From NCBI RefSeq assembly GCF_964355755.1, contig NC_092676.1, positions 7,169,888 to 7,233,887 of the forward strand: DNA of 64,000 bases, written 5' to 3'. The position numbers and the translations under genes were made by a program. Every line of letters starts with the position of its first letter. Position 1 is the stretch's first letter. The DNA comes from Antedon mediterranea. Its lineage: Eukaryota > Animalia > Echinodermata. Shown here one piece after another: positions 1 through 64,000 of this stretch. The notes below the pieces were generated by a model. The model saw only the letters and a list, made by a program, of their open reading frames with translations. It was not told where the DNA came from and did no database searches.

Positions 1-2094
1 TAAATTTAATTTTAAAAAACACATTTTATCGTAATTGTTTAATTGAATTTTTTTGGATAATTATTTTTTTATATAATAGTTTTAAATTTAAATGTATATA
101 GTAGATTCGTATTAGTTAAGTATAGTTTTATATATTTTGTCATTTTCAAGAGGGCCCCCGAATATCAGCTGGCCTGCGGGTTCAGCTGGAAGGGTTACCC
201 TCTATAAATAAAGTTGAAATAAAAAAAATAAATAAAAATATGTAGTTTACAGTTCCTTAAAAACATAGGAATAAAGTTAATAAAGTTTTGGCAAAAATGT
301 AGCATTAAATAGACGTGAACCATAGAAGGGAAAATATAGAATTGGAACGGGAGAAAACGTTTTTAAAGTTATAGCAGAAAGAGAAATAGAAAATCACCAT
401 ATGAGCTTATTAAATAGTTTATAATAACATTGGTGCCCTCTATACTCATCATCATTGTGGTAGCTTCAGTTAATACCAATTTCTAAACATGCAGAACATG
501 TATGATCATGTGATCCTTTTTTTGTCTTTTAAAGCACTGTAGGCCCAGAAGATTTCGTAAAATGTGCGAAGAAAAATTGACATTTATTTATTTTATTTTT
601 TCTCCAACAGATATAAGTGGGCATTTATTGGAACAAAAGAAGGAGTTTCCAAGAAAGATTTCATCCCTCATATTACTAGAGTTTCTAATATGTTAAATAA
701 TCGTCGAAAGGTAATTATATTAGTGGCGCTACCAATTTTGTAATTTTCCAAGCTACTGTCGTTGAGAAGAAAATTATTTTGTGTGTGGTAGTACTGTATA
801 TTGTCCTATCTATTTATTTGTTCGTCTATCCAAAAATTGAATGTTATTTTCTTTGTTTTATCTTATAATCTAAACTCAATACATAGGGGTTGCTGATACT
901 CACATGTTATGCCGCATTGTTGCTTTCGCAACCCCTTGAACGAAGAAGTAAATGAAATAACATTTTCAAAAAGATTACAATTAAATGATGAAATAAACAT
1001 TGCAATATTTTTTATTTTGAATTTAAGTTTAAAAATTGCTGTTTTTTTTGTAAGATTGAAATATCATATAAAATTTCATCTCATACTCATAATACATGGT
1101 TACAAGATCATTGTGAGATTCGAGCCGTGCGCATGCATAGATCAGTGAGCCAGCGTTTGTGGCGATCATTGTTGTTTGTACCGATTGATTAATCTTTCCA
1201 TTTTTGTTTAATTTCATTGTTGTAGGGAGGAATTCAACCGGAAAAATCATTTTTGAAAAGAACTCCAGGAAGACCACTCCTTAGTATGTATCGGATCAAA
1301 TCATTGGACCAACTTTTACCTTTTTTCAATACAATCTGTGATTTTAGCCAATTGAATGAGCCGTTAGAAAATATGACTTCCAAGAAAGCCTATTCAACCA
1401 GCAAGCAAGATGATCAGCGGGCAACGCCTAAGGAATATATCGAACGGCTGATGGAACGAGATTTCCTGATACCTCTTTCCTAAAAATATTTATGATGATT
1501 GAGGGACCAATATTTATCTTTCAAATTCTGCCAATTTATGTGAACTTATAGTTAAACATTTCTCATATGTGTTTAATGGACACTAAAAACGTGACATAAT
1601 ATGTGGAGTTTCGCAAAATTGATCAGCATAGTTTTAACGTACCACACTTATATGAAAGTACATGTGCACCAATTAATATTTTTTCTGTTAAATATAGAAA
1701 GACTGAACAATTTTAATTAAAAGGTAATGTATAAAACTCCATTTTTTTTAGTTGGAGTAAAAGATTATTTTTTAAAGTATACCAGATTTTTCTGAATTAG
1801 TAAAGTTTATTTGTGTTTGTGGTTTCCTGATGTCACAAAATTTACAAGTGCAATAAAGTTTGCATATTAATGTAATGTATTATGTTTTTTTTTTAAATAT
1901 GGACAAAAATATGAAGTACTTTTAATTTCCTGTGATATAAGCCGTTTTATATTTTTATTTAAATTGGTATCATTGTAACTATATACATAAATACAAAAAA
2001 AAACATTTTCTATTCTAACTATAATTACAGTAGTAAATTTAGTTGGTGTTTGATTAGGAGACAAGAATGATAATACAAAATGCTATGGCATGCA

Positions 2095-2657
2095 TGCCTG
2101 TAGGGTGGCACGGCTGTAGTATGGCACGCCTGCAGTATGGCACGCCTGCAGTATGGCACGCCTGCAGTATGGCACGCCTGTAGTATGGCACTGCTGTAGT
2201 ATGGCACGGCTGTATTATGGCACGGCTGTAGTATGGCACGCCTGCAGTATGGCACGCCTGCAGTATGGCACGCCTGCAGTATGGCACGCCTGTAGTATGG
2301 CACTGCTGTAGTATGGCACGGCTGTAGTATGGCACGCCTGCAGTATGGCACGCCTGCAGTATGGCACGCCTGCAGTATGGCACGCCTGCAGTATGGCACT
2401 GCTGTAGTATGGCACGGCTGTAGTATGGCACGGCTGCAGTATGGCACTCCTGCAGTATGGCACTGCTGTAGTATGGCACTCCTGCAGTATGGCACTGCTG
2501 TAGTATGGCATGCCTACAGTATGGCACTCCTGTGGTATGACACTCCTGCAGTATGGCACTCCTGCAGTATGGCAATCCTGCAGCATGGTACTCCTGCAGC
2601 ATGGCACTCCTGCGGTATGGCACGCCGCTGCTGTATTGCATGCCGCTGCTGTATTGC
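2095..2657. repeat. 16-bp minisatellite (GCCTGCAGTATGGCAC)n, about 35 copies
   Basis: Directly visible; explains the four repetitive ORFs at 2025-2664. Confidence 0.95.
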
Positions 2658-3297
2658 ATTCTGATATTAAGTAGAATATATAAATACAGTAATATTGTGT
2701 ATTTGTTTGTGTTTTCAGTATATTTTTCTTAAAATTGAGATCATTTTAAAATCTTTCGTGGTTTACATTATTGCTATTATATAATAATAATAATAATAAG
2801 ATTTTTATAGCGCACATACCACTCCAGAGTGCTCAAGGCGCATTTAAAAATAAAAAATAAATAAATCATACAAATTCCTGACAAATAAAATGCAATTTCT
2901 TTGGAGGGTCCCCATCCGTTGTCATTCTGTCGCGGTCCCGGACCCCGGATAATGATTGATAATGATAATGATTGATTATCGTTTGTAATATCTGTTATTA
3001 ACAAACTGTTTCTGTGATGAAATTTGTACAACTCAAATTTGACCAAAATGTTTTGGGACCGCCATAATGGCTTTGTAATTCATAATAAACCAAAATCACT
3101 TTAAACATTTTTATAACCGTGAAATTCAAGGGCTGTTAATTTCGAGCATCTAAAAAATCTGGTTGAGACCAAGTGTGTGCCTCATTTTTATGGTGTAACT
3201 TGGGTACAACTTGATACCCTAAAGCTCTGTCTACACTATCAAAATGAGTGTGTGCCTCATTTTTATGGTGTAACTTGGGTACAACTTGATACCCTAA

Positions 3298-3425
3298 AGC
3301 TCTGTCTACACTATCAAACTTTGTGATAAAAAAATGTGATGTGCCCATATATGGACATGATGATGTCATATCACTACCATATTTGGACACATCACACTTA
3401 AACTAGTTTAATAGTGTAGACAGCT
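3298..3425. mobile_element. PIF/Harbinger-like MITE (~125 bp)
   Basis: TIR AGCTCTGTCTACACTATCAAA, TAA TSD; its left end plus flank is tandemly duplicated from about 3173. Confidence 0.8.
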
Positions 3426-4941
3426 TAAGAACTTTTTTCTAATTATTCAAATTTTTTGATCAAATTTGTTTTATTACAGTACATATTTATTTACCTTTTT
3501 TTAAACATTTTTTTTATAGTTGACTGTTTATATTTATTCAGTATCTTTATGTATTGTATTTTAATTATAATATTAACAATGTTTACTGTAATAATCGGAT
3601 TTAATATATAGGTGCAATGAATAGATTGTAATTTTCTTTTCTAACTATTGTTATTGTTTCGTTCAAATTTAAATACAGAACAAAGATATTTTCTTCTGGT
3701 AACAAATTGGTCTTAAGATGAGTAATGTTTTATTTTTATATAGATTAGATTCATAGTGTTGGTTATTAAGATATGTTAAGTTAGGTGCTATCCTTCAATC
3801 TAGATGGAATGTACTTTGTATATTAGAGAACTTTTAAAGATTTATTTCATGCATGCGTAAATATAAGCCTATATGCAACTGATTATTAATTATATTGATA
3901 GTATTAATGAGGTATGGTATATAAATATTTAAGAATTTGGATGTGTTTTGTCTTCGAAATGTTAGGTTTAAAATAACAGGACAAAAAAAGCTGGCATGTT
4001 TTAAAACATGGCAATTGGTACACCTTTATTTTATTAATATAATTTTGAAAATTATAGCTTGTATCCGGGGAAAAACCTGAAAGTTTGTTCTGTACCTTGA
4101 ATTAATTGTAATTTGTCACTTTAAAATCATTAGCTGCTAACTCTACACTTAATAGGATCAGACTGTCCTTTAAATTAGCTTATACATTTTCTCAGGAAAT
4201 AATACAGTGGAAAGGGACACCTTTGGAACCCGAAAAAAAGTGTCCCCTTAGTAAGGGGTTGGCTAGTGTTAAAACACATTTTCCTTCACAGAAATTTCAC
4301 TTGACATTTTCCCTGTTCTATTTCACAGATTGAAACTGTCCCTTGCATAGGGGTGTCTCTCTACTGTGAAATTTACTAGTTAAATACAGGTGCACGCCTC
4401 ATTCCTCGACAATGTAGATAACATGTTTTTCAATATTGGTTCTGGGATTCGGTTGTTGTACATATTATATTATAATAATGGAAAATATGTTGGAATATGA
4501 CTGCTCAATAAAAAACTAATCTTGTAAAATATTAATCTTCACATATTTTTATTTCTAAAAAAAATCTCATGTTTTTCTCTGTCTTGCAAATTGAAGATAT
4601 ATCACAGTCTGTAAATCACAGACCATTGCTTTGTCAATTTATAATACTCTATTCTCAACTCGCATCACCAATAATTAGACTTGCTCAAAGTCTGTAGATT
4701 GTCTTTTTTATGTTAGTCCACCAGTCAGCATTTTGATTTTTGTCTGAAAGCTGTGCTCAAGTATTATACATATGAAACGCCATATGTGCCAAAATATTCA
4801 TCTTTTTACTAATTTCAGTCTGGAACCTAGACTACGCCAATATTTCCAAACGTTTAAAAAGTTTTATTAGTTGTATAAGTTGTATTTATGGATGATGACG
4901 ATGACTTTGTGTGTTCATGTGCGTTTAATGCTTTTTTTCTA

Positions 4942-5055
4942 TCATGTTTTTTCATCAAGAACTTCTTTTGTAATTTCATCAAAACTAGTGCTGTCATCTG
5001 GATTTCGTTTTATTTGCGGCGCAACAGATTGGAATTTTAGTTTGAATTCTTCAAC
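4942..5055 (-). CDS. TMEM242: TMEM242 final coding exon (VEEFKLKFQSVAPQIKRNPDDSTSFDEITKEVLDEKT*)
   Basis: Polypyrimidine + AAG acceptor; resembles the human C-terminus MNDFRSKMQSIFPTIPKN...; TGA at 4944-4942; joined CDS is 148 aa. Confidence 0.85.
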   Translation of the reverse strand, partial: VEEFKLKFQSVAPQIKRNPDDSTSFDEITKEVLDEKT

Positions 5056-5269
5056 CTTTAAAGAGAAAACAAAAATTGTATTATATTATTATTTCGTATT
5101 TGTACTGAGATAGATGATTCTATTAAAGAACGCAGTTCCGTAGCCAGCAGTACGGTTGGTAAAGTTTCAACCTGACCACATTTTTACAGAGGCCTTTGAT
5201 AACCCAGTGGCTTGAACAGAGATTGTTCTCTTTTCCTGAAAAAACTGGACCACTTTATTTTTTGTGACT

Positions 5270-6981
5270 CGTATCCGGATATTCACCCCCTGGACATTTA
5301 CCCCCCGGACAACTACCCCCCGGACAACCACCACCTGGACCACTACCCCCTTAGGACAACTACCCCTTTAGGACAACTACCCCTTTAGGACAACTACCCC
5401 CCGGACAAATACCCCCAGGACAACTACCCCCCCGGACAAATACCCCCCCGGACAAATACCCCCCCGGACAAATACCCCCCGGACAACTACCCCCTTAGGA
5501 CAACAACCCCCTTAGGACAACTACCCCCTTAGGACAACTACCCCCTGGACAACTACCCCCTGGACAACTACCCCCCGGACAATTACCCCCTAGGAACAAT
5601 TACCCCCCGGACAATTACCCCCCGGACAATTACCCCCCGGACAACCACCCAGAAAACTATCCCTTTAGAACACCCTAACCACCCAGACCATTCAACAACC
5701 TGACTCTGCAACAGTGTATAATAGGAATTAATAACTATATTTTAATTTGTTACTTTGACGAATTACTATTCATTATTGTAAACAAAAGTAAAAGATTGAA
5801 CATAAATATAGCCTGGTATAAACTGAAGATTGTCACACATGATCATAGGATAGTCGAACGAATTATATAGTACTCCCTGTATTTACTGTAAAGACTGGGT
5901 TCGCTAATAATAATAATAATTTTTGCGTCAGGACAATGCTTCGATAACCACTGGTCTTAAAAGAATTAATTTTTGTCTCAAATTTGTCATATATGTATTT
6001 TTGTACACTTGAAGAATAATATCACTTTTGATATTTGACCTCAATGTTCACTCACCGAATAAACGTCGATCTTTAAATAAATTCCCCTCAAATAAACGGT
6101 GACCATGTCACTCCCATGAAACATCATATGGAATAATCGGCGTCTATTTCCATTAGATTATACCCCCTCCCATTGAATAAACAACTTTCTTCCAATAAAT
6201 GTCCACCTAAAAACCACCTAAACAATAAACAGCCCAGGCCGTTTTTTCAATAAATACGGTACTTTAAATCTAGCACATCTAGGGTCTAGCGTACTGTTAA
6301 ACAGAATAATCGGTTAAAAACGGGTGTTTCAAAACTAGAGACCCGAGACCAGAGACCAGAGACCCAATACGAAAAGGGAGACCTAAATATACGAAAAGGG
6401 AGACCCACGTACGAAAAGGGAGACCCCACTATACGAAAAGGGAGACCCCACTATACGAAAAGGGAGACCCCACTATACGAAAAGGGAGACCCTAATATAC
6501 GAAAAGGGAGACCTAAATATACGAAAAGGGAGACCCAATTATACGAAAGGGAGACCCAAATATACGAAAAGGGAGACCCACTATAAGAAAAGGGAGACCC
6601 ACTATAAGAAAAGGGAGACCCCACTATACGAAAAGAGAGACCACACTATACGAAAAGGGAGACCCTAATATACGAAAAGGGAGACCCAAATATAGGTCTC
6701 CCTTTTCGTATTGGGTCTCGTGTCAGGTCTCTGATCTCGGGTCTCTAGTTTCGAAACACCCGTTAAAAACAGATGATTTCATTTTTACAGAAACCGGTCC
6801 TATATATTTGTCTACTTTTGGATGGGGGGGGGGGGGGGGTAGTTGACCGGGGGGTAGTTACCCGGGGGGTAGTTATCCTAAGGGGGTAGTTGTCCTAAGG
6901 GGGTAGTTGTCCTAAGGGGGTAGTTGTCCGGGTGGTAAACATCCGGGGGGTAACTGTCTAGGGGGTAGGTGTCCTAGAACC
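5270..6981. mobile_element. Non-autonomous Foldback/MULE-like element with arms built of (GGACAACTACCCCCC)n
   Basis: Left repeat array 5285-5650 is inverted relative to 6835-6975; 9-bp TSD TTTGTGACT at 5261-5269 and 6982-6990. Confidence 0.85.
6322..6761. mobile_element. Nested MULE-like MITE with long TIRs and internal ~23-bp repeats (ATACGAAAAGGGAGACCC...)
   Basis: GGGTGTTTC...GAAACACCC termini; 9-bp TSD GTTAAAAAC at 6313-6321 and 6762-6770. Confidence 0.88.
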
Positions 6982-7075
6982 TTTGTGACTACATCACTGG
7001 ACAGGATGGTAAACACCTTTATCAGTATAAATATGAATTGCTTGTTTTTATATTTTATTTTCTGTAATACTTTAA

Positions 7076-7626
7076 AGATGTATTGTCCCTTTGACTAATC
7101 CCAAAAAATTAAAAAATTCAAGATTTCGAAAAAAGGTGGGTCATTTTGAAGTATCATAATAGTTACAGTATTAACTATCACCAAAAATTTTTCGAAAAAA
7201 AAATCATTTAACTAAAATACAGACGTTTTTTTGTTTAAAAAATAACTTTGACTTCCAGTCAAAGTTTTCCATCAAAACATATCCCATAATGAAACGTGCT
7301 TGTTTCGCTACTCTGTATGCATATTTCATAAAACTTCTTTACGATCTGTGTGAAAATACCTTCTCAACTGTGACGAGTTGTAAATAATCCTAATTAGCAT
7401 ATGCAATATGCGTACTCGTGGTTTGAAATCTTTGTTTACTTTCGCTCGCGACAATTTTCCAGACGAAATGTTATCAAACTAATTTACCTGTTATTTACGT
7501 AAACTTGTTGTTTTGGCTCGAATTTTCGACTTAAAGTGAATAACTTTAATATTACTTTGATATGGCCAATTTAAATTTAGAATATTTTGACCATCATTTT
7601 TTTGTGTTTCAAGGGACAATACATCT
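7076..7626. mobile_element. Non-autonomous Kolobok-like DNA element
   Basis: TIR AGATGTATTGTCCC...GGGACAATACATCT, flanked by TTAA on both sides. Confidence 0.75.
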
Positions 7627-7754
7627 TTAAAAGTAAAAAAAAATTGTAATACTACAAACTTACGCGTTTAAGTTTTTACAAACACCAACAATCATACTAA
7701 TGAACGGCAAAAGTAATCACTTTTATTGGTAGAAATATTATACTACAAACTTAC

Positions 7755-7898
7755 ACTTTTAACACCAAGTATTTTACAAACACCAAAAATCATAAAGCCG
7801 AAGCCTGAGCATGCGAACAAGCTCCCCCAACCAAGTGCACGTAGACCAAGCGAACTAGGACTTTCTAGCACCTCTCCAGATTCCCCTTTCAAACGACT
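7755..7898 (-). CDS. TMEM242: TMEM242 coding exon 3 ([48 protein letters not shown])
   Basis: Contains the [16 protein letters not shown] motif characteristic of TMEM242; TTCTAG acceptor, GTAAGT donor, 144 nt, phase 0/0. Confidence 0.92.
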
Positions 7899-8100
7899 CT
7901 AGAATATCATTAAAAAAGATCAATCAATAGTTGCGAATTATAAAACAATCATAATAATAAATTACACGGTTATAGTTAATAATATTAATGTACAATTAAT
8001 GTATATAGCGCAAAATGCGGGGCGCTGAACAATCAACACTAAAAATGTAAAACGTTATGATATGTTATAGTTAGTAAAAACACTGTATATTTTAAAATAC

Positions 8101-8198
8101 TTTGAACATTGCTGGGTCCATCTTGCGAGCTCTTGCTGCAGTTAATCCAAATCCAAACACAACAGCTGCACCAGCCACACTACTCATAAACATCACAT
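8101..8198 (-). CDS. TMEM242: TMEM242 coding exon 2 (NVMFMSSVAGAAVVFGFGLTAARARKMDPAMFK)
   Basis: TTATAG acceptor and GTATTT donor; aligns by eye to human TMEM242 [33 protein letters not shown]. Confidence 0.88.
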
Positions 8199-8516
8199 CT
8201 ATAAAATAAATTGTGTCTCAGAAATTAATATCAATTATTATTACTACATAAAGTATTATTAATTAAGAAGTACTAGTAACTAATGCACTTTATTTTAGAA
8301 ATACTTCTGCACTTTATGGTACAGAGTTAGGCCTAGAAGTAGTAGAGCATATTGGCATCGATAAATCCGTGTGATAGCCGACCTCGGACTAAAGTAGTAG
8401 ACTGAAAGGCCTGGCCTAGCTTTTAAAACGTTGCCATATATGCCTAATTATTCAGGTTCAGCGTTAAAAATAAACTTGTAGTTTACAAAATATACAATAT
8501 AAGGCAATGAAATTAC

Positions 8517-8607
8517 TTTTAAATACATCGAATTTCTCATTTTGTTGGGTGGTGTGATTTAATGTTGAAACTGAAGTTTTGTTTTTGTTGTTCATGGGAG
8601 CTGACAT
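8517..8607 (-). CDS. TMEM242: TMEM242 coding exon 1 (MSAPMNNKNKTSVSTLNHTTQQNEKFDVFK)
   Basis: ATG at 8607; open frame to a GTAATT donor; the phase-1 junction joins exon 2 in frame. Confidence 0.75.
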
Positions 8608-9027
8608 CTTGATAACCTTTGTACTTTATTTTAACTGTTTTTATTACAAAATGTAATACATCAAAATGTTATATAAAAATTATACATTGAATAAATATAT
8701 ATTTATATACTTTTAAAAATAAATATATATGCACGTTAATTGTAAATTTTCTGCTTAATATTGCAATAAAATAAAAACATATGATAGTATTGTAACAGTA
8801 TATAATTACTGCGCATGTTCAATATAATCTTAATATTTCTGACTTTTTGTCACCGAATACCGTACAACATTTAGAGCGATAATTTCAGCCTCTAAATGTC
8901 AGAATTTCTATTTCACAAATTTCAGTTTGTATATTTATCTTCTTGATAATAGGTTTATAAGATATTTAACGTTTATGAGAGTTTTTTATTTGACTGTTTT
9001 GTTGTTTCTAATACTCTAACTCTACCG
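8608..9027. promoter_or_regulatory. Putative bidirectional promoter between TMEM242 (-) and ZDHHC14 (+)
   Basis: The divergent ATGs are only 420 bp apart; a TGCGCATG (NRF1 half-site-like) motif at 8810-8817 sits in an otherwise very AT-rich spacer. Confidence 0.6.
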
Positions 9028-9326
9028 ATGAATGTAGGGCAGGAAAGTGGTGCGGGCAACGGTTCGACGACGCACCCATCACAGCAGCAGATCGCGGTAG
9101 AAAAGACCGCAGAGGCCCTAGCCTGTCAACTACCCACTACACAGGTTTCTGACCCTAAAAGTACAAATTACATTTCGTTGGAAATGCCTAAGCGTAAGTG
9201 GGAAGTGTTTCCTGGACGAAACCATTTTTATTGTGATGGCCGGATTATGATGGCACGTCAAAAAGGAATTTTTTATTTAACGCTTGGTCTTATTGTTGTT
9301 ACGTCTGGACTTTTCTTTGCGTTTGA
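9028..9326 (+). CDS. ZDHHC14: DHHC palmitoyltransferase (ZDHHC14/9/18 clade) exon 1
   Basis: [31 protein letters not shown] motif of the ZDHHC9/14/18 family; GA|GTAAGT donor, phase 2. The start could be a downstream Met. Confidence 0.9.
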
Positions 9327-9447
9327 GTAAGTTTTCAACAATTTATTGCCATAAAAGTATAATAATATTAATATTTATGTAGGCCTAAAGTAAATTATTA
9401 TCTAGGCCTATATAATTTATTATCATTGTGTTCTGTTCTTTTTACAG

Positions 9448-9608
9448 TTGTGTTTACCTCTGGAAAACGGTTTCCGAAGCCATTCCAGTCATTGGTGTTC
9501 TGTTGTTTCTATTTGTTATCTCCACACTGCTTCGGACTAGCTTTAGTGATCCTGGGGTTATACCGAGGGCAAGCGCCGAAGAAGAAGCAGCAACCGAGAG
9601 GCAAATAG
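9448..9608 (+). CDS. ZDHHC14: ZDHHC14 exon 2 (DCVYLW...LLRTSFSDPGVIPRA)
   Basis: TACAG acceptor, DPG motif, G|GTACAA donor; in frame with exons 1 and 3. Confidence 0.93.
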
Positions 9609-10934
9609 GTACAATTTTATACTTTACTTAAACTATGTTATTGTTTTTTTTTTCTTTTTATCAATTTCTTTATATTCTAAGAATGCTTTTTGTACATTTT
9701 GTAAAATAACTTTTTTTTCCGAGAGGCCCGTCACATTAAACACATTATTGGAAAACTACTCAAAACAAAATGCCTCCATTTCCTATGGCTTACCCTTTTA
9801 ACTCTACAGTACCATTTTGATCATGTACTGTGTACAGTAAAATTTTTAAAAGAATTTCGAGAATTTGTAAGTCAGTGTATTATTTAGTATACTTTTAATT
9901 TCGCTTTACATTTTACAATGAAAAGTATAGAAGTTATTCTTGTGAGACAAACCTCTAATTAAGCCTGTCCTGACATTTTGTTAACACAAAGACATACTAA
10001 ACTCATTAACGATTTCCTTTATATAATGAAACCTTTAATTATCGTCTTTGCTGACTCATGTTAAATTCCAATACGGTTTCTTGGTGTGTACCTGTTAATT
10101 GATAGTATTAACTCATTAGGATCCAGTAAGCTTTAGTTTCATTAATATTGTATTACACAACATATCAGATTATTATTTTTAACAATGTTAGAAATTCTTT
10201 CCTGGTACAGTTTACCGAAAGTTTATGCGGACTGTTGATTAATCAGGTTATCAAATTGTATTTAAACTAAATGAATTACTATAACCAGTTTATGTAATCA
10301 GTTTTGATAGTGTAATCTTTCAATTACATCCTGTGATTGCATGATGATTAAACTTATTAAAACTGATCAGCATACTGTTTTACTTGACAAGCCTATTACT
10401 GTATAGAATAATTGAATTGAGTTTAATCACAATGGACGAACAAAAACTGACATGAAATACACTTTATCTTTTGTTAAACTGTAAAAGTACGAAAAGGTGG
10501 AGTACAGTAGTACAAATCGACTCAATTCACATAAAAAAAACTTATACTGTACAGTTATGCAAATAGATGTAACAGTACACTTAATTTTGTTTTATAAATT
10601 ATTACTGTAATTGTTATCATCGTAAGCATAAGAAAATAATAAGAAATATTATTGTAAATAATACTCGATTCATAATTTATGCATTAATTGGATGAAAATG
10701 ACTCATAAATTGTGTTGTTGCCATTACAGTATGAACTATGATGTCTCTTATCCCCTTTTTGGGAGTCACCTTTTCTATGAAAGCTCAAACTTACTTCTGT
10801 CATGGAGGAAATATTATAGATTTATTTATTATACTATATTTCCTCCATGTTTATTGACAGTGCACTAAATATGCAATTATTACATTTAAAATATTAATTT
10901 ACTGTAACAGTAATTACAATTTTTTTTTTCACAG

Positions 10935-11090
10935 AGGCACAGACGCAACAAACCGGAACGTATCGTCCGCCTTCTCGATTTAAAGAAGTTGTAATAAACG
11001 GTCAAAACATTAAGCTAAAATACTGTTTCACTTGTAAAATATTCAGACCGCCGCGGTCATCACATTGCAGTTTATGTGACAATTGTGTAG
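10935..11090 (+). CDS. ZDHHC14: ZDHHC14 exon 3 ([37 protein letters not shown])
   Basis: First half of the cysteine-rich domain; CACAG acceptor, GTATGT donor. Confidence 0.95.
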
Positions 11091-11926
11091 GTATGTAAAG
11101 TACGATTTGGTTTACTTTTTAAATCTAACAGTTAACAATCTTTAGTTTAGACTTAGATTAATTAATGGGAATATCTCTAAAAGATGTGGAATTACTGTAT
11201 TGGAAAAAATAGAATTAGCCTGTCAGTGTCAACGGTTTGTAATGGTATTAACATACAGTAGGTGTGTTTATTAAATCTAAATAAATAGGATAAATACTAA
11301 TTTTATAATATAATCATTAAATAATAATATATAATATAATTATAAAAAACCAAATAAATGTTATTGTTTCAATGCGAATTTAATATAGGTTAGGCATGCT
11401 GTACCTTATGATTCAAATAACAACCATTTCACTCAGTGATTTCAGCACATCCTGGTTTACTATGATTAATTAACAATTTATTTAATAATCAGTATACTGT
11501 ACCCTGTACAGTTTATATGCATCATGCATAAATATTTATTGATTTAGAAAGAAATAATTGATTACAATCTCCAAAGATAATCTTTTAGTTTTTACACTAT
11601 GGTTACTTAGTTTAAAAACTGAATGATAGTACAGCACTGTACTACAGAACCCTTCCTTTAGGCCACCCCTATTCAGAGGACTCAGTGAGGGGAACATTCC
11701 TATTAAATGAGGGCAAATATATGTTTTAACACTAGGCAACCTCTATTCAGAGGACACCACTATTACTGTAAGTGAATACTTTGTTGAGTCCCTTAATAGA
11801 GGCTATACTGTACAGTATTATTCTCACTACAATTTAAAATTTACTTTGAATATTTAGGAAATTTAGTAGAAATAAATTGATGCAGTGCAATTTTTTTTTT
11901 CAAGCGGATAATACTGTATATCTTAA

Positions 11927-12266
11927 AGATGTATTTTGTCCCCCTGAAAAATAGTTTTTAAATGTTTGTTGTTGAATGCCATTTTTATGTCACATAATAG
12001 TTATTCACATTGAACAAAAATTTGATCGGAAAAAAAAATGTATTTAAACCTGAAACAAAACTGTAATTTAAAGCAAAAAATTGTTGGCAGCCAATAGGTT
12101 TTTGGTTAAATTTTACTATTTATTTTGTCATTTTATATGAGAAAACATTCGTTTCCTTTTTATTACAGAAGGGATTGATTTTATTAAAACTACAAAATAT
12201 TAAACCTATTGAAAGTCTGAATTTATTAAATTTTTATTTTTCATGTTTTTGGGGGACAATACATCT
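11927..12266. mobile_element. Second Kolobok-like MITE (same TIR family)
   Basis: TTAA|AGATGTATTTTGTCCCC...GGGGGACAATACATCT|TTAA; partial relatives lie near 25430, 26280, 49700 and 51340. Confidence 0.72.
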
Positions 12267-12670
12267 TTAAAGCTTATCAACAAAATGTATACAATATCAT
12301 TTATAATACTGATCTGTCAGGATATGTATTTTGAACGCACAGATAGTCTAATTTGATATTCAGACTTGATCATTATTCGCTTTTTTTAACCTGCGGCAGC
12401 GTTGATCATGAACTTCTTAAGTGCAATTTAATTTGTGTCAAGCTACAGTAAACATGAAGAAGCATTGCATAATTAATCCGTAATGATGAATGATGAATTA
12501 ATTCATCAAGTATTCAACATGGGATATATACATATACGCTACCTCACTTTACTGTAATGGGTTTTTCAAGTATACAATATTACTGTAGTGTTGTATGGCC
12601 GAGTATAGTCCCAAGGGGTAATAATGGTAGTCTAAAAGCCAATTTACACAGGCAAGCGGTAACGGTAAGC

Positions 12671-13415
12671 AAAAAACCCTGTAGCTTTTGTCCCACGTAG
12701 AATCTGTATCTATCCTCAGCGGAAAACCCTGTAGCTTGTCCCATGTAGAATCTGTATCTATCGTCAACGGAAAACCCTGTAGCTTGTCCCACATAGAATC
12801 TGTATCTATCCTCAGCGGAAAACCCTGTAGCTTGTTCCACATAGAATCTGTATCTATCCTCAGCGGAAAACCTTGTAGCTTGTCCCACATAGAATCTGTA
12901 TCTATCCTCAGCGGAAAACCTTGTAGCTTGTCCCATGTAGAATCTATCTATCCTTTGCGGAAAACCCTATAGCTTGTCCCACATAGAATCTATATTTTTT
13001 GTTCATTATCATATAATTATATATATTTCCTACCTAATACCTTAATTTTAAATATGTTGCCTGGACCCCACATTTTAAAGCTTAAGCTTCCAGTGGGGTA
13101 CCCTTTTTCTCATTTATTATCTATTATTTCTAGAAAATGTAACTGTATTTTGTTTTTATTTGAGAAATAAAATTTATTGATTGATTGATTGTTTGATAGA
13201 TTGATATCTATCCTCAGCGGAAAACCCTGTAGCTTGTCCCACGTAGAATCTGTATCTATTGTCAGCGGAAAAACACTGTAGCTTGTCCCACATAGAATCT
13301 GTATTTATCCTCAGCGGAAAATCCTGTAGCTTGTCCCACATAGAATCTGTATCTATTCTCAGCGGAAAACTCTGTAGCTTGTCCCACATAACATTTGTAT
13401 CCTGAGTGGAAAACC
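12671..13415. repeat. 48-bp minisatellite split by a ~210-bp retroposon-tail insertion
   Basis: Unit AAAACCCTGTAGCTTGTCCCACATAGAATCTGTATCTATCCTCAGCGG; the insert at about 12994-13203 ends in AATAAA + (ATTG)n. Confidence 0.88.
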
Positions 13416-14027
13416 ACCCGTCCCCTCCGCATTGTGTGTAAATGGTCATAATTAATTATTATAAAATTCTATTACTGTTAGTGTTACTGCTCGTCTGTGT
13501 GAATTGGCCTTTTATTTACAGTATAGATAAATGTTGAAATTTGGGATTTTATTTAAGCATGTGCTTTACTCTATACTCAGTAAGGCAGTATTCACTAGTC
13601 GTGTGAGTCAATAAAGCACATTTATAATATCTCAACCCAATAATAAGACTTGCTTACACAGTATAAAGCCATTAAATTGGAACATTTTTGGGACTCAAAA
13701 AATTGTATCCTTAAATAAGGGTGTTCCCTGGATATGAGTACGTGCCATAGTGTTAACAACATACTGTATAGACAACAACCCTCATTTATTTCATTGGAAC
13801 GTATTCTCTTTATTATAGTGCAGTGTCTCTTGAATAGCAGTTTCCTCATAACATAAAAGAGGGTTCCTATGTACTGTACTGTAGTATAAATATTTGAAAA
13901 TGTGCTTTTCAAATTGTAACCAATTACAATATTATTATTATTTATTATTATTACCAAAGTATTGTATTTACATCCTCAGACAATTTTAAAAGTACTCTCT
14001 TTCACTCTTCTTTTTTTCATTCAACAG

Positions 14028-14165
14028 AAAATTTTGACCATCACTGTCCGTGGGTCGGCAACTGTGTTGGCAAGAGAAATTATCGCTTCTTTTATCTATT
14101 CATAGTATCTACTACAATTTTAAGTATTTTCGTTTTCGCTTGTAATGTCACGCATCTGGTTCTCA
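14028..14165 (+). CDS. ZDHHC14: ZDHHC14 exon 4 ([25 protein letters not shown]...)
   Basis: Catalytic DHHC motif plus TM3; AACAG acceptor, GTAAGT donor. Confidence 0.96.
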
Positions 14166-14682
14166 GTAAGTACAGTGTTTTTAAGTTATTTTTTAATTTA
14201 AATGAGAAAAATCAGTTTTTGACTGCACATGCATACTACTGTGTATTGATACTGTAGTAAATGTCCAAGTACCATTATATGCTTTTTATTAATAATAATA
14301 GTTTCTGTGAAAAAGGGTGTAAGAGATTGTAAGGGCCTCGTCATGTCCATGCGCTCATCACATTTTTTGATAGTGTAAACAAAGCTTTAGATTTTGATCA
14401 CAAGTATTATAAACTAAGCCTGGCTTTGGTACTTGAACATGCCATGAGCATTCTAAGAGCTACTAGTGACTCTTAACCATATTCAGTGCTGTATAATAAC
14501 TATAAATAAATAATTTGACCGATTTTCTCTACAGTTATTGTTCAAAAATATGGATGGAAAATTAAGATAGGAATGGGGGAAGATTGAGGTACACAGGGAA
14601 GGGTGGAAAGGAAGGTAGGGGGAAATTGTCATATTTTTTACTTTGATATCACTTGTTTATTATATTTTTTTTTTCATTTCAG

Positions 14683-14734
14683 GGTCTCAGGAAGAAGGCA
14701 GTTTTTTAGAAGCTATTAAGTACACACCAGCAAG
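14683..14734 (+). CDS. ZDHHC14: ZDHHC14 exon 5 (RSQEEGSFLEAIKYTPAS), followed by a U12-type donor
   Basis: TTTCAG acceptor; followed by ATATCCTTT (U12 AT-AC 5' splice-site consensus) at 14735; frame is consistent with exon 6. Confidence 0.9.
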
Positions 14735-15366
14735 ATATCCTTTATTAATATCAATAAAAATATGAACAAAATATAGCATATTATTATAAAACACTGTGTC
14801 ACAATGTCAAAAGTTCCACTCAAGAAAGTCAAATATCATTATCATAGTGTCAGGTATCATGTTTGTATTCTGTAAAAATCTACAAAACAAAAACAGCTCT
14901 TGTTAAATGTCTTGACCTCTGTCTGAATTTTAAGGCCTGTTAAAACAAAGTGTTGTTTAGCATACAGTATTGATAATACAATGTCATGCTATGAATATAG
15001 CTAAACAAAAGTTTAGGGAATCTTTTTCTGTTTTCAGTTTTGTTGTGTCAAATATGATATTGATACATACATTAATGCAAGCCTACTATACAAATTTTAT
15101 TTTGTAACATAATTGTAATCTTTTTTTTTGTTTTTTGTTCACCTTTCAATTTTATTTTTTACTGTCTAATTTTCATTTATCTTTTTATTTCTTATATAAT
15201 TTTATTTGAGTTATTTTCTTTGCCTTATCAAAACCTTTGTTTTTATTTTGTTTAACTTCCTTTGTTTTTATTTTGTTTAACTTCCTTTGTTTGCTTGATT
15301 TGGTGAACTAAATATTTTGGTAGATTTTTCTAAAAATTTTTGTGAATTCCTTGACTCTATGATCAC

Positions 15367-15469
15367 CGTTATCCAGTCAATAATTTGTTTTATATCTGTG
15401 TGGTCGGTGTTAGGATTAGCCGGCTTCCACACTTTTCTTGTTTCCTCCAATCAAACAACAAATGAAGAT
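15367..15469 (+). CDS. ZDHHC14: ZDHHC14 alternative exon 6a ([35 protein letters not shown])
   Basis: U12 branch site TTCCTTGAC at 15347-15355, AC acceptor at 15365-15366, GTGAGT donor; encodes TM4 + TTNE motif; 103 nt. Confidence 0.92.
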
Positions 15470-15759
15470 GTGAGTGCGCTTCCTTCCCCCCCTCTAAGCA
15501 TGTCGTTTGTTGCTAAGCAACAGTTGCATTTGTTTTCTGTATTGTGTACAGTGGTGATTAGTAATACCTCATCATCATTATTAACACTTATTAATATAAT
15601 TTGGATTCTATGCATGATAGTAGTAAATTGGAAACCATAAGCTCAGAAAATTCCCATCGAATCAAGTCGATGTTGCCACACAAACAATCCACTGGAGGAA
15701 TCTAGGAAATAATGCATAATAATCTCTCCTTTGGTATCTATTCAGGGGGAACCACTATT

Positions 15760-16650
15760 GATTATATTAGAGACATTTTCCCCATTAAATTAGTAAGGGG
15801 CAATGTTTCAGCAATACATACACCCTATTAAAAGGGACACTTTCCCCATATGGAATAAGGGGCAATGTTTCAGCAATACAGACATCCCTATGGGGACACT
15901 TTCCCCATATGGAATAAGGGGCAATATATCAGCAATACAGACATCCCTATTAAGGGACACTTTCCCCATATGGAATAAGGGGCAATGTTTCAGCAATACA
16001 GACACACCTCTATTAAAGGGACACTTTCTCCATATGAAACAAGGGGAAGTGTTTCAGCAATACAGACACCCCTATTAAACGATCACTTTCCCCATATGCA
16101 ACAAGGGGCAATGTTTCAGCAATACAGACACACCTATTAAAGGTACACTTTTCATATATGAAACAAGGGGAAATGTTTAGCAATACAGACATCCCTATTA
16201 AAGGTAATCTTTTCTTATATGAAACAAGGGACAATGTTTCAGCAATACAGACACACCTATTAAAGGGAAACTTTCTCCATATGAAACAAGGGGAAGTGTT
16301 TCAGCAATACAGACATCCCTATTAAAGGATCACTTTCCCCATATGAAACAAGGGACAATGTTTCAACAATACAGACACACCTATTAAAGGGACACTTTCC
16401 CCATATGAAACAAGGGGCAATGTTTCAGCAATAGACACACCTATTAAAGGTACACTTTTCTTCAGTATATGAAACAAGGGGCAATGTTTAGCAATACAAA
16501 CATACCTATTAAAGGTACACTTTTCTTATATGAAACAAGGGGCAATGTTTAGCAATACAGACATACCTATTAAAGGTACACTTTTCTTATATGAAACAAG
16601 GGGCAATGTTTAGCAATACAGACACACCTATTAAAGGGACACTTTTGTAG
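15760..16650. repeat. ~60-62-bp minisatellite (about 14 copies) between ZDHHC14 exons 6a and 6b
   Basis: Unit ~GACACACCTATTAAAGGGACACTTTCCCCATATGAAACAAGGGGCAATGTTTCAGCAATACA. Confidence 0.9.
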
Positions 16651-18394
16651 GTCCAAAAAGTATTCCCTTTGAGGTTCTATGTACACCGAGTGCTTTTAAT
16701 ATCCTGGCCAATTCCTAATCAGGGGACACAACTAATCATTATTAAATGAAACTGTGTTGGTTCGTAAGTTGTCCCCTTAATTGTGGTGTTCTTTTGTAGT
16801 TTCATATGATAAAAATTTATGTTGAACGAACCCTCGAAATAAGGACATATGTTTATTATATGTTTTGTTTCACTACTATTTGATATTGTATATTTTAAGG
16901 GCAATTCTGTTATTACATAGCAACACGGCCATTGTACACTATTCATTACAAATGTGTTTACACAAACTGCTTCTACTAAGTCACGATTCATCTAGGTTGT
17001 TTATATAGACATTCCTACTGTTTGTTTAAGGTCTTGTCATGGTAACTAATCTAATGTTGTCAATGTCAGTTCACATTATCTACAATTATCATAGGTCATG
17101 GGGTTATAATCAACGACCAAGTGTGAACAGGGTCTTAACAGTGCAAATCACATTCAAGATTTTTAAATGATTGCATATTATTCAAGATTTAAAAAATTCA
17201 TATTATGTTATTTAATTATTTTAGTTATTAAATGCTTTGCTTTTTTTCTTTGTGTATAATTCATACCAAAATCTGTTTCATTTCAAATCCATTCTAAATG
17301 TTGACAATACCTTTTATTATCATTATTTTTATTTGACCTTAAATTACTTTGTTGTTTGATAATGTTCTTTTTACCAGTACGAACATGGTAATATTTATAA
17401 TGTTGAAAAATTCAGCTATAATACAATTTTACTTTAAAATAAAGGCATGGCTATTTGTTCTACAGTAAGGTCCTGTTTCTGCCGCATAAACTAATCGGTT
17501 AAAAACCATGTGAATAAGTTAACCCCAATATCTTGGCAGCAGAAACCAGACAAATTTTCAGTAACTAGTTAAATGGCAGCCTGAAAATAACGGTTAAACA
17601 TTGATTCGGTTTTAGAACGCCATATAACTGGTTATTGCTGAGCAACTTTTAGCTGCAATGCAAAATAATGATTATTTGATTGGCAACCATTGACGTTGAG
17701 TCAACTACAATATAGTAACGTTTGAATTGACCGCCACAGCCCATTGCATTTTGGGTAAATGCTAACGATTTAATCAATGACCACCTATTGATTTAAACGT
17801 TTATTTAGGAGCAAAAATTGAGCAGAAATGCAGTCGATATAAACATTATATTTTAAATCTATTTTGAAATAAACGGTTTATTCAACACTATATGTAGTAG
17901 AAACCTATTTACATGACTGCCTTTAGAATAGTCAGTGAAGAAAATTCAATAAATATTTATCGATGTGAATTATCATGTTCTCTAAGGAAAGCTTTCACTG
18001 GCATGTATTTTATAGTGATGATATACTCGCAAATCATTTGATTTGTGTAATCTATAGGTAAGGCTGCCTTGGGAATAGCATGCATGCATTTTATAGCATT
18101 GACATTTCCACATCGTACTGTAATCGTGTAACCTATATGTAAGGCTGCCTTGGTCGCCAGTGTAAATTAATATACTATGTTCAGAAATCATTAAGATCTT
18201 GTAACAGATATGTAAGGCTACCTTGATAATCACTGAGCATGTAATTTATAGTATATATTGTATTCACGAAAATCATGTAACCTTTTTGAATTCCTTTAGC
18301 ATGAAACGTTATTTTAAATGTTGAAATATTTGTACTTATTCTTGTGTAATAATAAGCATGCCATTTCAACTTGTTTTCCTTGACGGCATAACAC

Positions 18395-18497
18395 TTTGAT
18401 AGAAGCAGTAATAACATTTGGTGCTGTGTGGTCAGTGTTTGGTTTAGCGTCTTTCCACACGTATCTTGTGTGTAAAAGTCAAACAACCAATGAAGAT
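18395..18497 (+). CDS. ZDHHC14: ZDHHC14 alternative exon 6b (SLIEAVITFGAVWSVFGLASFHTYLVCKSQTTNED)
   Basis: U12 branch site TTCCTTGAC at 18376-18384, AC acceptor at 18393-18394, GTAAGT donor; same length (103 nt) and phase as 6a, no stops. Confidence 0.87.
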
Positions 18498-19329
18498 GTA
18501 AGTGAACATCAATGCCATTTAAATCCTATTGTATAGAATCACTGGGCTAATAACTGAATCTTACTGCCCTTGGTGGGCTAATACCAGAGTTGCTCTGATA
18601 AATACAAACAATACAGCTTACCCTTCATTTGGGACATCCCTATCCCCTATCCCTGGCCCATATATAATTTTATTAAAACCAAAATCAATTGTGCTTTATA
18701 ACTGTCCAATCACACTATATTAATCTTCTATTATTCTTCTGTCTGACACTATATAATACTGTCAACAGTATTCAAATTTGTACATAGTCACTGAGCTAAT
18801 AACTGAATCGTACTTCCCTCGGTGGGCTAATATCAGAGTTTCTCTAAGTAATATATTTTAACCTTCCTTTGGGACATCCCTATTCTCGGTACACTCCTAT
18901 TAAAGGGACTCTTTCTTTTGAAATGAAAGAAGAGAATTATATTTTATTTAATACCATATTTAATGTACGTGACCTATCCAGTTCCAGTGAAAGGAACTGA
19001 TCTTTAAGGGTCCTAAATAAAACAAATCCAAACAAAGCAAATTTACAGTGGCCTTTTTTTGTAGGCCATGTCATAAAAGATTAACAGTTAGTGTCCCAAT
19101 TATTACAACCCCTAAATGCTCCAATTCTCGTAATGCAGCCTCTTTAACCTGAAACCCAAATACTGGCAGCCATTCACAAAGCATGACTCATGGAACAGGG
19201 TCATGGGTGAGAAGAACATTACATGAAAACTGTTACAAGAGAACACCCACCGTCAAATTAATCAATCTATTAGGGGACACCTTCAGGACCTAAGAAAGTG
19301 TCCTCTAAAACTTGGTTGGATTAGTGTAA

Positions 19330-19491
19330 AGCTAGTCTGTCTACACTTCAAACTAGTTGGACAAACAAAGTGTGATGTTCCCAAATATGGTAGTGATATT
19401 CCCAAATATGGTAATGATATGACATCATCATGTCTATATATGGGCACATCAAATTTGTTTATCACATAACATTTGATAGTGTAGACAGAGC
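19330..19491. mobile_element. PIF/Harbinger-like MITE copy
   Basis: Same TIR and internal sequence as 29143-29266, more diverged. Confidence 0.72.
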
Positions 19492-19591
19492 GTCAAAACT
19501 TATTTTTCCCCTCGTTATTTCTCAGTTATGTCCAGAAGGGTTGTAATGTATTTTATTGATTTAGTTATTTTTGATTTTTTTTCTTTCGTAG

Positions 19592-19701
19592 ATTAAAGGA
19601 ACGTGGTCAACAAAGCGGCAACGTGATAATTTCAATCCATTTAGTCATGGAAATGCGTTTAGCAATTGTTGTGTTGTGCTCTGTGGTCCCATGCACCCTA
19701 G
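19592..19701 (+). CDS. ZDHHC14: ZDHHC14 exon 7 ([37 protein letters not shown])
   Basis: PaCCT-like NPF..G...NC motif; CGTAG acceptor, GTAAGA donor. Confidence 0.93.
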
Positions 19702-21799
19702 GTAAGATGATCATAATTAAATCAGTATAATTGTTTCTTACTATTATACTATTACAATGGGCTGTACGCTTAAAGCTTACAGTACTGCCCCTTCATACTT
19801 TTATATTTTATTTTTAATTTTGAAATGTTACTTTTCTTTTTCAAATGAATTTTTAATCATTGTTTTTATATGTACGATTCATGTAAATAAAAGTGATTGA
19901 TTGAAAAAAAAAATTTGCCCGGTTCTTCCCTCTCTCCCCTCCCCCTCCCCCCCTTCCTCAGTTTTTAAAGGCATGTCTTTTTAATATAAAATAATGAATT
20001 TTTATTTTTCTGCAACCCGACGGATTGTTTTTATCATTTCTGAAATATTTAGCCTCACTAATCTATAATGCTGGATCTGCCCCTGTTTAGTTATCAGTTG
20101 GTACAATATAATTATGCCGTTCGGAATTGTGCAAAGTCATCTTTCCATTGTTGATGATATGAGCTAGTACAAGTGCATTATACAGTACACTGATCCTGTT
20201 CTATTTACATCAACAGTTAACAATAAATACAAGCTTATATTAAACATTTTGTGTATATGATATATATGTATTGTAACCAATTATAAATTATTCATGCATA
20301 CAAATAATCATACAGTACCACTGTTATATATTTTAGTATTTTACACGTACTGTACAGTATATCATTAACTTGATTTATATACTCCTCCAATGTTAACTTG
20401 CCAAATTGTCATAAAATGTGCTTATAAAATGTAATGGGTCCTCCTTGTAATTTATTACAGTAATATAAAAAGAAATTATCTAGGAGTGTTTAAAGAAATA
20501 TGTAGAGATTATTGACAACATTTGCAATTGCACATCCTTATCAATTTGCATGAAATTCATCAATGCAACCCAATGGTAGATTCATTCCCCACAAACAAGG
20601 CACGTTAAGTTATTAGATCAAAAAATAATTGCTGTTTTCATTTCTCATTGAATATTCATAACAGACTCTACAGTATGTTAAACCCATCTGACAAGCGGAG
20701 TATTAGACAAAATAACACTCTGTTAATTACATATCAGTCAGAACCTATAAATAATGTAATATAACCATTAATTGGATCGATCCATTTCATATGATAATCA
20801 ATATTTTAAGAAGAAGTTATCTAGTCAAAGCCTATTCAAAACTTGCGTCTCGTTGTGTGCAATGAAGCGTGATAGTTAATTACTCAATGTGACAGGTCGT
20901 ATGTTTAGTTTTCTAATTATATAATGAAATTCTACCTATGGGAACAGCTATTAGAGCATGTATTCAGAGGTTCTTGGTTCCACCCCAGAATAACTAGTGA
21001 TTTTTATTTTTTCCACTTGAAGCATTCTCATCAGATTTAATATTACCATTTCCACATCCAATAATCAAATTGTTTGTCCTATTAAGGACTTTAAGATTTT
21101 CAACTATGTCGACTTTGACGTCATTACATCATTTTGAGGTGTTGCGCATGTATCTGGTGGTTTCCCTCATTTACTAGCTGCCTTGAGAGTAAGGTTTACT
21201 ATCGATCTGATGTATACACGTCATAATCTGATGCCTCCGCACTTTAGTGTCCACTGTAGTTGTCGTCATCGTGAGGTGGTTTCCCGAATGATCGTAAAAT
21301 CAAAACGGTGCTGGGTATGACCAACTAGCGTTCTTGTCACCAACTAGTCATCCATTCATAGAAGTACTGATGTAGTAGCCTATCTGTACGGTGACCATAG
21401 AATGTGACCCGAGACATGACTACTGTAACTACGACTTTTAGTTGATAGAAGATTGAAAAAAGTGTTAAGAAGAGTTGTACTGTATGTGGATGTTTAATGA
21501 AATTATGTCAATAATGTTTACACACTAGGCATATAAATAGTAATGTTTGTTAGTAAAAATAATTTTGAGTTAAAAAGAATAAGATATAAGGAAGAAAAGC
21601 AAAGAGACTATGGAGCGGCTATTCCTGAATATACAATTATTAAGTATCGTAGATTTAAATTATAAATTTTAGGCGATCTTGTCAAAGGTCAAGCGCCTAT
21701 AGCCTGCCACGTTTCGATATTCAATATTGAACTTGACCTGCCGTCGAGTGAAATCTAAAACTTGTAATTTCATATGCACCGAGCAAAAACTCGCCAATT

Positions 21800-21963
21800 A
21801 CAGGATGGATCATGCTTATAATAAACTAAGTCTCGTTTGAGGCTTAGGGAGTGGAGTTGAAAGAGTCCCGAGTTACAGTACAACCCTAGCACTACAGTAG
21901 GTCAGGATTGAACCCCGGACCGGGATTAAAAGGCAAGCATGTTAACCACTAAGCTACAACTCC
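21800..21963 (-). mobile_element. Decayed tRNA-derived SINE
   Basis: Minus strand reads GGAGTTGTAGCTTAGTGGTTAA (A box) ... GGGTTCAATCCTG (B box). Confidence 0.6.
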
Positions 21964-22100
21964 ACTACCTCAAGAGGGAACGCATCACCGGTTGATGTGA
22001 ACCACGCTTATGTTCACACTAAAGGTCCCTATTATTAACTTGTCACCTAACAATTTTTCATACATCCAATTATAAACAAACGCTTTAATTTATCTTGCAG

Positions 22101-22203
22101 CTTGCTAGATCGTCGAGGTTTCTACGTTCCTAATGTAAATGTAACTCAAACGGAGAACGTAATACCAAGGGGCGTGCCCGCCCTACCTCTACCAAACAAA
22201 GGT
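22101..22203 (+). CDS. ZDHHC14: ZDHHC14 exon 8 (LLDRRGFYVPNVNVTQTENVIPRGVPALPLPNKG)
   Basis: TGCAG acceptor; SLxDRRG motif; GTAAGT donor at 22204, with an alternative GT 2 nt earlier. Confidence 0.88.
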
Positions 22204-22912
22204 GTAAGTATTTATACAACGACATTTTTGATTGGTTGATTGCGGAATGAAAATAATATATTAACCCACTGCGCATGCACTCTCTCAATGACTATTCAGA
22301 ATATAATTTGTTGGGTTTTTTTTTTATGAATGATTTCTAATGTCAGTTAATTCAGAATTTTTAAAATAAAGATGAGATATATGAATTTGCTTATGATACA
22401 GTTGTCACATGTGTTACATATATGACACTGTATTACAGAATTTGCCTCTGGTACAGGTGTCACATGTGATACATATATGACACTGTATTACAGCCTATGA
22501 TACTGGCTGGCATATGTGGAGATACAGTTCAGAGAATCAGGTGTAGACACAGGTGTTTAAGCACCTCTACAAAGCTGTCGGAAATTTATCGCATAAATCT
22601 ATCAATTTAGTTTACCTTATAAAAACAAAATGAATGTATTATACAAGTTATATTCTGAATAGACTTAATCTTTTTGCCAACATGTCTTTCCTAATTCTTT
22701 GTTTTTTTTATTATTATTCTATAAACATTTTATTTATGCATGGTTGTAGTATAGCGGCGTCAACTCTCTCAAACAAACTGATACTTATATTACACACACA
22801 TTTCTGCTTCTGAGATTGTGGCTATCCAACAATGCATTGTGCTTCCATAAGAAAGGTTAAAATGTTGCTTTTATGTTTTTTTATTAAACGGTTTTATTGT
22901 TATAACTTCTTA

Positions 22913-23035
22913 AGCCTTGTCTACACTATAAAAAAAAGTGATATGCCCATATGGACATGATAATGTCATATCACTACCATATTTGAGCACATCACACTTT
23001 TTTTGTCAAACTAGTTTGATAGTGTAGACAGAGCT
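22913..23035. mobile_element. PIF/Harbinger-like MITE copy
   Basis: Same TIR; TTA TSD on both sides. Confidence 0.8.
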
Positions 23036-26000
23036 TTAGTCAAACTCTATTGCCGATGCTATTTTTGAATTTGCAACATGAATATGTTTATGCTAATAAC
23101 ACTCTCTATTATAAACATCAATTAAGTCGGGTAAATTAGTAAAAAGCATGCCTTTTTTTAATAAACTTGATTAAAAAGAGAAAGAATATTTTGTCCATAA
23201 AATGTTCTTAATAACAAAGAGAGCATCTTGTGTGTTTGTCTTGTAAATGGATTTCCACAGGTCGAAGGTTAAATCTGCTATTTCATAGGCCAATAAACTG
23301 TTATGAGATGTTGCTTGTGTCTATGTTATGTGAACTGATTTACTACTTCTTTTTTACACAATATGATTCTCCAATTCTTGGTATGCTGTCTAAATATGGA
23401 ATGAAAATAATACAGTATTTAATTTATTACCAACTTTTAATGTTTTTAGGAAGAAGGTGGATATATGAACCCATTGTGGGTTCTCAAGAAACAAAATGTT
23501 TGCAAGGTATTGCATGAAGAATGAGAATGTTAGTTAATAGCCTGCGCACATCAACAAACAAGTTATTCATTACGTTTTTAGAATACACAATTCATACAGT
23601 ATAGGCTGTCATTTTAGAATACTAAATTCATAGGCTGTCATTTTAGAATACTAAATTCATAGGCTGTCATTTTAAAATACACAATCCATACTGTAGCTAA
23701 TATACAGAAAGCCAGAAATAACAGTTACTGTTTTTTTAAGTACTAGAGAGAACCCATTATTCACTGATTATAGTTTTTTTTGCGGAAAAATCATTGATTG
23801 ATCTGTGAATACAACAATAGTACATTAATGAATATTTTTTTATTAGGACATAAATATATTGTTAAATACTGTACTCAAATGATATAATTAAAATGGTACA
23901 ATCATGCCTCATTTAGACAAAAGACATCGTTAACTATTTTTAGTACGTTGTGATTGGTTCATTGTCATTAAGCATATCTTCATTTACATTGTACATACGG
24001 TTTATTTGAATGACCATTTCAATGTTCATACCCACATACCGTACTGTAGGTAAAGATCACACTATCAAACTTTATGTGACAAAAAATGTGATGTACACAT
24101 ATATGGACATGATATCACAACCATATTTGGGCATATCACTATCAACCATAGAGATATTATAATATTTATATGCACTACCTTATTTGGGTGCATTTTACTT
24201 TTCTACTTTCTATAGACAAAAAGAACAACATTTTTAGCAGAGATAGTGAAAAACTAAAGTTTTATTTTATCTAATAATATAATAAATATATAATAATATA
24301 AAATAATCATTTCTATCTAAGATTTATATATTTATTTATTTTTAAATACATAACAAATATTTGCTTATGTTATTTTGAAAACTGACTTAAGCAAAATGAT
24401 TCACGTAAAATTATTTCTTAGCTAAGTATGAGTGATAAAATATGATCCTAGACTAAACCTATGTGTTGACAATGACAAAGGTTGAAAAGGAATACATATA
24501 GTAGACGTGACAGTCTATAGTATAAGGCATCAAATATTGATAAGGAATGATTATGTTCAGCAATAATAATATTGATTACTGTATGGCATATATCATTAAT
24601 CAATACAGCACTGTGATGAAACATTCCATGAAGAACTTTAGTAGAATGTACAATTGAGAAAATAATACTAGGCAAGCATAGGTTGAAAGGGTTCCAGTCA
24701 AGTTGGCCCAATTGCATCCTGGTTGATGGTTGATTGTAATTCTGATTACATTAAGGCTTATTGAGGATCCAGGATTTTGAAGTAGGAGGTGGGGGGGGGG
24801 GGGGGGGGGCCAGGTCCTAAAAATGGTGAAATGAAAGACTGAGCTTAATTCGATGTCCTATATTTTGTATTACAATTTGGGAAATTCCGGCCGTTGGGGC
24901 CGACTGGGTCCCCCTTAGATCTTCCCCTGCTCATCATCCAATTTTAAGTTCTGGATGCATTCATCTGCTGACCAGGGTTCAATTAGTCCGATCCCTAACC
25001 GATGTTAGCGACGAAGACATATTCCCTTACTTTGATTTGGGTTTTTTTGGCATGGTTGGAATCCCTTTTATCGTATTAGTTTTCGTACAGCGCTTCACAA
25101 CATTAGGCGCTATATAAATCCATGATATTAATATTATTCAACAACATTTTTCCACAATACAGAAGTCTCCTTTTTTATAGATTAGATAAATTAATAATTA
25201 AATTTCTTTAAATCAAATTAACATAAAAGGTGGTGTTATCTGCTTCTTGGCATGTTACTTTGAGAATGTTTGCACTGGAAACTATTTCGTTTGTTGAATT
25301 GCATAATTTCTATTACTAAATGACTAAAGATGAAAAATTAATGAATTTTTTTTTTTCGATCCAGTTTCTGTCAAAGGAAATAACTATTAAAATGGCAAAT
25401 TAAAAAGAAAAATTAAAAAATATTTTTTTAGGAGGACAATCTTTAATATAATCAGGGAAGAGTGTAATTTCACTCAAATATGATTTTAAATTGAATACAG
25501 GATGTTACAGTATGTTTCTATGGCCTTATCAATATCTTTCCATTGATTATGGCATGGCTAAATACATTATTTTAATGTAATCTCAAATAACATTGTTTAA
25601 TTTAACATAGTAGGGTTTTACCTGAACCAACTGCATAATATACTAATATAACATAAACGTTTGTTGTTTAAACGTGCTATGGTAGCAAATAGTGCATTAT
25701 TTATTCCTGATAAGAATCATGGTTTCTTTAAATTCATAGCTACCCTACTATATATATACTATGGAGATAATATAAGCCGAAGACTAGAGGGCGTACTGCT
25801 GACTAGAGGAGCAACCAACAATATGGCGGCCATGAATCTGAAAAAATATTCAGTGTATCAAATAATACATTAAAAACCACATAATGTAGAATGCGTTCAC
25901 GTTTATAGTCTCAATACGCTGCATTGTGTATTGTACGTGAGAATTTAAAGAATACTCATGCTGTCTATGCTCAACACAGACGTAGTAGTGCGTGACTGCG

Positions 26001-28520
26001 TATGGGCGAATCAAATTGCAGCTGTCATCTTGTTGGTTCCCTCTCCATGAAAAATCACTTTTTTAACTGCTATAACATTGAAGTCTGCCCTCTAGAGAAT
26101 CTATACTACCTCAATGATAGCAACCCATTTACCTTTAACTATTTATAAAATTGAGTGAAATAATTGTTTCAGCATTAATTTATACTGTGTGGTTACTGTC
26201 TAGTCTCTTTGCCATTCAAATATTTCTAAAATTTTTGAAAAACAAACAAGTCCCTGGAATTTAAATTAAAGTTGAAGATGAATTGTCCCCCAAAAACCTG
26301 AAAAATAAAGATGAATAAAATCAGACTTTGAATAGGCCATTTTGCAGTTTTAATAAAGTTATTCACTTCTGTAGAAAAAAAAATGTAAACAAATAAGTTT
26401 TTACACATCAATACTGTACCTTCTTGCTGAACCCTTTTGTTGCTATAGCAGACCTATCACGCATGCATAAAAAGCACATTTCAAATGCCTAATATTATTT
26501 AGATAAAAATATTAAGTGCTAGCCTATAAATAAATTAATGAATATTATAAATTTATTATTTGTTAATTTTGTTTGCTAATCATTATTTATCCACAAATGA
26601 CAATATTTGTCCAGTATCATATATTTTGTAATACAGCATCACATGTGTATCACACGCGGTGCCTGTATCATAGCAGGTTAGGTTACGCAGGGTTCCAAGG
26701 GTGTGATACAGTTATCACATGTGAAACACATGAGCTGCTGTATCATAGAATTGCCTATGATACTGGACAACTTCAGATACAGTAGTAAGAGTTGGCTGGT
26801 AGAATAGACATACCAGTGTATCCATATAACTGAAAGATGATATTTTAATTTATAATTTATCAATATTACACATTTGATTTGATTTTTATATTAGTACATA
26901 GTTTGCTTATTTGTATCCATTTTAACCTAATTCGTTGCTTTTTCCTGTTTTTGTTGCATGCCAAAAAAAGGATCCATCGCAGGCTGGTCACAAACCCATT
27001 ACTAACAATCAGTAAAGAAGAGATATCACCATGCATGGTGTTATTACCGTAAGTTTACCATCGTACCGAGCAAGCCCCTTTCCTCACAGACTATTTATCA
27101 GTACATGCATGGTGTGGTGATTAGCAGCTTACAGTAATTTTAAGTAGCCATCTAATCTGTAGGTCTCTTGGCTGTGTCAAGATACTTGTAAGTTTTTAGC
27201 AGTAATTTGCCTCGTAAAGGCAGATTCAGTCAGCCTATTTTTTAGCTATACTACTTCTGTCGTAAATTGTGCGCAATTATTCAACTAGAAATTCAAACAA
27301 ACCTCTTTGATTGGTAAATAAACATGTTGCGTGCTCTCTGTCGCATCTGGTGGGAAACAGCCTTTCGAGGCTACAGTATGTATAGTTTGGTATAATTAAT
27401 GCATAGAATATATTTTAAGCACTGCACACACATCTATAAGAGCTGAGTGCATTCTAGAGCAATTTCAGGTACGTAAACATGCAGAAAGTACATCCTGTGT
27501 TCAGACTTATTCCAACGTTTCCAGCAATCCCACAAACCATCAATCTTATGTAATGGTTCAAATTTTTTAGAAGCCTCCTTTGTGTACTTGGTGTGTTGGT
27601 AAGAAATTACAAAGTTATTTGTAAAGTTTATGATTTTTATTAAATTACATTAGGTGTTAAAGCCGTATCTATATTTGTGTTATACTGGATACTAAGATTA
27701 GTAATTTAGCTAACAATCATATTTATTGAGGAAAGGGGAATTGTTTAGTTTATTTATTTTGTTTAAAAATTTAAATTGGTGCCATGATTTTTTGTTAAAC
27801 TGTATCAAATTTGGTGATCTTTCCTTTATCTGTTTCCTTTTCTGTTTGTTTCCTTTCACCTATTGTTGCTTGGCAACCATTTCTGTTATACCATTTGTAC
27901 TCCCATCGTCAATCACCTGTTATATGCTTATTAATCAGTATTTACAATGCTAACTTCATAAATAATATCATCAATGCAGAGGTGTATTTTGCATATTAAA
28001 TTCGGTTCAAATAAAATGTAAAACAAATTACAAATTTGTCTGTTCACAACATGACAGAGCAATATATATTACTGTATGTATAAGTTTTTTTACTACTGTA
28101 AAACCCCTATTAATGGGACACCTTTGGTACCCAACAAAGAACCCATATTATTATACTTATATTATAATATAATAAGTTGCTAATATATTTGTGGAAAGTT
28201 ATTTTAAAAATATACTATTTTTTAATTAGCGTTTAGAATTATATATGCCACGACGCCAATGCATTGATATGGTTTAATTTTATTTCCTTATTTTCTGTAC
28301 TATTCACATGTTTTTCTCACTTGCAACTAACCTCATTTCCATCAGCTAATAATTATTACTATACTAACTACTTTGTTCAAATTTATCCAAAACCTTTTTA
28401 AAGATTCTTGTTTTTTTCTATAGAATTCTTAACTCGGTATATTCCAATTCTATGTACATAATGGGTTTTCAATTATTTTGTATTGAAATGTAAAGGAAAA
28501 TGGAGATCTACCTGTTTCAG

Positions 28521-28783
28521 GGGCTGTCATCCCCATGCCAACACTCACCACAACAATCAACATGGAAACGAACATAGAGACAGCCCAACTTGTCAGTAAA
28601 GACAACGGCACACCTAATTCAACACCCACAAAGTGTCAGTACCAAGAGACTAATATTGATAGCATGACACCGACTACGAAACGGAAATCAATGCCAGAGA
28701 TGCAGCCACTTCTGGATGAGGAGCCAGTATCACCAGATGGAACATCCACGTTGGAGAGACGGTTTATGCAGAGTGACTTATAG
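28521..28783 (+). CDS. ZDHHC14: Probable ZDHHC14 terminal exon (...AVIPMPTLTTT...RRFMQSDL*)
   Basis: TTTCAG acceptor; GC-richer S/T/P-rich open frame ending in S-D-L (class I PDZ-ligand-like). The frame link to exon 8 is not resolved. Confidence 0.6.
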
Positions 28784-28934
28784 GACCAGTTGTAGAAGCT
28801 GTGTTCAGATTAGCACTTTTAATTTACCATTATTATGGTCAGGAGACATATTGCCTGTTCAGATTTAAATAGATATTTACCTGGAAATTCCTGGCCAAAG
28901 TCAGCAATATTGATCCTAGAAGCCAACTTACTGA

Positions 28935-29120
28935 GTAAATAAGTAAAAACTAATTTACCTGGGTAAATAAGTAGAAACTATTTTACCCGGGTAAATAAGT
29001 AGAAACTAATTTACCCTGGTAAATAAGTAAAAACTAATTTACCTGGGTAAATAAGTAGAAACTATTTTACCCGGGTAAATAAGTAGAAACTCATTTACCT
29101 GGGTAAATAATTAGAAACTC
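28935..29120. repeat. 28-bp tandem repeat with a near-palindromic core TTTACC(T/C)GGGTAAA, about 6 copies
   Basis: Directly visible, in the presumed ZDHHC14 3' UTR. Confidence 0.9.
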
Positions 29121-29142
29121 TTCTTTAGAAAAAAACATCTTA

Positions 29143-29266
29143 AGCTCTGTCTACACTATCAAACTAGTTTGACAAAAAAATATGGTAGTGATATGATGTC
29201 ATCGTGTCCATATATGGGCACATCACATTTTTTTGTCACATAAAGTTTGATAGTGTAGACAGAGCT
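29143..29266. mobile_element. PIF/Harbinger-like MITE copy (best preserved)
   Basis: TTA|AGCTCTGTCTACACTATCAAACT...AGTTTGATAGTGTAGACAGAGCT|TTA. Confidence 0.88.
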
Positions 29267-31399
29267 TTACGTAATGGATAATAATGTGTTGCTATGTCTA
29301 TTGTTATGAAATGATGTCATCATGCCCATAAATGGTTATATTTATTGTCTGCATTACGACACAGTGGTAATCTCAACACAGCTGACATATATACTACTTT
29401 GTATAAGCTAAATCAAAATTAATCTTGGTATTCTAATAGCTTGTGGTTTGCCTAGTTACCATGTAAAGAAGATTTATCAGGGTTATGTAACAATTCTTTG
29501 TACGTTTTGTAAATGTGGAATAACCTGCGACTGGCAGCCTACTGGGCTGAATTGCGCACAGGTGTGGATGACACATACGACAACTTTCTACTCCTTAAAG
29601 GGTTCCTTTATGTCGGTGCTCGGTCGTCTGTCCACAACAATGTTTTATATTTATGTATTTGTCTGCAATTATTGACCATAAAACGTTTCTCTTCTTGCTA
29701 TAAATATTACTATCAATTATTTTACCATTTTGTCGACCAAATTTATTACAATTACACAATTTATATTTTTCACGTACATTCTGTTATACTAAGATATATT
29801 ATTATGATAGTTACAACAGTAGTACAATACCCTCACCATACAAAGTTTAGGACAGTGAAATTAAACTGTAACAAATGAAATACACATCATTGTAATATGA
29901 TTCAATATTATACAAATAATGTATGACTATGGATTCGATGGTACAAATAATTTCATTATGTGAAAGATGAAATTCTATTTTCACAAGCCGAGCTCAAGAA
30001 TTGCTTTTTTTTTGCATGAAATTATTTTTACCATCACACAAATATAATACCATTCAATATTTGTTTTATATAACATTTAAGTAATTCTTGTCATTGTTCT
30101 TGGAGATTGTGTTGTGCGCATCGCTGCTTCCATTTGCAGAAGAACTGAGGCTGATATTCAATTTCACACAGATTTTTTTTCCATACTTGAGAAGATTTTT
30201 TTTCATAACATTTTCTTACAAAGAAAAAATAGATAAAGTACTATTACATGATCGTTTAATAAGAAAGTACGTACTATTGCACACCAATGACCCACAATCG
30301 TCCAATCAAATGACTGGAATTTATTTAGGTGTTATATAATTTAAAATAATAAATAAATATAATTATTAAATAGAGTATGTATATTAAAGTTGATTATGTT
30401 CAGTTTTTAGAATGATTCGGTTTTAAACCATCTTGACTGCTTCCACCTTACATGTAAACTTTTATTGTAAAAAAAAAAGATAAAATGTATTTTCCTTTTT
30501 TAAACTATGCTGCTTTTGATAAAGAAAACATTAATATAATACATATAAAATTACGCAAAAAATAAACAAATTTTATGATATTTAGAAAAGAATATCAATT
30601 ATTATTATTATTGACCAATTGAATAGATTGTATCTATAAAGGGTTATGTATTCTAGGCTGTATATATTACTTACTAAATATTTGATCGGACATACTTTTA
30701 AAATAATGTTGGCCCTGATTTAAGCCACCTGTATGCAGATTTTTATTTTATGACCAAATAAGTTAATTGTAAATCTAAGAGCAGTAAGTCCAGCTCGCCA
30801 TTGAACTTTTTTCGATTGGCAATCTGGACCATGCATACTGTACTCATGATGCACCTATATTCTATTTTAAATTCCTAACTGGTCACATGGACAGACACTT
30901 GACCAATTGGACAAGCGAATGTCCTCGCATTTCATATTCACGATAACTTGTCGAAACTATCAAACTTGATGTGTAATAAAATGTGATGTGCCCATATATG
31001 GATATGATGAATGATGTCATATCATTACCATTTTAGGCATAGCTCTACCATATATGGGCTCATCATAACTTTTGTATGTGCATCCATTTATCAGTTCACT
31101 AAATGTAAACAAACGTTTATATTACTTAATGTACTTTATATGTACATTGTGTATACTGATAGTGCCCTATTATATTAATGCTAACCTATATTCTAGCTAA
31201 TTCAACTGTCATAATTTCTGATGACAACTTATATACAGTAGAAGATTAGAAGATACAGTAAAAGATTTGATATTTTGATATAAATGAAATCTTTTACAAT
31301 GTGTGACACAGTGTGTGAGAGATGGCATTAATTGAAATTACCATTTCATTTCTTAAAATATCCTTACCTTATACTGTAGTGTCTAATAGCCAATCCTTA

Positions 31400-31532
31400 A
31401 GCTCTGTACACTATCAAACTTGATGTGAAAACAAACTGTGATGTGCCCAAATACAGGTAGTGATATGACATCATCATGTCCATATATGGGCACATTTTTT
31501 TTCTCATAAAGTTTGATAGTGTAGACAGATCT
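31400..31532. mobile_element. PIF/Harbinger-like MITE copy
   Basis: Same family, TTA TSD; further partial copies lie near 14350, 24060 and 30955. Confidence 0.8.
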
Positions 31533-32311
31533 TTATATATAACGTGAATTTCAAGAGGTTTATGATATTAATTATAGTTAGCTGATATTATCGGTCTGCA
31601 GCGGGACTGTATTTGGACTGTTTCTCTTTTATACTGTATTTACAGTTTCCAAAATCATGTTGAGTTCTTAACTGATATATTCATGTATAAAAGAGATCTT
31701 TTTGTATAATGTATTTATCTGATTTTATTTTTCGAAAATTATGCTGTATATAAAAATGTATTAGGGATAATTCTATGTTGTATTTTGGATGTACTGTATA
31801 ATTATAGATGGTTTGATAAGAGAGGAAATTAGGACATTATTTCTGACACAATTTAGATTATTTAAATATGAAAATAATATTATTTGTATTTTTTGCTAAG
31901 ATAAGGGCCTGTTTTTACTGGGATTGGCATTTATCAATCGTTTTGCTTAAGTCAAAATAGCTTTACTTATCCAACTAATTTTTTACAAAAACTGTTTATC
32001 TTATGGAATGTGAAGAAAACGTAAACATATTTACTTAGATCTTCTTAACTTTGATTTAAGCCAATGATTTTGGTTTTCAAAATATCTAAACATTTTCATT
32101 CCATAGCAACTGTTAAATTAAGTTAATAAATAAAGCTTCAATTCTTAACTTTTATGACTTAAAAAAAAATATTGATAAATACCTACCCTGTTGCCCACTG
32201 TAGTAGGCCTACCATGAATACCCCAATGGTCTAGTAGTTCAGCGTCTGCATATCATGAAGAAGACCAGAGTTCGGTTCAGGTTGGGTGCCTTTTACACTA
32301 GGCACATTTTA

Positions 32312-32441
32312 TCACCATACAGTTTGGCATCATAAAAAAAGTGTCACCTAAGTGTCACCATACAGTTTGGCATCATAAAAAAAGTGTCACCTAAGTATCA
32401 CCATACAGTTTGGCATCATAAAAAAAGTGTCACCTAAGTAT
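32312..32441. repeat. ~43-bp tandem repeat x3 following a decayed tRNA-like SINE head
   Basis: TCACCATACAGTTTGGCATCATAAAAAAAGTGTCACCTAAGT repeats; A/B-box-like sequence at 32227-32290. Confidence 0.75.
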
Positions 32442-35400
32442 TGTGTTTTTCTCTTAGTGCCTTACACCGGTTTTTTTTTTTTCAGTTAATAAATCAAAAA
32501 TCTAGATCTAGTTAAATATCATGGATAAAGTGTTACCGTGTGATTCACTTTGCTTTATATGGTGTACAGCACATAAATATCACAACGGTTTCATGGTAAC
32601 TATTTTTATGTATTTAGTTCTGTCTAAGAATAAAGGACGTTGGTTTTGCATAATTTTTTTTCATGGTATTTGTTTAGAAATGAACTGAAATGTCATCTTC
32701 ATCACTGTGGCCCAATTTTAAAGTCCATGTACTAAGACAATACTGCATACGTGATATTTAGCAGTATTTGCACATTTTAAATGCCAATATATTATTATTT
32801 TTTCTAAATCCGGTACTATTATATAATAAATATAAAGTATTAGTTTAAACAGATTAGACAGATAAATGGAAAAAAATGTTCAAATTCAATTATATGTAAC
32901 TAGATGGTTCTCGAATACATAATAATTTCAACGTTAAAAAACTGGCGATTTCAAATGTACAATAATACATGTCGTTTACAGGAACGAATAAATAGACACT
33001 GTGATTTATGTACTGAACTAAAATTAGCACCCTGGGAATTACTTCCGAAAGAGAAACTTGTCACAAAATGAGACCAATTGTTTAAGTCAAATTTAAACAA
33101 ACTTAATTTGTGTTTGGTATGTAACATTAGGGTTGAGGGATGGGAAAGAGGATGGGTGCAAAGAGGAACAATTTTTAAATATATTCTTTATCCATGTAGT
33201 AACGAAATATTAATTGTTTTCATGTTTTACAAATAATATACCACTAAACACAGTAAAACATTGCGATGTAATACTTTGTTGAAACTATAACCGTCCTAGT
33301 CGATTGAAATAGTATAGTACATGTAACGATACATCACTACGACGTGTATAATATGTTTATATAATGTAAAACAATTTGTGAAAACCACCCCTATTCGTGG
33401 CAAATCATAAATTCGATTTAATCGTCAATAAATATTAAATCATCTAAAACTATATATTTTATAATAGAGGAGACATATTAAAGTAATAAAGTACATTTAT
33501 GTATTATTGCATTAAAACATTTTTGACATTTTCAGATTAATTCTATACCCAACAAAGTGATTATAAGTGTGTTTGTTTGATAGGACTTAGCCAACATGTT
33601 AAAAGAGATACTGTATTACCCTTGTTCAACAATTCAGTGTCAGGGAAAGTGTCCTGTCATTTGATTACAGTAGTGGTGTACGCAAGCAGGTTCTGCTGTA
33701 TTGCAGTTTATTTGTCAGAAATGTTATACTTGCTATTGGGTGATTTTATTCATTTTTATACTTTCGTCTTGCTAGTTTAACAAACCATGTATAGACATAG
33801 GGGTCAGCATAACGTGTTACTTGTTTGACGCCTTTGTATTCAGCAACCATTATTATATCCTAATATCCAGGTCTTTTAAAATCCTGTTATTGTTGTTTGT
33901 TTGCTTATATTTCATTGGTTGAACCTATTATAGTGATTATTACCATCCCATAACGGGTATTTGTATTTAGTATCAGGGGTTAAGAATCATTTGAGATCTG
34001 AGAACCGTTGATGTCAACTACGGATTATTTTGTGCATACGCTACGCAACCACCAACACAGAGAAGAGTGAGACTCATCTCCTCACTCTTCCCTGGTAGCA
34101 AGCTAACGTTACAGAGAAACTATACTTCGTGTTATTCTACATCATCGGAAAGAGGTTGGTGGTCCAAGATTCTGCTAAACTGTTTTTAAAAAGTTGTCTG
34201 AGTGGCTCCTAATATCCTGAAATTGAGTTCTTTTTCTACTATACTCATTTTTGTTATCGTATACTCGCGCACAGTGATACACATTGATTTTAATCGTATC
34301 CTATTAATTATCACTGTTTGTTAGTACAACCAAAATGGATAGCGCACAGTCGTAAACGTCTAACTGATTTCAATCGTATCCATTCATTATCACTGCTCGA
34401 GTACAACCAAAATGGGTATAGTAGCGCACAGTGGAAAACTAAGCGATATTTTACCTTACATTAAGCTCTACCAATGTACAAAATATAAGCCAATTCAAAA
34501 TGTTGACCCTTGCCACTAAATCACGAATATGTCTGATTTTTGTGACAAGCTAGCTGTAAATGGAAATATTTATTTAGGCGATACTAGCATAATCAAAAAG
34601 CATAAAATAATTGTATTTAAAAAGGCATACCGATTTAATACTGAGCCAAGCCCACGCCATATCTGTGATTGATCAGTAAAATAGAACTAATGCCCTGCAA
34701 AAATGGGCTTCAACTATAAAAGGAGGCACACAGACACAAAATACACTTATATCGCCTTTTATAGTAGTTAAACAAGGTTTCAATTTTCCTTTAAAACGAC
34801 ATTTTCTTCGGGAATAGGATCTTAACAAAACATTTAGGATCTTCTTCTTTAGATTTTCGTTTTTTAGTTTTATTATTGAGAAATAAACTAAAAACCTGCT
34901 CATTTTCATTCTTACTTATAGTTCATCAAGGTTAGAGTTAGTTATCAATCATAGTTTGTGGAGGGATTAAGGATCATAGTGGGTACACCTTGATATGGTG
35001 TATTTAGCGTTGGTTTGATGAGAGTAGCATCATCTTGTATTAGTCTTAGATCTTACTGTAAAAGGGATGATAGACGTGGCACCACCTAATTTCTGTTAAA
35101 ATATTGTTTTCTTTCCGCCTCCATTTTATCATTCAACATTTTTTTGTATATAATCATGAAATAGAATCCCACTCTTTAGTTACGATAGAGTTTGTTAACC
35201 CTGAAATATTCTGGTATGTGTATATGAAAGGAAACGATAGGCCCTACCAAATCTGTTGTTAACGTCCTTTTGATCCAAATATTTCGTGTGTTATTGTTGT
35301 TGTGGACGTTCTTTGTATTATAAGGTACACGCAGGGGTTAAATTTGTTGCATCGGAGGCCCTATGTGTTTGACGATATTGAGGTAATAAAGTACATTTAT

Positions 35401-35514
35401 GTATTATTACATTAGAACATTGTGGACAATTTCAGATTAATTCTATACCCAACAAAGTAATTAAAGGGTATTTGTTTATAGGACTTAGCCAACATGTTAA
35501 ATGAGATACTGTTT

Positions 35515-36350
35515 TATTAATAATAATAATAATATTTATTCGGCAAAAGTTCTTTAAAGTAAGTTTTACATTTCATCTTGCCAGGAGCAAGTAATAGACA
35601 TGAGCCCAAATAGAAAACTGCTCTTACTCCATCATTATTACAAAATACAAAAATAAACAAAACTAAGTAGTACAAATTAATTAAAAACAAACAAAACAAA
35701 GTTATAATGGGATACACCAATTAAGAATAAGCTACATTGAATAAACAATATAAACAAATACAATTTAATATTTTGAGATCAAATGTTTGGTGAGTTGGGC
35801 TTTTAAGTCTGAAATTGTAGCACATTGTTTAATTTCATTGGGAAGTTGCTCCCATAATCTAGGAAAAATAACAAACGATGAATTTAAAAATGTATTTGTC
35901 TTAGCCTTCCAATGTATTAAACGCCCTTCACACCTCTCACTTGATCTGACAAAATCATTAAAGGATGAGGGACAGAGGCCATGCATTATTTTAAAACCTA
36001 ATGTGACTTTAAATACTTTACTTTACTTCACTTTAAATATATCTTCAATAATAATAATATTTAGGGCTTTTATAACCTATATAAATATGAAGTGTACCAA
36101 TTTCCTTCGTTTCTGTACATAATTATTCTAGTAGTTTCTCTGAACCCTTTCAAGTCTATACATATGATATATTTTAGTAGGTGCCCAAATACAACAACAG
36201 TAAGTCATAACAGGTAATATTAGTGCTTTGTAAAGATTTAGCATCGCCATCCAAGACTTTACTACATCTTGAAACAAAACCAGGAAGTTTAAATGCCTTA
36301 CTACAAACATCAAAATCTAGATGAGAGTGGAATGTAAATTTACTTTTTTT
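35515..36350 (-). mobile_element. 5'-truncated CR1/L2-like LINE fragment
   Basis: LYKALILPVMTYCCCIWAP...LERVQR and FPRLWEQLPNEIK post-RT motifs; (ATT)n tail; absent from duplicate copy A. Confidence 0.8.
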
Positions 36351-37469
36351 ATTCAGTGTCGGGAAAAGTGTCCTGTCATCTGATTAGAGGTGTACGAACG
36401 GAGGTTCTACTGTATTTCAGTTTATTCGTCAACAATGCTATACTTGCTATTTGGTGATTTTATTCATTATTATACTTCCATCTTGGTAGGTCAACAAACC
36501 ATTTATGGACATAGGGTCAGCATAACGTGTTACCTGTTTGGCGCCTTTGTATTCATCAACCATTATTATATCCTAATATCCAGGTCTTTTAAAATCTTGT
36601 TATTGTTGTTTGTTTGCTTATATTTCATTGGTTGAATCTAATATTGTGATTATTACAATGCTATAACGGGTATTTGTAGCTAGTATTAGGGGTTCAGAAT
36701 CATTTGAGATCTGAGAACCGTTGATGTCAACTACGGATTATTTTGTGCATACGCTACGCAACAACCAAAACATGGAAGAGTGAGACTCATCTCCTCACTC
36801 TTCCCTGGTAGCAAGCTAACGTTACAGAGAAACTATCGGAAAGAGGTTTGTGGCCTAAGATTCTGCTAAACTGTTTTTGAAAAGTTGTCTGAGTGGCTCC
36901 TAATATCCTGAAATTGAGTTCTTTTTCTACTATACCCATTTTTGTTATACTCGTATACTTGCGCACAGTGATAAACATTGATTTTAATCGTATCCTATTC
37001 ATTATCACTGTGCGCGAGTACAGCCAAAATGGGTATAGTAGCGCACAGTTGAAAACTAAGCGATATTTTACCTTGCATTAAGCTCTACCAATGTACAAAA
37101 TATAAGCAAATTCAAAATTTTGACCCTTGCCACTAAATTACGAATATGTCTGATTTTTGTGACAAGCTAGCTGTAAATAGAAATATTTATTTAGGTGATA
37201 CTAGCATAATCAAAAAGCATAAAATAATTGTATTTAAAAAGGCATACCGATTGAATACTGAACCAAGCCCACGCCATATCTGTGATTGATCAGTGAAATA
37301 GAAATAATACCCTGACAAAAATAGGCCCACAGACACAAAATACACTGATATTGCCTTTTATTGTAGTTAAACAAGGTCTATTTTTCTTTAACACGACATT
37401 TTCTTTGGGCATAGGATCTTAACAAAACATTTGGGATCTTCGTCTTTAGATTTTCGTTTTTTAGTTTAG

Positions 37470-37957
37470 TTTTAGCTGTGTTACTTGGGTAAATGGAGTC
37501 TAACAAAGAAAAATTTGAGTAAGTTAAACAGAATGTTAGGAATGCAAGCAAAATTACTGGTGTCGAAATTAAATGTATCACACAAAATGTGTAATGATGG
37601 AATGATATCTAAATTAAATAGTATTTTAGCTGATGAATCTCATATTCTCAACAATAATTTAGTAGTTACCAGATCTGGAAGATTAACAACAATTTCAGTA
37701 AAAACAAATAGACATAAATTTTCATTCTTACCTAGCGCTATTAGACTATACAACAGTGAGTTTCAAAGATAGGTCATTAGGTCTGTTGTATTTTTTATTG
37801 CTGATCATTTGTTGTTGTTGTTAGTTCCAAGTTGATCATGAATGTAAATATTATGTGTGTATTGTTTTGCTTGTGTTTTTCTGCCAAGAAAACAATTATC
37901 ATTATACTATGTATGAATGACTTAATAAATCGAATCTGAATCTGAATCTGAATCTGA
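37470..37957 (+). mobile_element. 5'-truncated Rex1/CR1-group LINE fragment
   Basis: RSGR...KTNRHKFSFLPSAIRLYN C-terminal motif; AATAAA + (GAATCT)n tail; absent from copy A. Confidence 0.8.
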
Positions 37958-39398
37958 AATAAACTAAAAAAACCTGCTCATTCACTCTTACTTATAGTTT
38001 GTCAAGGTTTGAGTTAGTTATCAATCATAGTTTGGGGAGGGATTAAGGATCATAATGGATACAAAGTAACACCTTGATATTGGTGTATTATTTTAGCTTT
38101 GATTTGGTGAGAGTAGCATCATCTTGCTCTTACTGTAAAAGGGATGATAGACGTGGCACCACCTATTTTCTTTAAAAAATATTGTTTGTCTTCTGCCTTC
38201 ATTTTATCATTCAACATTTTTGTATATAATCATGCAATATAATAGCACTCTTCAGTGACTACATAGTTTGTTAACCCTGCAATATTCTGGTATGTGACGT
38301 GTCTATGAAAGGAAACAACGATAGGCTCTACCAAATCTGTTGTTAACGTTTCTTTTGATCAAAAGTATTCGTGTGTTATTTTTGGATGATCTGTTAAATT
38401 ACAATACACACTAGTATAGGGTTAAATTGTTGTATTTGAGTTGTTAACCATATTAGGCTTACATCGTATCTGTTTGACGATATTTAGTTTAATAAAGTAC
38501 ATTGTATATTACATTAGAAAATCATAGAGGCCGTAGGCCTAATATCTGTGCTTACACCACACAATCACCATGGAATAGTAGGAAATAGAAAAAAACCTGT
38601 CTTTGGTAAAAGAGCAATGATAAATAATACTAAAATCAAAGTACATTACCCTTTAATTTGGTTCTGTGTTAATGCTCTGATTAGCAGCAACACTAAATTG
38701 TTTCAATATGTTGAATAACTGTTTATTAGTATAACTGCACTGCATTTGTCTGGTATTGTATTTGTTCCTCTGGTGTTTCATTCCTGCTATTGTTGTTGTT
38801 GATATTGCAAAGTTAGCAAGCAATTGCATGAGTAACACAAATATTTACATGCCTATTTTTAGGTACCTCGCATGAGAAGTTCGATATGTATGAATTGGGA
38901 TGTATTTTTTATACTGTTCAGAGATTATTCCATCGCCTTATTTTTGTTAACATGTTATTTTCATACTACACGGTTAGTTAACTAACGGGTATTCTATCTT
39001 GTAGGAATCAAAATGTATCCTATACAAGCACTGAAATAACAGCATGCTTCATTTCAAGTCGAACAATTGAACAATCTAAATTATTACGGAAGCGCGCCGG
39101 CCATGAATAGGACCGTTCATTTTTACAATTGCGCGACAGCTCAATGTTTACATATTGCGAAAACTTTATTACAAAGTGTGAAACAAGTATTACAAAATGA
39201 GACAATTACTTCTGACGTTATAATTAATCTCACCCGTTAGAAACGAAATTATCAAATAAATCAACAATTAAGGCCCTGCATAAAATCAGCATAACAAACG
39301 TACAATGTGATATGTAATTTCAATTCAAGACATTATGATGATGTTGCTCATGTAAATTATGATTTTTTTGCAGGCAATAAATTACACACTTTGAAAAA

Positions 39399-39933
39399 AT
39401 GTCAGAAATCGAAGACAAATTTAACAACTTGAAAACTGAACTCAGTAAGCAATATGAAGGTGAACACTACAAGTTGCTGAAATTTTGCTTACTTGATTAC
39501 TTGGATCTAGCAGACCTTACTAATGAGGAGTACATAGGTCATAATTTATTCAATAAACTCGATAGCACTGGTGGTCCTGGTTTGATCACACCTCACGATG
39601 TCACATTGTTGTTGGAGATTACAAAACTAACAGGTCCGAAGGATGCCGAACGTCTTGTAACCCAGTATATGAACGACAACAATATTCAACATGTTGGAAA
39701 GAATAAGTTGTCATCATACAGGAGACGACTGTTTAGGGCTGTCAGACAAGCTGAATCTCCTGCTGCATTAAAGAGAGTTACTGCCTTCTATCGACTAGAA
39801 GTGTTCGAGTATACCAGTGTTTGGGATGTAGTATTGAAATTAGAAAACGACACAATTTTACCAGACAAGGTAAATGAGTTTGGAAGTCTTCTTGGAAAAC
39901 GTGCACAGGACGAACTAGGTCTACTGAGTGCTG
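39399..39933 (+). CDS. NLR exon: N-terminal tandem death-effector-domain-like region
   Basis: Pattern F..LK.ELS......LLKF.L...LF..L.....I.P.D..LL.EI followed by LSSYRRRLF resembles caspase-8/cFLIP DED1-DED2. TGCAG acceptor at 39373 upstream of the ATG; G|GTATGT donor, phase 1. Confidence 0.8.
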
Positions 39934-41046
39934 GTATGTATTTGATTCATTTTGTGTTTGTTGTAATGTAGAATATGAACGTTGTAGTTACAATTATAAT
40001 TCTATTTTTACTTGTAGTTTCTCTTACTTCTTAAGTAATGCCAATTTACACAAACGAGCTGCACAGATAAACAGAAACCCGTGTAGCTTGATAGTCCGTT
40101 CAAACTACGGTTTGACGTAGACAAAATTAGAACATTCTTCTTTAAGACCCATCTGAAGAAGAGGGCTCAAGAACAATATCAATTGCAAGAGCAGCGCAAA
40201 CCACCATTATTGTCCACAAAGCTAAAAATATTATAAAGACAAAAACACCTCAATCGTTCTCTAAGTATGCGAGTCTTGGACATTAACAGCCGAACTACAA
40301 TAAAGAACCGACGACGACCATCCAGCAAAAAACAGCAGATAGGCGCGCACCAAATAATAAATCCTCCTTACTTTTTTGTTTATCAAAAGTCTAGCTGAAA
40401 TCGATAAGTAGGTCTAGAGTCTGTACCTACTTACCAAAGTGAATCTGTAATGATGGACAAACTACTCTAGGTTCTGGCCTATTACCACAGTGACTTCTAT
40501 ACTATATATTATGTATTAAGTAGTAATAACGTCCGAATGAGTCCGAACATTTCTGTAGAATAATTATACATTGATTACCAACGATTACCGCCACTTAATT
40601 ATCTGATGGAGGCCACTTAATTACCCTTTTCCATCTTATAAACATTATTTTATAAGCATAATTACATTATGCAATTTACGAATATCATTGTTTTACATGT
40701 TACGTTTTAAAGTTATTTCGTGTAAATAAATAGCACACATCTCGTCTGACATTAGTTCAAATAAATCAATATTGAACCTCTTTATCGTTTAAGAGGGTCC
40801 CAGTCGTACATATTTGTTTTAAATAAAATTGATGATGTTGAATAACTGTACGGCTTTTTTTCTTAATCGTATAATGATTACTTTGATCTAAACTAATAAA
40901 AAGGAGATGGCAATTGTTCTTTAATTTTATTATTTATATTACAACGCTTACAAGTAAAGATGAACATTCTAAAACTGCTTCAACTGTATACAATGTTCTA
41001 TATAATGTACTACATGTTTTTTAATATATAAGTTTTTGTTTGTTAG

Positions 41047-44000
41047 GAATCATAGAAAAGTATCTCCATGACAGACAACAATCATTGTGCCAGAAAGAAA
41101 ATCAGGAATTTACACCGTCAACAATGAATCCAAAATACACTGTTAGCATGAAAGTCTTCACTGAGTTGGATCTTTTAAAAAGAAATAAAAACGAGAAAGA
41201 CAGCCAGCCAACAACACTGTCATCATTTCTAACCAGTATAGAATCCAAATCTTCGTGTAAAGTCCTGATAGATGGTGAGGCTGGTATTGGTAAAACAACA
41301 TTATTAAAGTATTTAGCAAACAAAAGCACATCTGACGAAGAACCAATTCCGTTTAAAGGTAAAATTGTGTTTTTATTTAATGTAAGGGATTTAGAAGAAG
41401 GCAACAGCATCTTTCATCTGATTGAAAACCAACTGGATATGGAAGATTTCAATCTAAAAACTAAACTGCCAAAGGATTCAAAGTTGATTACGCAATTTGT
41501 AGACAAACATGATGACAAAATTGTGTTATTATTAGATGGTTTAGATGAATTACGAGTTCAAAATGATAAGTTGATAGATCTTTTTAAGGGCAAAACATTA
41601 GAAAAGAGTGTTGTGCTACTTACGTCTAGATCAGAATACGTGGACGTAGATACATTCATAAGAAAGTCTGATGTGCAAGTGACAGTAAAAGGATTTAACA
41701 AAGATAGCATTGGGAGGTATATTGAGAAGCATTCTGAGCATTTTACCAATCGTGATAAGATGAATGACCTTATGCAAAAATTAGTGGCTGACAAAAACGT
41801 TTTAGAATTGTGCAAAAATCCGTTGATACTTCTCTCAATTTGTAATATTTGGGAAGACAAAAAAAATCTTCCATCTAATTATGCCGACCTTTTCAAAGAA
41901 ATATTTTGCTGCATAATAAACCAATTCATTTCCAAGCATGGCCACCCGAATAATGATCTTAAAAATGAAGAAAGCGTTTTTGATCGTTTAAAGCAAAATT
42001 GTTGCTGTGTATTGAGCATACATACAAACCATTCCATTGAAAATAAAGACAACAAAATTATCGAATTTGAACATATTCCTATAGAATTTGTAAATGCTAT
42101 GTCTTCCTTAGGAAAGTGTATGTATAATAGTTTAAAACAAAATAAACTTTCAATCAAAAAGAATGATTTGAAAGTTACTGGAGATATAGAGATGGTTGAC
42201 ATGGCCCTTAAACTGGGATTTGTATACGAAAAGAAATTAAGTTCAAGATCTAAACCTGAGAGTGGAATTTACATGCCTACGCACAAATTAATACTAGAAT
42301 CACTAGTAGGGTTTTATTTATTCACACTTTGTAAAAAAGATGCAAGGCGCATTGAGTGGGATGTAGTAACAGATTGTAAGAATTTAACAATGGCCAATAT
42401 GTTTGCAGTCGGGTTTCTTGGTGCTGATGCAGGTAAATTCCTAAAGCACTGGCTTACAGACCAATTATCAACATATCGTTATTTGATACATACTAACTTG
42501 AAGTATGTTAAAGATGAATATCGTGTTGTTGTGGCAGATACATTACAACAGCACATGGTTAGTTCAGGATTAAATCAACATACAGATGTATCAAAGTCAT
42601 TGGAATATGTTATTGCCCACTTTAATCCGAATTCTAATTCAAATGTTGGTGAGCATTTTATACATCGTATATTGCAACTCAGTAGCATGGATCTTAATGA
42701 GCTTGATTTGAGATCATTTTGTAATACATTATCATTAGAAAGTAAAGGAAAAATTCTTGCACACATTGGATTTTTCTTTACATCCACACTTGACCTACAT
42801 AAATGCAATCTGTCAGGTGATATAATAAAATGCATGATTGATGAGTGGGTTAAAATGGGTGATAAGCTGGAATTAAAACGTATTATAATCAGTCAAAATA
42901 ATCTCAACAACATTGATGCAAAATTACTGCATAAGTTAATGACGTCGGCCCCTCTTTACCTTTCATTTGAGATGATTGATTGTAATTTATTGGGTAAAGT
43001 AATGAATGACATTAGCATTCCAGGAGATATACAAATATGTATGCTTAATATCGCTAAAAACAATCTCAGTGACATGAATGGAAGTTCACTAGGTAATTTT
43101 TTAAGTAAAATTCCTCAACTGCTAACACTTGACATGCATGATTGCAAACTATCAGGTGACATAATGAATAAAATGATAAACGTCTATACTGGAGGTGAGT
43201 TACAAGAGATTTGTATTGAGAAAAATGACTTCAGTGGAATTGATGGTACTCTTCTTGGATGTTTCTTGAATAATGCTAATAATCTAATTAAACTTGACAT
43301 GCATGGTTGTAAACTATCGGGTGACGTAATGAATGAAATGATGAGAGTGTATATAATAGATGAATTGCCCTCGAATAGGTCAGGCTTGCAAGTGCTTGAT
43401 ATTGGGAATAACAATATCAGTGGCATTGATGGTACTTTACTTGGTACTTTCTTAAGTAAGTCTCCTAAACTGAGTATACTTGACATGCATTATTGCAATC
43501 TATCAGGAGAAGTACTGAATAAATTAATGATTAAATTGAATGAGAGAAATGAGCTGCAATTACGAGAGCTTAATATTGGGAATCAAGATATCAGTGACAT
43601 TGACGGTTTTTTATTTGGTAATTTCTGGAGTAATTCTCCTAAGCTGCGTATATATGATCTCCATGATGGCAATACATCAGATGAGACCCAATTTCAAGCA
43701 ATTGATAAAGAGAAAAATTACGTCAGAAAAATTGACGGTACTTCATTGGGTACATTCTTGAGTAAACCTTCCAAGCAAAAAATGGACGAAATAAAGGATC
43801 ATACTGTAATGAATGAAATGGACAGAGTGTATGCAAAAAGAGAGTCCCAATTTCAAAACTACAATTTTATGAAAAACAATTTCAGTGACATCAATGGTAC
43901 TTTACTGGGTTCTTTTGTGCGTAAGTCTTCTCAACTAAGTAAACTTGTCATGCATGATTGTAAACTATCAGGTGACGTACTGAATAAAATGATGGATACT

Positions 44001-47000
44001 TATGCAAGAGATCAGTTAGAATTACAAGATATTTATATTGGGAATAATGATATCAGAGACGTTGATGGTGTTTTACTTGGTACTTACTTGAGTAGGTGTC
44101 CTAACCTCCATATACTCAACATGTGCAATTGCAGCTTATCAGGGAACACAGTTAATGAAATGATTAGAATATATGCAACTTCAGACGAGTTACAACTGCA
44201 ATTGCTTAATCTTGGGAATAATGATATAAGTAACATTGATGGTAATTTACTTGGTACTTTATTGAGCAAGTCTTCAAATTTACTTAAACTTTACATGCAA
44301 AATTGCAAATTATCAGGTGATATCATGAATAAAATAATGAAAGTCTATGCAGGAGATGATATAGATTTACAAGTGCTCTCAATTTATGGTAATGATATTA
44401 GTGACATTGATGGTACATTACTGGGTACTTTCTTAAATAAGTCTCCAAAGCTGCATACACTTGACATGCATGATTGCAAACTATCAGGTGATGTATTGAA
44501 TAAAATAATGAATGCGTATGCAAGAGATCAGTTAGAATTACAAGTGTTGTCTATTGCGAATAATGATATAAGTGACGTCGATGGCTCATTACTGGGTACT
44601 TTCTTAGGTAAGTTTCCTAGGTTGCGTGATCTTCGCATGTATGATTGCAAACTATCAGGTGACGTAATAAATAAAATAATGGATGCGTATGCAAGAGATC
44701 AGTTAGAATTACAAGTGTTGTCCATTGCGAATAATGATGTAAGTGACGTCGATGGCTCATTACTGGGTACTTTCTTAGGTAAGTCTCCTAGGTTGCATGA
44801 TCTTCGCATGTGTGATTGCAAACTATCAGGTAACGTAATGAATGCAATGATGGATGCGTATGCAAGAGATCAGTCTGAATTGCAATCGTTGTCCATTGCG
44901 AAAAATGATATTAGTGACGTCGATGGCTCTTTACTGGGTACTTTCTTAGGTAAGTCTCCTAGGTTGCGTGATCTTCGCATGTATGATTGCAAACTATCGG
45001 GTGACGTAATGAATAAAATAATGGATGCGTATGCAAGAGATCAGTTAGAATTAGAAGTGTTGTCCATTGCGAATAATGATATTAGTGACGTTGATGGTAC
45101 TCTACTTGGTACGTTCTTAAGTAAGTCTTCTAAGCTGCTTGAACTTTACATATATGATTGCAAACTATCAGGTGACGTAATGAATACAATGATGGATGCG
45201 TATGCAAGAGATCAGTCGGATTTGCAATCGTTGGTCATTGCGAAAAATGATATAAGTGACGTCGATGGTTCATTACTGGGTACTTTCTTAGGAAAGTCTC
45301 CTCGGTTGAGTGATCTCCACATGCAGGATTGCAAACTATCAGGTGACGTAATGAATACAATTTTGGATGCTTATGCAAAAGATCAGTTGGAATTACAATT
45401 GTTGTCCATTGCGAATAATGATATAAGTGACGTTGATGGCTCATTACTGGGTACTTTCTTAGGTAAGTCTCCTCGGTTGAGTAATCTTCACATGCATGAT
45501 TGCAAACTATCAGGTGACGTAATGAATACAATTTTGGAGGCGTATGTAAGAGATCAGTCGGAATTAGAAGTGTTGTCCATTGGAAATAATGATATAAGTG
45601 ACGTTGATGGATCATTACTGGGTACATTCTTAGGTAAGTCTTCTAAGTTACTTGAACTTCACATAGATAATTGCAAACTATCAGGTGACGTAATGATTAC
45701 AATTTTGGATGCGTATGCAAAAGATCAGTTGGAATTACAAGTGTTGTCCATTGCGAATAATGATATAAGTGACATTGATGGCTCATTACTGGGTACTTTT
45801 TTAGGTAAGTCTCATCGGTTGAGTAATCTTCACATGCATGATTGCAAACTATCAGGTTACGTAATGAATGCAATGATGGATGCGTATGCAAGAGATCAGT
45901 CTGAATTGCAATCGTTGTCCATTGCGAAAAATGATATTAGTGACGTCGATGGCTCATTACTGGGTACTTTCTTAGGTAAGTCTCCTAAGCTGCTTGAACT
46001 TTACATAGATGATTGCAAACTATCAGGTGACGTAATGAATGCAATGATGGATGCGTATGCAAGAGATCAATTGGAATTAGAAGTGTTGTCCATTGCAAAT
46101 AATGATATAAGTGGCGTTGATGGCTCATTACTGGGTACTTTCTTAGGTAAGTCTCCTAGGTTGCATGATCTTCGCATGCGTGATTGCAAACTATCAGGTG
46201 ACGTAATGAATGCAATGATGGATGCGTATGCAAAAGATCAGTCTGAATTGCAATCGTTGTCCATTGCGAAAAATGATATTAGTGACGTCGATGGCTCTTT
46301 ACTGGGTACTTTCTTAGGTAAGTCTACTAGGTTGCGTAATCTTCGCATGTATGATTGCAAACTATCAGGTAACGTAATGAATGCAATGATGGATGCGTAT
46401 GCAAGAGATCAGTCGCAATTGCAATCGTTGTCCATTGCGAATAATGATATAAGTGACGTCGATGGCTCATTACTGGGTACTTTCTTAGGTAAGTCACCTA
46501 GGTTGAGTCGTCTTCGCATGTATGATTGCAAACTATCAGGTAACGTAATAAATAAATTATTGGATGCGTATGCAAGAGATCAGTCAGAATTACAAGTGTT
46601 GTCCATTGCGAATAATGATATAAGTGACGTTAGTGGCTCATTATTGGGTACTTTCTTAGGTAAGTCTCCTAGGTTGCGTGATCTCCGCATGCATTATTGC
46701 AAACTATCAGGTGACGTAATAAATAAATTAATGGATGCGTATGCAAGAGATCAGTCAGAATTACAAGTGTTGTCCATTGCTAATAATGATATAAGTGACG
46801 TTAATGGCTCATTATTGGGTACTTTCTTAGGTAAGTCTCCTAGGTTGCGTGATCTCCGCATGCATGATTGCAAACTATCAGGTGACGTAATAAATAAATT
46901 AATGGATGCGTATGCAAGAGATCAGTCAGAATTACAAATGTTGTCCATTGCTGATAATGATATAAGTGACGTTGATGGTACTCTACTTGGTACGTTTTTA

Positions 47001-47846
47001 AGTAAGTCTTCTAAGCTGCTTAAGCTTTACATGGTTAATTGCAAACTATCAGGTGACGTAATAAATAAAATGATGGATGCGTATGCAAGAGATCAGTTAG
47101 AATTACAAGTTTTGTGCATTGCGAATAATGATATTAGTTATGTTGATGGGTCATTACTGGGTACATACTTGACTAAGTTTCCAGATCTGCGTGAACTTGT
47201 CATAAATAATTGTAAAATATCAGGTGACGTTATAAATAAAATGATCAAAGTATATACAAATGATGAGTTAAAATTACACGAGCTTCATGTTAACAATAAT
47301 AATGTTAGTGACATCGATGGTACTTTATTTTGTACTTTATTACATAAGTCACCAAAGCTGTGTGTACTTAAATTGAATAATTGTAAACTACCATGTAACG
47401 TTGTAAGTAGAATGTATGCAAGCGGATTACAAGTGCTTGACATTGGAAATAATGATATCAGTGACATTGATGGTACATTACTAGGAAGTACTTTGTATAA
47501 ATCGTCTAAGCTGCGTATACTCAACATGAATAATTGTAAACTACAGGGTGATGTAATGAATGAAATGATCAGAGCGTTTGCAAGAGACGAGTTACAATTA
47601 CATGAGCTTTCAGTTGGGAATAACTACTTCAGTGACATTGACGCTATTCTACTGTGTGTTTTACTGAATAACTCTCCTAAACTGCGTACACTTGATATGA
47701 ATAATTGCCAACTATCAGATGATGTAATTAATGCATTGATCAGAGTTAAACCCAAAGAATTGCAATTGTTTACTAACAATAATGATATCAGTGACGTTGA
47801 GAGAGAAATGATTATTCGTTCGATTGACTTGTTTAATGAGATATAG
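41047..47846 (+). CDS. NLR large exon: NACHT NTPase + long ribonuclease-inhibitor-like LRR array (spliced protein about 2444 aa)
   Basis: Walker A GEAGIGKTT, Walker B LLLDGLDE, sensor-1 LLTSR, CKNPL; LxxLxL/MxxC/N LRRs in 57-aa pairs. The GTTAG acceptor is phase 1, matching the DED exon. Confidence 0.93.
44460..47230 (+). repeat. Coding tandem array of 16 near-identical 171-bp (57-aa, two-LRR) units
   Basis: A GCAAGAGATC-like anchor recurs at 44520, 44691 ... 47085 in exact 171-bp register. Confidence 0.95.
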
Positions 47847-48681
47847 AGAACGTCGTCATTAGATGATTTACAGAGCCTTGGGCAACAGTTTTTGTCAAAT
47901 ATCAATCTGAATACTTTTCACCAGTTTGAGTAAACACAACAGTGAAATTGGAGTGAATTTACTGTTTAGTGATTTTATAATTGAATTGATGAAGAAGATG
48001 GAGAGGTTAGATTGGTCTAATATGTGGGAGGAGCTTAGCCACCAGCTCGGTATACATGATACACACATTAATTACCCATTAAATTAATACTTTTATCACT
48101 TCATCACACTTTCTAAACATTAAGTAAAATGAATAGCCTTAAAAAAAACAGAAATTTGCTATGATTTTAACATGACAAATTTGTTTGACAATGTGCAATC
48201 TTATGTTTTACTTCCTGGCAAACATTACGATACTATTGCCTAGTAATACCGATTTTGATTTTTTTTTAAATGATATGAATGCATGGCGTGAAGTTGTGGA
48301 GTCAGATATAAATATCTTTCGATGTTTTGTTGCTTTCAATGCTGACACAATTTTGCATTAGGCCTAATACGGCGTATAGAAAACCTGAAAACAACTTCTA
48401 ATTGGTTTTGATGTAATTTGTGTTTGCTAATATGAATCAAAAATAAAATGTTAAACGATTATTGCCTTAACTGAAAATAAATCTTGACAAATGCCTCCAG
48501 GGAATATTGAATGGACACGTTCGAGTGAATAACAACAAATATTGCTACGCCCTCAATTTGATTGTATACAGTTGTAGTTTACTATTGTTTTAAATTTTCT
48601 AATTTCTATGTGTAAATACGTTCAATTATATTGTGAATAGTAACATTATATAACTATTATATTAAACTATAATATAAAAGT

Positions 48682-49036
48682 CATATGGCCGAGCGGTTAA
48701 GGCAGGGGCGCCGTTTACCGTATCTAAAGAGCCAACAACAACATTGGCAAGGGTTCGAGGCCGACTCGCTCCTAGTTCTGGTGGTGGAACAAGTCTTCTC
48801 GGATAAGGACTATAAACCGTAGGTCCAGTGTACACAGTTATAACCTGTGTGTACTTTAAAGAACCCAGTTCATTATTCGAAAAAGAGTAGGGGGTTACCC
48901 CGGTGAACTGGTTCACACAATAGCCCCTGTATCAGGAGGATTACCACCTATCTGATAGGACAGTGATTAATTCACTATTGGTAATCCTTGGCCACATTGC
49001 CTAAAGACATAAAATAAAAATAAAATAAAATAAAAG
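48682..49036 (+). mobile_element. tRNA-derived SINE with a Deu/Nin-like central domain and (TAAAA)n tail
   Basis: A box TGGCCGAGCGG, B box GGTTCGAGGCC, core CTCGGATAAGGACTATAAACCGTAGGTCC, A-rich tail. Confidence 0.75.
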
Positions 49037-52000
49037 TGATAATGCAACTGCATACGGCTTTAAGTAATCTTTTTCATGTATTCAATAATAATGAAATGTG
49101 TATAATTATTAGAAAATGTATACATTTGAGTATAGTTCTATTAGTGTTATATGCTGAATAGTAATTATTATATAAAGTATTTCCATGTCATTTTATTTTA
49201 TTACCAATCTATATAATTATTACAGTACTCGTTTTACTACATTTTCGTTAAGTTTTCATTAATTGTCCATGTTTTTTTATTCACACACAGATCTCAGATT
49301 AATAATACCTTACAACTTCCGTGTTAATAAGAATAAGCTATTAGTAAGAATGTAAGTTATCGTATAAAATACAGCAATGTGTAGGAAAATATGTATATAG
49401 TGTAGTTTGTTGAACGAATATCCACATTATAGAAACGTTTGTATGAAATCAAAATACAATAAAATAAATTTAATTCAATACGTAATTGAATGTGAGTTGT
49501 TAAGATTGTTTAAATAGGCCTATGTACTTATTAAAGATATTATCCTTTAAACTTTGTTTTCTAATTTTTCATTGAATATGACATTTTAATATCATAATTA
49601 TTCATAATTATTATTATACCTGAAACTGCAAAATGGCCTATTTAAAGTCAAAGTCTGATTTTATTAATCTTCATTTTTAATGGGTTTTTTTTGGGCACTT
49701 ACATCTTTAATAGATTTATAAGTTATCGCGAAACGAAGTAGCACAACACACTTTTAATACAGTAGAGTAGTAGTTAGAAGTAGTACAGTATAGTAGCTAA
49801 TAATAAGTTTACATTACACTTATGTGGGCCAATGGGCATAGTTTGTTCATGTTTAAGAATGTTTGTTTGTATATACTTTAGTATTAGCTATAAGTGAATA
49901 ATAATAATAATAATGATAATAAAACAAATTTAAATGATGCAAACAATTTTGTTAAATTGTTAATTGTATACAAATCATGTCGTGGTTTGTGATTAAGCAA
50001 TTGAAACAAAACGTATGAAAACACAGATATAAATGATGATGATGACGATGACGATGATGATGACGATGATGAAGCTTTGAGAGGTAAATACAACCTATAA
50101 CGGTGCAGTAACGTAAATATGTCTAATCACGTCGAACTAGCTGCTACAGGCGTAGCGTAATAGTATACACAATACGCTTATTATAATACATGTCAGCTGA
50201 ACGTTTTCTATACTGTGACAATAAGCTCTGAAAGTAAATACAACGTATACTATAACGGTACAGTAACGTTACGACGTCCAATCACGGCGAAACAGATAAT
50301 AGCATCTATTATATAAAAATAGTGTGTGTTTTCCGATCGTGGTATACGCTGTCTAATGAATTTCCACACAATAATACGAGGATGCTTCGCATTTTATTAT
50401 CTCCTCCTACGATAATTGTTTTTAATAGATGAAAACCGGTTGAACAGCTCGAGTAAAGCATCATAATGTTGTAGACAGGCCAATTTTCTTTAAAAAGATA
50501 CTATTTTGATAGATTTAATATACGTTTATATATATATATATATTGATTTCCGATAAATGGAACATTCCAATATAACTATTGGTTTAACACAATACCAGCT
50601 GCCGGTAAATGTATTGGCTCTTGAGGAATTAACCTAAAACCTATATAGATATAAGTATTGCTATATTTGGACAGTACTGTAAATACGTATTAACCAATTT
50701 TGGTCGCCATTTAAATTTTTTTACTGTGAGTGTGGTACATTTCATTTCATTAATTTTGTCTCCATAAAAATACAATATAAGAAAACGTGGACTAAGAAAA
50801 AGAAAACATCACACAAAACCAGGCAGAGACAGGATTCCTAAAAAGCGAACTTAATCACTATCTAATAGGTCTCCTATTGCACTGAAAAACATTTAGAATA
50901 AAATTTGTATAAACATTAAAAATACATATAATACTACTATAGTACTGTTAGATATATAAACACATGTATAAATAAACTTATTACTATGAGTGTGAGTAGG
51001 CCCTACTGTTAGATATATAAACCCACAATATACAAACAAACTTTATTACTGACAGTTGTTTCTCAACGTTTGTATTTTTTAATAATTACAAAAATATAAA
51101 CGTTGTTGTGGTGTATCGTTACATATACTATGCTATTTCAATCGACTATATTTTTAACAAAGTATTAAATCGCCGTCTTACTGTATCAAGTGGTATATTA
51201 TTTATAGGCTTATAAAACATGAAAACAATATTTCGCTACTCCCTGAGTAGTACTATTATAGTCCTGCGGTCGTACGTACATTTAAACAAGAAATATTTCT
51301 TACAAAAAACCCTGCTCGCTTATTGACGTAACAGTTTTAAAGATAAATTGTCCCTCTGAAAAATATTTTTTATTTCATATTTGTTTTTGAATGTGTCATT
51401 TTATTGTCACATAATAGTTATTTTATCTGAAAAAAATGTAATTAAAAGCAAAAAATACTTCAATTGTCTGTCAGACAATGTGGTTTTTGAGTTATAATTA
51501 AACGTTTCTTTTCTCTTTCTATAAAGTGAATAACTTTGATATGAAACAGACTCAATTTAGTTTATTTTATTGCTAAGGTCAAGTCTCTGAAGGGTAACTT
51601 CATCACCCTTAGATACTTCAAGTGTGAAGTATCATATTACAAACAAAAACTTTCATGGACTGTTTTGATAATAATTCAATGATTATCTGACAGCGAAATA
51701 CAGTATTATCATGGGACTCATAAATACCAGAAATGCAGCTGCTACCTATAAATTATAGTGGAGTTTCCATTTTAACAAAAATGTCATAGTGTAGTACTAT
51801 AACTGCTGCTTGATTTCATCTAATTAATGAGTCATCTCGTGTGACGTAGCGGGCTAGAGCAGCAGCGTGAAAAAAAACAACATTTTTTTTACCCTGAAAT
51901 TACTGTGTATTCGAGAACCATCTGTGGGCACGACCTAGATGATACGCGAGCAAAGCGAATCCTTACTTTTATAATAGCAACGATTATAACTATGCATTCC

Positions 52001-55000
52001 ACTAGGCAAATTCCTTTCCACGTTTGTTTTCAAATATCCCTGAGCTCTTATTGTGTTTTTTTTTTTGCATCACAAAGGAACGAGAAATATTAATGCACAT
52101 GCACATAGATTCAAATTCAAATAAATGCACATAAATATACAAATAAATAGTTGTCATGATTACGCTGTACGTTAACCGATAGAATCCAGTAGTAGTAAGT
52201 TATAATATAACAGCAATTTTCTATCAATTTTAACGCAGCTCATCTTCATTACAGGACTTTTGTGCGGAAAAAACCTATTGCGCACCATGGACAGATGAGT
52301 ATTGACGCCTTGTTTGTTGTTGGTGTAAACAAAAAGTAAAAGATAAATGTTTTGCCACATATGGCGTTTCACAGGTTTAATATTTTTTCAGTCAAGAATT
52401 GCAACGCTGACTGGTCGACTAAAAGAATAAAAAAAAATTAAATACAGACTTGTGGCAAGTATACTTATTTGCCAACCAAGAACATATTATGGATAAACTT
52501 GATCGTTTTTTTTAGCAGGGAAGAGTGATATTATGTGCAAGTTCGATATTCCTTGTTTTGTAGTATCTAAAAGTGCGCCCTCTCTATCGTCACTGGATAA
52601 GTGTGTGAAGACAACGCTCCTGTATACTTTTCATCGGGTATTTGTTAAAGTACAGGGAAAAACACAAAAGAATGTTTTTATTTATTAATATTACAGAGTA
52701 AAAGATATAGCATATGTTTTACATATTGTCTTGTTTGCGATTATAGTAGTGAATCATATAAAGACATTATAAATACCACATTTATATATTGTGAGAGAAC
52801 AATATGTTCATAGGCAAGTATTACAAAATCATTACAAAACTGTTTATACAATAAAATATCAAAAATACATACATACAACAAATATACTGTGCGACCTAGC
52901 GGATTATCGCATGACTATAAAAGCAATCAATAACCAATCTTACCGCATTCCCATTCACCAAAAAGTTTGTTGTTGTTGGATTATAGGTCCATGGTTGGAT
53001 GGTCTAATTCATACTGTGAAACCCACCTCCGCTTCATTGTTTTGTTAACGTGTTTACGTACAATGCAGTACAGTAACATTGATTAGTATCGATATTATCG
53101 TAATTATTAAGTCCATTGTGTATTGTGTATGCATTTCTCTCTCGCTTTAGATTATCTTTTCATAATATATTGATTGAAAAGAGATTACATTTAAAATTTA
53201 ACCGAGAGTTTATAATATTATTTATTTTACTTTGTTTTGTGGCCAATTAATTTAGACGATACTTGTATCGTCTTTTGTAAATATGTATATCTGCTGATTT
53301 AAATGCAAACACGTTAATAGAATTAGGTATTTTTAAATTATTTAGATAAAACTTATTAGAATGGAAAAGCCTGTATGTCCGAATACAATATATACTTCAT
53401 TATGTGGAATGTTCCGAAGGCCTTTGTCTAATGAAAAGGTCACTTCATGCTTTATTTCTTCTCTATTATATGTTGACTTTCAGTACAAAAACTGTTCTCT
53501 CAGAGGGCCCGATACAGTGTACACAAGAGATGAGGACCTATCATTTAACAGTGTATAAAATCCAGTATTGTTTCCTTGTGTGTAAACGTGACAACATTTA
53601 CGTCACATCCGAAGGACAAGGCAATGGAAATCCTCCTAAAAAGACATAAGCACTGGCTGTATCTCCACATACAATATGTGCACAGTATCATAGGAATATT
53701 TTATAATACAGCATCTCATTTGTATCACATGTGGTGCCGCTTGCATCATGAATGTTAAGGTTTAAATGGTATGGTGCTGAGATACATGTCAAAAACATAT
53801 GTGATGTTGTATTACCAAAATACTCCTATGGTACTGGAAAAATCTTACAGTACTAAAAACGGGTTCACAGACAGGTCTGGACTCCCTTATCATTACACCA
53901 TACGACAACATCAACTTCCTGTTTGTAATTAATTATAAATCTACATTTGTTGTTTGTAATTAAATCTGCAAAAACAATTTGAATATCTTTTTTACATCTA
54001 TGATATGATAAAGACTCAATAAAATATGATATATTGCCAACACGTATTTAAATGTATAACACTTTATTTTGTTTTATATTCACTTGTCTATTTTGTAAAT
54101 GCAAATATCCATTGTAGTTTGCAATTATAGTTTCAACAATTTCCTAGCTTTAACAGTTTGTTTGAAGGAGAAACAGCTAGTGTAATAACATGCATCATCC
54201 AATCATTAACCTGGTAGAAGACAAACTAATGCTGTCCGGATAGCCTGATATGGCAATTATTAAAAAAAACTTATAACTGTAATAATATACATCAGCTTAC
54301 ACTGGTATATGCCATTGAAATTTGTTTCGAGTATATTTTATCATTCAGGCGTTTAAAAATCTATTGACTAATTTTGTATTGCTTACGTTTGATTGGTAGA
54401 GTCTGGTTATTATCGTGCAACGATTGTATCTACATTGTTCGGTATCAAGGGTTCAGAATCATTTGAGATCGGAGAACCATTGGTGTCAACTACGGATTAT
54501 ATTGTGCATACGCTACGCAACCACCAAAACAGGGAAGAGTGAGACCCATTTCACCACTCTTCCCTGGTAGCAAGCTAACGTTGCAAAGAAACTATACTCT
54601 GTGTTATTCTACATCATCAGAAAAAAGGTTAGCGCCTAAGATTCTGCTAAATTGTTTTTTTTTTTTAAAGTTGTCTGTTAAATTAGTGGCTCCTAACAGC
54701 CTAGAATTTCTTTCTTTTTCTAAATGAAATTAGATAGAATCAATATAGATAATTTTAAATTTAATTAACTGATTTAATTTATAATCTATTATATCATACA
54801 TTTTAAGGTGAAACAACATATTTCAGTAAAATTTCAATAAATAAGATTGATGTAATTTGTAACAGTAAGTTAAGTCACTAAGTAAGAAAAAACCTCGTCC
54901 TAATAAGATACTCAAACTCAGACTCTACTGTAGATGATTTGGAATAATAAAATGTTCAGTTACGCAGTGTATTATTCATTTTCTCAAAAAGGTCGCATGC

Positions 55001-58000
55001 CTGAATTGGCAAAATTAAAAATTTGCACACGACCCTGTACTACGTCATTTATTTTGTCGACCGCACCCACAAAATCATCAATACAATACAACTTTATATT
55101 GGTGAATATTAATTTCATTAGAGAAAACCTTGCTTTAACAATAAAAAAAAATAACATTTTCGGCAATAACAAAAATTAAATACCTAATATGACATAACAC
55201 TACAATTATTGTTATCATTGTTTGGTTGTATTATTCGAACTCACACTGAACGCGTCGTAGCTTATACGAAGTAATGGTCACTCCGTAGTAGTGTATACAA
55301 TATATATAGACCTATATCATTTTTTTCTCTACACATTTGTTGAATTTGTAGTATGTTCACGTTTGATTTGATAGCAATAGCAATGTTATCTTACCATTAG
55401 TTTAGTACGATAAATAGCTGTGCACGCGCTACAATATAACACTGTACCATTTTCCTCATCTTTTGCATACATTGACAAAGTGGGAATTCCGAAAAGGTAT
55501 CATAAAAGAACGATGTTTTACTTGTTGACGCATATTCGTAAAGGTGATATCTGCTAATGCTAGTCAGCTTTAACAAAAAAGAAAACGTGTATAATGATTA
55601 ATAATGTTGATTTATAGCAATTTTAATAAATATGTTATTTTTATTCTGCTGTAAAGCTCTGATTAGAAACAAATGTCCGTATCTGAATAATAGTCGTTAA
55701 ATATTGATTAATATAACAATGGACCTATAATAGCAGTGAGCCTGGTATTTGATTTGTAGGCCTATATCAGGCGTTTCATTCCTGCTATTGTTGTTCATAT
55801 TGCAAAATAAGCAAGCAAGTTCTATATCAGTTGTATTACAGCACCACAGGATTTCCAGGTATATTATATGGTATCTCGCGTGAGAAGTTAGATATGCATT
55901 ATTTACATTGAACAGTATACGAATATATTTATTATTAGTTATTCTTCTCTACACCTTGTTTGTGGAACTTGCGGTATGTCAATGTCCGATAAATAGCAAG
56001 CGAAAACATTAGAAGCCTACGAACGCTACAATATCAAATGTTGCATTTCCCTTAATATTTTACATACATTCACATGGTAGGACATCCAAAGAGATAACAT
56101 AAATAAAGATGTTTTATTTGTAACCCATATCACACGTAAATTAATTAGTCTTAACCACTTAACTGATGCCTTGTTTAAACGTTACAGAATGGAACCATAG
56201 TTTCGCGATTTTTTTTTTCGTGAAATTAAAAAAAAAATGTTTGTAAATTGATTAATCTAATTGTTTTATTTGTTTGGAACCAGTGTTTCTATATTAGTTG
56301 CATGCTAAGCTTTTGAATTTGATGAAATATGTAATCTGTTGAACATATTTTAATTAAAGTATATATCGAATGGTTGCATCTATATATAATTATGGTTAAT
56401 TCTGACATAGGCAAGCACAATGGAAAAACTTCGGTATAAATCTCCGCCTTGGATACCTACCTTATCTATCTTAGATGTACCGCGAAACGTAGATTTGATA
56501 ACATTAGTTTTCAATACTACGCTATTGTTACATTTTTGTCTTTTACAACGACAACATTTAGCGTTACCTATCGAAATTTGTGGATATCACATGGTTATTT
56601 TCACAAACTCGCGCTGTTGTTGAACTGGCTTCTGGGTCCGTCACTTCCTGCAAAATGGCCGTTGGTGGCGAAATTCAATATCAAATACAAATATTTTAGT
56701 GGTTTAACTGATCGTGAGCTACTGCAATTAATTTGTTTTAGATATTCAACTAACCAATTATATTGACTAGATGGTACGCTCGCTTCGCTCGCGTACCATC
56801 TAGGTCGTGCCCACAGGTGGTTCTCGAATACATAGTAATTTCAGCGTTAAAAAAACTGGCGACTTCAAATGTACATGCAGGACAATAATACATGTCGTTT
56901 ACAGGAACGAATAAATAAACACGGTGATTTATGTACTCAACTAAAATTAGCACCCCGGGAATTACTTCCGAAAAAGAAACTTGTCACAAAATAAGAAACA
57001 AACTGAATTTGTGTTTTGTATGTAACATTAGGGTTGAGGGATGGGGAAGAGGATGGGTGCAAATACGAACAATTTTTAAATATATTCTTTATCGATTTAG
57101 TAACGAAATATGAATTGGTTTCATGTTTACCACTAAACACAGTAAAACATTGCAATGTAATACTTTGTTGAAACTATCACCGTCCTAGTCGATTGAAATA
57201 GTACAGTACATGTAACGATACATCACTAATACGATGTTTATATTTTTTTGTAGTTACATTATTAATTAATACAAACGTTCAGAAGGAACTGTCAGTAATA
57301 AAGTAAACACCTCTATTCGGGGCAAATCGTAAATTCGCTTTAATCGTCAATAAATAATTATCTAACTAAACTTAATTAATAGGCCTAATGGTCAATTGTT
57401 TCATAGAGCCAATTCTTACTTAAGTTGTTTCCTAACCACCAAAGTTGTTCTGCGTTTAGGGCATGTACTGATCCTTCGTACTGTAAGTCTGTCCTCTACT
57501 GGCTTTACAACGCTACCCATGCCAGTGAAGGGGAGGGTGGTGGTGTTGGTGGTGGTGGTGGTTTAGCTGCAATAATAAAGTTGATTGTACATAATAGACG
57601 GCGACTGGAAAGGCTAGCTGATTATGCGTTAAAAAAAAGATTCCACAGATTGGAAAAAAATGTATCGAATTTCTGTTATGACTGTACTTGTCATTACGAC
57701 GCCTGAGGGAATAGACACTTGCGGAACAGAGATTGGAATGTTCCTTTTATCGCAGATCAAAACATTTGTATAAACGTATATTAAATCTATCAAAATAGTA
57801 TTTTTTAAAGAAAATCGGCCTGTCTTCCACATTATGATGCTGTACTCGAGCTGTTCAACCGGTTTTCAGCTATTAAAAACAATTATCGTAAGAGGAGATA
57901 GGAAAATGCGAAGCATCCTCGCATTATTGTCTGCGGGTATTTTTCAAGTTGGACATCCATTAGACAGTGCATACCACGACCACGAAACATCCCTATTTAG

Positions 58001-58455
58001 GGCAAATCGTTGAACCTAAATTCGTTTTAATTGTCAATAACTAATTATCTAACTCAATTTAATTAGTAAACATGGTTACATCAGATGGTTAAAATCAGTA
58101 CCGAAAGTACGAACCAACTTTATATACCATCGAGTAAAAATTCCAGAAATAAACCGCGATTTATCTAATTTTGCCCTTACGTAAATTTATATATAGATTA
58201 AAGGCATTTACTTTATATGAACTACAATTTGTTTTAGTAATTTAACTATTATTGAAGGCCTTTACTTTACGTGAAATACAATTTGTTTTAGTAATTGAAC
58301 TAATTATTTCAATGCTATTTATCAACCCACTTTATCAAATTTAGGTGCGATTCAATGTTACTATAGGAGGCTAATTGATGCTTTTGGTCTCTTGGTACGG
58401 TCACGTTAGAGACTTTTCAGTGATTGATTACTCCTATTAACGGTTTCCTCCTGTG

Positions 58456-59400
58456 TGTAACGTTCAGATAACATATATAACAATAATATAATATGTATAT
58501 CATAAGTACACTGTTCTTTACAATTATATTATTAGCATCTTACGTTCTTATGATTGATTAGAGTCGTGGTTCTAAACAAAAGAAGGAGAATACGCTTTGA
58601 TTCTTTCCTTCTATCCGATTTATTAGTTTCGTATTGTACTCCTGCATCAAATCGTTATGCAAATCATTTCAAGTACAAGAATTTTAAGCCCTCAAGTTAT
58701 ACAACACCAAACGTATGACACAGCATCAACTCGTGATAACAAGTCCTGACTATTATACCTCTGAATAAAATAAGAACATAGCAAGAGCTTAAATACAACG
58801 AACAAAGGAACCCGCCCAGCCTTATATCAGAACTGTAACATAGCGAGAGCCTGAAACACAACGAACAAAAGACCCGCTCTGCTTACGCACGGCCTTATTA
58901 TCACACATGGTCATCTGTATTCCAATTACAGAATGACTACGCAGCGCCCTCAATACTCAATAACTTCCACATCATTACATCTTCCCCGCCCGAAAGTATT
59001 GTTGCCCCCAAAAGTAAAGTTTCACTAAAAAAAATGCAATAGCGATATTTATTTTTTTAGAACAGAAATTGGAAGTCTATGTGGATCAATATTAATACCT
59101 TTAGTGGAACGGGTTGACCTTCTCGGGGGAGAACGGACACGTTGTGTCTTCCCACAATGGAATCTAATTTCCTCTAAATCATCCGAATCATCAGATTCAC
59201 TTAATACATCAGATTGAAATGGTAGGCCCAATGAATCATCTACTAACGAATGACCGACGGGATACAATGTATCTTCTCCATTGGAGTTTCCGTCTATTCA
59301 CATACTTAAGTTCACCACCTCTAACTGGCCGAATACCGAACACATCATCCGTAGAATTAATAGACTCAATTATATAAGAAGAATCATGAAATTTATCAAC
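58456..59400 (-). mobile_element. Gypsy-like LTR retrotransposon remnant: pol tail, PPT and ~524-bp 3' LTR (58456-58979)
   Basis: PRRSTRSTKG..DPHRLP integrase-tail-like peptide; polypurine GGGCGGGGAAGA directly before TGTAA; LTR ends TGTAA...TTACA. Confidence 0.7.
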
Positions 59401-59429
59401 AAGTTTATGACGTGAATTAAAGTACAGGT

Positions 59430-60183
59430 ACTGATATTGATATAAACTGGGTCAAGCCATTTGAAAATACAATTAAACAATCGTATTTTACCTTTTGGAA
59501 ATCTGTTTTATCCAGTAGGTAAGGTTCTAGGCCAGGTGACTCTTTTATCAAAGAGTAATCAAGCAAACACTTTACTACTTGGAAAAATTACAAATAAGTG
59601 GAACATTGATAATCTAAATGACAATTGTGTAAGGTTTGTGGTTCAGGTGAAGAAGATGTTAAACATTTCCTGTTTATTTGTAATAAGTTACATTGTATTA
59701 GAATGGAAGAATTACAAACACTTCAACGTAAACTTATTGCAATAAATTGTGTAGATACTTCTGGTGACCTATCTATTAAGGTTCAATATGTCCTAGGAAG
59801 CACGTTATTCCATAACAATAACTCTCACGACATTTATGCTGTATTTGACAGTTATTGTAAAATGTACACAAGCCGTGCTTGGAAATTAAGAAATGCAATT
59901 GTATTACAACTTTGAACTGTTTTATTTAAAAAAGGTGTTTTTTTTTCCATTGCTGTTGCAAAATCAGTAGTTGTATTAGTGTAGTTTTAGTTTGTAAATA
60001 AGTTTTGTAATAGCGTCGAGTCAAATTTTATGTCATTATCTCAAATATGTTTTATTTTCGTTTCAGTTTTTATTTTTCATTATTTTTGTATTGAATTTTG
60101 TAATTGGTATGGACGCACCATCTACGCATGTGTGCCACTGTTAAAAAAGTGTTGTTCCAAATAAATATTATTATTATTATTAT
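59430..60183 (+). mobile_element. Non-LTR retrotransposon 3' fragment with a CCHC zinc knuckle
   Basis: CKVCGSGEEDVKHFLFIC...AWKLRN; AATAAA + (TTA)n tail. Confidence 0.75.
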
Positions 60184-60525
60184 AAGGCAAACACTGAGTA
60201 TAAAAAGAAAAGTTTCTCGTATTCTGGCGCAAAGCTATGGAATAGTTTAAATGCTATAAACTAAAATGCAATTACAGCTCCTAATATACATATTTAAAAA
60301 AATTATAAATGACCAAAGATAAGCTATACTTGAAACTCTGTGTTTTTCATGAAATCATTTTTTTTTTCGTATAGTTTTTTAATCATAATTATGTACTGTA
60401 AATGATTACGGTACTTGTGTAAATAGTTTTGTAGTAAGTAACGGCCTTGTGAAAAACACCAATCTGGTGATTCAAGTGTTTCATCCGTTTTTAAATAAAG
60501 TTGTTATTATTGTTATTATTATAAA
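60184..60525 (+). mobile_element. Short CR1/L2-like LINE 3' end
   Basis: KKSFSYSGAKLWNSL peptide, followed by AATAAA + (TTA)n tail. Confidence 0.6.
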
Positions 60526-60661
60526 TAATAGTTTCAACATTTTAATATTATTTACTTATAAGTAAATTATCATACCGTTAACGTTTATAACCAGTAGGAC
60601 AATAATTACGAATGTTGAATGTGATTGTTGAATACATTTTACTTAATCAACAAACAATCTG

Positions 60662-60759
60662 CTAATCTTAGTCTTTTTAAAGACTAAGATTAGGCAACAT
60701 TTCCTATGTATTAAAAAACTAATTAAAATTAGTTTTTTAATACATAGGAAATGTTGCCT
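60662..60759. repeat. Two abutting perfect hairpins (15-bp and 33-bp arms)
   Basis: Arms at 60662-60676/60679-60693 and 60692-60724/60727-60759. Confidence 0.92.
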
Positions 60760-62597
60760 GTTAAAGATTCAAATAATAGATTGTTTGTTTGTTTGTTTTG
60801 TTTGTTTCACGATTTTATTTAAAAATGTTCTTATTTTCAACGTTTAAAACTAGTTTTATATAATTAACTAATAATGCTTTTAAATTTGATTTATTTTTCA
60901 GTTATCTTCTAATGCTGGTCTGTTTTTTAAAAATATATGAAACGTGCCTAATGATTAATAATGATGATTTACCACAATTTTAGTAAATACGATCTGTTTC
61001 TTTTATTCTGTTTTAATGCTCTGATTAGAAAAAGTTTGTCTGTATCTGAATAATAGTCGTTCAAAATTGTGAATCACTGTAACCATGGACACATAGCAGT
61101 AAGCCATGTGTTATTTTTGGACGATCTGTTAAATTACAATTACACACTAGTGTTAAATTGTTGTATTTGAGTTGTTAACCATATTAGGCTTACATCGTTT
61201 CTTTTTGACGATATTGAGTTTAATAAGTACATTGTATATTACATTAGAACATCATAGTAGACAATTTTAGATTTTACAAAAGTATAATCTTAATATGGGT
61301 GTTTATTAGTAGATGGCCACAATGTTAACAGAGATGATGCCCCTTGTTTAATCCAATGTCAGAGAAAGTGTCCTGTCATCGTATTAGTGGTGTACCAAAG
61401 GAGGGTCTACTGTGTTACAGTTTATTTGTCAGCAGTTTTATACTTGTTATTTTGTGATTTTGTATATTAAAACTTGCCAGCCAATCCATTAAACGATTAT
61501 GTAGACGTACGGTCTAGCAGTACCTGCTAGCTATTTGACGCTATTGTATTAAAACCATTTTACTATCCAGGTCTTTCAAAAATCATGTTATTGTTGGTTG
61601 CTTGCTTGGTTTAGTCTATTATTACAATGGTTGTAAATTATATTCAGTATCTTGTTGAGAACTGCTGATGTTAAACTACATAGGTCTAATAACTGTGCTT
61701 ACACCAGACAATCACCAAAGAAGGGAAGGGTGAGTTTCATCCTCACTCTTCCCTGGTAGCAAGCTAACATTAAGGATAAACTAATACTTGTGTTATTCTG
61801 TATCATCATACAAAGGTTAGTTAGACTAATATTTTGTTAAACGGTTATTTATTTGTTAAATTTGTGACTTCTAACGAATGAAATTCAGATTCCATTCTAA
61901 TAAAATCGGATACAATAAATCTGAATAATACCTGAAAGTACAATACCAAAATTAGTTTATAATTCAATTGCACAATGCGTATTTCAACGTGAAGCGACAA
62001 GAAAATATTACTTTGTGTCAACAGAGTCCAGGACAAAACAAAGGAAACAAAACACTGAAATGGATGGAAAATGTCATTTATTATTAAATGACGAAATAAC
62101 TAAATATATAATGTAAAACTATTGTAATAATAACAAAGGGGGCAGCCACCATTACATTATGTAGGTTATGGTATTGATATTACATCTAATACCTTACATT
62201 ACGTGAAGGCTGCCCCTGTTGAATATATAGTATTAACAATTAGCATTCCCCATTGTTATATAGAAAACGCACCATTAATATACTTGTAAAATAACCGATA
62301 ATATAATATAAAAGTTATAGGTCTATACAGAATCGTAACTAACATATCGTAGAATTAATATACATAATCAAATTGAGATATAATTATTATGGGCACACAC
62401 GCCAAAAACCCGACTCGCAGAGAGGGTTCCGCCCAGAAAAGTATATCGAAATAAATGCATAGGTTTGTATCTGTTTAGTTAATAGACCCAGAGCTGTGCT
62501 CAATAGGTCTGCCTGAACTACGAATGTTGTAATGAAAAGATATGCTTTGCGAGCCACAGCTCAAACAAATACATTAGTGCGTCGGTATTAGTGAAAG

Positions 62598-64000
62598 CTA
62601 AATGTAAATCTGACATGGTGGGACTATGAACGGAAGTGTATTTATATCTGGAAAAAGTTTTTGGGCACGTGAAATTTCCCCCCTTGATAAAAGATCCGCC
62701 AAAACATTATCGACGTCGGGAATGTGCGTTGCACGGAAGTGGATATTATGGCGGAGGCAAATTAATACTAAACGTCGTAGAAGTCGCAAAAGCAAGGTAT
62801 CTTTAGCAGATTTCTTGTTGATAACAGCCACAACCGCTGAATTATCACAGCGAAATAAAATTCGGTGGTTTGCCAGTTCCGAGCCCCAAACTTCCATTGC
62901 TATGACTATGGGAAATAATTCAAGCACCGCGATTGACAGACCATTAAACGTACTACTCCATTTAATAAAGAACCACTTATTGTGGAAAACAGCTGCGCAT
63001 CCGATGGATGCCGCTGCATCGGTATATAGTCGTAGCGTAGTAGAATTAAACCAGTTATGTGGAAGAATTAGGGCTTTCCCGTTGAAGGATTCGAGAAAAC
63101 CTAGCCACATATGTAAATCGTCTTTTACCTCGCGCGACAGGCGAATTAAATGATTTGGATGTTTCGCTAAGGATAGGAGATTTATAAGACGGCGTAAAAA
63201 GGCTCTACCTGGTAGCACCACGCTACAGGCGTAATTCAGCAGGCCGACCATCGACTGCATGTCGCGCAGCGTAACTTTCTTCCTGGCTAAAAATTGGTTA
63301 ATTTTAGTGATTGTCTTCGTAATTTTTGACATAGGTAAACGACATTCCATGGAAACAGAATCCACCTCTATGCCGTATATCACAATGACTGTAGTTGGAA
63401 AAACGGTCTTCGAATCTTTAATGGGTACCCCAAGTGTGTTACAAAGGGAGATGAAATTAGTAAGTGCATTTTGACAAAGATTTGAATGTTTAGGACCGAC
63501 AAAGAAAAAATCGTCCAGGATATGAGATATATCCGGGATATTAAATTTTGTACGCATTATCCAAACTAATGCTGTACTGAACGATTCAAAAATGCTACAT
63601 GAACGACTGGCCCCCATCGGAAGACAGCGATCGTAGTAGTATTTATTATTCCACAAGAAACCCAAAAGGTGATAATCGCAAGGGTGGATTGGAATGATAC
63701 GAAACGCATCCTCGATGTCGGTTTTTGCCATTAAAGAACCGGGCCCGTTTTTTAACACCAAGTTAATTACGACATCAATGGTGTCGTAACTAACTTGGGA
63801 CGCATCGTGCGGAATTCCAGAATTGACCGAGGCCCCGCGCGGGTACGATAAGTCCTGGATAATCCGGAACTTACCCGATTCAGCTTTTGGTACAACCCCT
63901 AAGGGCGAACTAACAAAATTGTTGAGCGGAGGTACCGAGAATGGACCGGCTAACCTACCGAGGTTCAAACCTTTTGTTATAAATTCTTCTATTTGTTCAG
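62598..64000 (-). mobile_element. DIRS/Ngaro-type (tyrosine-recombinase class) retrotransposon RT-RNase H ORF, truncated by the window end
   Basis: SPLGVVPK..GKFRIIQDLS, KTDIEDAFR, LPMG, ILDDFF (RT); YTDAA, IAVLEL, CDNSAVV, HIP...N..AD.LSR (DIRS-type RNase H); open frame with no stops. Confidence 0.9.

What the first reader, a model, noticed from the sequence alone, without database searches (positions are those of the whole stretch)
41047..47846. NLR with an intronless, internally homogenised LRR array showing mosaic variation at exposed positions
Seen: about 5 kb of LRRs (roughly 29 two-LRR units) in one 6.8-kb exon. The central 16 units are exactly 171 bp and nearly identical, and the flanking units are diverged. 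Differences cluster in the xxLxLxx strands: PRLRDLRMY, PRLHDLRMC, PRLSNLHMH, SKLLELYIY, PRLSRLRMY in one repeat type and LQVLSIANN, LQSLSIAKN, LEVLSIGNN in the other. The same variants recur in different combinations in non-adjacent units; for example the KLLEL/KLLKL type occurs near 45130, 45645, 45990 and 47015. Established: these strands form the concave ligand surface of RI-like LRRs, vertebrate NLRP LRRs come as 171-nt exons, and fungal NLRs diversify highly conserved internal repeats by recombination. Inference: unequal crossing-over or gene conversion within the exon shuffles a small library of modules to generate specificities, heritably or possibly somatically.
Basis: partly seen in the sequence, partly recalled or inferred. 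Interest (0 to 1): 0.72.

Follow-up and report, generated by a model that had tools for sequence, protein, structure and literature searches.

The report
Feather-star NLR with self-recombining LRR array
An immune-receptor-type gene, likely from a feather star, carries about 56 leucine-rich repeats in one unbroken reading frame; its middle repeats have likely swapped DNA segments with each other while a few residues on the predicted binding face changed unusually often, which would create new recognition surfaces over generations, as known for fungal receptors but not found described for these animals.

Summary
Window 41047-47846 is one open frame: an intact NACHT domain and about 56 ribonuclease-inhibitor-type LRRs. 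A DED-like exon lies upstream (39399-39933). The 15 core 171-bp units are 87% identical on average (81-98%), not nearly identical, and no two are the same. They are mosaics: the recombination test gives p<=0.0005, and recombination-free simulations rarely or never match it. Ten predicted concave positions hold 45% of the amino-acid variation. The excess over neutral is clear for the Cys-type strand (18 changes against 7-8 expected) but not for the Asn-type strand; the scaffold is under purifying selection. All close relatives are crinoid proteins. The closest one differs by an exact 9-unit indel and has its own, separately homogenised array; 18 of 57 relatives also have highly conserved repeats. 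This works like the fungal NLRs with high internal conservation (Podospora HET-E type), a known regime that one survey already extends to animals; my searches found no description for crinoids. Heritable recombination is the best reading. Somatic shuffling is unsupported, and variation between individuals, expression, ligand and the assembled unit order are untested.

The parts
39374..39933 (+). Predicted first coding exon (ATG at 39399), about 178 aa, death-effector-domain-like, probably two DEDs in tandem
   Evidence: ORF; AG at 39372-39373 and GT at 39934-39935; 54% identical to the N-terminus of P0005, which has a sub-threshold PF01335 match, and weakly similar (E 3e-9 to 3e-6) to N-termini of P0027, P0035, P0015 that carry PF01335; Atlas top hits are DED clusters at 0.89-0.90; no direct Pfam hit
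39934..41046 (+). Predicted phase-1 intron (GT..AG); the join keeps the frame and gives a 2444-aa protein
   Evidence: Splice-like sites read from the sequence; length by arithmetic; not seen in RNA
41047..47846 (+). Single 6.8-kb predicted exon: NACHT module plus whole LRR solenoid
   Evidence: Stop-free frame
41262..42800 (+). NACHT with helical domains; Walker A at 41274, Walker B at 41523, sensor-1 at 41616, winged-helix His motif at 42279
   Evidence: PF05729 66.6 bits, cut-off 26.7; motifs located (motif names recalled); model matches NLRC4 and NOD2 best
42762..43577 (+). Proximal diverged LRR units, colinear with the relative P0004
43578..43847 (+). About 90-aa island of two degenerate units, predicted to lie outside the solenoid
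   Evidence: pLDDT below 50 for model residues 819-908; 59% identical in P0004
43917..44087 (+). Unit at which the alignment to P0004 jumps by exactly 9 units (513 aa)
   Evidence: Offset +103 to +110 before it, +617 after it
44433..47168 (+). Homogenised array: 15 core 171-bp units (44604-47168) plus one near-core unit; each unit is a Cys-type and an Asn-type RI-like LRR
45084..45140 (+). 57-base tract shared with 46965-47021, 11 units away (one mismatch, 11 shared minority bases, six of them silent)
   Evidence: silent status read from the codon table
47169..47846 (+). Distal diverged LRR units and stop codon

Best explanation
[quoted passage not shown] Shown: the domain order, the unit structure, the mosaic pattern, the excess of amino-acid change at the Cys-type strand, the conserved scaffold, and whole-unit length differences between relatives. 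Inferred: misaligned recombination inside one exon keeps the frame because every unit is 171 bases; it copies and re-pairs strand variants and changes unit number; the long solenoid (predicted to need more than two turns) presents a variable ladder of residues to a microbial or non-self ligand; binding would release the NACHT, which would oligomerise and recruit a DED-bearing adaptor or caspase through the N-terminal domain, by analogy with other NLRs.
For: Recombination: 48% of pairs among 43 informative sites are incompatible with one tree, rising from 28% for sites within 10 bases to 65% at 61-100 bases; PHI-type p 0.0001-0.0005. In 300 recombination-free simulations the mean was 30% (95th percentile 39%), 1 of 300 reached the observed near/all ratio and 0 of 300 the near-far contrast. 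Similarity does not fall with distance along the array (rho 0.07). Selection: five x positions of the Cys-type strand carry 18 distinct amino-acid changes and no silent one; neutral simulations matched on the silent count gave 7-8, with 0 of 817 and 0 of 749 reaching 18, while the other 47 codons carry 30 against 60-68 expected. The variable positions 9, 11, 13 alternate along the predicted strand. Concerted evolution: 138 of 146 units from 11 proteins have their nearest neighbour in the same protein; core units of the window and of P0004 are 78% and 76% alike within and 61% between. Exact 9-unit indel against P0004, which also holds exact 5-unit and 8-unit block copies. Strand x positions are enriched for variation (p<0.05) in 8 of 10 testable proteins. 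Precedent: PMC4986451 and PMC13449251.
Against: One haplotype only; variation between individuals is untested. A plain count test is weak: ratio 1.9, p=0.04 for the Cys-type strand and 1.5, p=0.14 for all ten positions. The Asn-type strand is not above neutral (p 0.09-0.18), and four convex helix positions vary at the neutral rate. Two of 10 relatives (P0008, P0012) show no enrichment. The incompatible fraction drops again to 44% at 101-171 bases (expected if tracts run into the next unit, but that is my inference). The DED call has no direct Pfam or PDB hit and the two halves do not align to each other. No ligand, transcript or function is known. P0004 is only 53% identical in the NACHT region, so it may be a paralogue.
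Confidence: 0.7

Rival explanations
1. Concerted evolution without adaptive diversification: recombination homogenises and reshuffles the units as a by-product of being repeated, and the exposed strand positions only vary because they are free to.
For: Exposed x positions are less constrained in any LRR (general knowledge). Count test marginal; Asn-type strand and four helix positions fit neutrality. A related organism (B) holds both flanks at about 97-99% identity, so the locus is not visibly unstable outside the array.
Against: 18 changes against 7-8 neutral at the Cys-type strand; silent change near that strand is not raised (4 in codons 5-15, 30 in all 57); CpG decay does not explain it, since CpGs at codons 20, 28 and 48 are kept in 15, 14 and 13 of 15 units.
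Confidence: 0.15
2. The array is also rearranged in body cells, so that single immune cells would carry different unit orders (somatic diversification).
For: The frame survives any in-register exchange. Somatic change of an immune gene family is reported in sea urchin coelomocytes (PMC6563789, abstract), and somatic loss of repeats in Podospora (PMC13449251, passage).
Against: The gene is complete; no LRR donor cassettes, paralogues or pseudo-units lie elsewhere in the 64 kb; all signals seen are explained by heritable change.
Confidence: 0.07
3. The receptor is not a microbe sensor: the long solenoid would serve allorecognition, gamete recognition or as a scaffold, as NLRP5 and NLRP14 do in oocyte lattices.
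For: Fungal HIC NLRs with known function act in allorecognition. NLRP14 and NLRP5 complexes are among the fold matches.
Against: A death-fold N-terminus, a large lineage-specific family (71 crinoid relatives) and fast strand change fit immune sensing; fold matches are generic LRR matches (TM 0.3-0.6).
Confidence: 0.12
4. The mosaic order is an assembly artefact from mis-joined reads in a repeat.
For: Short-read assemblies of such arrays are unreliable (PMC12222747, abstract).
Against: No two units are identical and the longest exact shared tract is 97 bases, so long reads can span and place the units; the frame is unbroken; similar arrays occur in proteins of two other crinoid species. The strand variants and selection signal do not depend on unit order.
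Confidence: 0.05

Closest known systems
Fungal NLRs with high internal conservation (Podospora HET-D/E/R, NWD family; ANK and TPR types; PMC4986451, PMC13449251, PMC12222747)
   Same: NACHT protein with a cell-death-type N-terminus; repeats about 80-100% alike; concerted evolution; a few hypervariable positions per repeat on the predicted binding face; length change by whole repeats.
   Different: Sensor is an RI-type LRR solenoid of about 56 repeats, not WD40, ANK or TPR (no LRRs were found in fungal NLRs in PMC4986451); host is an animal; no RIP known; polymorphism between individuals and a ligand are not shown here. PMC13449251 section 12 already states that HIC NLRs occur in animals, with LRRs in its survey; its Fig. 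8 and supplement could not be seen.
Vertebrate NLRP/NOD LRRs of the ribonuclease-inhibitor class (PMC6642158)
   Same: 171-bp module with two alternating 28/29-residue LRRs; best sequence matches in the PDB are ribonuclease inhibitors (E 2e-13); NACHT region models onto NLRC4 and NOD2.
   Different: NLRP modules are one exon each and vary by splicing; here they lie in one frame without introns, are several times more numerous, and are alike at DNA level.
Invertebrate death-fold NACHT-LRR expansions (sea urchin, sea cucumber, amphioxus, sponge; PMC3879445, PMC8913654)
   Same: Lineage-specific family with DEATH/DED N-terminus; NACHT and LRRs on one exon in some members.
   Different: The passages I read describe no internally homogenised arrays or unit-level recombination, and do not treat crinoid NLRs.
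Crinoid RefSeq models, e.g. P0004 and P0005 (Antedon mediterranea), P0007 (Anneissia japonica)
   Same: Same family, same unit type, own homogenised arrays.
   Different: Annotated only as uncharacterized or by automatic NLR names; NACHT region at most 53% identical to the window protein.
Lamprey VLR assembly (recalled) and sea urchin SpTransformer (PMC6563789)
   Same: Modular immune receptors built from re-assorted segments.
   Different: VLR needs an incomplete germline gene and flanking cassettes, neither seen here; SpTransformer is an unrelated protein family.

Membership tests
NACHT-type NLR | NACHT domain with intact P-loop motifs | tested here: met
   PF05729 66.6 bits against cut-off 26.7; Walker A, Walker B, sensor-1, winged-helix His found (names recalled)
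NACHT-type NLR | C-terminal LRR solenoid | tested here: met
NACHT-type NLR | N-terminal death-fold effector domain | tested here: inconclusive
   Supported by relatives and Atlas; no direct Pfam or PDB hit; splice join not seen in RNA
NACHT-type NLR | Ligand-induced oligomerisation and signalling | not testable with these tools
   Needs biochemistry
RI-class LRR | Alternating Cys- and Asn-type repeats, 57 aa per pair, strand plus helix | tested here: met
   ribonuclease inhibitors are the six best PDB sequence hits of 23
Vertebrate NLRP exon-per-module LRR | Each 171-bp module is its own exon | tested here: not met
   Unbroken frame, units abut directly; NLRP layout from PMC6642158
HIC NLR (Podospora type) | High internal repeat identity (85% over 100 aa, or Psim of 0.7 or more) | tested here: met
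   91% self-identity over the best 114 aa; 731 of 855 residues match the column majority, 0.855, counted by hand; T-REKS itself was not run
HIC NLR (Podospora type) | Concerted evolution and shuffling of repeats within the gene | tested here: met
HIC NLR (Podospora type) | Diversifying selection at a few binding-face positions per repeat | tested here: met
   Met for the Cys-type strand (count test p=0.04); not shown for the Asn-type strand; face assignment is from a predicted model
HIC NLR (Podospora type) | Repeat-number polymorphism between individuals | not testable with these tools
   One haplotype; only a between-gene 9-unit indel is shown
HIC NLR (Podospora type) | Repeat exchange between paralogues | tested here: inconclusive
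   138 of 146 units are nearest to their own gene, but no paralogue from the window's own genome was available
Somatically assembled receptors (VLR type) | Incomplete germline gene with flanking donor cassettes | tested here: not met
   Complete frame; no LRR or NACHT match elsewhere in the window; the feature itself is recalled
Somatically assembled receptors (VLR or SpTransformer type) | Cell-to-cell gene differences within one animal | not testable with these tools
   Needs single-cell long reads

The most novel reading that the evidence does not exclude
Crinoids run a recombinational receptor repertoire inside single exons: dozens of DED-NLR genes each carry an in-frame LRR array that is reshuffled not only in the germline but in coelomocytes, giving each cell its own intracellular sensor without RAG or donor cassettes.
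Probability: 0.07. Interest if true: 0.88.

Novelty: new variant of a known kind. Interest (0 to 1): 0.5.

Why it matters
Repeat shuffling with binding-face selection is worked out for fungal NLRs with WD40, ANK and TPR sensors; for animals I found only a survey statement that such proteins exist. Here it appears in canonical animal NACHT-LRR receptors, across a family (18 of 57 testable crinoid relatives), in the earliest-branching living echinoderm class (recalled), with solenoids of about 56 LRRs here and well over 100 in P0004. That gives a concrete locus at which to ask how invertebrates widen intracellular recognition without adaptive immunity: one amplicon per animal or per cell separates fixed, heritable and somatic change. 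It also contrasts with vertebrate NLRPs, which use the same 171-bp module as separate exons.

Tried and rejected
No whole genome was held, so paralogues in the same genome could not be compared. Sequencing runs: no RNA holder listed. The array's 256 sampled words were held at shares of 0.40-0.47 (sample S1, four runs) and 0.19-0.28 (organism B, four runs). S1 matches both flanks without a difference and may be the window's own source, so it is no independent support. The low share is inconclusive: only 42-56% of the array's 31-mers lie in unbranched paths of 80-100 bases or more, and contigs drop variants. B's share is about what its 97-99% flank identity would predict, so it shows no extra divergence in the array and nothing on order. 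The run guessed to be RNA (X9) showed no joint across the predicted intron among the rows displayed (15 shown, 126 not shown). No relative of 3965-5000 aa was found (weak). The VIA structural comparison gave no result, so the RI-class call rests on sequence; Foldseek on the LRR model gave generic LRR matches, TLR8 with the best TM (0.5-0.6). CpG decay as the source of strand variation was rejected. No Rfam match or tRNA in the window; inverted repeats of 40 bases or more in 30000-64000 do not bracket the array closely (7 pairs). Dropped rows: 14 of 71 relatives were too short behind the NACHT for the internal-identity count; P0010 had too few core units for the entropy test, and only 11 proteins with regular unit lengths were cut into units. 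Earlier scan notes: nothing by place or sequence or by the first word set.

Full report
Observation. The stretch 41049-47846 is one stop-free frame of 2265 residues. Pfam finds a NACHT domain above its cut-off and many LRRs. Cutting at the cysteine motif gives about 28 regular two-LRR units and two degenerate ones; the two structure models give 19 strands up to 44603 and two per unit after it, about 56 LRRs in all. Eighteen consecutive units are exactly 171 bases (44262-47339). The 15 core units (44604-47168) differ at 3-32 positions, mean identity 87% in DNA and 78% in protein; none is identical to another.

The gene. An ORF at 39399 ends in a donor-like GT at 39934, and an acceptor-like AG precedes 41047; the phases match and would give 2444 residues. 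This exon has no Pfam or PDB hit of its own. It is 54% identical to the N-terminus of P0005, which has a sub-threshold DED match, and weakly similar to N-termini of three relatives that carry PF01335. The Atlas ranks DED clusters first, one mostly echinoderm and one named v-FLIP-like (0.89-0.90). I call it DED-like, probably tandem; the two halves do not align to each other. The NACHT keeps Walker A, Walker B, sensor-1 and the winged-helix His (names recalled), and the model of the first 1160 residues (pLDDT 80) matches NLRC4 and NOD2 best. The repeats are of the ribonuclease-inhibitor class: six RI chains lead the 23 PDB hits. A 90-residue island at 43578-43847 is predicted with low confidence outside the solenoid and is 59% identical in P0004.

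Relatives. The 34 best of 53 hits in the first search and all 37 hits in the second are proteins of the crinoids Antedon mediterranea and Anneissia japonica, so the window is likely from a feather star. The best, P0004 (3951 aa), is 53% identical in the NACHT region. Ten of 13 windows over residues 572-935 match it best at offset +103 to +110; four of four windows over 992-1103 match at +617. The jump is 513 residues, exactly nine units. Behind two shared diagnostic units each protein has its own array: 78% and 76% alike within, 61% between. P0004 holds exact runs of 447 and 397 residues at offsets of five and eight units. Of 146 units from 11 proteins, 138 have their nearest neighbour in the same protein. 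Of 57 relatives long enough to test, 18 reach 85% and 31 reach 70% self-identity over 114 residues; 14 of 71 were dropped as too short. The trait is therefore family-wide, not unique to this gene.

Recombination. Among 43 informative sites 48% of pairs are incompatible with a single tree, 28% within 10 bases and 65% at 61-100 bases, falling to 44% at 101-171; my PHI-type permutation test gives p 0.0001-0.0005, also when codons are permuted as blocks. In 300 simulations on the best tree, with site rates kept in place and no recombination, the mean was 30%; 1 of 300 reached the observed near/all ratio and none the near-far contrast. A 57-base tract is shared between 45084-45140 and 46965-47021, with 11 minority bases in common, six silent. 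Similarity does not depend on distance in the array. All six pairings of three Cys-strand types with two Asn-strand types occur.

Selection. Ten x positions of the two LxxLxLxxC/N motifs, fixed beforehand, hold 45% of the amino-acid entropy (p about 0.0001 against all or against non-core columns). The model places 9-13 and 38-42 in strands, whose alternate residues face the concave side in this class (general knowledge). Counting each variant once, the five Cys-strand positions have 18 replacement and no silent changes. A simple count test is weak (ratio 1.9, p=0.04; all ten positions 1.5, p=0.14). Neutral simulations matched on the 30 silent changes give 7-8 at these positions and never 18 (0 of 817, 0 of 749); the Asn strand (10 against 6-7) and four helix positions (6 against 6) are not above neutral; the other 47 codons are far below (30 against 60-68). 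CpG decay does not account for it. The same strand positions are enriched in 8 of 10 testable proteins, not in P0008 or P0012.

Reads. Contigs of sample S1 match both flanks with no difference, and organism B holds both flanks at about 97-99%. S1 may be the source.

Mechanism. Most likely (0.7), misaligned recombination between 171-base units, within one exon and always in frame, copies and re-pairs strand variants and changes unit number through the germline, while selection favours new residues on one strand of the concave face and keeps the scaffold. Sensing of a non-self ligand, NACHT oligomerisation and signalling through the DED-like domain are inferred by analogy. Rivals: by-product homogenisation without adaptive change (0.15), a non-microbial role (0.12, not exclusive of the DNA mechanism), somatic shuffling (0.07), assembly artefact (0.05). 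No donor cassettes or paralogues lie in the window.

Literature. PMC4986451 (passages) and PMC13449251 (passages and section 12; supplement and figures not seen) describe this regime for fungal NLRs, and the latter says HIC NLRs also occur in animals, plants and bacteria, with LRRs among the repeat types surveyed. PMC12222747 (abstract) warns that short-read assemblies of such arrays fail. PMC6642158 (passages) gives the 171-bp exon rule for NLRP3. PMC3879445 (passages) reports single-exon NACHT-LRR genes and DED-type N-termini in invertebrates; PMC8913654 (passages) reports death/DED NLRs in a sea cucumber. PMC6563789 (abstract) reports somatic change of SpTransformer genes. PMC10236652, PMC11508797 and PMC8634487 (passages) added nothing on such arrays. 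Ten searches (listings only, beyond the papers named) showed no paper on crinoid NLR arrays; the library lacks most subscription journals, so this is not proof of absence.

Verdict. A real and well-supported case of a high-internal-conservation NLR, in an animal, with canonical RI-type LRRs in one exon, shared across a crinoid gene family. New variant of a known kind; interest 0.5.

Noticed in passing
window 43578-43847: A 90-residue island of two degenerate units interrupts the solenoid and is kept in P0004 (59%); it could act as a hinge or lid, as islands do in other LRR receptors (inference).
   Followed up: partly
P0004 (A. mediterranea), residues about 1690-3951: About 40 homogenised units with exact 5-unit and 8-unit block copies and no distinct C-terminal cap units; recent expansion or assembly duplication.
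   Followed up: partly
window about 8950-28800, + strand: Exons of a DHHC palmitoyltransferase gene (PF01529 on the frames at 13898-14254 and 15299-15637), useful as a synteny marker.
   Followed up: partly
window 62598-64000, - strand: Reverse transcriptase and RNase H frame running off the window end; looks like a DIRS/Ngaro-type retrotransposon (recalled, not tested).
   Followed up: no
window about 48685-48990: A GC-richer stretch with a tRNA-like head, probably a SINE (recalled pattern); no Rfam or ARAGORN hit.
   Followed up: partly
window 41000-48000: Strong positive GC skew (0.10-0.23) over the coding exon, highest in the array.
   Followed up: no
window 43125-43595 and 47446-47494: Very many contigs from other loci lay on these LRR stretches in all runs, consistent with a large family of paralogues in the same genome.
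   Followed up: no
P0022-P0029, P0015 and others: Some crinoid relatives repeat with periods of 114-150 residues or carry several DEDs, so higher-order units and effector number also vary in the family.
   Followed up: no
window 2106-2659, 5285-5650, 6367-6694, 12673-13401, 15795-16645: Non-coding minisatellites of 15-62 bases; the ORF at 2054-2659 is a by-product of one.
   Followed up: no
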